A stretch of DNA of 61,744 nt, filler included, from Diploschistes diacapsis (Eukaryota): NCBI GenBank assembly GCA_023645945.1. It is 12 parts of 12 records of this genome, joined end to end, with 100 filler letters (N's around TTAATTAATTAA, not from the genome) between each part and the next. Parts side by side here need not be neighbours in the genome. Positions count along the whole stretch, not along the records: positions 29,450 to 55,262 come from JALAIB010000199.1; 11 more parts are not named here. The stretch is one strand, 5' to 3'. Shown piece after piece: positions 1-61,744 of the stretch. The position numbers and the translations under genes are program-made. The notes below the pieces were generated by a model. It was given only the letters and a program-made list of their open reading frames with translations. It had not been told where the DNA came from and searched no databases. The stretch's first letter is position 1. Each line of letters begins with the position of its first letter.

Positions 1-688
1 GGCGGATACCTCCTGTATGGATTATGGGCTATGGGCATAGGCTATGGGCATGGACATACATAGATGAATCGATATCGTACACCGCATAAGAAACATTTTC
101 CTCTCCAAATACATGTTCCACTAGTCCGCCCCTACCAACAAACGGCAGACAGACGGCAGATGAGAGCCGCACATATAGGATGCGTGACCGTGCTGGATTG
201 CCCTGAGCGAATGCCTTGACCATGGCGTGCTAGATGTATATACTTCCATAGGTTTACTGTGTGGTCTTAAATACTGCCTGCTTACTCGCTCGCTCGCTTG
301 CTCGCTTGCTTGCTTTACAAAGATATGAAGTAAGATGTTGGGGCAAGCTGGGTAGTAAATGGCCAATAATTTTGTATCTATATATGTATGTATGTATGTA
401 GGAGAGGGCTATGTGTTCTAGGCTTATAGACAGGAAAAACAGAGATTCTGCGGGCGATGATTATATATATTATATATATAAGGAGTGGTGGGATATGGTT
501 GAGGGGGTTTCGTTACCCAAGATGGGATTGATTTATTGATTTATTTGTTTGTTTGTTTTTTTGGTTTGTCTTTTTTAGATGGATGGTCGTCGTAATTCTC
601 TCGTGTCTGTTTTGTGTGTGCGTATAATATCTATATGTTTTCACAACCCTTCTATCCGGGTTCTGGAGTTGTACGTTGTAAATAAGCC

Positions 689-2308
689 ATGGACCAGAAG
701 AAACCAGTCCGACTCTGTTCGCGCGTCTTGCGTAACGTTCTTCTAGTCCCGGAGCTCCTTAGCATAATCTTTGGGTTTCTCAAGCAACATCCACCGAGCC
801 TGGCAGCATGCATGAGGACCAACCAGACCTGGTTCGTGGAAGCCGGAAGGATCTTATGGGCTTATTGCGGCCTATCGCGAGGATCACCTCGCGTCTGCAA
901 CCTACAAGCTCTGTCCCGAGATCCTCACCGGCTGCAACTCTACGCCAACTTCATCCAGAATTTATATTTCCGAAAGGAGAGCCGTGCTTTCGACGAATCA
1001 TCTGACAGCGGCTCCGATAGCGATGACACCTTTGAGGAAACACGCTATCATTCTTCATTCGTCGCTGTATCATTTCCACGGCTGAAAAGCCTCACGCTGC
1101 GGGGTGGTAAGGCCTGCTCGCACCATAATCGCCCTTACAACCTACACCAATATCTGCAGCCCTGTCTCGAGACCATTGACATTCACCATGGGATTCTAAC
1201 TTCAGGCTTCTTCAATTCTATGAAGGTAGAGTTCCCTATCGCGAGCGGAGCCGCAGCTGTGTTTTGCTGGATCAGGCTGACGGAGTGAAAGGATCGCTGC
1301 CCCCGACTAAGATCTCTTGCGCTTCTGGATGTTCCATACCTCTGCGATGCCGACCCAAACGTCAACTTGACCGAGGAGGCCTTCGCATCCTGCTTGCAAA
1401 GTTTACCGCTTCTCAAGAGTTTTGGTGTGTCACAATCGTTCTTTGTAGGGCTGAAAGCCGATGCAATCATTCTAGCGCTGGCCGGATGTCCAAGCCTGGA
1501 ATCGACCGATCTGCCTCTGCTCTCTGTCGACATATTTAGCCGTCTAAAGCAGCTGCCTGGGGGCTCTTTTCCGAGGCTGAAGGAGGTCCGTGTAACCACT
1601 CCAGAAACTTGCATTGAAAAGATGTGGCCAGAGTTCCTGAAACTCCGGACACTCAATATCGTACTCTCGGGCTCAAGCTTCACGGCCTTGCAAGCATGTG
1701 CAATGTTCAAAAATCTGCATCGTCTGAGCATCCTGACCGACAAAGGAAAGCCATCCATTGTCAAAGGTACTGATTTGATTACTCTGGCCGAGAGCTGTTC
1801 GGGTCTTCGAATGCTCCATATTAAGTCGCGTCCTGGGCGACCTTCTCGCGCAGAGGGAATCACGGATGGAGTAATCAACCAGCTCGCGGAACTGCTTCCG
1901 GATCTCAGATATTTACGGCTTGATCTGGAGGGCACATATCTCACGGAGGAGAGCCTGTCCTCGCTCGGACAACACTGTCCGCTTTTAACGCTTTGTGCTA
2001 TTCATGCCAAGGTCCGCTTTCGACGGCTAATTGACCGGTTTCAACGGACGCTCTTTCCATGTCTGCATCACCTCGCCGTGTATGCGTACAGCGACTTGGA
2101 TCAGGAAAGAGAGGCGGAAGACGTCAATACCCTGGCCGAAGGCCTTTTACAATTAGCACCGGGTCTGAACTCCATTTTGGTGGAGGGATCGCCATATTGG
2201 CGTGACACAGAAGTATTGGAAAACACCTTGCACAATATCAAAATTCGCCGCCGGCGGTACGCAGTGCAAGGGGATCCTAGCGCATGGTCATCTCTAAGTG
2301 AATTCTAG
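689..2308 (+). CDS. F-box/RNI-like leucine-rich-repeat protein, 2 exons (689-1225, 1292-2308)
   Basis: N-terminal F-box-like 'VLLVPELLSIIFGFL...ACMRTNQTWF' followed by LRR-like 'CPRLRSLAL', 'CPSLESTDL', 'LPDLRYLRL'. A GTAGAG...GCTGAC...AAG intron (1226-1291) joins the two ORFs in frame. Confidence 0.8.
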
Positions 2309-2924
2309 CTAGTTACCGTGTTGAAGTGTAAGAGCCAGGGGTCTTGAGCTTGCCGGTTTCCTAGTTGCCGTCCTATGCATGGTTGCGGCATGCTAAGCTG
2401 TGGTTTATCTGGTGACTAAACACCAAGGAAGATTTCGTGAGAAAACAACCCGAGAAGACTAGCAAGGCACCCCAATTCTTTGAAGAGTGTTTTTAGAGTA
2501 TCGTAGCACATCCGACTGCTCACACGAAGCTTTCTGAAAAAAGAACAAGTAGCTTGATCTAATGTTCTTGTTTGCCTAACGGTGTGCCTCTAAGTCGCCA
2601 AGCCGCCAGGATAGAATCCCGCTTACCTCAGCCATCTCCAAACCACTCAGCCCTACGCTGGATGAGAGCTCGCAGCTCCATAGAGTCCCACCTGCAACTT
2701 CGCAGAATCATCCAGCGTCCCGAATCCATTGCGCTCTGCACTCGGCCTCACACCCATCAGCACCGGCTCTAGCTAAACCCAAGAAAACCGCTTCATACTT
2801 CCCGCGCTCGAGCGGAGCGCCGAGTTCCGTCCTCCATACTTGGTACTTCAAACCCCAGCTCCTCAACAACCCTCCCTTCCACTCCCTTTTCCAAAAAAAA
2901 ACAAAAAATAAACAGCAAGAGGCA

Positions 2925-3117
2925 ATGTCCGCCCTCCCCCCCAAATTCTTCTCCAACCCGCTGCGCTACCTGCGCTGGGCCTCGCACGAGCGGCCGGCCA
3001 TCTTCTTCAGCATCGTGCTGGGCTGCGCGGGCCCGCCGCTGATGGTCGTCGTGCCGCCGATCAGGAGGCGGTATTTTAACGATGGGCGGAGGGAGAAGGT
3101 GCCGATGACTTATCCCG
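2925..3117 (+). CDS. NADH:ubiquinone oxidoreductase 9.5 kDa subunit (NI9M/NDUFA3-like), exon 1; remainder lost at contig end
   Basis: MSALPPKFFSNPLRYLRWASHERPAIFFSIVLGCAGP...VPMTYP matches the fungal 9.5 kDa subunit pattern (recognised from memory). GTGAGT donor at 3118. Confidence 0.85.
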
Positions 3118-3195
3118 GTGAGTTTTTTTTCTTCCCAGTTTTTTCCTCGGTGGCTTTGGGATGGGAGGAGGAGATGGAGTGGGTTGAGACTGGGT

Positions 3196-3295
3196 NNNNN
3201 NNNNNNNNNNNNNNNNNNNNNNNNNNNNNNNNNNNNNNNTTAATTAATTAANNNNNNNNNNNNNNNNNNNNNNNNNNNNNNNNNNNNNNNNNNNN
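3196..3295. other. Artificial contig linker N44-TTAATTAATTAA-N44 (also 6489-6588, 9776-9875, 13053-13152, 16319-16418, 19584-19683, 22848-22947, 26104-26203, 29350-29449, 55263-55362, 58508-58607)
   Basis: Identical 100-nt spacer with six-frame stops occurs 11 times. Genes are cut at these points. Confidence 0.99.
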
Positions 3296-4050
3296 GGCCA
3301 AGAATAGGCCTAAATAAGAAATATTTAAATCTAAATTATTATTTATATAGGCTAAAAAAAAATTCTTTTCCTTTTTTTCGATAATATCGAAGTTTAATTA
3401 AATTTACGCTAAATTTTATCGATCATCTTAATAATCTTCGATATCTAATAGAGCCGCCACCTTCTTTATTAAATTTAGTCGAATCTTTTATTAATCCTCG
3501 AAATCTAGTAGAATCGCTATTTTCGCTGCTAGATCTTTTCGACTTTGTTTATTATCGAGAATCAGCTGAATTACGCTAAATCATCTCGATATCTCCGATA
3601 ATAATCGATATTTAATTAAATCACGCTGAACCTTTTCGATTATCTCGTTAATCTTCGACATCTGATAATACCGTTATTTATATTATTAAATCTAATCGAA
3701 CCCCTCGTTAATAATCGAAGTTCAGTTAAATTTACGTTAAATCTTATCGTCTATTTCGATATTTGATAATAATCGATATCTAACTTTACCGCCGTTAAAT
3801 CGATTCGATCTTTCGATAATTATCGATATTTAACCTATCGCCGTTGAATCATCTTGATATCTTCGATAATCACCGAGATCCAGCCGAAATATTTGTGGAT
3901 CTATTCCATCACTCGTTTATCATCGAAATTCAACTGAACCGCTATTAAATCTAATCGACTACTTTCGTTTTTATTACAAAAGATTACCTTCTGTACTATT
4001 ATTAAAATATTAATTATTAATTACTTATTTATCTTTAAAAACATTAACAA

Positions 4051-5140
4051 TATGAATAACAATTTATTCAAAAAGCGGGTTACTCCCGTCCTAAAAAAGA
4101 AGAACCAATAATAATGGTTCGAATATATAACTTAAAAATAAAGAAATAAACTACGTTTTTAATAATCAGCCACCGTCGCTTACAATAATCACTCCAAATG
4201 ATTCTATATTATTTACCCTTACCGATTCAGGTTCAGTATTTTTAAAATAAAACATCTGAATAGTAAAAGAAAGATTAATCGAAAATAAGTTATCACATCA
4301 TGATTTGTACGGGAGAGATCGATCAATAGAACGCCCCTACAGGAATACTACACAACCAGGGGCTGAGCCTAATCTGGAAGAATCACGTGTAGCTGCAATC
4401 TGTAGGCTGAATGGTTCAGATTCGAAAAGGTGAAGAAGAAACTATCTAGAAGGGAGTAGGGCACAAATAAATAGTCTGGATGCCAGCCCTACTGCCCTAA
4501 GGGGTTCAAACCTTGAACCCACAAACGATCAGGATGTTCCAATCAAGAACGTTTTCGTGGTTTATAGATTACGAAAGCTAGGCGGGATTTTTTAAAGATA
4601 AAATATTAGGCGATAATTGAACCTAAACGTCGATAATTGAACCTCGAGTTTATTAATTATAAATTTCAGGACGGTATTATTATATAAGAAGTTTGGATGT
4701 ATTTAGTGAAACTTTTAAAAAAGCTGTCGTACTACATAGGCGAATCGAATACGCCCTAAAGGTTTTTTTTTAGTAATTACTTATAGTATTGCCGCTTGAT
4801 TACGGAGTTATTATCGACGTTATTAATACGTAGATCGACGGTGTTTTATCCGCCGATATCGATTTCGATAGATGGTTTAATAGGCTGATCGATAAACAAA
4901 AGAAACTAATAGACGAGACTGTAGTATATTTCTTTCGTTACGATGGACCGTCTCGAATTTATTAGAAACGACCCGACAAAAAACGACGCCGTTATTCTAA
5001 TTTAATAAGAAGATATTTATTTTATAGAAATAATAACTATCGCGTAATATAGTGCAAGCTCGTTAAAGAATTTAAATAAATGGTTATCGCAGTAAAAGAT
5101 AAGAAGCGGGAGAAAAGAAAAGAACGTCACGAAAATTTTT
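4051..5140 (+). mobile_element. RIP-degraded Copia-like gag relic
   Basis: AT-rich and stop-ridden. N-terminus 'KRVTPVLKKKNQ**WFEY'. Near 5014-5055 the codons TAT-x2-TAT-x4-TAT-x4-TGC revert by single transitions to a CX2CX4HX4C zinc knuckle. Confidence 0.6.
4334..4523. mobile_element. ~190-bp GC-richer insertion (solo-LTR-like) inside the gag relic
   Basis: Abrupt composition change, flanked by AACG on both sides (4330-4333, 4524-4527), ends CCCACA with a GGGTTCAA-ACC-TTGAACCC hairpin. Confidence 0.4.
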
Positions 5141-5141
5141 T

Positions 5142-5341
5142 GGCGGCGAAACACCGCGAAAATCCGCGAAGTTGGCGAAACTGGCGAAACCGGCGAGGTG
5201 GGCGATAGATAATGCGTTCAAGCGACTCGCCAACTTTCGCCAAAAGGTTTGGCGAAACGTGGCGAAACCGGCGAAACCGGCGAAACTGGCGAAAGCTGGC
5301 GAAACTGGCGAAACTGGCGAAACTGGCGAAGATGGCGAGGC
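5142..5341. repeat. Tandem GGCGAAACY (9-bp) repeat block, resembling DNA-transposon subterminal repeats
   Basis: Directly visible run ggcgaaaccggcgaaaccggcgaaactggcgaaa..., with one inverted copy (tttcgcc). Confidence 0.85.
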
Positions 5342-5359
5342 CAATCCATTTTTTACTAA

Positions 5360-5700
5360 TATATTACGTAAGCAAAAAAATAAATATCTTCTTATTAAGC
5401 TAGAATAGCGGCGTCGTCTTTCGTCGAATCGTTCCTGGTAGGTTCGAGACGGTCCATCGTGACGAAAAAAATATACTGTAGTCTCGTCCGTCAGCTTTTT
5501 TTGTTTATCGGTTAATCTATTAAGTTATCTATCGAAATCGATATCGGCGGATAAAACACCGTCGATCTACGTATTAATAACGTCGACAATGATTCCGTAA
5601 TTAGACGGTAATGTTGTAAAAAACTATTAAAAGGGAATCTTTAAAACGTATTCGGTTCGCTTATACGACTGTTTTTTTGAAAATTTTATTATATATATCT
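5360..5700 (-). repeat. Inverted copy of the gag relic 4695-5051
   Basis: For example, gatatcggcggataaaacaccgtcgatctacgtattaataacgtcga is the reverse complement of 4814-4860. Mismatches are mainly transitions. Confidence 0.9.
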
Positions 5701-5703
5701 GAG

Positions 5704-6488
5704 TGTAAAGGTTAATACTACAGTGTGACAATAAGGCAGATAAGTGGCTATTCGGTGGCTAGATCTCTGCTAAACGATAGATATATTGATGAAATAATTT
5801 CTGAAAAATTATCTCTATCTGCGAAAACTCTGTTCTTATATAAGAACACGTTAGCGGGCCTTGATATATGCTTAGTATACCCCCTAATAGCCCTTATTGG
5901 GTTTTATGTATTATAATTTTTTTTAAGCTCTGTCCTTAAAACGTTTAACCCTCGTAACGTACCTTTATTGTCAGCTATACGATAATAGATCTTTAACGTA
6001 TCGTTAATCTTTTATATTCTGATAATATCAATTATTAATATATAATTTTATTTAATGTTTATTGACTCCTGATTAACGCGTCGACGGCGAGTCGTTAATA
6101 TTTTAATATATTGTTATTGTTGATTCACTATTAGCGTAAATTTAATATAAAGGTTCTATTTTCTTTATTTTTTTTTCTTTCTTTATTCCTATTTTCGTTA
6201 ATTACTTATTTTATTTTTATTGAATCTTTATTATCATATCTGAAAACGAAGACGTTCCTATTACCCCCAAAGATGAGGATATTCGCCCTAGAAAAATAAA
6301 GATGGCGACGTGTTATCGTATTATTATTATTGATTCATTATTAACGTAAATTTAATATAAAGGTTCTATTTTTTTTATCTATCCTTTTCTTTCTTTATTC
6401 CTATTTTCGTTAATTACTTATTTTATTTTTATTGAATCTTTATTATCATATCTGAAAACGAAGACGTTACTATTACCCCCAAAGATGA
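5704..6488 (-). mobile_element. LTR (same family as 10171-11071), truncated by contig end
   Basis: Begins TGTAAAGGTTAATACTACAGTGTGAC exactly as at 10171 and stays colinear with it for ~600 bp. Confidence 0.85.
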
Positions 6489-6588
6489 NNNNNNNNNNNN
6501 NNNNNNNNNNNNNNNNNNNNNNNNNNNNNNNNTTAATTAATTAANNNNNNNNNNNNNNNNNNNNNNNNNNNNNNNNNNNNNNNNNNNN

Positions 6589-7040
6589 GAATTATACGTT
6601 TTATATAAACTAAGTTTCTTACATCGTTTACGTTAATAATAAATATAATCGAAAAAAATTTAACGCGACCGTATTCAATTCAGTTCGAAGTTAAAAATCA
6701 CGATCGCGAATCTTTCATCTATCGATAAATATTAAATATCGCGATTTCGTAAACGATTTCCTAAAATTACTAATATTTAAACGAGATAAATCGAGTCGGA
6801 TAGATTTAATACAATAAATTACAAGGTTATATAACGGTAATTCAATATAATAATAATTTAATATAATAAAAGACAATAGGCGCCCGAAGATATCTATTTT
6901 ATAAATAAATTAAATTTTTATATTAATAATAATTTAATCGAATCGATTTAATAATATTATTATCGTATAATTCTTATCTTTTTTTAACAATTCGATGTCG
7001 CAATGTTTTCGCCGTTGAAAAGCGCGTTAACGTAAAAAAC
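6589..7040 (+). mobile_element. RIP-degraded Fot1/pogo-type (DDE_1) transposase fragment
   Basis: Translates to ...SYLF*QFDVAMFSPLKSAL, a decayed SHLLQPLDVxxFxPLK motif. Interrupted by an LTR at 7041. Confidence 0.7.
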
Positions 7041-9775
7041 TGTAGTAGCTATAATGCTACTAGGGAGAGTCGCTTGTTCTTGCTGGGCTCGCTTGTCCCT
7101 GCCCTCGCTGGCGTCGCCTGTGACGCCATAGGACATGATGCCATTGGGCATCCACCCGCTTAGTAGCTACAATAATAACTATAAAGAGCTCGATGGTAGC
7201 CATAGCTTTTAGAATACATCTTTACTTCACAAATCAATTTAAATCAATATTAACAAATGATAATAACGAATTAAACGACCAATTCCTAGAACAATCCTAG
7301 CTCCAACAATTCTTATATCCAATTCATATACTGAACTAAAATTCGTAATAAAGCTTCGGCCTTATAAAACTTCTTTCTTCCCCTCAATCTACAGCTACCA
7401 GAGCTTGTTCTATATATTATTTTATTTTCCTTTCCTTTCTCTAACTCAGTTATAATTAAGTTTTAATTATATATATCGATCTCGTCTTTAATCAACCTAT
7501 AATTAATTTAAAGCTAATTTTGATTTATTAATTATCAATTAATGTCTAAGAAGGTACCTTTAGTTAAGATTTCCTGGATTTATTTATATTTAAAAGAGAC
7601 GAGTATCGAATGCAAATTGCTTATTAGTTTAGAGTAAGCCCTGATCGGAAAGCAGCTTTTTAAATTAATTATCTCGATAAGAAATTTTTATATCAGAATT
7701 ATTAATTAAGGAATAGCGAGATAATTTCCTTTTAAGAACGTTATAACTACTATATTATATGTAAGCTGAAAATTAGTTTCGGGATTCGAAAAATTTTTTA
7801 TTTATTTTTTAATAAATCGTCCGTAATTACGAACATTTTCTATTAATAATTAAAAGATAACAAAAGTTTAATCGAAGATATTTTATCGTCGAAAAAAAGG
7901 AGTTTAGAAATAACACTTAATTTAGATCAGTTAAAAAAGAACGTTAATTAACGTTATTCCCGTTAAAATAAATAATAGACAAATCTTTTGTTTAAATTGA
8001 AGTTAAGATCTTTATTAAAAAATATTTAGTATAAATATTTAATTTATTTCTTAATAACGTTTCATCTAATAGACCCGAATTTGCTTATTATTAACGAGCT
8101 CGATCTTAACCTCCTGGTATTATTAACGAAGGATCTAAATCAAGTCTGTCGCATCTACAGTTTCGGTATACACCTCTAAATCAATCGAAAGAACCTGTGC
8201 TTGCTTCGTTTTTAACGGCTATAAGAATTATAATTATATTCGACAAGTAATTATTTAGGATGCCTACGATCGGAAAATAGTAGGATATAACGTTTATTTA
8301 AAGAAACGATATCTTACGGTCGCTAAAAGAATAGATAAAAGAAACTTTTTAAGAAGAAATAAATAATTTATTAGACAGTTACGAACGTCGACGAAATCGA
8401 CGACCATAGAATCTATAAAAAGATCTTCCCGAAAACGATCCGCCTACGATTACGATAAAACGCCAGTTTGATACTCGCACGGTCGGATACTTCGATCCAA
8501 ACCAGAATATTCCTACCGTCGAAATCAAAAACAAGTACAACGTGTATCACGATCCTTATGCCTTTGTCGAGAAACTTCGAACAAAGCTAACAATAGAAAC
8601 TAACGAATTCTTAATACAGAATTTAAATACCTGCTTACTAGAAACCGCGAATCGATAATATACAAAAAAAATCAATAAAATTACAAGAATCGAACTTCGC
8701 GTTAGCGATATTAAGATATAATGCGATAGTTTAATTATTCGCTTTAAGTAAAATTTAAATAAAATTTTATTTAATCTTAAGTTTCTACGATTCGGGATTC
8801 ACGATATATATGCTAACAAGGACCCTTTAGAATTCCTATTAAACTTCAAGCACTTAACGATACATGTCGACATCTTTCATAATGAGAAAACATAAACATT
8901 AATGGTTTATTAATATTTAAATATATAACTACGTCGAGACATCAGATTATTAAGAAATAATAACGTTAATTAATCTAATCTTATAAATCTAGTCCGTAAA
9001 ACGAAAGATATCTAAAAAAAAACTTAAGAACTATAATCGAGATTAAATCGCGATTAATAATAAACCCCTCGTCGCCAATAAATATAATCGTTAAATTTAT
9101 AGAACAGGCCATATCGACCGTTATAAACGCTTAATTTAAATTAATATAATAAATCGAATTAACGCTTTTTTTATTTTCTTTAATTATTTTCTTTTTCGTC
9201 CTCTTTTTTATTTTATAATCCTTATTATAACAGAAATACCATTAGAAGCACCGAATATAATTATTGTTTTCCGGTTCTTTTTCGTTCTTTCCCTTCTTAA
9301 ACTTACTTTCTTTATTATAATACATTAAGTTCCAATTCTTTTTAGAATTTTTAGAGTAGAGTTAATTAAAGTTCGATATCGTAGTTATTAATCATACAAG
9401 TATTCGTAAAGACCTTATCCGGTGGACGATAGCAACTAAACATAACCGCCTTAAACGCCGTACAGCCTAATAATGGATACGGGAACTATAATAATTACAA
9501 TAATAATAATCGGGGTACTTATGTTATTAATATTAGTATTTACGGGACGAATAGAAGACCTATCCGAGCTTATAATATTAAAATAAATAAAAATAATGAA
9601 TTAAGAATATCTTCGAAAGAGCTAATAGGAAACTATTTTTAGAATAATTAGAAGAAAGCTATCTACTATTAAAAGCTAGTTAATAAAGAAGCATTAAAAT
9701 AGTAGTCTCTTAATACTAACGAATCCGCTATGCCGTTAAATAATAATTAAGATTTCTATAACGTGAACGTTAATT
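7041..9775 (+). mobile_element. Ty3/Gypsy element: 5' LTR (~7041-7454) plus RIP-degraded gag
   Basis: TGTAG...TTATA (RIPed CTACA) termini. Gag-like 'VGYFDPNQNIPTVEIKNKYNVYHDPYAFVEKLRTK' near 8480-8585. Shares a gag segment (~9410-9460) with 16560-16610. Confidence 0.7.
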
Positions 9776-9875
9776 NNNNNNNNNNNNNNNNNNNNNNNNN
9801 NNNNNNNNNNNNNNNNNNNTTAATTAATTAANNNNNNNNNNNNNNNNNNNNNNNNNNNNNNNNNNNNNNNNNNNN

Positions 9876-10170
9876 TCGTAATATTTTCGTCGTTGAAAAG
9901 CGCGTTGGTGTAAAAGACGGATTATATTACTTAATTACATAAATCGCGTATAATATGTTCGAAATAAATCGAATTATTTTTAATAATTCGGAATCGAGTT
10001 GTTACGAGTCGAAACGCTTAGATAGATTTTATAAATATTAAATTATAATTTATTAATTTTATAATCGTGTTTAATTAACTTTTTTTAATTTATCGGATTT
10101 TTTTATTTTTATTTTTTAATTCTTTTTTAATCACGAATTAATTCGATTTGGATATATTTTTATTATATAA
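9876..10170 (+). mobile_element. Second Fot1/pogo transposase relic
   Basis: Shares ttttcg(c/t)cgttgaaaagcgcgtt with 7006-7028. Confidence 0.65.
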
Positions 10171-13052
10171 TGTAAAGGTTAATACTACAGTGTGACAATA
10201 AAGCAGATAACTGGCTATTCGGTGGCTAGATCTCTGCTAAACGATAGATGTACTGATGAAATAATTTCTAAAAAACTATCTCTGTCTACGAAAACTCTGT
10301 TCTTATATAAGAACACGTTAACGGGTTTGAATATATGCTTGACATACCCTTTGGTAGCCCTTATTAAGTTCTACGTATTATAATTATTTTTTTAAGCTCT
10401 ATTTTTAGAACGTTTAATCATCGTAACGTACCTTTATCGTTAATTATACGATAATAGATCTTTAACGTATTGTTAATCTTTTATGTTTTTATAATATTAA
10501 TCATTAATATATAATTTTATTTAATATTTATTAATTCCTGGCTAGCGCGTCGACGGCGAGTCGTGTTTATTTTAATATATTATTATTGTTGATTCCTGTT
10601 AGCGTAGGTTTAGTATAAAGGCTTTATTTTTTTTTATCTTTCTTTTTCTTTTTTTGTTCTTATTCTCGTTAGTTACTTATTTTATTCTTATCGAATCTTT
10701 ATTATCATGTCTGAGAGCGAAGACGTTCCTATTATCCCTAAAGATGAGAGCATTCGCCTTAGAAAGGTAAGAATGGCGATATAATATCGGGTTATAATTA
10801 ATAAATTAACGTATCGCCACCCCGAAGCATGAGTTAAAGAAATTCGCTTGTATTCGATATACGAAGTAAATCTTAATCTGATATGCAAATCATCTGTCAA
10901 ATTATCGTCTGGGAAGTGAGTATCCATTGTAGCTAATGTGGAGCGAAAAGCTACTTATATACAGTAGATGCCAAGCGGCATCGTCATAGATGCTGCCTAC
11001 TGCAGCGAGGTCGGCACCACCTGCCACCAGCTATCCTAAGCGATCCGCCAGCAAGCTCAGCATTTATTACAATATCCCCGTCCAGCACAAAGCTTATGCC
11101 CTTATAAGTATGTCGTTAGTATGTATTCTTGCCAATAGTTGTCCTAAAGTATTTTTCTTTTGATTATTTGTTATGGAAACAAAACCTCTAATAAAAGCGT
11201 CTAAAAATTTTTAAAAGGTAAAGCAGCTTTGATTCTTTTTAAAACGCCAAAACTTTAGTAATCCTTGTTAATCTTTGTATTCATCCTATCTCTAGTTTTG
11301 TTCTATTTTTGCAATCTTTTCGTGTATCCATTCGTAGTCGGCGACGACGTTTTTGGTATATCGTAGTAGCTTCTTACCCGATATTTATATATTTTCGCTG
11401 GCGTCGTATTCCGTTTAACGTATCAAGTATTTTGTTTTTTAACCTTTGTCTTTTTTAAGTCTTCTTTTAGCTAGTAATCTGTTCATTTCGTAGTATTCTT
11501 CTTTCAAGTTTATAGTAACAGGCGGAAGGGGTAAGAAACGGCGGTAGTAAGGATCGTCGGCGGGATCTAAAATAGGTTCTAAATATATTATATTAATGAC
11601 ATCGTGTATCTTGTAGTGTTCGAGGAGTTCGAGCCTATAGGCGAGCTTATTTACTCGTTTAAGAATTTTGAAAGGATTAGTAAATTATGGCGAAAGCTTT
11701 TTATTTAGGGTTACGGGTATTTTATATCTTTTATATAATCGTAATATCGTAAAATCCTTTTTACGTATAAAGCATATTTTGTGTTTCCGATTATATATTT
11801 CTTTTATAATAATTTTTATTATAGTTAATGTATCTTTCGTATTTATAATATCCGGTTTTAATCGTATTAGGTCGGCGATTATATCGCGTTTGCGTCGTAT
11901 TTCTCGTTGTATGGTATCTTAGGGTAAGATAATCGCTCCGGCATCGCGAGTTTCGTCTTTATATGTATTTGTAGGTCTTAGTGCCTGTCTTCTGGGTGTA
12001 ATAGCAGGAAATGCGGTAGTCGCGGTTATTACGGTTCCTTTCTTTTGAATATCGGTATCTTCTTTAAATGCCTTAATATTTCTTCTAGTAGTAACTTCTG
12101 GTGTATATTATTTTTTAGTTCTTTGAAGTATCCTGATCTTTATACCCGGCATTCTTGTATGTGATTATGCTCGCTAAGCAGCTTCGTTCCGTGTCGTAGC
12201 GAATGCTTCAACTTTAACGGTAATGGGGTTTATTGTAGAGAAATTGGCGGTATCTGTTGCAGGTTATGCGTCTAATAAATTGTTAGTTGATTATTTTATT
12301 TCTAAAGGATCTATTTTTGGTTCTAGAGCTATTAAATTAAGTAGCTCGCGTAGACGAAAGCCGTAAAGTATTTTTAAAGGAGACAATTTAGTAATATTAA
12401 AGTTTATCGAGTTGTTAATTATAAACTAGACTTTCGCCAGTTCTGATATCCAGTTTCGCTCGTCTGATAATTAACTGATATAATAACGAAGCGCTATTTC
12501 GACTATCTAGTTCGTTCGTTCCGAAAATCCATCCGTCTATAGATAATAGACAGTCGAGGTAAAACCCGTTATTTATAATTCTTTCAGAATTGCTTTTCAA
12601 AAATTCGACAAAAACTTTAGATCTCTGTCCGAGATTAATACGCGAGATAAACCCTAATTTACGAGCCTTAGTCTATAAACTAAAGCTGCAGCCCATCTTT
12701 TAATAAACTATACTTTTTTGCCCGTAATCAATAAAATGGCCTTCGTGAACTTATCCGTAATTAATAGTATCGTATCGTAATTATCTTTCGTAATAAGCAA
12801 CGTCAGTATAAAGTTAATAATAATAGTATGGAATGGCTTAACCGGCGCCGGGATCGGTTATAGAAAGTTATATGGTTTATATCTAGATATCTTATTAGCC
12901 TAATATATTAAATAAAATCGTATATATCTTAAATATTTATTATTATCGTAAATTTATTTAAAGAACCTTGTTTCGAGCGACGAAAGTACGTAAAGACGGT
13001 ATCCTACGATAAGATCGTTAAAATATAGGATACCGTTAATTATCTTATAAGG
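10171..13052 (-). mobile_element. Chromovirus-type Gypsy relic: integrase + chromodomain, PPT, 3' LTR (10171-11071)
   Basis: LTR TGTAA...TTACA. The adjacent minus-strand purine tract is GGACGGGGATAT. Minus-strand remnants read PIPAPVKPFHTI (integrase), LAYRLELLEHYKIHDVI (GPY/F region) and KYLIR*TEYD (chromodomain). Many RIP stops. Confidence 0.85.
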
Positions 13053-13152
13053 NNNNNNNNNNNNNNNNNNNNNNNNNNNNNNNNNNNNNNNNNNNNTTAA
13101 TTAATTAANNNNNNNNNNNNNNNNNNNNNNNNNNNNNNNNNNNNNNNNNNNN

Positions 13153-13610
13153 ATTCCCCATCATCTCCTCCACCCTCCCAAACTCACCCCTGAGCGTTTC
13201 CTTCCTCAGCCTCAGAATATCCTCCGCCACCTCCTCCGCACTCCCATCCTGCACGTTGACGTCAAACTCGTCGTTCAGGACCTGCAGCACGAACTCCTCC
13301 AGGTAAGGGCCGTCGATGTCGGCCGCGGTGTCGGGCGAGGCGAACAGGTCGGAGATGGCGCCGGCCAACCAGTCGCGCTTCTCGGACGAGTCGGGACCGC
13401 CCCAGCTGTTCTGCACGGCGAGGGTGAGGGCCGGCCAGGTGGAGAGGCGGAGGGCGATGGAGAGGTCGAATTTTTGCTGGATTTGCTCTGCGCTGGGGTT
13501 AGCGGGTTGCCGGGTGCCGGTGGGATTTTGAATGATTGAAAGAAACCTTGGGTGGTGACGGTGGTGGTGTGGGTAGAGTCGCTTGGACCTCGAGGGGTGG
13601 GTTGGGCCAT
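13153..13610 (-). CDS. TSR2: Pre-rRNA-processing protein TSR2 (exon 1 13610-13547, exon 2 13487-13153; 3' truncated)
   Basis: WPALTLAVQNSWGGPDSSEKRDWLAGAI...DEFDVNVQDGSAEEVA is the WGG/TSR2 signature. GT...GCTAAC...CAG intron restores the frame. Confidence 0.92.
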
Positions 13611-14013
13611 GTGCGCGCTCTTGATTCGGAGATTCTACAAGTTTTGTTGATATTATTGATGGCCCGGAGAAACTACTCAATCGAACTCTTCAAGCGAAGA
13701 GCCAGGGGCCGGCCAATCGGAGAGTTGGATGATGATGCAGGCTTCTTATGACGTCATATCCCCCATTCGGCAGGATCGTCTACTGGGCTTGGTTTCTTTC
13801 CCTCTGGAGCAGAACTGAGCTGGCTCTCCTATTCCTGACTTTTGAGCAGCGTCGTCCTTCGTTACTTGCATTTCGTGCGTTTAGACTACCTCCCAGGTAT
13901 CTGTAATGTATAATTAAGTCCCGCTAAGCGTGCTTTCAAACCGGAGGCGTTTGTTCTTGCTATTAAATACTTAGTCGGAAGTGCTCGTGGTCAGCGATTT
14001 TTGGCCGGTCGTT

Positions 14014-16318
14014 ATGGTTTTGAATACCTTTACCGTCGGGGCAGCCGTGACACCGACAGTCATCAAGACGTATACTTCTCATGTATGAAATGGTTCTTCC
14101 TGTAAGATCTAAAGTCACCGCTAATCAGTCAGTACTTGAACCGCAAACCGCGTGCGCAAAAGCCCACAGCGCACATCACCTACGATGAAGGGCTCAACCT
14201 GATCCGCCAATTCCTCAACTACGCATCCCATCATACCGTCGAAGAAATTCAGGCATTCACCGCGCAATGGGTCCCATCGCCACGATGGGTCCGGTCAAAG
14301 GACGTGGAGATTCCTGAAACCGAGATCGCTCGCGCCGCAGACGCTCTGATTGCTCAATTGGGTCACAAAGGAGTCGATAGGGTGGGCGGAAAGCTATGGT
14401 GGCAGTGGAGAAGAGATGGCAGTAAACTGAGGGCGGAATGGATTGAAATGCGGAAGGATTACAACGAGCGGAAAAAGCAGAACCAGCAGAGCAAGCGCGT
14501 TATGTTATACGTGCACGGTGGTGCTTACTACTTTGGAAGCGTGGATGAGCACAGGTATCAGATGCAGAGGCATGCTCGAAAGCTTAAGGCTAGAGTGTTT
14601 GCTCCCCGTTACAGGCTCGCTCCTCAGTTTCCGTTCCCATGCGGTCTCCTAGATTGTCTGGCGGCATACCTCTACCTTCTGACGCTGCAAGACCCAACAA
14701 CCATCATTCTTGCTGGGGATTCTGCAGGGGGCGGCATGGTGGTCAGGTTGGGCATCCCAGGGTCGTCACGTCTGGTCCGCACTAACTATGGTTAGCATTT
14801 TGATAATACTGCGAGATCAAGGCATACCTCTGCCAGCTGGTGCAATCCTACTAAGCCCCTGGGTAGATCTAACACACTCGTTTCCAAGTGTAGCCGGTAA
14901 GGGAGAGTTCGACTACATTCCAGCTCATGGGTTTATGCAGCGGCCATCCATGGCCTGGCCACCACCAAACACAGACGATATGGAAAGCATCGCTAAAGGA
15001 GCTGTGGAAAAGCTTGTGAAGTCGGACTTGCCACGAAAGTCAACCCAGCAGGAGAGAACCGATGCGAACGAAACTGCTATGCAGGGATTATTAGTCAGGG
15101 ACATGAATGGCAATGAAAATCCGAAGACGAACGAGGCCAACCCTGCTGGCACTGCCGGCGCTGGAGAGCGACCAGGCGACACCATCCCTGGCCCCGGCCG
15201 TAACCTGTCTATCATGATCGACCAGAAGCTCGTCGAAATCAAGGATCAGATACAAATGTATACTACTAATCAGCTAATAGCGCATCCTCTTGTTTCGCCG
15301 GTCATGCAGCCTTCCTTAGGAGGCCTACCGCCCTTGCTGATTCTTACTGGAGGAGGTGAGATTCTGCGAGATGAGCAGATATATCTGGCACACAAAGCGA
15401 CAAACCCTACAAAGTATCCGCCCAGCGAAGCCTATCTGAATGCACATCCCGAGGACCGTGATATTGTTACCAAGTACAAGCCTACAGAAGTGCAGCTGCA
15501 GGTGTGGGAGGATTTGTGCCATGTAGCTCCCACACTGAGCTTTACACGGCCCGCCAAGTTCATGTTCCGATCTATCGCACAGTTCGGCGCTTGGGCTCTT
15601 GCTCGCGCTCAGAACACTGCAATCGACATCTTGGACGATGACGAGGTGTCTGTGATCAGCTCAGAATCAGATGACGAAACGTCCTCGGCGGACACAGATC
15701 TGAAGAAGCACGCCCAGGATAACGGTACGATCTCCAGTCGCACCTTGAGTAAAGGCATCCTCGCGGAGCAAGTTGGAAAAGCAGGCGATCCGCTTCCTCA
15801 CTTCAAGAACCACATGATCCGGCAAAGAGTCGATCGGTACGGTAACATATATCCCCTACCAGCTGCGGCTGACCTCCCCGCTTTGCAAATGTCAGCGAAT
15901 GAAATTGGGGTGATCAAACCGGGCCCGGTACGGAAATGGATGGCGGCCAAAAAGCAATGGGATACGCGATATGCGTCGCAGAAGAGAAAGGTGCAAAAGC
16001 AACGGATCAAGGAGATTGCCAAAGGTTACCAGACGTTTGGTGACGACGACGTGCCCCCACCAAGCGCTCTTGCCGGACGTAGAGGCGTACACATGCCTGA
16101 AGAGAAGAAGAAACGAAGCCTCGGCCTCAGCCTCTGGAGTCTGTGGGGAAGCTCGCACGACGAGAAGGCGGTAAGCTCGGCCCCGTAACGAGTTAATCCT
16201 TCCCATTCCTAACAGCAGCACGCAGCTCGAGCGCGAAGAGAAAGCCGACAAGCAACCCGAGCAAGCCATCGTCGCCGCCACTACAACCCCAATAGACGGC
16301 TCCACACCCCCCGCCCTC
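14014..16318 (+). CDS. Alpha/beta-hydrolase (HSL-like lipase/esterase); exons 14014-14082, 14133-14746, 14796-16170, then a truncated last exon
   Basis: HGGAY oxyanion motif, GDSAGG nucleophile elbow, EILRD and HV catalytic regions. Canonical introns with CTAAY branch sites. Divergent from TSR2. Confidence 0.9.
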
Positions 16319-16418
16319 NNNNNNNNNNNNNNNNNNNNNNNNNNNNNNNNNNNNNNNNNNNNTTAATTAATTAANNNNNNNNNNNNNNNNNNNNNNNNNN
16401 NNNNNNNNNNNNNNNNNN

Positions 16419-19400
16419 TTTTATATCCTTTACGTCCTTTTTTATCTCGATACAATTTTCTTTCTCCATATTTTTCTTTCTTAAATCAATCTTTAAGCTA
16501 TTAGAATCGTGCTAATTTTGTTTTAATTATATAGTTTCAAGGTCTGCAAATATCTATAAAACCTTTGTCCGGTGGACGCCAATAATTCAATATCATTATT
16601 CTAAACGCCGTAGTTTTAACCGGCGGCTACAACAACTATAAGAAGCCTAACTACAGCAATCAGGCTTTTTTTAGTAATAAGACACCGGTACGAACCTACA
16701 ATACCAGTATAGAAGAAATAGAAGCAGATATAGAAGCTAGCGATTCAGCTTTAGAAAAAGATACAAGCAACTATATCTAAGGCTTTCATAAAGGAACGTC
16801 CTATTACCAAAAACTACACGAAGAAGATTCATATGAACAAAAAAGACACGATGTTTCTAGATCGGCTATAAAACCTAAAGAAAATTTGGATTACTATAAC
16901 GTCGACGCAGGCTGGTCTAACCCTAAACCTAAGAAAGACGTTAAGTGCAAAAACTGTAGGAAATCATAGCCGTTTAAGATTAAATTATATAATTATTTAA
17001 TTAAGGATAAATGTTAGGATATTAAAATGACGTCTGCGAGTTTAAAACGGTCGAGAATAAAGATCTCGATACATCTTAACAGCAATTTCGTTAAACTCGA
17101 TATTTCGTTTTCAACGGATATTACTATAATATCTATACCGACGTCGAATTTATTAACGACGGCTATCTCGCCGCCAACTTACAAAGATATAATAAAATCA
17201 ATTTACCATATTATTAAGTTTATAACTTTATCCAACAAAAACCCCGGATTTGGTTTCAAAAGTTACCGCTACGTTACCGTCTCCGTTCGCCTGAATTTAA
17301 ATAAAGATACGCATCGATTCTATCTCGATAATAGGTACACGATATCACTTATAAACAAAAAGTTTTTACAGAAATATAAGCCTAAGGCGAAGGTACTTAC
17401 GATACCGACTCCAATAAAGGTCACTAACGTTAGAAAGAATAAGCACTCGATCTCGAATTTTATCGTATTAAATATATTTTTCTCGATCGACGAAAGACGA
17501 ATTACGTAGATTTAAAAAAAACTATATATCGTAAATAATTTACGAACAAACGTATTTATTAATATCGACATATTATATCCAGAATAGTTTATTATCGACT
17601 TTTAAAAATAAATTGCGACCATCGGGAGTTATGCCGGTTTAAAGATTCCGATTTTAATTATAACGTAAAAAAAGATTACGGTTATAGTATTCTTTTAAGG
17701 TACATTTATGATACCTTCGAGATCGATTATTTTAGTACCTATTACCGGCTCGAAGGGAGTATTATTAAGGTTATTAAAGGATCGAGATTTCTTCTTTCAA
17801 CCCAGGCGCTAATAGAAGCTATCCGTCTACGCGCATGTCGTCGATAGCGACATCAACGTCGTTCTTGTACGGAATGATTCGGATCTAGATTAGATATTTC
17901 TAGATAAATCTTACTTGGGAATCATAGTCGATTACGATGGGAATACGGCCTACGCCGTAGATAGTTATTTCGAAGATTTAGCACGATGCCTACCAACACA
18001 GATCATGCCTAAATTTAGCGATAGTAGGTTAATTGAGCTTAAGACGAAGATGGAAAATGGAGTGATAGTTTACGGAAATAAAAATGTTCTGACACGATTA
18101 ATAGAGGTAGTTAATTCGTATTTAAATTTATGGATCGATACGGGGAATATAATAATATTTGAATCATAATACCTCGAGATACTATTGTTAGATAATTGGA
18201 GGGATAATTATAAAGCGGGTTTAGTAAAGATATACCCTATGGGTAATCGAGATCGGGTTTTAATCGATAAAACTTTCGATAAATTGCATGAACAGGGAAG
18301 ATTGGACTGGATAATTGATTATACGCCATTCAGTTTCCCCGTCTTTATTATGTGGAAGATGACAGATGGTATTAAGAAGGGACGGGTCGTTGTGGACATC
18401 AGAGCGTTGAATAAGGTGTTTAAGAAAGATGCTTATTTAATGTTTAATTAGGTAGACATTCTGAACGATATTAGAGGAGTAGTTTTTATTACGATCGTGG
18501 ATGCAGCTAAATTCTTTTATTAGTTTTAGACGAAATCAGAATATCGTTATAAATTGACCGTCGTTACGCATTATAACCAAGAGATATTCCAAGTACCGGT
18601 TATGGGTTATATTAATATTCTAGCTTATATCCAACGTTAGATGAATAATTTATTACGCGATTTGAAAGTTTTTTATCGAGTATATCAGGACGATATTATG
18701 ATTTATAGTGTAATATTGGTCGAGTATCTTAATTATCTCTATTAGGTGTTCGCCAGGCTTAATAGTATTAACATTACGCTTACCCCGAAAAAGAGTTATA
18801 TTAGCTTTTCTTCCGTTTAGTTATTAGGACAGAAAGTGGATAAGTTAGGTTTAATCACATCTGCGGATAAGTTTAGAGTTATTACGGAACTTAGCTTTCT
18901 AGAAAGCTTAGCCCAGCTAGAATATTATATTAAATTAATAAGATATATGCGTAAATATGTATCCTATTATGTAATAATAGTAGAATCTTTAGAGAAGCGT
19001 AAAGCGATGTTTAATCAGAAGCTTAAGTCGGCTTTTAAGAAATCTATAAAAGAAACGAGTGGATTTAGAAGAAGGAGATACGTTAAGAGGAAATTATTAT
19101 AAGAATTAATAGAAAAAAAGTTTTTAGCTTTCATACATCTTCGTGATATCTTTATTAAAAGTACGATGTTGGTCCACCTCGACATGCGCCGAAAATTATA
19201 TAGAGATATCGATGTTAGCAAGGTTTTTAAAATTGGCTGTATGCTTTATCACGTTAAAGGAGATGTAAAGTTTAATTTCTATAAATATCCAGCTTATAAT
19301 TCTATAGAGCCAATTCTGTTCCTATCTCGCAAGCTAAACGACGCCGAAAAAAGGTATTAATTTATAAAATTGAAGATAGTTGGATTAGTTTGATTTCTTA

Positions 19401-19583
19401 GGAAAGTACGACACCTGATTGAATTCAGCGAAGATACACCTAGTGTCTTCTTTACAGATCATACCGTTACGGTTAGGATAAGTAAACAAGTTTTTCTTAA
19501 TACTGTTAATACGGAGAAGTTTAACTTACGTCTAGTCCGGGTATTTAAATATATTTAGAGGTTTAATATAATCGTTAAATATA
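16419..19583 (+). mobile_element. RIP-degraded Ty3/Gypsy gag-pol (protease, RT, RNase H)
   Basis: TPFSFPVFIMWK...KGRVVVDIRALNK, YQDD at 18683-18694, DIDVSKVFKIG...PILFLSRKLNDAEKRY. Confidence 0.92.
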
Positions 19584-19683
19584 NNNNNNNNNNNNNNNNN
19601 NNNNNNNNNNNNNNNNNNNNNNNNNNNTTAATTAATTAANNNNNNNNNNNNNNNNNNNNNNNNNNNNNNNNNNNNNNNNNNNN

Positions 19684-20016
19684 ATTATATATCTAGCTAT
19701 CTTTTGGCGCGTCGATAGAATCTATTTTTTTAATTTTCGATAATAGTTCGGGGTCGTCTTAAACGATCAAAATTATATTATTTATTATCGCGTTTTAAAG
19801 CTTTCTTTTTAATATATTAAGCTATAGAATAGGGAATATTAAACTTTTAAGCAACATTTTTAAAAGTATTACCGTTATAGAAGGCGCCGAGGAGCTCCGA
19901 ACGCTCGAAGGGCTTTAAACGGCGTTGTGGTGGCATAATTAGAAGAATAATAGCAAGAGTTGAATGTTTATTTACTACCGCTTATGGTGGACCTAACTAC
20001 TTTTGGCCTAGTACTG
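19684..20016 (-). mobile_element. Tc1/mariner-type element: 5' TIR plus decayed transposase N-terminus
   Basis: Minus strand reads TA|CAGTACTAGGCCAAAAGTAGTT (Tc1-like TIR with TA). ATG at 19936 gives MPPQRRLKPFERSELLG...RRPR (HTH region) with stops. Confidence 0.7.
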
Positions 20017-20193
20017 TAGATTAGCAGTGTACAAAGTACTAGTTTTACTGAGGTAGTGGTCTCTTTTCAATTTCGGGACGAAGCCAAGACTCTTGCATGC
20101 AGGCGCTGACAAGTAATCGGTTATCCGGTTCTTGGCAATTCACGTAGTTACTTGCTACGTCCTTCCACAGCAACCCAAAGTCGAGCAGCAGCG

Positions 20194-20726
20194 ATGGCCT
20201 CTCAATTACTTCCCTTAGGTAGGTCAATCTAGCCCCGCGCCCAAAGACGAAGGAACATCTGAAGCCATCTAGAGTTGATTGACAAGTGCGTCGGTTCCAA
20301 GATTTGGGTCATCATGAAAGGGGACAAGGGTGGCGCCTTCCTTGACCTTCGGACTATGAAAGGGAACCGCTCACACAGACAGAATTCTCGGGAACTCTTC
20401 TGGGATTTGACGACTATGTCAGTAAGTCTGACGTCCATGTAATTGCTCCTCGGGCCAATGTTTTCTCATGGAAGCTGTACAGACATGGTGCTTGAGGATG
20501 TGACGGAATTGTAAGCTTTGGCAGCAGCCACGATACGGGCCACAGTGGAAACTTACTAACTTGGAGTTCGAGCGACTATTCGGGCTCGTCCACCAAACTA
20601 GCCAAGCTTCTGCTGAACGGAAACAATGTGTGCATGGTATGATGTTATCTGCAAGTATGGGACCTGGGCATCTAACGACAAGTTCTACAGTTGATTCCGG
20701 GCGGCCAGGGACCTGGTGGCGAGTGA
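20194..20726 (+). CDS. LSM5: U6 snRNA-associated Sm-like protein LSm5; 6 exons (20194-20218, 20273-20329, 20383-20421, 20483-20510, 20573-20636, 20691-20726)
   Basis: Spliced product [82 protein letters not shown]. Invisible to the ORF track. Confidence 0.95.
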
Positions 20727-21427
20727 TTCGGTCACTGGTGGACACATCAAACTGTTTTGAGAGTGCCATGGCTTAACCGCGAGACGCCATGAGCCACATC
20801 CATGCTTACCGAGGGGTATATCTTCCATGCCAGCGGGGTTGGCTGCGTGGGAAGCGTTCGTTGTGCTTTGCTTTGCATAGAAATGGAAAGCTAAGTTGGC
20901 TGGCTGGGTGGAGATGTATGAGCGGAAAGGTGCGGGCCTGAAAGGGCAAGGTTTCGAGTGCACTTTGCATACTCGATTACTACTCATGATAGAGGTTAGA
21001 TATAGAAGAAGAAGTTCTTGAGTCAAAATCAGGTAGTCAACACCTTATCAATTCAATGTTCCTAGGAGCTGTCCATGCCATGTCTGTCTGCCACGGGTGA
21101 TGGAGAAATATAAATCCCAAGCTGTCACGTGATACCAGAGCATCCCCTGGTCCGTCGGGGTTCACTAGCACCGTTGAGGCTAGCCCCATTCTGCAAACGG
21201 AGAGATGGCCAAGTACTTGGCTTCGCCTTTTCATCCCTCAAAGCAAAAACTTATCCAACATCCAACTTGGCTAACTTCTCGCTCTACCATGTATATCTAA
21301 CTTGCATCTCTCACAGGTCCTGCTTCATTGCTGCTGCTGCTGGACTACCGGGGAGTCGGCGTATAGAGAACGAACAAGGAGGGCCAGAGGCCCCCCCCCC
21401 CATCGGTGTGCAACCGGATTTCAAACC

Positions 21428-22356
21428 ATGAACGCCCCAGACAGGTCAGTTTTTGGCTCTCTTAATGTAGTCGTAAAAAAGGGGGGGGGAAAGAAAAGAA
21501 AGCGACACAGAAAAGTGTTTGAACAAATAAGTGTACAGTGTTTACGGGATGCAGTGGGGAAAAGGCCCCCGTGTTTTGTTCAAAGATAGTGAATAATAAG
21601 GATACATTGGTCGATATGTGAACATGGATACCACGAAAAGATACATCCCCCCTAACCCAATATCATATCCCTCCTTCCCATATTCAGAACAAGAAACCCC
21701 TGAGCCCTGCAGACAAGATCTCTCTCTCTCTCTCTTTTTGTTCCTCAATGCAAGATGAGGATTCCAGCCGAGGATAACGTCCCTCTCAGGTTCGAACTGT
21801 TCCTCCTAGGTGACGAAGAGAAAAAGGTCACAGAAGCTGCGGATACCCGTATGGTCACCCCCCCCCGCAGAGATTCTCCAGTCTCGATCTCGGCAGCCCT
21901 TGTTCTGGGACCATGGGCTAATTCCAAGGGTTTTCAGGTATTCCATCATCTTCCCTGTTCGCCTTTAACAAGGAGGATCACACGCTGGGCAACCTGCTCC
22001 GCGCTCGGCTTCTCCAGCATCCTCACGTCGACTTCGCCGGATACAGGGTCCCTCACCCTCTCTTCAGGTGGGTCGTCTTTCTCTCTCTCTCTCTCTCCTG
22101 CCCCGCTCGAACAATTGGAGGGCTCGGGAAAAGCCTGGCTCGCGAGTTCAAGCCTGCTACCATCGAACTGACCAAGTTTGTTGCTAGCACCTTTGAACTG
22201 CGCGTCCAAACCGATGGACAAGTGACGCCCCGTACTGCTTTGATCGAGGCGTGCAGGGCGCTGGTGAACGAGCTGGGCGCCTTGAGTAGGGAATTCACCA
22301 AGGAGTGGGAACTGCGCAAGATGGCTGGCGACGGCTCCAATGCTGACGACAAATGA
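21428..22356 (+). CDS. RPB11: RNA polymerase II subunit RPB11; exons 21428-21444, 21790-21848, 21938-22067, 22188-22356
   Basis: MNAPDRFELFLL...FNKEDHTLGNLL...FAGYRVPHPLF...LRVQTDG...EFTKEWEL. Confidence 0.96.
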
Positions 22357-22629
22357 GCTCGCCAAAGTCTGGCAAGCTTCCGAGGAAACAGCATACGCGC
22401 TGTTCTCTGCGGGAAACCCTCAAGTCAGCCCTGCTAGACTTCGAGCTTCAACTCCTCTACGAGACTGCAGGAGAGTGTTCTGCTCTGCTACCGGGCGGGG
22501 AAGAGCCTTTGTACCGCAGTAGTAGTCTCGAGCTCGTACATGTTGTTCGCAAATACAGTCGTCGAGGCAGAAGAAGCTATGTATTCTTAACTTTACACTA
22601 TAACGCTACTGCATTGAGGACAGCTCAAC

Positions 22630-22847
22630 TCAGTCAATAACCCTCCCCGCTGTCGTGGCCTGACTCCTGTCCTTCGTTTCCACTTTCCTAAGTCCCTTGC
22701 CGCGCTGAATGTCACCGAGCAAAGCGCCAACGCCTGGCGGAGTACCGTTACCCGATGCACTGGGAGCGGGCGGAGGTGGAGGTGGAGGTGGAGCGCCTGG
22801 GATGGATGCAGTTGTAACCGCAGGGGCAGTGGGAGGGGGTGGAGGAG
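22630..22847 (-). CDS. PAN1: C-terminus of actin-regulatory protein Pan1 (poly-Pro + WH2 domain), 5' truncated
   Basis: [11 protein letters not shown]...[32 protein letters not shown], the typical Pezizomycotina Pan1 terminal WH2. Confidence 0.75.
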
Positions 22848-23009
22848 NNNNNNNNNNNNNNNNNNNNNNNNNNNNNNNNNNNNNNNNNNNNTTAATTAAT
22901 TAANNNNNNNNNNNNNNNNNNNNNNNNNNNNNNNNNNNNNNNNNNNNATATTCTGTATTTAGAGAATTTTTTTTATTATATTTTAATAATAATAAATAAA
23001 TTAAATAAA

Positions 23010-23358
23010 CTTATTAAATGATTTTTTAAGATTTATTATTTATCCTGCCACATGTTGTTTATTTCTTAGCTTACTACTTCGTCGCCACCCCCTAATACTA
23101 TTCCTTTGCTTATCATTTTTCCTTTTTCGCTTATTTTCCTGATCTTTAACCGTTTTTTCATTTGTTGCTTGGTATCTACCGGTACTTCCCCTGCTATAGA
23201 TTACATAGGCGATATAGGCGCTACTGGCCCCTATCCAGTATCCAAAATATCTCCGCCTGAACCTCCTAGATTTTCGGCACCTAAAATAATTAAAATAAAC
23301 CCCAAATAAAAAACAAAAATCCCTAAAGAAATGCCTAAATATCCTGCTTATCCAATGA
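23010..23358 (-). pseudogene. Inverted partial copy (intron + exon 2 + 3' flank) of the gene at 25331-26068
   Basis: atctccgcctgaacctcctagattttcggcacctaaaataat is nearly the reverse complement of 25817-25858. Colinear to the stop codon and beyond. Confidence 0.85.
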
Positions 23359-25110
23359 CATTAAATTCGCTCAGATGCAGATCTTAGGTAGCAATAAAAA
23401 TCCCGCATTCTGATTAACTAGTAATATATAAAAGGGTCAATTAGCCACATTAAATTCGTTAATATGCAGATTTTAGTTTCATTAGTTGCATTAAACTTGC
23501 TAATATCGAGGTCGTGGCTAGATTAGCTGCATTAAATTCGCTAAGAGGTAGATCTTAGGCAGCATTAAAATCCCGCATTCTAATTAACCAGTAATATAAT
23601 AAAAGGGTCCAATAGCGGCATTAGAATCGCTAATATGTAGATCTTAAAACAGCAATAAAAATCCCGTATTGTAATTAATCAATAATGATATAAAGATGTG
23701 CATTAACTCTATAATATTCGCTAAAATTGAAATCTTGACAATATTAGTTGCATTAAATTCGCTAATATGCAGATCTTAGACAGCAATAAAAACCCCACAT
23801 TTTGATTAATATAACTAATGAAAACTAAAACCTACATATTAGCGAATATAATGCAGCTAATGGAGCCTTTTAAATTTTTACTGGTTAATTAGAATACGAG
23901 ATTTTCATTGTTGCCAACGGCCTGCCTATTAACGAATTTAATTTAATTAATGTAGCCAAGATCTGCATATGAGCGAATTTAATGTTGCTAATATAATCAA
24001 GACCTGTATATTAGCGACTTTAATCCAGCTATTGAACCCTTTTATATTATTACTGGTCGATTAGAATGCGGGATTTTCAATGCTGCCTAAGATCTGCATA
24101 TTAGCGAAATCAATGTAACTAATATAGTTAAAACCTACATATTAGCGAATTTAATGCAGCTATTGGACCCTTCTATATCATTACTGGTTAACTAGAATGC
24201 GGGATTTTCAATGCTGCCTAAGACCTGCATATTAGCGAATTTAATGCAGCTAATGTAGCCAAGACCTTCATATTAGCGAATTTAATGCAGTTATTGGACC
24301 CTTTTATATTATTACTGGTTAATACAATGCGGGATTTTCAATGCTGCCTAAGATCTGCATATTAGCGAAATCAATGTAACTAATATAGTTAAAACCTGCA
24401 TATTAGCGAATTTAATGCAGCTATTGGACCCTTCTATATCATTACTGGTTAACTAGAATGCGGGATTTTCAATGCTGCCTAAGACTTGCATATTAGCGAA
24501 TTTAAATGCAGCTAATGTAGCCAAGACCTTCATATTAGCGAATTTAATGCAGTTATTGGACCCTTTTATATTACTACTGGTTAATTAGATTGCGGGATTT
24601 TTCTTGCTGCCTAAGATCTGCATATAAGCGAATTTAATGTAACTAATGTAGCCAAGATTTACATATTAGCGAATTTAATGCAGCTAATGGACCCTTTTAT
24701 ATTATTATTGGTTAATTAGAATGCGAGATTTTTAATACTGGCCAAGTTTTGCATATTAGCGAATGTAATGCAGTTATTGAACCCTTTCATATTATTACTG
24801 GTCAATTTGAATGCGGGTTTTCTAATGCTGCCTAAGACCTGTATATTCGCGAATTTAATGCAACTAATGGAGGCAAGACCTTCATATTAGCGAGTTTAAT
24901 GCAGCTAATGGACCCTTTTATATTATCATTGGTTAATTAGAATCCAGGATTTTCAATGCTGCCTAAGACATGCATATTAGCGAATTTAATGCAACTGATG
25001 TAGCCAAGACCTTCATATTAGCGAATTTAATGCAGCTCTTAGACCCTTTTATATTATTACTGGTTAATTAGAATGTGGGATTTTTATCGCTGTTTAAGAT
25101 CTACATATTA
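23359..25110. repeat. Satellite array: ~131-bp monomer (41 + ~90 bp sub-units, each starting CATATTAGCGAATTTAATG), 261-bp higher-order duplication, orientation switch near 23810
   Basis: The variant catattagcgaaatcaatgtaactaatatagttaaaacct recurs at 24097 and 24358. Left part reads cattaaattcgctaatatg (reverse complement). Confidence 0.92.
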
Positions 25111-25330
25111 ACGTAGTTATGGCGCGTAAAAAGATCCTTTTAAATTATTATTGGATGATTAAATGGGAGATCTTCGTTAAATGTGAAACTTTATTTATTA
25201 TTAAAAATCTAGCGTTGAAGTGTTTATGAATCATACTTTTAAATTTTAAATATAAATATAGATCATTTTCGTACTTTCTTACTTTGAATTTTTAAATCTT
25301 TTTAATCACTTCAATATTTTTGCTTATAAG

Positions 25331-26068
25331 ATGGACATGTTTGCACCTTGTAATTCATGTGGGCGTGCGATAATCGAGGTCAATACTCTATCTGCCACCT
25401 ATTTGACCCTCCCGGGGGATAAAATAGCTGGTAATTGCCCACAATGTCAGGGTCTTCAGATTATTCACCGCGGAGGTCTTTTTACTTTCGCACCATTATT
25501 CGAAATACCCAGACCTACGGAACATCGGCCCGGGTATTTTGCCCCTATAGTACCCCCAGTACCGGGCCCGGTATCATCCCCTCGGCGGCAATATCTCGCT
25601 ACCTCGCCGGGGTATTCCCCTATGACAAATTACGGATCAATATTTAGCGACAATGACAATAGTGGGGATTATTTTCCTACAAGGTCTACTTTTTCACCTT
25701 CGCCGATGTTTAGTAGACTGGATATGATATTAGGCGATACTAGGACTTCATTAGGTAAGCAGGATATTCAGGCATTTTTTTAGGTATTTGGGTTTTTTAT
25801 TTTTGGGTTTATTTTGATTATTTTAGGTGCCGAAAATCTAGCAGGTTCAGGCGGAGATAGTGGGGATACTAGATCGGGGCCCGTGGCGCCTATAGCGCCT
25901 ATGCAGTCCACAGCACGGGAAATATCCGTGGGTATTAAGCAGGAAGAGGAGACAACGGTAAAACCGCGAGCAAATAGGCGAAAAAGTTGGAAAGAAAAAG
26001 AGAAAAGTCGTATTGCGGGGTGGCGACGGAGTAGTAGGTTAAGAAATAGGCAACAAGCGGCAGAATAA
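25331..26068 (+). CDS. Hypothetical ~220-aa protein with N-terminal CxxC...CxxC Zn-ribbon and basic C-terminus; exons 25331-25754, 25827-26068
   Basis: CNSC-x25-CPQC. A GTAAGC...TTTTAG intron joins the two ORFs in frame. Ends ...WRRSSRLRNRQQAAE*. Confidence 0.55.
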
Positions 26069-26203
26069 ATAATAGATCTTAGAATGATTTAATGGTTTTA
26101 TTTNNNNNNNNNNNNNNNNNNNNNNNNNNNNNNNNNNNNNNNNNNNNTTAATTAATTAANNNNNNNNNNNNNNNNNNNNNNNNNNNNNNNNNNNNNNNNN
26201 NNN

Positions 26204-26518
26204 CGTCTATTTTTTACGCTTTTATTTTTTTATCGCGGTATTTCGATAAATTCACGGTAATATTTCGATGGATTTACTATAATACAATGTCCGTAATAAT
26301 ATCGTATTTAAAAAATTATGGCGGTAATATCCGTGAAAGTATCCGTGTTTTAAAATTTTTAGCCGTAATATCCGTGTCCGTGCTTTTATTATAGTGTAAT
26401 ATCCGTGGAAGTATTCGTGATTTAAAATTTTAGCGGTAGTGTGCGTGGTAATATCGTGTTTTAAAAATTTTCTCGGTAGTGTCCGTGGAAGTATCCGTGG
26501 CACGAAACGGCCAGCCTA
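26204..26518 (-). mobile_element. End of a hAT-like DNA transposon with (TA)TCCGTG subterminal repeats
   Basis: Multiple tatccgtg/tgtccgtg copies ending in ...GGCCAGCCTA (minus strand TAGGCTGGCC). Confidence 0.5.
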
Positions 26519-26762
26519 TAATAACCTACCCAGTTTTTAAACCTAGATTTTTTACTTAATACTTACTGCTTCGCTTAAGAACTTGGAGGCTACCTTGCCG
26601 ACACATGATATTAAGCACGTTCGTAGTAGGATCCCGTGATCTCTGCTTCGTAGTTTAGCGCCTATCCTTGACCACTTCACATCATTGGATGAGAGCATAC
26701 CTTTTTGCAAGAGCGCGGTTCAGCTAGCGCCACCATGCACTTCAATCCTGCTTCTTTCTGCG

Positions 26763-28528
26763 ATGAACTTCCTTCGCACGGTCACATCCAAAAACTACCG
26801 TATGCAGACTCCAGGGGACTTTGGCACACGAAAGCGGCGTCACATAGATCAGCATTGCCAGCTTGGTGAAGCTTCGGGCCTTGCGACGAAGAGGCAGAAA
26901 GTTGGTCATCTAGAGAACAACGAGCGGCCTCCAGCATTTTGGGACGGACTTTCGACGATTCCATTAACCAAGGGCGCTTTAAAAGAATTAGAACGCAGAA
27001 ACGCCGAAAATTTACACCCTTCGTCTCGAACTACTTCCAAATCGCCCAAACAGTCCATTACTAAGGGCGCCGCTGCAGATTGGAAAAGCAAGCATCGTCT
27101 TTTTAAGCCTCTGTCGCAACCATCGAGTAAGGAAAAGCGCTTCGCTAGGCAGGGAGGACCAGATTTGACGGATCTAAGAGGCGTAAGAAGAATAAATACG
27201 TCCTGACGTGGACTCGCTGACGTTTTCAGTTCCAAGCTGCTGTCAATCCTCTGTACGATACTATGAGCTCGAGTCAGGTTAACTCTCGAAGTCGATGGCG
27301 TGGAATGAAGCCTACAACAAATACAACTTCAACAAAGAGCACTGGACCTTACGACCGTGCGTTTCAACAAAATCTAACGGACGGTGGCGTCTTTCCGCAT
27401 GGATACAGATATTTTGATGGTTGCATTCCCCCGAAACCAGAGAATTGGAGTGAAATTCAGGAAAGGATAGGGCGTCCTCGCGCTTCTCTATCTCCGTCCA
27501 AGTTCTCCGACAATGCCCACGAGGACTTCCTGCAAGCTGATGCAAATGCGTTCAAAGAGAAACAGGTAACCACATCAATTATACCGGTTATCGAGAGGAA
27601 AGTCAATGATGCTAAATGCGTCTCGGGTGGAATTCCGTTCAATAACCTTACTCATTTAACTGACGGAACGTTGGTCCCTGGAAATCCAGATCTATATCAC
27701 GGTGCTCGTCCCGAGCAACTCGACCGCCGGGTTCGGGATGAGTTAGGAAATATGATCATTCCATCAACGCAGCATGACCTTCCGATGCTGCCAAACTTCT
27801 GTATGGCGGCAAAGGGACCGGATGGCTCTTTGGCTGTGGCTGGACGACAAGCCTGTTACGATAATGCATTAGGAGCGCGGGCTATACACACACTTTAAGC
27901 ATATATACAGGACGGGGATACCTACGATAGGAATGCTTACGCAATTACGTCAATCTACCATGGTGGCTAGCTCAAGATGTACACCAGTCATCCCATTCAG
28001 GGCAAAAATTCAAAGGGTCGTCCTGAATATATTATGACGCAAATTAATACGTGGGGCATGACTGGCAATCCCGATACCTTCCGGCAGGGAGCCACAGCAT
28101 ACAGAAATCTCAAAGATTGGGCAAAAGAACGAAGAGACAATGCAATTAATAAAGCGAACAGTAGAGCCCAAGATTTAGACAACACAACCACCTCAAATGC
28201 GTCCACCACTAGCTTCGTGTCTAGCTCCGCAACCCACGAGGAAGAGACGCATACAACGAATACTCGGGATGAAATGCTTCGAAGCTTTGTTCAAAAACCC
28301 TTGAATACTACGGACGATCAGGAAACGGCTGAAAGTTCCCAAGACGAAGTTAAATCGAGCTATTCATTGTCGCTCAAGCGTCCGAATATATCCCTGGAAT
28401 CGGATACCTCCCGACGAAAACGCAGTAAAGCACAGGATAGTGTCGGGGTTTCTTATGGCTCATCAAATGTATCTACGTCAGAATCTCCTGTTCCCAGGTC
28501 GAAAAGGAGACCGAGGAATCAGGATTAA
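26763..28528 (+). pseudogene. RIP-inactivated member of a widespread ascomycete PD-(D/E)xK-like nuclease-fold family (intron 27183-27229)
   Basis: Motifs PPAFWDGLS...FARQGGPDLTDLRG, NPDLYHGARPEQL, PNFCMAAKGPDGS...RQACYD, TSIYHGG. In-frame TAA (27896) and TAG (27968) are each one C>T change from a Gln codon. Confidence 0.75.
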
Positions 28529-28964
28529 TGACGAAAAGGTTATTGAATTATTTATTGGGTTGTTGTGTCTTCAATTCCTTTCTTTAAAGATAGCTAACCC
28601 TGCTACCACAGCAGAATGACGTGCTTTATTGATGTCAAGTGGCGTCGGGACAGAGCTTCCTTGAGTTTGGTATTTCTGATCGTATTCTTCTCTTGGACTT
28701 TACACGTATGGGTCTCTGGCTGAGTACTGTGGTATAGCAGCCCTGTGTAATAGCGATGTATTAGCGATGCACTAACTGTACGCTGCCGTTTTAAACTTCA
28801 TATAACTCCCTCAATGGTGCTTCGGGAGATTTGAGAAAATAGTATAGTATTATTTAGATGCTCAAAAGCTTGTCTTCGCTTTTTAAAAAGGTTTTGCTGC
28901 AAATCAAGAGAGATATAGGTGTTGAAATCATCCAAAACCCCTGTTTTTTAGTGTGGAATTACCC

Positions 28965-28992
28965 AGTGCTCACTACTTTTGGGACCCAACTG
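28965..28992 (-). mobile_element. Isolated Tc1-like terminal inverted repeat
   Basis: Minus strand TA|CAGTTGGGTCCCAAAAGTAGTGAGCAC, similar to the TIR at 20016. Confidence 0.45.
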
Positions 28993-29449
28993 TAGCTAAC
29001 ATATTTCATCACTCAATGAGACAGCTGCGTAAAGTTCCCGTTCCGATATAGAATGGAGCAAACCAGTGAAAGCAAAAAAACAAGACCTTTATTTGTACAA
29101 GGACAGAGGGTGTTACAACGAGATAGGTTTTTAAAGGTCGGCGACGGGGCAGAAGCTCGCAGAATGACTACTCTAATAATGGTCAGCTCCCTGCTAGCGC
29201 AACGGGTGCTAACTGCCATGATCTTACAGATATATTTGAGCAAGTACTATTCTGCCTACTATACACATAAATTATAAGATAAATATTATGGTTTTATAGA
29301 TACTTTCTTAATCATCCAAATTTATCTGTAATTATAAGTACTTATAAAGNNNNNNNNNNNNNNNNNNNNNNNNNNNNNNNNNNNNNNNNNNNNTTAATTA
29401 ATTAANNNNNNNNNNNNNNNNNNNNNNNNNNNNNNNNNNNNNNNNNNNN

Positions 29450-31983
29450 GTGTTAGGGAGGTGCTGGTGGTGGATGGGGGCATGGTGGAGGACGACGAGG
29501 AGGTGGAGTGTGTGGCGAGGAACATGTGGTAGGTTTGGACGGAGGCACGGATGAAGAGGCAGGATAGCGGGATGGTGGGGAGGCCGACACGGCGGGTTAG
29601 GTTGGGGTCTGTGAAAGCCTGCAAATAGGTGAGTTGGTGGGATAGTTTGTGGAGATTGCGGGCGAAGGGGAATGAGAGGAAGCGGGGAAGAGAGGGGGGT
29701 GGCGCACGTTGGAGTAGTAATCTTTGGCAAGCACGTCGAGGAAGCGCCCGTAGATGTTGGGTTTTGTGGCATTGAACTTGGTGATGTAGGCGTGCTTGAC
29801 CCAGTCGACGAGCATCTCAGTGCCGAGGACGAAGAAGAAGGGGGACATTACTTGGCCGACCCAGTCCGGTAAGAGGGTGAAGCTGTGGGGTAGAAGGCTT
29901 GAGGTGGATTCTGGGCTGTTAGGGCTGTTAGGGCTGGTTGCTAGGAGCCCCCCAGTCTCGACAATGTTTCTTGCGGCAATGATGATTAGCATTAGCCAGA
30001 GTTGAAATCGTTCGACGACGTCGGCACAAGTCATTTGGAAGAGGTTCTCCTTTTCGATCTTTTTGAATACTGTGGACTTTATCTCAACGAATTGGTTTGA
30101 CATGAGTAGCGTCAGCAAGGCGTTCGAGTAGGAATTGACTGCGACATTGAGGGTGATGACCTGATAGAAAAGGGCTGTCGAATGGACAACGTTGTAGATG
30201 AGTGCCAGCAAGAAGAGCCAGAAAGGCCGAAGGATCTTGCTTCGACCGTTTGGCTTACGGTCTAATGTCTCCTGGGCAAAGAGACATTCTAAGATGTCCT
30301 GACCCAGTGCAGAGAGCAGTCGATCGAAAACCTCATCAAGTTAGCCAAACCTCTTTCAATCACCGTCGAACATACCTCGAGGGCGTTATAGATTACATAA
30401 AGCTTTATGGCAGCCTGACCACGGATGTTATGGTACATCATGCTGGCGTCGAAGAACGTCAGGATGTAACAACTGATTGCTATGAGAAGCCCTTTTAAAA
30501 TGTCGGCCTTGTCTACAGGCAGTAGGGTGGAAGGCCCTGAACGTGTCCTACGATGCGCTCTATTCGTCCTATGCCTCGAAGGCTCCGATTGCGGGACTTT
30601 TCCAGTTGATGTCGAACCAGCTAACCTGGAGTCTGCTGACCGCACACCTGCCGATACTGGCATCGTCCGCTTGCCTTTTGACCGATCTGGTGCCATGTCT
30701 GGTTGACTTGGAAGTTCATAAGGGACCAGAGCGGTACTGATCGATCTTCGCTCCCACATCCTACCCATACCAGTATAGACGTAGGAAGAAATGAAAGCTG
30801 CCTCTAAAAGGATATTCTCAACCCATGAGCGAGCGAGAACCGATATTGCTTTAGCGAAACGAATAGGTAGAATCGTCAAGGTATAAAGCCAAGCGTCAAG
30901 ACATGCAAAAGCGCCGAACCATAGAACCTGCTCTAGCTGCGGGGGTAAAAGCAGGAAATTCAGAAGCCGTTCAAGCTTGACGTGCGTAGGCTCGTAAGGG
31001 AAATCATTGCCAGGAGAACGGTACAGATACAGGGGCGATGGTCTATGCGAAGATAGTTCCAAATGCAGATGGGTTGGCACCGAAAGTGGCGGTAAGGGGA
31101 TCGAGTGTGGCATAGGAGATTGTAACAGCTCATCAGGTTTAGGAGCTTTAGATTCTGACTTAGCATCTCGCGTGTGCAGCGACTCTGAAGCGAGGCGCTC
31201 CTGCTTGAATTTGGGAATCGAGAGAGGTGCGATTCCAATAGTTTTAGTACTTGAAAGCTTCCTTTTCATAAGCGGCGTGGAGGTTGCTCGACCACCTATT
31301 CCAGGCCTATCAAGAGGTCGGCCCTTCAATCGCGGAAAGGAAGGAGACTGCAGGATCTCGTCTCCACTAACAGCTGGAGATCTGTCGCTACACGCAGCGT
31401 TTGGCGCAACGAAATCATCGTCCTCTTTCAGAGCAGAAGAAATGTTTGTGCTAACCGCTCGGTTCCTGGCAGGTGTGCTCTCTAGAAATGCCTTTGGTGA
31501 GATCAGAGGAAGGGAATCAGGGGCAAAGGTGAGCTCAATCAGCTTGGCAGGCGAGAGCTTCGACACCTTTCCTTGATCTACCTCTTCTTCTAATGAGATA
31601 CTGGCCGCCGTCTCTTCGGCTGGCACAACAACTTCGATCGCGCGTGTTCTTCGAGCTAATTTTGGGTGCAACGGACCTTCAGCCCTCCCTTCTGTCTCTT
31701 CCGGCGATCTGTTTAGCTCCGCGATTGCACCATCGCTGCCAAACTCTTTCCAGCCATTGACTGAGCGCAGTGAACTGATATGTTCTCTTTCTCTCAAGCC
31801 AGTTGGCTGGTATTCATGCGTAAGTGTTTGATCAGATGGCGACCTTGGGATAACGTTTACGCCATTAAAGTTTTCGCGCAACCCTTTTTTGACTGTCTGC
31901 GAAGACTTGCCGGTGTTGGCAGCATTGTGAGATTGGTAATTCTCGTCGTACTCGGCATTATCTGCAACCATCGCAGCTGGCAT
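29450..31983 (-). CDS. EMP65: ER membrane protein EMP65/TAPT1 (DUF747 family); exons 31983-30376, 30331-29708, 29618-29450 (3' truncated)
   Basis: CLDAWLYTLTILPIRF, DASMMYHNIRGQAAIKLYVIYNALEVFDRL, LNVAVNSYSNALLTLLMSNQFVEIKSTVFKK, VDWVKHAYITKFN. Confidence 0.92.
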
Positions 31984-32464
31984 CGTCACTGCCGGCGAGC
32001 TTTGCTGCCATAAGTTTCTGTACAACTCTAGCCAGGTGGAGTATGAAGAGATAATGGAAGCAAGAACATGCTAATCTATAGGACTTGAAGCTTGAGCTAT
32101 TCCTTGTCTCTCACGGAGATAAGATTGTATATGTGCTAATCGCCGTTGTAAAGCACTGCCGCAACAATACGCATTATTGTGACTGCGTTTTCGACACTCC
32201 ATCCTGGTTGTATTTGATTCTATGTGTATAGTACTTACGCTGCTGCGATGGTAGTAAGTAGGGTACAAGGGCTTATGTAGTCAAGAAAGTGAGGCAGAAA
32301 TTCTGCAAATATTCTGGCATCCTTACAAATTGTATAACAATGATATATAACCCGCTCTACTATGTACTTCAGCCTCTACGGATGAACTCATTTTCAAGTG
32401 TATACAGATCCACCTATTGATACGGAGTTGCCCCATTTATGCACAAGTCTCCATGGCCCAACTT

Positions 32465-33832
32465 TCAGAAACCAAAGACATTCCTCAACGGAGATGGCTT
32501 CGGCTTCTTATCCTGCTTCACACGCCGTTCCCTCTTTTGCTTGCTACCTTCCACTTTCGATGTGGTGGGCTTCGAGGATGCTGAGCTCCTTGATGAGCTA
32601 CTTCTCGCGCTCCTAGCACCTCTTGAGCTTCCAGATGCCTCCTCCGGCGCCGATGAACCGCCAGCCTCTCGAGATCCTTCCGCAAGATTAAGCCTACTCA
32701 TCTGTGCCGCCATTGGTGTAATGAACTCGCCGTCGGCACTGGTACCAACGCTGCAAGCTTCAACATCGGCGATACCTTGCCTCCAGTTTTCAATCCTGCT
32801 GGCCTCGGAGCTCAAAGCAATCATCTGGTCCGCCGGTTGTTCTTCTTCCCTCTGGGCTTGGATCTTCTTGATGACCTTGTAGCCGCCAAGCGCAATGACT
32901 GTTACTCCCACGCCGACACCAACCGCGATCAGGAATTGGGGCGACGAAAGTAGTGCAAACACTGAAGGGGCCAGCGCACGAACTTTCAGTAACGCGCCCG
33001 GCGCCATCTTCTTCGCCAAATTACTTATCTCCGCTAGTGTAAGCGCAACGGCTGCCATCGCATCGGGATTCTTCTGCAAGCTGGCCATAGTAGCTGACAC
33101 TGAATGTTGGACGCATTGAGCCTCGTCGAGGAGGCCCTTTACGCGTCCTACAAGCCCTGTGAGCTCTGCATCGTTGTCTTTGTAAGCGGTCATTAGATTC
33201 GGTGGAGGCTCTCCGTACGCGAGATTCATGTCGATATTGTCCACCGAGAAAGATCGCTTCAGTACGGGAGGTGCAGACATTGGAGTAATCAGAGGTCTTT
33301 CAGGGCTTCTTTGTGACTCCAAGAGGTATGGCATAGATGCCGAAGCTGAGGTTGGCGATCGAAGCACCGCTGGAGACTCCATGTAGGAAGGTCTTTGAGG
33401 TAACCGTGACGGAGCATAATCTGTGGTCGGTATATCTAATCCTCTAGCTGCGTTGTAGTGATTCGAGTAGCCCTCTGTATGACTGCGAGAGATTTTTGGC
33501 CTGCTAACATGGTGCTCTCCGTGTGATGAGCGCGGGGAGTGATGAGATGAACGGCGGGATGAAGTAGTTGATCGTACATCGTCCACTGTAAATGCTCTGC
33601 CGGCAGTATATCCTCGTGGCCTATGGTTCGCTTCTTTCGCGGCAGCAATCTCGGCCTTTTTCTCACGATAGGCAGACTTTGCCTCCTTGAAGACGCTCAG
33701 TAAGTTTCTGCTCTATTTCCAATCAGCTCCGCAACATTTCAACGAAACAAAGCCAAATACTGTGCTCACGACCTTCCCTGACCGATCAACCACCGCGATT
33801 GTTTGCCCTAAGCCACCTCCCGGACTGAACAT
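32465..33832 (-). CDS. Conserved fungal hypothetical protein with one TM segment; exons 33832-33761, 33712-32465
   Basis: MFSPGGGLGQTIAVVDRSGKVVST|SRNLLSVFKEAKSAYREKKAEI... is continuous with the 373-aa ORF. GT...GCTGAT...TAG intron. Hydrophobic FLIAVGVGVGVTVIALGGY. Confidence 0.85.
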
Positions 33833-35397
33833 ATTGCCGTTGTTGGCTCTGACTCGTATTGAAACTTGTGAGAGTAAACGTAGTTGGCTTCAAATCTTGC
33901 CCGCGCCCCTTGAGGAGTCCTGCTCCTTTTGTTGACGAGGTGCAGGCGATTAGTCTAAGAGACGAGAGAGTTAGGTTTGCGATGCACGCTGGACGAATGC
34001 AGGTAGTGAGGTAAAGATCTGCGTTCCTGCACACACCCTTATGCAGCAGTCAGTGGAAGCTAAAGCAGGGAACAATCTCGTGGAAGGCCAGACGCCCAAA
34101 GCCAGTTTTTGGGCATGTAGGTTTAGAGCAGCCGAGGAGGCTTTCGGCACTGTCAGGAAGCCATGACGGATGACCTGGAGAGAAGGTCGAGCTAACGATG
34201 CCCCATACCGCCGACTAGTAGTAATGCCAGCAAGCCATGTTTGTGTGTCGAAAGGTGATTGCACTTCGCATAGCCGCCGCTCCTGAGCTAGTTAGTTGTC
34301 CCATCTCGCACGACCGACGGCCGGTGACGCAGCACCACTTGGCCTCATACTCTAATTGGGTAGGCAAGGGGCAAGGGGCAAGCAAGTACAAGCAGTAGAA
34401 TCTAAAGACGAATGCTCTTAGGTTTTTCTTAAGATGTGATATGCTGTTGTGAAACCAAGAAAAGCATGATGCATGGCCAGGGCACATAATAGGCATATTC
34501 TACTTGATAGATTCAGCTTATCACTATGCACTCATGCTTGCATTAGGCTTGTTACATCGCTTGGCTGGAATGTATACTGCATCGTAACCTCGAATGTCTG
34601 ATATATATCCTTGAAAGCCTTCTCGGACGTCAGACAAGGTCTATGTCAATCCACGAAGCCCAAGAAGTAATTTCAAGAGGCCATTGCCTGCACCCAGTGT
34701 TTACCATCATTGCCGGCCTTTGATGTACCGATGAATTGGATACAGAGGTCTCCAAGTCTTGTTTCGCCTCTATCTATTGCAGCTAAAGGCTGTGACAACT
34801 TGGGTGGCCAAGCGTTCAATCTTCGCGACTGGCGGCCAAGATCACCCGGTGCGACGTTGACTGTGGGAAGCAGGTACAGTTTAAGGCAAGTTTGATGCAG
34901 GTCGCCTCTGGCTCCAAGACCGTGTCTCTGGAGGTCGAAGTGAGCGGGTAACATGTCCGATGCTGGGTTGACAACCTGTCTGAACAACCGCGATGCTCAA
35001 CAGAGATTGCGCAATCGCACTATAGCATTCATATTTATCACATTTCTCTTAACAACATCCATCACTTCTCCTCGGACAATGGGTATCATTAGCAGTTTGC
35101 AAACGGCTGAAAACGCAATCGACAGGCATGGCTCCGGCTCAACGTTACATCTTAACTCAGCTATGCCCGAATGAATCTTCGATGCTTCCCTGCCATTTTC
35201 TGAGTGCAAGTGAGTATGATAGCAGCCTGTCTTGTCTCCACGGTCCCCTCTTTTGTAAGTTTCGAAGATTTGTAAACAGCACGAGCTCTGAATAGCATAT
35301 TGAAATTATTGGTGCTTTGGTGGTGTGAGGTTGCAACAAGTTGGGCTGCGGAACCAGAATTCAAGGCATTCCATTCAGGCACCGTCATCCCTGACAA

Positions 35398-38291
35398 ATG
35401 CCACCTCGTCCACCTCGTCCTACTGCGCACCAGGGCGATGGTCGAACCACACTTGCTGTCCCTGAGCAGTTGCACGATACTGACGGCTCTGATATAGATG
35501 GATCAAGGTCTCCTTCATCGAAAAAGCAGAATGGAACGCAAGCAGAAGCACCTGGGCCTGTCCTCTTTCACAAGGTCAAGAATCAGCGCTCGATCCTTTC
35601 ATTGCTTGTGAATAATGGCAAGATATTCGCCGGCACTCAGGGCGGCGAGATTCTGGTACAGAGACCTGAACGTCTTAGTGGTTTGACCGCCGTGTTGATT
35701 AGTCTGCTAGGTCTGGTCGCTGAGAACGTACCAGCAGCTGGCATGCATTGTTGCTCATCATGGAGCTGTGCTTGGCCTTTACTTGTCCGGCGACGGAAAG
35801 CTGCTCTTTTCTTGTGCTGGAGACGCCATAGTTAATGTATGGTTTCTCTTTCGTAGGTTGCTCAATTGCAAGTGCGTCTGCTAAATATCCAGGTCTGGTG
35901 TACTCGGGAATTCAATCGGATATACTCCATATATTCAACCTTCGATGTCGGCGACGTATTCTGTATTGCTTACTCGTCGACTCTCGATACTATCTTTTTG
36001 GGGGCACAAAATACAAGCATGCAGGTAATACTTATCCGTCACCCCATCGGAATGTGCTTTCTTACGTCCCCCAGTGGTATGATTTTTCTCGTAAAAACCA
36101 GAAACCCCGGCCAAACTTCAGCTCTCATCCTTCGCAACGAACACACAAGTTCTTCGATTCCAAAGGTCCTGGAGGGAGCTCGACTCCACGCTCGGAAGCA
36201 CTAGAACCTAGTTTTCATGATGGCGAAATCCTGGAGATTGGGGCTTCTGATATTATACAGTATGCGCACTACGGCTACGTTTACTGTATGCTACTTACGC
36301 AAAGCCTATCAATAGCCGACTCGAATGACGAAATACTCATTTCCGGCGGTGGTGATGGCACCATCAAGCTTTGGCGGTTGGCTAAATCTGGGGGTAGCGT
36401 TTCTGTGCAGGAGCTTGCCATCCTAGAGAGCGGAGATGGCTCGGTACTGTCATTGGCTCTCAAAGATACTTTGTTGTACAGCGGTAGGCTCGAGGGAGAC
36501 GTTAATGTGTGGGATCTGGATACACGCCAGCTTATCCAAACTATTAGAGTCTCCAACGTCGATATTCTGTCGTTAGCAGTTGGCTCTGGCTTACTCTTTA
36601 CTGGCTCTGCAAATGGACGAGCGAAGGTTTGTCCTTCTATCGGGTGCCCTACATACGCTAACCGCTCCGAAGATGTTCGAGCGTTACAAATGCAAAGCTG
36701 AGTGGAGAGCACATGATGAGCTTATACTTGCCTCCGTACTCACCTCAGAGGGTAACGACCATTACCTTGTGACCGGTGGTAATGATGATACAGTGGCGAT
36801 CTGGGATTTGACGGGCTTTCTGAACAAGCAACCAATGTCTTTGCGGCCAAGCAATGGTAAGGTCTGCACCCCACATTTGGTGTTGAAACTGCCTAATGAT
36901 AATCAGAACAACTTGTGCAGTCTCTGACTCGCTTTGTCGCTTTTCCTACTGTTTCGTCAAGGCCTGAACATGCGGAAGACTGCCGTCAAGGTGCCTCCTG
37001 GCTAAAGAACTGCTTCAAGCGAATTGGAGCGCAAACTGACCTACTAAAGATTGAAGGAGCTTGCAATCCTATTGTCTTCGCCTATTTCCGAGGCAGATCT
37101 CGCTCAGGCAAGAAAATTCTCTTTTACGGTCACTACGACGTAATCTCTGCCGAAAACCAGCAGCAAAAGTGGACCAGCGACCCGTTCGTTCTTCAAGGGC
37201 GAGATGGCTTTCTGTACGGCAGAGGTGTTTCGGACAACAAGGGACCCATCTTGTCTGCCGCCTATGCAGTAGCCGATCTGGTAGCAGAGAAGAATCTAGA
37301 AACCGACGTCGTCTTCTTGATCGAAGGCGAGGAGGAATGCGGGTCCCAGGGTTTCGAGCAAGCAGTCCGAAAGCACAAGCACTCGATAGGTGACGTGACC
37401 TGGATCCTTCTAGCCAACAGCTACTGGCTCAGCAACGATTTCCCCTGCCTAACCTACGGCCTGAGGGGCGTCGTCCACGCCAGAATAACCATAGAAGGCG
37501 GTCCGAAGGACCTCCATAGTGGTGTCGCCGGCAGCAACCTCAAGAATGAGCCCTTGAAAGACCTCGTCGCCCTGCTCGCTACCCTAACAGGCCCTAACAA
37601 TCGCATCACCATTCCCTCCTTCTACACCAATGTTCTCCCAATAAGCGCCGAGGAAGAACAATGGTATGCGGCTATCAGCCGGACGCTGTCGCAAACTACC
37701 CCGAGGAAAGCCAAAGCCCAACAGGACCCGGATTCCCTTAAAGCCAAATGGCGCGAGCCATCCTTCACCATTCACGGTTTTACGACGTCTAGCTCCGTCA
37801 TCTCGACCATCATCCCTCACCTCGCTAGCGCGGAGATCTCCTTCCGCCTCGTGCCCAACCAAGATGCACAAGAGATCTCAAACGCTCTAGTCTCTTACCT
37901 GACAGACAGATTCCGAGCCCTGGAAACGAGCAACAGCATCGGCATCAAGGTCGACCACCCCGTCGACCCCTGGCTCGGCGATCCGAACAACGAGATCTAT
38001 CAAACTCTGGAAGAAGCCATCGTCGAGGTCTGGGGGCTCCGGAAATCGGAACCTTCTAACGGCAGAACCCAAGACAACGAGAAGCCGCAGCGACCGCTGT
38101 ATATCCGCGAAGGAGGCTCGATACCGGCGATCCGGTTTCTGGAGAAGGAGTTTGGCGCGCCAGCGGCGCAGTTGCCTGTGGGCCAGGCGAGCGACAACGC
38201 GCACTTGGAGAACGAGCGGCTGAGGCTGCTGAACCTCTATAATTCGAGGGAAATCTTCAAGCGGGTTTTCGAGAGGCTGGGCAAGAATTGA
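35398..38291 (+). CDS. DUG2: Glutathione degradosome subunit Dug2 (WD40 repeats + M20 peptidase domain), about 6 exons
   Basis: WD40 repeats (ISGGGDGTIKLW, VTGGNDDTVAIWD) fused to M20 motifs FYGHYDV, YGRGVSDNKGP, EGEEECGS, DLHSG, REGGSIP, DNAHLENE. Confidence 0.93.
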
Positions 38292-39328
38292 GGGTAGAAA
38301 GATGGACGGGGACGGACCGGCTGATGCCATCAGGGGGTCGCCAGGAGCGGACGGGATGGGAGGGTGCGGTCAATGAGGTGGCCAGCGGAAGCAGCATGTT
38401 GGACCCGCTTACGTGGTCAGTGGCGGAACGGCGCTACGGATGATGGTCTTTCGGTACTTTGGGATGATGATAGGGGCTAGGGTTATAGACATGGGATAGA
38501 TAGCGTGCAACAACACGGGGTGCGTTTGCGTGGTGGCGATACGCTCGCCTGTTGGATACGATGCCGGGGGGAGGGGGGGCTTGGAAATGAGGATCACAAA
38601 AATGCACGAACCTACGATCGGTACAACGCTGAAGTTCCAAATCTATTATTCCTTCTTACCGAAATCTATTCCGTGCGGAAAGCGCTCGGTGTAAAAAATT
38701 ATGTACCCATGAATTGGCGCATCCCATTTGTGCTCCTTTTTGTCCGTTCCAATTTTGAGAACCCGTTCGTATCCCTCGTATGGTAGTTACTCCACGCCAA
38801 GCCAGCCAGCGTTCACGCGCACCGCAGGCCCCCCCCCCCCCCTTCTCCCATGCAGTATGCAGTATGCGAATACTACGAACGAGGAGAATTCCTGCTGGAT
38901 GATGGGAAAAGCCCGTTAAGCTATGATCGGCTATTGGGGATGATGGGCTGAGAAAAGGACTAGAAAAAGGTCAATGCGGGATGCAACCTTACTTAGTACT
39001 TGCGGAGTAATGATGTGCCCCCTTGGGTGTTGGAAATCAAGACTTTGACTTATGCAAAGATCTACAGTAAGTTTTTAATTTTCGATCAAGACTTCTAGCA
39101 ATTGATAGAGCGATAACTAGAGCATTATTGCGTATTCGGATGACTAGTGCTCCGTAGGCCGACAAATTTCAGATGCTAACAAGACGACAAGTGGTGAGTG
39201 GTATTTTTTTTTGGTAACCGACCTCGCGACACCCACCGACGCAGCAAAGAATGATGTTACACCATATCAGTCTGATGTGCCTGCACCGTCCAAATCGGTG
39301 GCCTCAAACTGCCAAGTTGAGTGGAGCC

Positions 39329-39676
39329 CTAGTACCTGCAACCTTTGGCGGCAGCCGAAGATCCTGGTTCCACGGTCAGTCATGCCAGGAAGCCTCTGCC
39401 TTGCTTACCTTGGATATTCGGTATTGCCTTGTTGGCTACCCTCTGTTTCCCACCCTCGGTGAAAGCCATACCGTCCAGATCGACTTTTTTGTGGGTAGAA
39501 GCGGGAGGCGGGTTCTTTGGTGCTACGGCAGCTGCTCTAGCTCCCACAGCCGGCAGGGAGCTCGTTTTGGTCGAGTACAACGTGCTATGGCGTGTGGTGT
39601 CATGTTTCAGCAGCTTCTCGAGAGCGGTAAAAGTGGTGTCGCAGCCTGCCTCGGGACATTTAACAGGCTTGTCCAT
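39329..39676 (-). CDS. Small (~100 aa) protein with one N-terminal C2H2 zinc finger; exons 39676-39409, 39363-39329
   Basis: KCPEAGCDTTFTALEKLLKHDTTRH fits C-x4-C-x3-F-x5-L-x2-H-x4-H. ACAATG start context. GTAAGC...CTGAC...CAG intron. Confidence 0.6.
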
Positions 39677-41130
39677 TGTCGAGTATCATCCAATAAACAA
39701 GTTTCGGACAAAGTGACCTGGGTCATAAGAAATGGCGACGAAGCGTTAGAAAAGATGTAAAGCCCCCTAACCAAGGTCAATTAGATCAAAGAGAGAACTC
39801 GAGAGTGCGATATATCTGTATCAGAAATGGCATGAATAGAATACTCCTTTCGACTCCCTCAGCTTCGAAAATACCGATGCGAGGTTACATGCACCTTTCC
39901 AACTCTTCGAGACTGGAGGCCCGGACCGCGCGTGGCTGTCTTCATGGCATCCGGCTTCAGGGCTACTTGTAGCAAATACTTTTTTCTTTAAATGACACGT
40001 CTCTTGCATGAGGAGCGCTTCCCCAACAGACCGGACAGGGGAGCTATACCAGCTACCGTGGCAAGTCGGAAAAGACGACGACAATCAACCACGACAGAAG
40101 AAGGCTGGAGAAATCTCCACAAGCCGCGGATATCTGCATGGCCAGTGTCCTCATGGTGACTTGCAATAGCCTCGTACCAATTTATGCAGTTTTCCAAAGC
40201 CAGCAACGAAGAAGATGTGACGACGAACAAGTCAGTGAAAGTCCCAGCGTCTTAAAAAGCTGATTGAAAGGCCCCATAGGTGTTTTCCGAGATTCTGGTG
40301 CCCTACTGGGTTAATTAAACTCACGAACCTGGTCCGGCAACTAGCCATTTGAAGTCAAAGTAAAAGGGCATTTTTCCGAGTGCTCTGACTCGCTGGCCAA
40401 ATCTTGAGCAACTGTTCCTGATTTGGATCGTGATTATTGTTCTTAATTGCTTTGCGATTTCATATTCATCATGGGCCTGGGCTGGCCGTGCTTTCAGACA
40501 CTCTTTCCGCAAGTTCAAGTTTAAAAGGCGCGGAGAAGAAATCGTTGCACACAAGGTAACCTGTTTTGTAGCCCTGCAGCCTTTTCGCTACAACTTATGC
40601 CTGTTTTATCCTTGTGCTTGGTTTTAATGCATGTCCAGACCTTTCTGACATCCCTTGGCGCATGGGACATTAATTCCAGATGGTCAAGTGTCGGCATTAC
40701 GGCATGAGTGCATGCTGGGAATTCGTTCAGCACATTTGTGTCGTTTCAATTGCGGCTACAGGGAGATCGCTCCGACTCGATGGACTCCAATGGGATACCA
40801 CACCATACGACCTGTCGGTTCGCATCGTACCTAAGACCCCCCTTCACAGGAAGCCCACATGGCTCGTTGGCCTTTTTCTAGGAATCCAGAGAGCCACGCC
40901 GGAGTAAGATGCCGATACTTTAAGGACCGTTACTATCTGCGGACGGCATAGTGCATCCACGGGGGAAGCGCCTCTTCGTTTTTGGCAGATGATCATCCGG
41001 GTCATTTGCAGGGTACAAAGGCTTACGTACCCAGCAGCAGCGCCACAGACGAACAGCTACTTATGCCCATTCTAGCATATTGCCTGTTCAACAACTCGGC
41101 CCCGTCATTGGAGACATGGTCGATCCGACC

Positions 41131-41154
41131 TGTGTGTGTGTGTGTGTGTGTGTG
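41131..41154. repeat. (TG)12 microsatellite
   Basis: Directly visible. Confidence 0.95.
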
Positions 41155-42263
41155 TCTCATTCCCCCCGGGCACAAAGTCCTGCCTCCCCTCCTCTGGTGC
41201 CTTTTTCTTACCGACAATCAAGAGCCCGCCAGATTTTCTCCTCACCGACTCGTAATCAGCAAAAGGAGCTAGCTGCATCGAGACACCGCAGACCACCATC
41301 CTTCCCTTTGTTCTGAACGAAACGGAGTGCAACCCTACTAATTTCCCTCGCATGGAGCTTGCAGAGGGAAACAGGAAACCCGGTATATGGGTAGCCAACG
41401 AAACGTCCAAAAAAACAAACATTGACACAATACATGTCACATCCAGACTTTAGCTGGGGGCCGAAACCCAATGTTGACAATGCGTGGGCAGAACAGTCTA
41501 AAAAATAAAAAATAAAAAGACAAAGCTGCGGACTCAGCAGGTTCGCCCCAGGGTCTAGCCACCCCCTTTTTCACGAATAAGAGTGTTGAGAGATGCACAA
41601 CAGGTCCGGGCCAGGCTTCCGAGACCACAAAAACTACCCAGCACGGAGGGGGGACGGGCAAGCATAGAAAGGATGAATCTTTTTTACTAAACGTTCGATG
41701 GGCAGGCCTGCCTCTACTAGTCCGCTGGGAGTAGGGGAGTGCAGCAACGTCATGTATTTTTGTTCTTCGCGTGTTCAAAGAGCTTTTTGCCATTTTTTTT
41801 TTCTTATCTTTGCCATGGGCCAAGCCAATCTCGAGAACCGCACGCACGCCTACCTTGCGGAACCTCAAAGTGAACAACAGGCTTGAGAAGAGTTGCAAAC
41901 GGGGGCTTTTGAAAATCAAAATCAGAGAGGGCTTCCATCTACCCAAGCCCCCAACTTGTTCTAGTAGTGAATGCTAGCTAGATTGACAACGTGCTATAAT
42001 CGTAAAGCTTTGCTCAGAATTAAGCCCAGCCATAACAATGGCAACCCATTAGCCCGTATTCGTGACAAGCCCGCTATGATCCCCCTTTTCACATTCTCGT
42101 GATGGTTTTTTTTGAGGAGATTTTCTTCCGTTCATAAGTCCAAACCGCCGAAAAGTTCGAAGTGTCTACCCTTCTTCCACGTTGCATATAACACCGAGAC
42201 GAGACAGAAATCGCTAGAGGCCGAAGTGATCGAAATAGAAAACTAGGTGGAGTCTTGAACCCT

Positions 42264-42271
42264 TATATATA
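42264..42271 (+). promoter_or_regulatory. TATA-like box upstream of the candidate telomerase RNA
   Basis: TATATATA shortly before the structured GC-rich region begins. Confidence 0.5.
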
Positions 42272-42289
42272 TCCCATACGCTGCCGTCA

Positions 42290-43530
42290 TCGTCTATTTC
42301 CAAGGCCGGAGGAGGAACGGGGGGCTTCGAAGCCCCCGTCGAGTGCGTCCTCGCAGCCAGCGTCAAGTCCTTGCTTGGGGGCCTGGGAGCCCAGTCTGAG
42401 CGGTCTTGGCTGAAGAAGAGAGAAGAAGTCTTTCTAACCCGTGGGCCCTATATGGCTCCGAAAGTGCCCTAACCGGTTTTGATTCACATCACGTTTCTTT
42501 TGCTCGATGGAGACAAAGTCCTCCAGGAAAACGTTCGACGGCACAGATCCCGCCGATGAAGCAGCAACGCCGCGCGGCTCCTGAATTCTCGCTCGCAGAG
42601 TGGGCAACAGAGCGCAGCCTTCCTGCCCCGCTTCTTCCCCCCGTATGTAGTGGGCCTCGTCTTCGCTGCGCTGGAGCGGCGACGTAGTGCCCGTGCTTTG
42701 TCCTCCATCGCCCGAGGCTCCGGCGACGATACCGATTCGCCGCACTTGATACCTCGCAGCCTCTCCAACGCTTGCCGCTTGCTTGGACGCTCCTTGTGGA
42801 GGCTGCTCGGAGAACCCTCGAGTGAAGGCAAGCGGGTCGGCACGCCGCGGGAAGCGGTAGGGTGCGCTAGATTGAGCTTGAACCCTCGCGCGTCGGAAAA
42901 ATCAAATGCCAGGCTTGTGTGCGAGGGGCTCTGGTCGAGGTAACAGTGTATTGGCTTCGGGGTAGAGTGCGGATCGAAGAAGTCCGGGTGCGGCGCGTCC
43001 CCCTCCTGCGTGCTGATGTTCACAGTCGGTATTCTGTTGGGCGATGCTTCCTCGTAGGTGAGGATCAAGTACTGCATCTCTGAGAACTGCAGAAACGCGT
43101 AAGGTGCGGCAGCGTCTCCAACGTTGTTGACGGGGGGGGGAGGGGGAGTGGTAGTTCGGTTTCTGGCGTAAGGCAGTTTTGAGTCAAATGATATGAGCAT
43201 GTGCTGCGCTCGATAGAGATGCAACAACTTTATAATTCAGATACGGCGAGTTACAAAGAGAGAACTTTCCTGGAACATGAAAAGGTTTTCCATGGCCCTC
43301 AGTGTTCCTGAAGAAATAATCGCGAAGTAGAAGCAAATCATCACATTGAACTGAGGGTGAAGAAGAAAGAACTTATTTTGAACGAGTGCATGATATTTCC
43401 GCAGCGGGATTTGGGGTTAGCTCCGACGTACCTTGAACAACAGTGCCAGCCCTGAGGCGATTGCTGCCTAGCAACCTCCTGCACGTGATTTTTCACGTCG
43501 TAACCTAGCAGGCAGTTTGCCAGGGAGCCT
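42290..43530 (+). ncRNA. TER: Candidate telomerase RNA (TER); ends approximate
   Basis: Core-enclosing helix 42396-42409/43290-43302. Boundary hairpin 42430-42464. Template CCCTAACC 42467-42474. PK1 42478-42486/43180-43188. PK2 + PK2.1 42493-42506/43247-43265. CR4/5-like P6 (43397-43409) and P6.1 GGGG-UUAG-CUCC (43413-43424). Order and topology match Pezizomycotina TERs. All pairings were derived by hand. Confidence 0.78.
42484..43077 (-). CDS. Putative 197-aa C2HC zinc-finger protein, antisense to the candidate TER
   Basis: Stop-free frame (to 43227) containing GGKKRGRK and CPLCEREFRSRAALLLHRRDLC (C-x2-C-x3-F-x5-L-x2-H-x4-C). Could be a chance ORF in GC-rich structured RNA. Confidence 0.4.
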   Translation of the reverse strand: MQYLILTYEEASPNRIPTVNISTQEGDAPHPDFFDPHSTPKPIHCYLDQSPSHTSLAFDFSDARGFKLNLAHPTASRGVPTRLPSLEGSPSSLHKERPSKRQALERLRGIKCGESVSSPEPRAMEDKARALRRRSSAAKTRPTTYGGKKRGRKAALCCPLCEREFRSRAALLLHRRDLCRRTFSWRTLSPSSKRNVM

Positions 43531-46500
43531 TATCCCCATAGAATGAAGGCATTGATCGAATCGGCAATATAATAGAAGTCGTATTGCCCCTCCCCAGCGT
43601 GGAATCGGTGACACTGTTGAATTTCTATGGCAAATGCAGCGTGTAAAAGAAGTTGCAACTGTGCGAGGGTGAAAATCAGTGTAAGAGTGGGATGGGAAAA
43701 CTCAAAAGTTGCGCTTGTTCGCATATATGAGTGCTTAGAAACACGAGCGACTAATACGTGAATTCAAAGTCGTCGAGACAGAGCTCGAATGCTATTCGAA
43801 CCAAAAGCAGTATCAGCGAAAGAAGGCAGCAGACGAGGCGCCAGTCAGTATTGTTGGAAACATTGATGCGGATTTTCAAGGCAATGCTCGTTGATAGTAA
43901 CTAAATCAGAAAGCTCGCACGCCATGAGACTGTGAAAATGTTCATATATGCTTGTTTATTTGTAATCATAGACCGTGACCTCGGGCGAACGGTAATTCGG
44001 GAGAGGAAGCACAGGCTATCATGGTTGCAGGATGGTTTACTAATAGTCCTTGTAACTGTGACTTGAGCGCGCCCCTATCTGTAGGCTACCTTGTTTCCTT
44101 TCCAAGGCTAACTTCATGTCATCGGGCTACCTAAGGTACATTTGAAGCAACAAACTGCGTAACATGTCAAATTAATGCCAGACTCGAATGAATGCCATAC
44201 AGTAATGGATTATCTCCCTTCACAAAGACCAACCATATTTTTGGACGACCTCCGATGGCGAGGCGAGGCCGAGGGGTCAAGTGCTGGCCAAAGCGTTGCA
44301 GAGCATGGATGACTTTGTGTACCTGCTAGTCGATCATGCAAATGGGACCTCGCCTCATGGCTTGAGGTTCCTAAATTCTGAACTTCTGTCGGAGTAGTTG
44401 CGCCTCTGTGACTGTTTTCCGTATAAGGAAGTAAAACGTGGAATCTAACCTCTAGATTAGGAAACAGATTTGGAGTCGTTAGGATAGTAGGGCCAAGCCC
44501 TATTACTCCCAAGCGCGTTGATAGGTCCCGGTTCGCCTTTGTAAAAAGCCTCCGCTTTCGGCCAAAGGCTGTTCCGAGGAGTCACTATGTTGGAAGGAAC
44601 AAACGTATTGAAGTAGTTAGTCCCGAGTCGTTGCATGGGTACCGAACGCCAAATCTGATTTGCAGAGCAGGAGCTTGCATCAAGCTCTATGGCTTTGCGG
44701 AGTACATCACAGCAATAGGAGGCTGGCTTCAAACGGTGAGCCTTACGGCACGCGCGCCGTCTGAGACTCCTCAAAGCTTTGGGGTTTTGAGAAGTATCCA
44801 TATGCTAGGGTCGCGTTTTGCAGAGCACGCCGGCCCACTTATTCGCAATGCTTCAGACGAGAACTCAACACTGAACGACTGCGCGAAATCGCAACCAGCC
44901 CAGCAGCGGATCGTACTAAGGTCGATTGTACAGCACCCACCCGATCAAGAACATCGAGCACCAACCCATCATGTTCTGTGCTGGACGATATTGCTTGGCT
45001 CTCGGCAAAATCCAAGGCTCGGGTGACGGCGACGTCTTACGCGATAGGGTTGTTCCCAAGCTGTAGTGACTCGGTGATGGATCATCATTGGAATCCCATC
45101 GGAGGAAGAACATCACGGGTTCCTAATGATATATTGTGTGAAGGTGAAACCCGCACGTCGCCCAAAGAAGGACCTTCAAGCAGAAGTTTTGTATTCTCTC
45201 GATAGTCTTGACCTTCGCGGAGTCTCCTGTTCGTGGAGTACGTATGGTAGAGAGAGCTCTTTGGAATGGGTCTGCAGCTAACCATTGCTTAGAAAAGCGG
45301 CTGGCAGCCATACTTCCAAGTTCCCATTACTGCTTGCTACTTCATTCGCGACCGCACTTGATAAGGCACATGGGATTCCGCTAAAGTGCGAGATAAGAGT
45401 TGAAGGATTCGTGCACTTGGTTTATCGCCTTTCAAGCGGCGAAATAAGAGTTGAAGAATCCGTCCCATTGGTATACCGCCTTCTAAGCTGCGACTCTTCC
45501 GTAACGGGTTGCGGACAATACCGACTGTATCAACGACTGAAGTCCCCAAGCGGATGAACCTTGGCTAGATATTGAGTGTTAAGTCTGTGTGTCGAGACAG
45601 CACTATACCGATGGTGGAAAATACATGATTGTTGTCAAGTCGTCGCTTGCCTTGCACGTATGCCGCGAGCCTGCGAGCCTCACTGGGGTATAGCATTCAG
45701 CTCCTTCTTTTCTGAATGAGGCTACTGTTGCCGGACACTTTCCAGAGACCGCAGCAATAGAAACTCCCTCTCCGGTGGTCGACAAGTTTGACTCCTTCGC
45801 CATGATTATTATTGTTCTTCTCTTACTCCAATTATATTGCACGTCCACGTTCATCTGGTTAATGCAGTCATATTTCAGATTACCTGACCGATCAAAGATC
45901 CCTTGTCTGGGTAGACGATGACTGTGTGTCGAGACTGAAGCGCTTGGTATGGCCTCATACAAACCTCTTTAGCAAGCATTGCATGCTTTCAGCGTCCATT
46001 GTTTAAACCAATACCACACTGAACCATGTTCCTGGCTTTGAGAATGTTGTCCAGCCCCGGAGATGTTCTTATAGCTATAACAGGTCTTATCCTTGGTTTT
46101 GGTTTAGATTGGCTCACTCTTGCAGCTATGGACGGCTCAGCCACATCTGAAAACTAATATTGATTCACCAGTTGGGTTTCGATGACAGATCGGACTCCTG
46201 GCCTATATAGTGTTACCAAAGCTTCGACATAACCCTTCTGAAGATCTTCATCCTGCTTGTCATAGTCTTACCTAGAAACGAACCAGTCTGAAATGAGTAT
46301 CAGACTGCTCTTTCGTAGCCGAGAAATGCTGCTAACGGTGTCATCGAAGGTTAACAAAGGGTCCTCTTCTCCATTGATAGCTCTAGATTTGTCCGTTGGC
46401 GGAGAGTGTGAAGTTGACTGCTTGTGATAGGAATGGTTGGTTGCAGCTATGATCTGAAGCGCAATATTAGAGGCAGCAGATGGAGCTCAACGAAGAAAGC

Positions 46501-49500
46501 CAGAAGCCTTTCGCGCGTCCGGTTTGCTCAAGGCAGGCAAGCCTTAGCACCTTCCAGTGAAACCATCGGTGGACCATGTGAGAAACGGTCGGCTAGAGTG
46601 CGCGAAGGCATAAAATCCATATTTCTCGGACAAGATGTACCGGACCGGCATGGCGTGTGAAACTGGCTTGTGTGACGCTTGTCTGGTGGAATGCCAACCC
46701 TCTCCTCTACGATCACGCAGACAAAGAGCAGCAGAGATCTATCTGTACAGGAAAAATACTGTGCGGTTTGTGTTACAAGGCTTGAGAGATGCCCTTCTAT
46801 AGGGCTATGTGCGGCTGATAGGCGCCGATCCCTGCATGCACATAGCAGCACGCCGAGCATGTCTGAAAGAAGCCGTTAGTTACCTTACTCACCGAGCTTC
46901 GCCTCCGAAAGATAGGCTGTTAACCTATAAAAATACTCTACCGATCGGTACTGCACAATCAAACAACAGTATCTGGCGTGCTGAGCTTGATACGCCTAAT
47001 GCTTTGGCGCGATACAACGCGACTTGAAGGCACTCTAGGGATGACACCGAAGCTACCATCCTCATATGTCGAGAAAGAGTTGTTTGGAGACAACGGTAGG
47101 GCAGCGTCAAGTGCATCCCGATCTCTAACACCCCTAGGGCAGAATCTGCAAGACCCCAAAGACCTGAGAATGAAAGGACAACAAGCCTGTCTTCATTCTA
47201 AAGATGCCTGCTCGGTCTACAAAGCTATACACTTTCGCCTCGGTCTTAGTAGATATTGATCGGGCATCGATTGTCCAACAGACTGACCGAATACTCATCC
47301 ATCAGAGATAGGATAGATCAATCCGCCATGCCCACTATGAACATAGCATCCTATGCAGAAGATCTTGGGCCGTGCGCCACACCGAAGCACAGCGAAGGTG
47401 TCGAAGGAGAATGCGGTTGCATCCGACGGAAGATACAGCCTTAAGGTTGAGGCACAATGAAGGGTGGGTTTGCGGTTGCATCCTTCTCGGGAGCAGCTGG
47501 CTCATTACGGAAAGATGCTACAGAGATGATGCTCACACGTGGCTGATGCATGTCCGGTACGCACAACGACAGCTTTCTAAAGACCTCGGGATAACTTTGA
47601 GATATCCCCTGCGCACCGGTATCGACTCGATCCACTCGTTTCTGCAAAGTCACAGTTACTGAGGCATTTTATTGGGTGTTCCGAGAATCTACAACATAGA
47701 AACCTTGTGGTGGACCGAGGATCTATGAATGTATACAAAAAACTTAAGAAAGGAAGAGCACGTTTGGAAAAGGGCGGTGGGCCCAGGGGCACTCCTGCTG
47801 GTTTAGCCGCAGTCAAGGACACACAAGCTTCTGAAAACTGTCCAAATGCACATCCTCAAATTTCACCAATCTAAAGATACGACCGACAGAGAGCAAGTTG
47901 TCAAACCATGAATACCCAGAATATCTCATAATGTCGCCACCAGGAACATTCTCCTGCACCGCAAACGCACATACGGAGCGCAAGCAGAGGAACATTACGA
48001 TACTACAGCGCATGAGACAAGGAACCCGACAAAAAAACAGGAAACAATGCAATTAGTTAGGATCACCTGGTCGGAAGGCCAATCTGCCTTAGAAAGTATA
48101 ATGGGCCTCACGAGCAATACTACCCACCACTAGGAAGTAGTAGGCGTCATCGAATTGGAATGTCTCCCAAACCTCCGCCATTTTCGAAGCCCGACCTCAA
48201 TTCTCTCTTTCGCAAATAAAATTGGCATGTTCGGGCTAGCATCAGCACCGTGATTACGTCGAGCTATGGATACGCGATGCAGCTACCGCGCTTTGTTAAT
48301 CGGACCTGACAGCTCACAGAAATACCACCCTGAATCTTGGCTAGCGCCCAGCCTAGCCAACAGCGTAAGAAATAATCTCGAAAGCGAAGATCCTACCTGC
48401 GAGGTCAAGGTACGGAGGCTTCATCTGCCTTTCTGTCTTAGTACCTACTTGGCTTGCCAGCCTTGAGTATGCGCGCTAAAGAAGTAACGAGCGGTGGATC
48501 CTACAACGGTCTTGTTTGGCATTTCATTCGCTGCCTTCATAACACTGGCAGATCTCACCTCCGCGAGAGCATACGAGGCTCGTTCATCGAGGAAGTTCCT
48601 GGCGAAATGGGCGCTTGACTCTGACGTTGCCTTGGGTCTCCCTTCGGGACAACGTAATGCTCATTAGCACGCACGTTTCATCTAATTCTTCGAACTCCAC
48701 CGCTCTGCTTTAAATCAGTCAAACGGAACCTAATTACTATGACAGCGCTCGAAGTCTGTTGGAGGAGTCTGCCTTCCTACCACCTTGTTTCACACCTATT
48801 AAAATAAGTCAAGATGGCCAAAACGTAGTAGTACAGAACAAGGGTTTCAACAGTCCAGGCATCTACATTGACTTCAGTCCATACCTTTTACAAGAACCCC
48901 ATATGCTAGAATGTCACGAAACAAGAATGCGACAAGCGAGACAAGCATCGTCGGGTAACAGGCAATTCTTCAACACTTCGCAAGCTGCTTTGTGGATACC
49001 TTTTTCAATGGTACCTCGCGCTTGCCTGCGTCGGCTCTATGACGATCCTCGCCAGTGCCTCGCACCATCATTGTCCGTCCTTCGGCTAAGTTACCCTCTC
49101 TATTCGGCTTTGCGCTCTCTGCCTTCTTACTTCCATACCTCTTCTTGGATATATAATACTGCTCCTGCGACTCAGATGGACATATTTATGGTTCGCTATG
49201 AGGCAGCAGCATGTTAGCCACCGTGTTCCTCCCTCTCTATCGATCCTCATCATCCTCATCTAAGAATTCAAAAACAATCGAGCACCTGCGTGGCGGAACT
49301 AGCCCATTGATATCGCCGCCCCGTCTACCTCCCTCTCCCTCTATATCGCGCCCTCGGATCTCGAGCGAGCCAATAGAAGCATGACTATCAAGCCCTGCAG
49401 TCCCCCGAGGAGACCCCAGCGTACCCAGGCTAGGCATGTCTCCCCTGTGGAAACCCTTCGCTGTCTTGCGGCAAGGTGGACGCTGGCGATCGTGCCCCAC

Positions 49501-49608
49501 CAAGCGAATAGTAGCTATTGCGCCGTGATGATTTCGTAAAGAGGATCTTTTTTATAATACGTCGGGTCGTTTTTTCGGTCGGGGTAAATGGCTAATAACG
49601 AATATAGT

Positions 49609-49656
49609 TAGCGGGCCTCACGAGAGACCCGGACGGGTTTCTCATGAGGCCCGCTA
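49609..49656. repeat. Near-perfect 23-bp-arm palindrome within a short AT-rich element
   Basis: tagcgggcctcacgagagacccg-ga-cgggtttctcatgaggcccgcta. Confidence 0.85.
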
Positions 49657-49866
49657 GGTTTTAAAGAGCTAGGCCGATATATATTTTAAACTTAAGGGAC
49701 GCCCGTAGGTATTTGGAAGATTGCATCGTTTATATAAGTGATCCTAATCTACGCTTCGACAGTAAGAGTCTTCCCCTATCTACTCCTACATCGAAGCCTA
49801 CGCTGTACTGTACGTTCTTCCATTCTTTCAAACTTCTTGCCACAAAATCTCTCATTACACTTCACA

Positions 49867-50353
49867 GTGCACTTCTCTCAAGCCATCATTCACAGCGTCA
49901 TGGCTGCAGGCGTCTTGGCCGCGGCCGTTCGACATTGAAGCACGTGGAGCACATAAGCGTGATGCAGCGGTCACCAGTTCACAACGCCGCGCTACTCCTT
50001 CAGCCGACGAGTTCGGCCCTTGGGACAGCAGGCATGATGAGTTCGGGTCCTGGGTAATGGCCGTGATTCCCACCACACTGAAGCTCAAACCGTTGCCAAG
50101 GAGAAGACTGAAGCCGCCAAATACAAGACCGTACGGGATGCTGAGCCCGAGGCGCACCATAATGAAGCCTAGATCGCAGCCAAGGAAAAGGCCGAGACCC
50201 CCCCTGGGCAACAAGAAGACGGCAGCCACAGAAGCGGAACCAGAAACACACCACACGGAGGCCCAGATTGCGGCGAGCAGACCGCACAGTCTTGGAATAC
50301 GCAGGTACTGGTGTGGTGCTACGGCAGCCAAGGGCGGAAAGAAGGGAAGGTGA
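49867..50353 (+). pseudogene. Decayed secreted repeat-peptide precursor (KEX2-processed repeat protein-like)
   Basis: cacaGTG-HFSQAIIHSVMAAGVLAAAV (signal peptide-like, start codon lost), ...EARGAHKRDAA, then three HH(T/N)EAQ(T/I)xA repeats at 50071, 50155 and 50249, the last two preceded by RDAEPEA / EAEPET. Frameshifts and TAG at 50170. Confidence 0.6.
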
Positions 50354-50803
50354 AGGGGAAGGGGAAGAAGGGTAAGGGGTTCAGTGACTGCCGGTGGTGG
50401 TAATGCTGCGGCGAATGCATGTGGTGCTAGTGCCTCAGTCTAAGTTGGAGTTTGGTGACTGCAATGTGTTTGCTGGCGGGTTTCTACGAGGCTGGGGATG
50501 TCTGGGTTGGATATCAGGAGCGCTCCAAGGACGGCGTTACTGCAGTTGCCTAGATCCTATGACGATGTGTGTATTTATAGCTAGGGGGTTAGTGCTATTG
50601 ATGGCCATGTGTTTGGGCTTTCTGATATAAATCCTGTGTTCTGGTCAAGGCGTGACTGCACTGGTGACAAGTAAACTCATTTGTATAAGACCTTAACGAC
50701 AACATCATAAAACGGAGCAATAAAACAACACTCTACCTAGCCCTCCCTCCAACCCCTCCATGCTCCTCCTGGCCACTTGCTCCCTTCTCCCTTCACCCTG
50801 CCC

Positions 50804-51836
50804 CTACCCCATAATCTCCTTATAATACCTCCCCCCAATCTCCACCAGATCCGCGTTCTCCAACGGCTCCTTCTCAATCCCCTCGACACACTGCTTCAGG
50901 CTCGCCGCCGCACAGTCCTCCACCTTGACGGACGGCAGGCTGACGGCATTGCTGACAGCCGACACCGCGCCCCGCCCAATGAAGTTGGGGCCCATGATGA
51001 AGCCCGGCTTCGTGACGCAGACTTCTGCCGCGCCGTTGGAGGAGGCGGCGTATTTCAGGAGGAGGTTTTCGCCTTCACCCTGGACAGTCGCCGTCAGTAA
51101 GGGGATGAGGGGTGTCTACGGTGGTATTTGGCAGTTGAAGGGTGGCACAAACAACCCTGCTTCGCAGTGGAAGGCGTCCTCGTATAAACTTGGCTAAGGT
51201 GGGAAGAGAAGGGGAGGACGAACCCGCATCAGCGCATACTCCGGCATCAACCGCGGCGTCTTGCTCTGGTCCCGCTCCGCCGCGACGCCACTGAAGTAGA
51301 CAAAACGCAACGGCTTCCCAGCCCCGTCCGCCTTGCCGCGGACCTCGACCAGCGTCTTCAGCGCCGCCATCGCGTAGTCCTGCGCCACCTCCCGCACCTT
51401 CTCGAACTCGTGGTCTTTCGACTTCCGGGGCGTGATGGCGATGGTCCTGCAGTACCCCCGTTGGCGCTATGCACAAGAGTCCAGGTTAGGAAGACAGTGA
51501 GTGACTATCGGCTATTGACCACTTGTTCTCAACTTCCCAAAACCCCTGGGGGGATCCTTGAACTCTGCCCCAAAAACAGGAAACGCAAACATAAGACGAT
51601 ACATACCAAATACACGCCCCCACCCCCTCCAACTTCCTCCTCTCCTCCTCCGGGTAGGTCTTCATATCGCTCAGCACGACATTGACCAGCTTCGTCCCGT
51701 CCGGGTCCAGGCCCTCCGGCGCTGAGGCGGGCCGCCGCCCGATCGCGACAACGGAGGTGATGGCCTTCGACGTCAGGGCTTGGCGCAGCACCTCGGCGCC
51801 GACGAGGCCGGTTGCGCCGCCGATGGCCAGTTTCAT
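50804..51836 (-). CDS. NAD(P)-binding Rossmann-fold protein (atypical SDR/epimerase-like); exons 51836-51607, 51446-51224, 51079-50804
   Basis: MKLAIGGATGLVGAEVLRQAL...ACIWTIA...RFVYFSG...MRGEGEN...KPGFI. Confidence 0.9.
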
Positions 51837-52490
51837 GGTTTGCTTTTTCTGACGGGAATAGGGGGGCGAAGGAGGTAAAAATGGGGGTTTATGTAAGCTG
51901 TACGAAGAAGGCGTGCCACCGCTTTCTGGGAACAACGGCTGAGGGATTGAATCGGAAGAAGGTGAGGGGGGGGAAGGAGGGAGAAGTAGACGATGTTTTA
52001 TATTCCTGTCCAAAAGCAGATGTTGTGCGGGAAAGCCTCCTAATATACGTCTTCTAGGTACATCCCAACCTCGTCCTACCTGCTAGCACGTGGTGAGTAT
52101 GTAGCGCTTATACCCACGTTTCGTTAACTTAATTCTTAGTCAGAATTTCGCCCTGCAAAAACGCTTTTCAAAGTTCTTTGGAACAGCAGTAGGGAGCGTT
52201 GTCCGAAGCTTTTGGAACAGTAGCAGGAAGCATCTTCGAAGGCCTTCGAAGCAGTAATTGAAGTGGCTTTTTAAAGCGATATTAAAAAAACAAAAACTAA
52301 ATTTAACTCGATTGCTTTTTCATCACGTCGAATCTTAGGGGCGAAATATATCCTGGTTTCATCGTAGTAAAAAAATCTGAATGTGGTATATGGCGGGTCA
52401 GCATTTTCGAACTATGTCTTCTGCAGTATGCGGATGTAGCAACTACCCTTTCAAGCTCCATGCCTTTTTTTTACGCTACGCATCTGGGGG

Positions 52491-52693
52491 TGTATTACTG
52501 GAACAGGAGAGCCCAGGCCAGTTTGACGGAGAATGGGATATATTTGCGGACACCGCGGTGGTGGAGATACGGGGAACGGCGGCGTTAATACCTACCGCGC
52601 TGGTTATAACGCCGTTGATCCTGTTCGAGTCAGTTTTCTTCCGGCTTTTTGTTTGTCGACTAGTATTCTGTAAGATGTTCCCAATGTTCTACA
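52491..52693. mobile_element. Possible short LTR remnant
   Basis: TGTA...TACA termini preceded by a G-run (PPT-like) within an AT-shifted region. No target-site duplication found. Confidence 0.3.
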
Positions 52694-53001
52694 ATATTCA
52701 TGTCACAGGTTCGATCACGGTTGATAGGAACATAAAGTATAGCAATATATGCACGATTGCTATATCTTGCGATATCATTTGCGTACCATACTGCTGGCTC
52801 CGGCATGCCCTTCGGCTTTCTTTCGTATTAGCGGTCATATCCTCATATCCATCCTCTTTGTATCTACAGCGAAACCCCTTGCTCAAATCTAACCGATTGG
52901 GTATTAACGCCAGATGAACAAGCCTCGCTATGAAAAGTGCCCAGATGTCGTCCACGCTATGCAAAGTCTGTACAAGTCCAGATTGTTGACTCCCTCCTAA
53001 A

Positions 53002-54171
53002 CTACCGTCGCGATCCTCGTCCTGTGTTCCTTGTGTGGCGATCGGAAGATGCGCTGCCTAGAATAATATTAGAACAGTTCAGAAAACCAGGGGATGGGCA
53101 GTACTCACTTGCGCTAGTGGTATAATCATCGTAACTGTAAGTGTAATCGCTTCCAGTGTACTCGGTCTTTCCCTCCACTTTATTTTGGTTACTCCTCCTT
53201 CTCAGCCCAAGGATGACTGCGAGGGCTGCCAAGCCGGCTCCGACACCAACCAAGCCACCGACACCACTGCTCTCTTTCTTGGGACGGTCGACTTTGCCTG
53301 GGAGCATTCCGAACATTCGTCGTGGCGGAGGAGCTCCGCCAGACCCGTGATGCGAGTGGTGAGTTTCAATATAGGTGGTAGTCTCCTTTCGCTTGTTCTT
53401 GCCCGTGATGGCGCCGAAGATGCTGCGGCAGCACAGACAAGCGAGGACGAAGAACAGTATCAACAGGCCAACAAGGACGCCGATGACGATGCCAGCAATG
53501 GTTCCAGAGCTCAGTCCGGTGTTAGTGGACACTATCTGACCGGTGATTGCGCTGCCGCTGCTGCCGACGGGTGTTTGGAAGGGTATCGTCGTGGTAATGC
53601 TCACAGCAGAAGTTACGGTTGCTGTGCCTATGGAGGTTGGAGCGATGAAGTTGGAGATTGTCGAGGACTGTGCAGGAGCTCCAGACGAACTGCCACCGTA
53701 GGCAATGCACTGGTTGCCGTTGCACCACTCGTCCTGCTGGCAGCATTGTGATCCGCAGAGGCTCTCGCCGAGGTTGGCATTGCAAGTACTAGGCGAAGAG
53801 GTTGGCGTCGCACCACCACCACCACCGAGCACGGTGTACGTAGTGGTGATCGTCGCCAGGTCTGTCTCAACGTACGTTGTGGTGTAAACCTGGCCTGAGC
53901 CTCCGCCAGGCTGGGTTGCAGCTGCCACGCAGAGTGCTAGGTTGTTCGAGGTTGTACAGGCCTGGCCGGATGAGCAGCAATATGCGCCGTTCCATCCGCA
54001 AAGGGTTCCCCCATCTCCGGCACAGGTATCTCGTAGTTCAAGCGAGCGATTTGACGGAAAGTCATTGGCAAGCAAGGCCCGCGGGAGTGGGTTAGCGAGC
54101 GATAGAGAGATACAGAGCAACGTGACTGCCAATGTCGGGAGGAGGGTGGGTAACAAGTTGTGGGAGTGCAT
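53002..54171 (-). CDS. Type I membrane protein: signal peptide, two Cys-rich modules, Ser/Thr stalk, TM helices (Mid2-like architecture); probable short in-frame intron near the 3' end
   Basis: Hydrophobic N-terminus, CG...CC...C repeats, TIAGIVIGVLVGLLILFFVLACLCC. GTGAGT...CTAAT...TAG at ~53109-53059. Confidence 0.88.
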   Translation of the reverse strand: MHSHNLLPTLLPTLAVTLLCISLSLANPLPRALLANDFPSNRSLELRDTCAGDGGTLCGWNGAYCCSSGQACTTSNNLALCVAAATQPGGGSGQVYTTTYVETDLATITTTYTVLGGGGGATPTSSPSTCNANLGESLCGSQCCQQDEWCNGNQCIAYGGSSSGAPAQSSTISNFIAPTSIGTATVTSAVSITTTIPFQTPVGSSGSAITGQIVSTNTGLSSGTIAGIVIGVLVGLLILFFVLACLCCRSIFGAITGKNKRKETTTYIETHHSHHGSGGAPPPRRMFGMLPGKVDRPKKESSGVGGLVGVGAGLAALAVILGLRRRSNQNKVEGKTEYTGSDYTYSYDDYTTSASEYCPSPGFLNCSNIILGSASSDRHTRNTGRGSRR

Positions 54172-55142
54172 TTTGAAAGAGTTGTTTCGGGGGAATTGTG
54201 GTTCTGCTGTGGAATGCTCGCCGCCGGGGCGGGGTCACCGCTAATTGTCGTCGGTCGGCTTCAACAGAAGGTATTCCTCCTGGAATGCGTACTCAAACGA
54301 AATACGTTGAACGGGTGTCAGTTACAATACCAGAATAGTGTTTGCGGAAGGAATGCAGGGAATGAGGGTGAGGGGACGCAAAAGACTTGCTATCTATGAC
54401 CGTTTGCTGCGATCCCAACCACGCCGATTTCTCCAACCACCCACCACTGCCTCAGATGCACTACTGGAAGATCGGCCCGCAACACCAAACACAAGAGAAT
54501 AAGGTGAGTATGAGATGCAAACTGAGTTTCTAATATGCTTTAAAGCCCGAATAATAGGATAATAAGCTTCAATGAATGATTCTTCAATAATGCACGGAGA
54601 TGCAGCTGTGCGGATCAGATTCAGACAAGGCGGCAATGTTTACTTTGCTCGCTTCCCAAAATTAGGCCGTTGGACTCGGGAGCACCAGCTGCTCCGCACC
54701 CTCTCCATACAAGCTTAATAGGGGCTGACAGTTAATCTGCGTACACACTAAGTCACCTCCCACACCAAAATCTTGTATTTGCCCCCAAACTCATTTGGGG
54801 AACTCATTGCTCAACTGTGAGCTACACGGCTTGGCAAGTACGGTATATTTCTAGAGGGGTGCGGAGAGCAGGCAGTGTTCCCCAGTCAAACGGCTATAAT
54901 TGAAGCAGAATAATTATTAAAACTCCGAGGCATACACACGACACCACATCACATGGGGCAGATCAATCCTGCATAGTATAAGCTGTATCATCGACCGTGA
55001 GCCCGGCCCCAGACCTCCATATTCCATCACATATACATACTGTCTCAACCGATAATCAACGCCATAATCCCAGGCCCGATTTAACTCCCCCCCCTCCCCC
55101 AAAGAAGGAAAAAGCGCCAAGGACGATAAACAGGCAGTCAAG

Positions 55143-55241
55143 ATGCCGGTCCATCGCATCACAATGTTCAAAATCCCCGACCCAAGCGCCTATCCCAGCA
55201 TCAACCAAGTATACAGCAAGCTGCAGAGCTCCGCCACAAAG
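55143..55241 (+). CDS. Stress-responsive A/B-barrel (Dabb) protein, exon 1; truncated by contig end
   Basis: MPVHRITMFKIPDPSAYPSINQVYSKLQSSATK followed by a GTTCGT donor, the typical fungal Dabb first exon. Confidence 0.7.
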
Positions 55242-55362
55242 GTTCGTCCCTCCCCCCCAAATNNNNNNNNNNNNNNNNNNNNNNNNNNNNNNNNNNNNNN
55301 NNNNNNTTAATTAATTAANNNNNNNNNNNNNNNNNNNNNNNNNNNNNNNNNNNNNNNNNNNN

Positions 55363-55520
55363 GGTGCGCCCTGGGGTTCAGGTCCCCCTGCTGCCACAGC
55401 CACGCACCTACATATAGTGTAATAGGGAAACAGTGCTTCGGGGTTCCTGAAAGCATTGTGTTAGTCTTTTGGCTCAGTGGGATAGCGCTACCCTATTAGG
55501 CACTTCCCCCCGCTGTTACA
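55363..55520. mobile_element. End of a different LTR inserted into the Copia integrase
   Basis: GC-richer tract ending TGTTACA, directly followed by integrase KNQSDQRIKRFHSDN. Confidence 0.55.
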
Positions 55521-58239
55521 GCAAAGAACCAATCAGATCAAAGAATTAAACGCTTTCATTCTGACAATGCGCTAAAATATAAAAGCAAGGCGCTTACTGG
55601 CTATTTCGCAGAAAAAGGAATAATAATTACTTATTCCGCACCTTACGCGCCGGAACAAAATGATTCCGTAGAAAGATTAAATCTAATTTTACTAAATAAG
55701 GTTAGATCGCTACTTATTTAAGCAAAGCTTAATAAGCAATTCTAGAAGGAGGCGCTAATAACCGCGATTTACTTATATAATCGAACATCTTATTCGGTAA
55801 TAAGTTTCAATACTTCCTATTTCCAAAAAACAGATACTAAGCTTAATTTAAAAAACATTCAATTATTCGGCTCATTAATCTATCGAACCGAGCCAATAAA
55901 ATCGAAGCTAGATCTTAGGGCAAAATCTTACATTCTAATAAAGTATAGATCTAATTAATACAAGCTTCTGAATCAGACTACCAACAAAATACTATTCGTT
56001 AAAAATGTGACTGTTTTAAAGGACGCTAAGCCTATTTAGGTTAATATTATAGAACAAGAATTACCTACTTTAAAAAACTTAGAAGAAGTAACGCATCTAA
56101 TCGACCTACTTACGGCAATTTACTAGAAGATATCAATAGTAACGATATCGATAACAACGATATCAATATTAACATTAATTTAAACGATGCAGGCGATCTA
56201 AGCGACGACGCTAGTCCAAATATAGACATAGACGACGATAACTTAATTAATATTAATCTAATAAACCAGCTAGCAGAAGAATTAGCTTTAACAGCTATAC
56301 CTGATCCGGTTAGTTACGAAGACGCCATGTCACGTGACGACTGGGAGAAATGGTGAGAGGCCATGAAGGCCGAAATAGCTAAGCTAATTAAGCAAAATAC
56401 GTGGACACTGGACACACCGCCAAAGGGCAGAAAGATTATTTCCGGAAAATGGGTCTATAAAACCAAGCTAGGCCTAGATGGGACACCGGAGAAATACAAG
56501 GCCCGGTGGGTGGCACGTGGTTTTTCGCAGCTACTGGGGATCGATTATTCCGATACATTCGCCAGCACAGCAAAAACAGCAATATTTAGGCTATTAATTA
56601 GCCTAGCCACTAATCTCGATCTGGACATCTGGCAATAAAACGTTATGTCAGCATTCCCTAATGCCGACCTAGATAAAATCATCTATATAATCCAGCTAAT
56701 AGGATTCGAGGATTCAACCGACAGGGTTTATTTATTAAACAAAACCCTTTACGGCCTAAAGCAATCTGCCCGTCAATAACAAAAAAAGCTTATAGGGGTG
56801 CTAGTCAAATGCGGACTAGCGCCGATTACGTCAGATTAAACTATTTTTATATAGGTTAACCCATTAATCATTATCCTAACACATATGAACGACATGCTGA
56901 TATTTTTAATTAATAAAGAAGTAGTTGACAATATATTCAATAAATTAACGGCTGAATTCGAAATGACTAATATAGACTAAATTAGTCGATACGTCGGTAT
57001 TAAAATTATCCGAGACCGAAAAAACAAAAATACGACGATTATTTAGCGAGGATACGTCAAACAATACCTAAAAAAATACTAAAAAGGTATTAAAACCGCA
57101 ACTAACTTTTACCGAATAGAAATAAAATTAGAATCTAATCCCAAATAGGCTAGCGCGGATGACATCAAGGCATATTAATAATAAATAAGGTCGCTTATTT
57201 ATTTAGTGATAATAACTAGATCTGATCTAGCCTATCTAATAAAACTATACGTTAGATTTATATAGAATCCAGGTTTAGACCATTTCTCGGCGCTAAACCG
57301 CATTTGGTAATACCTACGTCATACCTGGAATTTCGGTATATCATATAATTAGACCTTTTATGGCCTAAAAGGCTACTACGATTCTGATTGGGGGGGGGAT
57401 TATGAAAGCCGAAAATCAATTAGCGGTTATTTATTCTTAATCGGGACTAGCGTCATTTTCTAGGTATTTATTCTGCAAAAGACAGTGGCGCTTAGCAACT
57501 ATGAGGCTAAATATATGGCGTTAAAATAAGCGATAAAAGAACAGTTATATCTAATTAATACACTTAGTTAAATTCTTTATTTAGATAAGGAATTAATTAA
57601 ACATATTTTTATAGATAGTTAATCAGCGATCGAGCTAGCGAAATACCCTGTACATCATAAGCGGACAAAATAAATTGATATTTAGTATCATTTTGTTCGA
57701 AACAGCGAATGAAAAACAAAGATATATATTTAAAATATATATCCACCAATTAGTAGCTAGCGGATAACCTTAATAAGGCAGTACCTAATCAAAAATGGCA
57801 GGAGTTTATATCCATAATAGGACTAGTGCGAGTTCATTAGTCCTATCAGACCTATCCACTGACTAACCCATTTATCTTATGGGGGTGTGTCAGAATACTA
57901 ACCTAAATAGGTTAGTCAGATTGCTTATTAAGCTTCTTAGCATGTTAGAATATTCTGGAAGGTTCTAGAATATTCGGCTTATTAATGCATGGAATGATTT
58001 AGAAGGATAAGGAACATTCTAGATTAAATTATTACTAATCACACTAGCGTGAAATGTGCCTATAAAAGGCCTCTCACCCTTTATCGTTCTTAGTTATAAC
58101 CTTCAACCTCTTCAATGCAATCATTGAACAATAATTAGTTACCAGGCTAGGCAGGCTAGGAATATTTCCTAGTTAGGACTAGCTGCTGAATCCATCTTAG
58201 TCATCTGTTATCTATTAGGAACTTCCACCACTTTCAACA
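55521..58239 (+). mobile_element. RIP-degraded Ty1/Copia element: integrase, RT, RNase H, PPT, 3' LTR (57888-58239)
   Basis: RFHSDNA, SAPYAPEQN, KWVYKTK...KYKARWVARGFSQ, LYGLKQS, YYDSDWGGD...RKS. GGGGGTG PPT, then TGTCAGAA...TTCAACA. Confidence 0.93.
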
Positions 58240-58492
58240 GTTTCACCACGAAACGGATCATCCCACGAAGCGGAACACAATTCCTGCACCTTCGTAAAGT
58301 ATATTTCTTAAAGGCCGAAGAACGGGGTAATATGGTTAAGAGCGCTAGATCGAGCGCTTCCATATTGGTACGAAGCTAAATCTGTTCTCAACTACAACTA
58401 CCCCGTTCTTCGGCCTTTAAGAAATACACTTTACGAAGGTACAGGGATTGTGTTCCGCTTTGTGGTGTGTTCCGTTGTGTGGTGAAACACGT
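58240..58492. mobile_element. Fot1/pogo-type MITE with ~90-bp terminal inverted repeats
   Basis: ccttcgtaaagtatatttcttaaaggccgaagaacggggta mirrors taccccgttcttcggcctttaagaaatacactttacgaagg. Right end ...GAAACACGT|TA. Confidence 0.85.
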
Positions 58493-58800
58493 TATCATAG
58501 AGCCTTGNNNNNNNNNNNNNNNNNNNNNNNNNNNNNNNNNNNNNNNNNNNNTTAATTAATTAANNNNNNNNNNNNNNNNNNNNNNNNNNNNNNNNNNNNN
58601 NNNNNNNGCGTTAAAATCTTTATTTTATTACTATATCTAATATTTATTACATAATACCTTCCCGTAAGAATATAAAACCCGCGCATTAGACGTCGAGCTC
58701 TTTTATTTAATTAAAATATAACTAAATTATAAGTCGAAATCTTGTTTGAGTTGCATTGATTGCATAGGTACAATCTTGCTAATTCAGCCTCCCTCACTAG

Positions 58801-59878
58801 TCCGCTTGTGTCTGGCCATGAGATTATTGGACATGTTGCTAGCGTCGGTGAAGGAGTGTCGGGCTGGAAGGTCGGGGATCGGATCGGAGGAGGCTGGCAT
58901 GGCGGACATGACGGTAAGTCGTGGCGGTAGTGACACCAAGTGCCAAAGTCAAAATATCACTGACGGAAGGTATCCAACGAAGGCACGTGCCATGCATGTC
59001 GGCAAGGTTGGTTCCAGATGTGTGACAATCAGGTAGTCAATGGCGAGACCAAGAATGGTGGCTGTACGTGCGATCCCAGTCCAACTCTCGCGCCTGTGTC
59101 TTCGCTAATCATCTTCGCTACAGATGCCGAGTACTGCAAGCTGCGTGCAGAAGCCGGAGTAAGAGTGCCGACTCATGTGGACGCCGCCAAATACGCCCCG
59201 GTTCTCTGTGCTGGGGTAACTCGTTTCAACTCAATTCGACACCAGAAGCTCTCTCCAGGTGCAACTGTGGCGGTTCAGGGACTTGGTGGTCTGGGCCATC
59301 TAGGAATTCAGTACGCAAATAAGATGGGCTACCGCGTAATTGCGATCTCTCGGGGGTCCGACAAGGAAGAGTTTGCCAGAAAACTCGGCGCACACGAGTA
59401 CATAGATACCAGCAAAGGTGATCCTGGGGAGGCCTTGCAGAAACTGGGAGGCGCGTCTCTTATCGTTTCGACCGCACCAAGCGCAAACGTTATGACGCCT
59501 CTACTGAAAGGTCTTGGTATCCTGGGCAAGCTTCTCATCCTTTCCGTACCAGGTGAAGTACCAGTGAACACCGGTGTAATGGTAAGACTTCCATCCAAGC
59601 TTTGAAACACGGCCTTGAACTCATTTTTGATCACCTAGCTCCGCTACGCACTCTCAGTACAATCGTGGCCTTGCGGTCATTCTAATGACACGGAACAAAC
59701 TATTGCCTTTACAGAGCTCGAGAACATTGATTGCTTGGTTCAGAAATTTCCTCTAACCAAGGCTCAGGATGCTTTCGGTAGGTCCTAGTGGAATCGTGGG
59801 TTTCCTCTATATGCTGACGAAATAGACGCAATGCTGCAAGGCACTGTCCGCTTCCGTTCTGTGATCACCATGGAGTAG
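58801..59878 (+). CDS. Zinc-binding alcohol dehydrogenase (MDR family), 5' exons missing, several introns
   Basis: GHEIIG, GDRIGGGWHGGHDGTCHAC, APVLCAGVT, QGLGGLGHLGIQYA, ...GTVRFRSVITME*. Upstream sequence is AT-rich RIPed DNA. Confidence 0.85.
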
Positions 59879-60353
59879 TTCCAGTAAATCGGTTGAGAAT
59901 AGGTAAAAGATACTAAATCCCAGTTCCTCTATCTTTAGAAGGCAGAGAACCCCGTGCACGTGGCAAATACACGTCTCGTGTTTTTAAGTGCTAGAGGAGA
60001 ATTGGGGCATATTCATTCATCATAAGTAGAGGCACCTTCACTTTGCTGTGCTTATTTATAAAATGCGTCTATACGGAAGAGGCTTTTTGCAGCCCTCAAT
60101 AAGTCTGGGATAAATGATGATGAAGGTGATTTTCAGCGCTCCCCGTATTTCGCGGCTGTCTCAACCGATTGCTGCTTTACAGAAATGTTAAGATTTCTCG
60201 TTGCTTTGTCAGAATACATGGACTGTCCTTTCTTAGAGCATCAATCGCATTTTTCATGATCACGCTGTTCATCTCTTCAGCTGTGAGGTATCATGGCTTC
60301 ACACGCTTTGATTTCCTTATCATTCCTCATTTTTATGCTACGAGAAAGTAGGA

Positions 60354-60647
60354 ATGGCCGAAGCAGCAGCATTACTGGATTCAGCAGCTTCAACCGCTGA
60401 AAAGCCACAGGCAGGGTATTTGGATGAATCGAAAAAAGAAGAATTGGGCAGTGCAACAAGGTCTCAGGATGTTGAGAAGGCCACAGACGCAGAACAAGAA
60501 GCGCAGACTTCCGAGGATGAGCGTTCTGCTGAGGAAGCAGCACGCAAGGCCCAAGAGCCGCCATGGAAGACGCTCATCCACGACATCGTGCTTGTTATCA
60601 TCTTATGCTTTGTTCAGATCCTCCTCCAGGCTTCTTTAGGGCCGTAA
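60354..60647 (+). pseudogene. Truncated N-terminus of an MFS-like transporter
   Basis: Acidic leader with DVEK, then a first TM helix HDIVLVIILCFVQILLQASLG, ending abruptly with no continuation. Confidence 0.45.
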
Positions 60648-60699
60648 TAGAGAGACAGCTAGCCTGTGCAGAGGGACACCCCAAGAAGATTGAAGGATA

Positions 60700-61600
60700 T
60701 TCCTCGCTAGATTGACCGATCAGATCGCTTGCTTTTCTTTATCTAGTTTTGACCTTTCTGCACCTTATTTTTGGCATTTTTTCGAACTTTTCTGGCCACC
60801 CATTTGGTCAGTTTCTAGCATTTCTTAGCCTGCCTTTTGGCGTGCGTTTTCGAGCATTTAGATACTCTGTTTACGCGTTGTTTCTTGCGCGCTTGATGCG
60901 CATCTTGAGCTCAGCTTGAGCTTACACCTTGGAGGCCTACCAGTTCTGTTAGCAGGCCAGGTAAGTCTCCAAACGCCTTGATATTGACTAGATACAGCTC
61001 ACGATCCTCAACTCTCGCCGCCGCGCCGCCGTCTCTTCCCTCCGCTCGCTCCTCCATTCTCTGCCTCCCTCCACGATCCCCCCCCCTCTCTTCCTCCCTC
61101 TCTTCTTCCTCTTCCATTCTCGTCGCTGTCCTCCATCTCCCTCTCACAACCCACACTCTCTGAGGTGTCCTGCTGTTGAAGCATGGACCTCACCGTCATT
61201 CCTGTTGATTGGGACACCAGGGGTTATTATGCAGCCATTTTTTGTGTCTGCCTCCGCCTCGGTCTGCTCCGCCAGAAAGGTTAGCGTAATGGTTTTTGTA
61301 GCTAGTTCCGCAAGCTGGGTCTTGCTGTCGTCTGTGTCTAAGGCCTCCTCTGCTTTTGCTAATTTTCTCCCTCTCCCGGATCCTCGCTGTCGTCCTTGCC
61401 CTCGCCCTCTGCCGCGCCCTCTGCCCTGCCCTTTTTCTTTTCCTTTAGAATCCCTGGCGTCCTCTGTAAACTCTTATCCGTGGGATCTCTCCTGGTGGAG
61501 CCTAATGCCACCCTTCTGGTTGCCGCTGGTCCTCGCTGTCGCGGAATTACTGAAAGCTCTCGAATTCTTATCAGAGAACTTGAAGGATCGCTAGGCTTAA
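60700..61600 (-). pseudogene. Decayed, highly charged low-complexity ORF with an intron, probably transposon-derived
   Basis: Minus-strand E/R/G-rich reading, a GTGAGC...GCTAAC...TAG intron (~61002-60937) and several in-frame stops. Confidence 0.3.
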
Positions 61601-61744
61601 AAAATCAGAGCAGTTATTGTGACCGAAATAAATATATATTTTACCATTAGCCTTTACGCCCTTTTTGCGGGTCTTTCAAGTGATGTTTATTATAAGTTTT
61701 TTTACACCCACGCTCCTTTAAAACAAATATCACCATTCGAATCA

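What the first reader, a model, noticed from the sequence alone, without database searches (positions are those of the whole stretch)
42484..43227. Zinc-finger ORF encoded antisense inside the telomerase RNA pseudoknot insertion
Seen: the minus strand has a 744-nt stop-free frame (ATG at 43077) almost exactly spanning the insertion between the pseudoknot strands. Its TGA stop lies within the PK1 5' strand. It encodes a basic NLS-like GGKKRGRK and a full-consensus finger C-x2-C-x3-F-x5-L-x2-H-x4-C. Established: a basidiomycete (Ustilago) TER is processed from a sense protein-coding mRNA. I know of no antisense protein gene nested in a TER core. Inference: either a dual-coding TER/zinc-finger locus, possibly mutually regulated, or a captured gene fragment that built the insertion. 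A chance ORF in GC-rich RNA cannot be excluded.
Basis: partly seen in the sequence, partly recalled or inferred. Interest (0 to 1): 0.75.

Follow-up and report, generated by a model that had tools for sequence, protein, structure and literature searches.

The report
Small fungal zinc-finger gene, no telomerase RNA
The open reading frame is a real gene for a small zinc-finger protein found in lichen-forming fungi, but I found no support for the idea that it lies inside a telomerase RNA gene, so it looks like an ordinary gene.

Summary
The minus-strand frame is real: 250 codons stop to stop (42484..43236), ATG at 43077, 197 aa, with the GGKKRGRK patch and the C-x2-C-x3-F-x5-L-x2-H-x4-C finger as described. 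It is not a chance ORF. A full scan of 1.84 billion representative proteins gave 9 homologues besides the window's own protein (E 5e-15 to 5e-5), and their residue 1 aligns with the Met at 43077. Two of them are named hypothetical proteins of the lichen fungus Thelotrema lepadinum, three locus tags apart. A related strain or species (X2) has 23 substitutions and no indel across 42451-43137, while the flanks carry indels.

The telomerase RNA (TER) premise failed every test I could run.
- The "template" CCCTAACC is one of 10 telomere-like matches of 8 nt or more in the window, and 3 of these are longer.
- The 9-bp "PK1" helix is no better than random partner segments give.
- Downstream on the + strand there is no P6.1-like hairpin and no AUAAGU 3' processing site.
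- Rfam gave no telomerase hit.

Verdict: an ordinary single-exon gene of a small, unnamed Lecanoromycetes family. Expression could not be tested.

The parts
42484..43077 (-). Single-exon CDS, 197 aa plus TGA stop (42486-42484). The start at 43077 is the one conserved in the family.
   Evidence: tblastn of 12 of 12 family proteins hits 43077..42535, E 9e-21 to 9e-6; family HMM E 7.9e-63; next best ORF in the window E 1.8
42853..43077 (-). Conserved N-terminal domain (residues 1-75). It has four predicted beta strands and the motifs M-x-[YF]-L-[VI]-x-T-Y, P-x-V-x-I, P-I, Q-S-P-S and F-[ND]-D-x-R-G-F-x-L-x-L. No Pfam model and no clear fold match.
   Evidence: A1 invariant P17 P36 P42 I43 F60 G65. 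AF2 strands 2-9, 18-25, 43-49, 53-60 with pLDDT about 80. Foldseek gave nothing at E<=1e-3. VIA-align best Z 4.2.
42721..42759 (-). Conserved linker motif L-x5-G-E-S-x-S-S-P inside a predicted disordered Ser/Pro/Arg-rich region.
   Evidence: L107 G113 S115 P119 nearly invariant. pLDDT below 50 over residues 79-105 and low up to about 147.
42619..42642 (-). Basic patch GGKKRGRK just before the finger. A basic run is present in most family members. In X3 it reads KKKK.
   Evidence: X3 loose end at 42650 (the alignment is my own)
42541..42606 (-). Single C-terminal C2H2-type finger. Here the fourth ligand is Cys (C-x2-C-x12-H-x4-C).
   Evidence: Pfam zf-C2H2 E 0.013, 16.4 bits, below the 25.2 cut-off. 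Family profile against PDB: ZBTB17 finger E 5.1e-7, SALL4 1.7e-5. AF2 hairpin plus helix 168-184, pLDDT about 90.
43228..43234 (-). TATAAAG on the minus strand, about 150 nt upstream of ATG 43077 and only about 30 nt upstream of ATG 43200. Candidate core promoter (inferred).
   Evidence: read from the sequence; inference only
42467..42474 (+). Chance-level telomere-like 8-mer in the 3' flank of the gene.
   Evidence: one of 30 matches of 7 nt or more and 10 of 8 nt or more in the window; longer ones at 16917 (10 nt), 21650 (9 nt) and 11713 minus strand (9 nt)
42478..42486 (+). 5' arm of the claimed 'PK1' helix. It pairs with 43180-43188 (9 bp, 1 G-U). Chance level.
   Evidence: 272 of 369 random 170-nt partner segments gave a helix of 9 bp or more with the same 5' segment

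Best explanation
This is an ordinary, single-exon, minus-strand protein-coding gene (ATG 43077 to TGA 42484, 197 aa). It belongs to a small, unnamed protein family seen so far in lichen-forming ascomycetes (Lecanoromycetes).

The protein has three parts: a conserved N-terminal beta-strand domain of about 75 residues, a disordered Ser/Pro-rich linker with a conserved G-E-S-x-S-S-P motif, and a basic patch directly followed by one classical beta-beta-alpha zinc finger at the C-terminus.

Shown: the frame is conserved as protein, and the start, the motifs and the zinc ligands are shared with homologues.

Inferred: the protein enters the nucleus through the basic patch. It binds nucleic acid with the basic patch plus the single finger, in the manner of single-finger proteins that need a flanking basic region. 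The N-terminal domain acts as a partner-binding or effector module. On this reading it is a lineage-restricted regulator.

The + strand across it is not a telomerase RNA. The template-like 8-mer and the 9-bp pairing are chance features of the gene's 3' flank and 5' leader.
For: Homology:
- 10 proteins at E<=1e-3 (9 besides the window's own), 5 at E<=1e-10, among 1,835,955,588 representatives. Query residues 54-57 align to residues 1-6 of 7 of the 9 hits.
- The alignment has 6 invariant and 12 nearly invariant columns, including C158, C161, F165 and H174.
- tblastn of 12 of 12 family proteins hits only this locus significantly. The family HMM hits 1 ORF in the window.

Family context:
- P0003 and P0011 are hypothetical proteins MMC10_005017 and MMC10_005014 of Thelotrema lepadinum, a member of Lecanoromycetes. 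They are only 26% identical over 72 residues.
- Two ENA members share a longest-contig length of 50520 (P0012, P0013), and two others share 44681 (P0010, P0014).

Relatives laid on the region:
- The X2 contig covering 42451-43137 has 23 substitutions and 0 gaps. The flanking X2 pieces have 31, 2, 7 and 11 gap letters.
- At least 12 X2 indel events are listed in 43142-45000. At that rate about 4 would be expected in the 594-nt CDS, Poisson P(0) about 0.02 (my arithmetic).
- The X3 piece 42650-42843 has 5 substitutions and 0 gaps.
- The X3 loose end reads as an in-frame 3-nt gain (one extra Thr) plus GG to KK (my alignment).

Composition and structure:
- GC3 is 0.71 against GC1 0.55 and GC2 0.56.
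- The finger is confirmed by the family profile against solved fingers and by the AF2 model.

Against a TER: as listed in the summary.
Against: - A codon-usage log-odds trained on 5 ORFs of the window does not single out the frame: frame 0 scores -0.002 and frame 2 scores +0.036.
- Only 4 of the 23 X2 substitutions were displayed. Two are synonymous (L224L, P212P) and two are not (R228G, A207T), so purifying selection is not demonstrated from substitutions.
- The substitution density in the ORF (3.3%) is not lower than in the upstream flank 43142-45000 (1.9-2.5%).
- The Pfam finger scores are below the gathering thresholds.
- The fourth zinc ligand is Cys, not His.
- No RNA data exist for either strand, so expression of the gene, and the absence of a + strand transcript, are untested.
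- The function is inferred from architecture alone.
- No Pezizomycotina TER model or sequence was available, so the TER tests are by defining features, not by homology.
Confidence: 0.82

Rival explanations
1. Dual-use locus. The + strand is this fungus's telomerase RNA, with the template at 42467-42474 and a pseudoknot whose downstream loop carries a 0.7-kb insertion. The conserved zinc-finger gene is transcribed antisense inside that insertion.
For: - CCCTAACC at 42467-42474 is followed by a U-rich stretch (GTTTCTTTTGCTC, 42493-42505) and preceded by a possible 5-bp CTTTC/GAAAG helix.
- A 9-bp pairing exists between 42478-42486 and 43180-43188.
- Pezizomycotina TERs are 2-2.4 kb, and the downstream pseudoknot loop is said to often harbour large insertions (PMC3592445, passages).
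- 43240-45000 looks non-coding: it carries indels in X2.
Against: - The 8-mer is within chance. There are 10 matches of 8 nt or more in the window and 3 are longer. The N. crassa template is 9 nt.
- The PK1 pairing is at or below the control median.
- No complement of the U-rich strand lies downstream at 2 mismatches or fewer.
- There are 0 strict P6.1-like hairpins on the + strand in 42300-46500. With G-U pairs allowed there are 4, against about 5.6 expected.
- No ATAAGT lies on the + strand between 42135 and 48803.
- Fold z-score is -0.60.
- Rfam gave no telomerase hit at E<=1.
- The N. crassa TER 'lacked an apparent ORF'.
- The family has two or more members per genome.
- The prior that a 62-kb window holds a single-copy gene of a genome of tens of Mb is well under 1% (inference).
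Confidence: 0.02
2. Chance or non-functional ORF in GC-rich DNA. The frame is open by luck or is a decaying relic and makes no functional protein.
For: - An ORF of this length arises in about 10% of simulated 3-kb sequences with the ORF's own composition.
- The codon-usage score is not discriminating.
- 2 of the 4 visible X2 substitutions are non-synonymous.
- The fourth zinc ligand differs from the family norm.
Against: - Homologues at E down to 5e-15 share the start and the motifs.
- No indel in 687 nt in X2 while the flanks have them.
- The only indel inferred in X3 is in frame.
- GC3 is elevated.
- The whole length of the protein aligns to the homologues.
Confidence: 0.05
3. The gene is real, but the finger is not a DNA-binding module. 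It binds protein (for example ubiquitin, as UBZ-type C2H2/C2HC fingers do) or RNA, and the protein is an adaptor rather than a transcription regulator.
For: - A single finger alone rarely gives sequence-specific DNA binding (established knowledge).
- The window's finger is C2HC.
- VIA-align lists UBZ fingers among the tied low matches: Pol eta UBZ at Z 3.1, rmsd 1.6 over 31 residues, and RAD18 at Z 3.1.
- One family member hits zf-C2H2_jaz (dsRNA-binding) at E 0.0064.
Against: - The best sequence matches of the family profile are DNA-binding fingers: ZBTB17 5.1e-7, SALL4 1.7e-5, SUPERMAN 0.026.
- The basic patch directly N-terminal to the finger fits nucleic-acid contact.
- All the structural matches have Z below 5 and are tied.
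Confidence: 0.2

Closest known systems
Hypothetical proteins MMC10_005017 (P0003) and MMC10_005014 (P0011) of Thelotrema lepadinum, and 10 unnamed homologues (P0004-P0010, P0012-P0014)
   Same: Same length class (153-248 aa), same start motif, same N-terminal motifs, same G-E-S-x-S-S-P linker motif, and the same basic patch plus single C-terminal finger.
   Different: Only 25-35% identical to the window's protein in A1. The window's finger ends H-x4-C where the others have H-x3-H or H-x4-H. One member (P0007) also lacks the last His, and P0005 lacks the finger altogether. None has a described function.
Classical C2H2 zinc fingers (Pfam PF00096), e.g. ZBTB17/Miz-1 finger 5, SALL4 and SUPERMAN
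   Same: C-x2-C-x3-F-x5-L-x2-H spacing and a beta-hairpin plus helix in the AF2 model. Profile-to-PDB matches E 5.1e-7, 1.7e-5 and 0.026.
   Different: There is one finger only, with no tandem array. The Pfam scores are below threshold. The fourth ligand here is Cys. The rest of the protein is unrelated.
Pezizomycotina telomerase RNA (Neurospora crassa TER, 2049 nt; Qi et al. 2012, PMC3592445)
   Same: Only a telomere-like 8-mer next to a U-rich stretch, and flanking DNA with no detected coding sequence.
   Different: No 9-nt template, no supported pseudoknot, no P6/P6.1, no AUAAGU 3' site downstream. The N. crassa TER has no apparent ORF.
Ustilago-type TER made from a protein-coding mRNA (PMC9564094; only the start of the abstract was seen, in the listing)
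   Different: There the TER is processed from the sense mRNA. Here the proposal was antisense nesting, and no TER is supported.

Membership tests
Telomerase RNA (Pezizomycotina type) | Template of one telomere repeat plus an alignment region (9 nt in N. crassa), standing out from chance | tested here: not met
   Only 8 nt (CCCTAACC). There are 10 matches of 8 nt or more and 30 of 7 nt or more in the window, and 3 are longer. The N. crassa template length is.
Telomerase RNA (Pezizomycotina type) | Template-adjacent boundary helix | tested here: inconclusive
   A 5-bp CTTTC/GAAAG pairing (42429-42433 with 42461-42465) can be drawn. It is not in the MFE fold, and the fold of 42300-42520 has z -0.60.
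Telomerase RNA (Pezizomycotina type) | Pseudoknot (PK1/PK2) with a U-rich triple-helix strand | tested here: not met
   The best helix across the 'insertion' is 9 bp with 1 G-U; 272 of 369 random partners do as well. No complement of the U-rich strand lies downstream with 2 mismatches or fewer. No covariation data were available.
Telomerase RNA (Pezizomycotina type) | CR4/5 three-way junction with P6.1 (4-bp stem, 5-nt loop NUNGN) | tested here: not met
   0 strict candidates on the + strand in 42300-46500 (about 1.3 expected). With G-U pairs allowed there are 4 against about 5.6 expected, none next to a convincing P6 hairpin. This was a crude descriptor, not a covariance model.
Telomerase RNA (Pezizomycotina type) | 3' end made by spliceosomal cleavage at a non-canonical AUAAGU 5' splice site (shown for Aspergillus; PMC4299874 passages) | tested here: not met
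   No ATAAGT on the + strand between 42135 and 48803. The nearest (42134) lies upstream of the putative template.
Telomerase RNA (Pezizomycotina type) | Sequence or structure homology to known TERs | not testable with these tools
   Rfam 15 gave no telomerase hit at E<=1 over 38000-48000, but I saw no sign that it holds a filamentous-ascomycete TER model. The supplement of PMC3592445 with the alignments could not be read.
Telomerase RNA (Pezizomycotina type) | An abundant + strand RNA associated with TERT | not testable with these tools
   No RNA run is listed for this DNA.
Classical C2H2 zinc finger (PF00096) | C-x2-4-C-x12-H-x3-5-H ligand pattern with a conserved F and L core | tested here: inconclusive
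   C-x2-C-x3-F-x5-L-x2-H is present, but the fourth ligand is Cys at +5. Homologues have His there.
Classical C2H2 zinc finger (PF00096) | Score above Pfam's gathering threshold | tested here: not met
   16.4 bits against a cut-off of 25.2. 6 of 10 family members match at E<=0.1, best 0.0026.
Classical C2H2 zinc finger (PF00096) | Beta-beta-alpha fold and similarity to solved fingers | tested here: met
   AF2 gives a hairpin plus helix 168-184 with pLDDT about 90. The family profile matches ZBTB17 at E 5.1e-7 and SALL4 at 1.7e-5. Miz-1 finger 5 aligns at rmsd 1.4 over 30 residues, Z 3.1.
Unnamed Lecanoromycetes small single-finger protein family (A1) | N-terminal motifs, G-E-S-x-S-S-P linker motif, basic patch and C-terminal finger in this order, 150-250 aa | tested here: met
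   End-to-end alignment with 9 homologues. Family HMM E 7.9e-63 on this ORF (the ORF itself is in the model). Reciprocal tblastn E 9e-21 to 9e-6 for 12 of 12 proteins.

The most novel reading that the evidence does not exclude
The + strand really is the telomerase RNA of this lichen fungus, with a short 8-nt template and a divergent core that my crude descriptors miss. A conserved zinc-finger gene would then sit antisense in its pseudoknot loop, so that TER and the gene interfere with each other's transcription. My tests find no support for this but cannot exclude it, because no filamentous-fungal TER model and no RNA data were available.
Probability: 0.02. Interest if true: 0.8.

Novelty: new member of a known kind. 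Interest (0 to 1): 0.15.

Why it matters
As it stands it matters little. It is one more lineage-restricted small C2H2 protein, useful mainly for annotation. The gene should start at 43077, not at the upstream ATG at 43200 that the 238-aa predicted protein on record (P0002) uses.

Two points of modest interest remain. The family has an N-terminal domain with no Pfam model and no clear structural match. It also occurs as two divergent members on the same contig in at least the one named lichen fungus. It could therefore be a lichen-fungal regulator family worth a look.

The main value of this check is negative. The nested telomerase-RNA reading rests on motifs that occur by chance in this window, and it should not be carried forward without RNA evidence.

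Tried and rejected
- Whole genome: none is held for this window, so I could not look for the true TER or for paralogues elsewhere.
- RNA evidence: no RNA holder is listed for this DNA, so expression of either strand is untested.
- Read laying:
  - X1 (the possible source run) laid 0 contigs.
  - The substitution table was cut after 40 rows, with 103 not shown. Only 4 of the 23 X2 substitutions in the ORF piece could be classified, so dN/dS could not be computed.
  - The indel table was also cut (61 rows not shown).
- DNA around homologues:
  - The search for related loci in metagenome contigs with A1 was not possible, because no conserved stretch was found.
  - With the window protein it found no relative.
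  - With the closer alignment A2 it found no relative.
- The search for homologous proteins with the 197-aa protein found only the window's own protein. The full scan without a word index was needed. Longer or shorter fused forms were not searched.
- Protein Atlas: recognition 1918 is below the level that known families usually reach, and the hits are unnamed animal clusters and generic C2H2 clusters. No use.
- Foldseek against PDB found nothing at E<=1e-3. VIA-align wide had best Z 4.2 and none at 5 or more. The N-terminal domain was not folded alone.
- The codon-usage log-odds was not discriminating.
- Supplement of PMC3592445 (the TER alignments): the file could not be read. It may hold the P6/P6.1 and pseudoknot consensus that would allow a proper test.
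- Earlier findings of this scan: nothing by place, by sequence or by words.
- An alternative TER placed upstream (39765 to 42133) was considered because of the AUAAGU at 42134. There is no strict P6.1-like hairpin in 39000-42300 and no other support, so it was dropped to a passing note.
Full report
**What is there.** The window is fungal DNA. ORFs in it match eukaryotic Pfam families: DUF747 'eukaryotic membrane protein', peptidase M20, WD40 and others. No prokaryote genome is held for it. The one run that holds all sampled words of this stretch is labelled a lichen metagenome (X1).

On the minus strand a frame is open from the stop at 43237-43239 down to the TGA at 42486-42484, which is 250 codons. 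The only correction is that the frame is open to 43236 rather than 43227, and that a further in-frame ATG lies at 43200.

**Is it more than chance?** Length alone is weak evidence. With the ORF's own 59% GC composition, 0.0975 of 2000 simulated 3-kb sequences had an ORF of 250 codons or more. With the regional composition the share was 0.004.

Homology is decisive.
- The word-indexed search found only the window's own predicted protein.
- The full HMMER scan of 1,835,955,588 representatives found 10 proteins at E<=1e-3, meaning the window's own and 9 others at E 5.2e-15 to 4.9e-5, of 153-248 aa.
- In 7 of the 9, the match starts at residues 1-6 of the hit and at residues 54-57 of the 250-codon frame, which is the Met at 43077.
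- The alignment A1 has 6 invariant and 12 nearly invariant columns. These include an N-terminal block (L4, Y8, P17, I21, P36, P42, I43, P51, F60, G65), a linker motif (L107, G113, S115, P119) and the finger (C158, C161, F165, H174).
- Three more members (P0012-P0014) came.
- All 12 family proteins hit this ORF by tblastn (E 9e-21 to 9e-6), and nothing else in the window below E 0.03.
- A family HMM hits one ORF of the six-frame set (E 7.9e-63; next best 1.8).

**Evidence from close relatives.** Contigs of two other runs were laid on 41500-45000.
- In X2 ('organism A') one contig covers 42451-43137 with 23 substitutions and no gap. The flanking X2 pieces have 31 gap letters (41567-42400), 2 (43142-43498), 7 (43545-44449) and 11 (44481-45000).
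- At least 12 X2 indel events are listed between 43220 and 44785. At that rate about 4 would be expected in the 594-nt CDS, Poisson P(0) about 0.02 (my arithmetic).
- The X3 piece 42650-42843 has 5 substitutions and no gap. Seven other listed X3 pieces have 2 to 20 gap letters each.
- The X3 loose end before 42650, aligned by me, reads as a 3-nt in-frame gain (one more Thr) with GGKK changed to KKKK.

Results that do not help the coding case:
- Only 4 of the 23 X2 substitutions were displayed, 2 synonymous and 2 not.
- Substitution density in the ORF piece (3.3%) is not lower than in 43142-45000 (1.9-2.5%).
- A codon-usage log-odds trained on five ORFs of the window does not separate frame 0 (-0.002) from frame 2 (+0.036).
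- In favour, GC3 is raised (0.71 against 0.55 and 0.56).

**What the protein looks like.**
- Pfam sees only the finger, below threshold: zf-C2H2 16.4 bits against a cut-off of 25.2. 9 of 10 members match zf-C2H2_4 and 6 of 10 match zf-C2H2 at E<=0.1.
- The family profile matches solved classical fingers (ZBTB17 5.1e-7, SALL4 1.7e-5, SUPERMAN 0.026). The listed best stretches all end at profile positions 183-187, and nearly all start at 149 or later.
- AlphaFold2 on A1 gave mean pLDDT 65.6. It has four strands in residues 2-60 (pLDDT about 80), a disordered middle (79-147), and a hairpin plus helix 168-184 at pLDDT about 90.
- Foldseek against the PDB gave nothing at E<=1e-3. VIA-align against 48,161 chains gave a best Z of 4.2 and none at 5 or more.

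So the N-terminal domain has no recognised relative in these searches. It was not folded alone, so I do not claim a new fold.

**Where the family occurs.** P0003 and P0011 are hypothetical proteins MMC10_005017 and MMC10_005014 of Thelotrema lepadinum, a member of Lecanoromycetes. They share only 26% identity over 72 residues, so they are old paralogues three locus tags apart. Two unnamed ENA members share a longest-contig length of 50520 (P0012, P0013), and two others share 44681 (P0010, P0014). This suggests two members per contig there as well. The window itself has one member.

**The telomerase RNA premise.** I tested the features that define a filamentous-ascomycete TER. I took them from PMC3592445 (abstract, sections 18 and 19, passages), PMC4299874 (passages) and PMC4993307 (passages).
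- Template: CCCTAACC (42467-42474) is 8 nt, while the N. crassa template is 9 nt. The window holds 30 telomere-permutation matches of 7 nt or more and 10 of 8 nt or more. Three are longer: 10 nt at 16917, 9 nt at 21650 and 9 nt at 11713 on the minus strand.
- Pseudoknot: the best helix across the 'insertion' is 42478-42486 with 43180-43188 (9 bp, one G-U). It is the one that contains the stop codon. The same 5' segment finds a helix of 9 bp or more in 272 of 369 random 170-nt partner segments. The complement of the U-rich strand occurs downstream only with 3 mismatches.
- CR4/5: no 4-bp Watson-Crick stem with an NUNGN loop lies on the + strand in 42300-46500 (0.31 per kb window-wide, so about 1.3 expected). 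With G-U pairs allowed there are 4 against about 5.6 expected.
- 3' end: no ATAAGT on the + strand between 42135 and 48803.
- Fold: 42300-42520 as RNA has z -0.60 against shuffles.
- Rfam: no telomerase family at E<=1 in 38000-48000.
- Context: the N. crassa TER 'lacked an apparent ORF', and a family with two or more members per genome cannot as a rule sit in a single-copy TER.

These are feature tests, not homology tests, because no filamentous-fungal TER model or sequence could be obtained. With the low prior for any one 62-kb window, I put the TER reading at about 2%.

**How the gene most likely works.** Shown: a conserved, single-exon coding frame with its start at 43077. Inferred:
- A TATAAAG on the minus strand at 43234-43228 lies about 150 nt upstream of that ATG. 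It is only about 30 nt upstream of the ATG at 43200. That fits the family's start and suggests the 238-aa predicted protein on record (P0002) is too long.
- A TATATATA at 42266-42273, about 210 nt past the stop, could serve 3' end formation.
- The product would enter the nucleus through the basic patch and bind nucleic acid with the patch plus the single finger. The N-terminal domain and the conserved S-S-P linker motif would serve as partner or regulatory sites.
- A protein-binding or RNA-binding finger is a live alternative.

**Verdict.** The ORF is a real and ordinary gene of a small, unnamed lichen-fungal family. The nested telomerase-RNA interpretation is not supported. Interest is low.

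Noticed in passing
window 39380-39676 (-): A 98-aa ATG ORF that opens with a C-x4-C ... H-x4-H finger-like motif (MDKPVKCPEAGC...). It gives weak tblastn matches to the finger part of three family members (E 0.03 to 0.5) but has no Pfam hit at E<=0.1. It may be an exon of another small finger gene. A CCCTAACC 8-mer lies about 90 nt upstream of it (39765-39772, + strand).
   Followed up: partly
window 42100-42210 (+): A U-rich tract followed by ATAAGT at 42134, with a TATAAC and ACAG 50-75 nt further on. Superficially this is like the Aspergillus-type TER 3' processing intron. However, ATAAGT occurs 17 times on the + strand of the window, and no strict P6.1-like hairpin lies in 39000-42300.
   Followed up: partly
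window 42320-42337: A perfect 18-nt palindrome GGGGGCTTCGAAGCCCCC in the 3' flank of the gene. The stretch 42339-42554 shows no listed X2 substitution. Up to about 5 differences near contig ends may be unlisted, so the conservation is not clearly unusual.
   Followed up: no
window 4001-12000, 16001-20000, 56001-58000: AT-rich blocks (GC 0.25-0.36) between stretches of about 0.50 GC. This is the isochore-like pattern expected of repeat-degraded DNA in ascomycetes. Not examined.
   Followed up: no
window about 29350-29460: Runs of N (masked or unassembled letters) seen in the flanks printed.
   Followed up: no
window 41133-41157 and 43132-43146: A (GT)n microsatellite and a G9-A-G5 run in the gene's 5' leader. 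X2 contigs break at the G run, and a loose end there differs from the window. The stretch between the ATGs at 43200 and 43077 may therefore carry a length difference in X2.
   Followed up: no
window 42622-42652: In X3 the basic patch reads KKKK instead of GGKK, and one extra Thr codon precedes it (my alignment of the 28-letter loose end of one contig at depth 4). The CTT-repeat there looks like a short coding microsatellite.
   Followed up: partly
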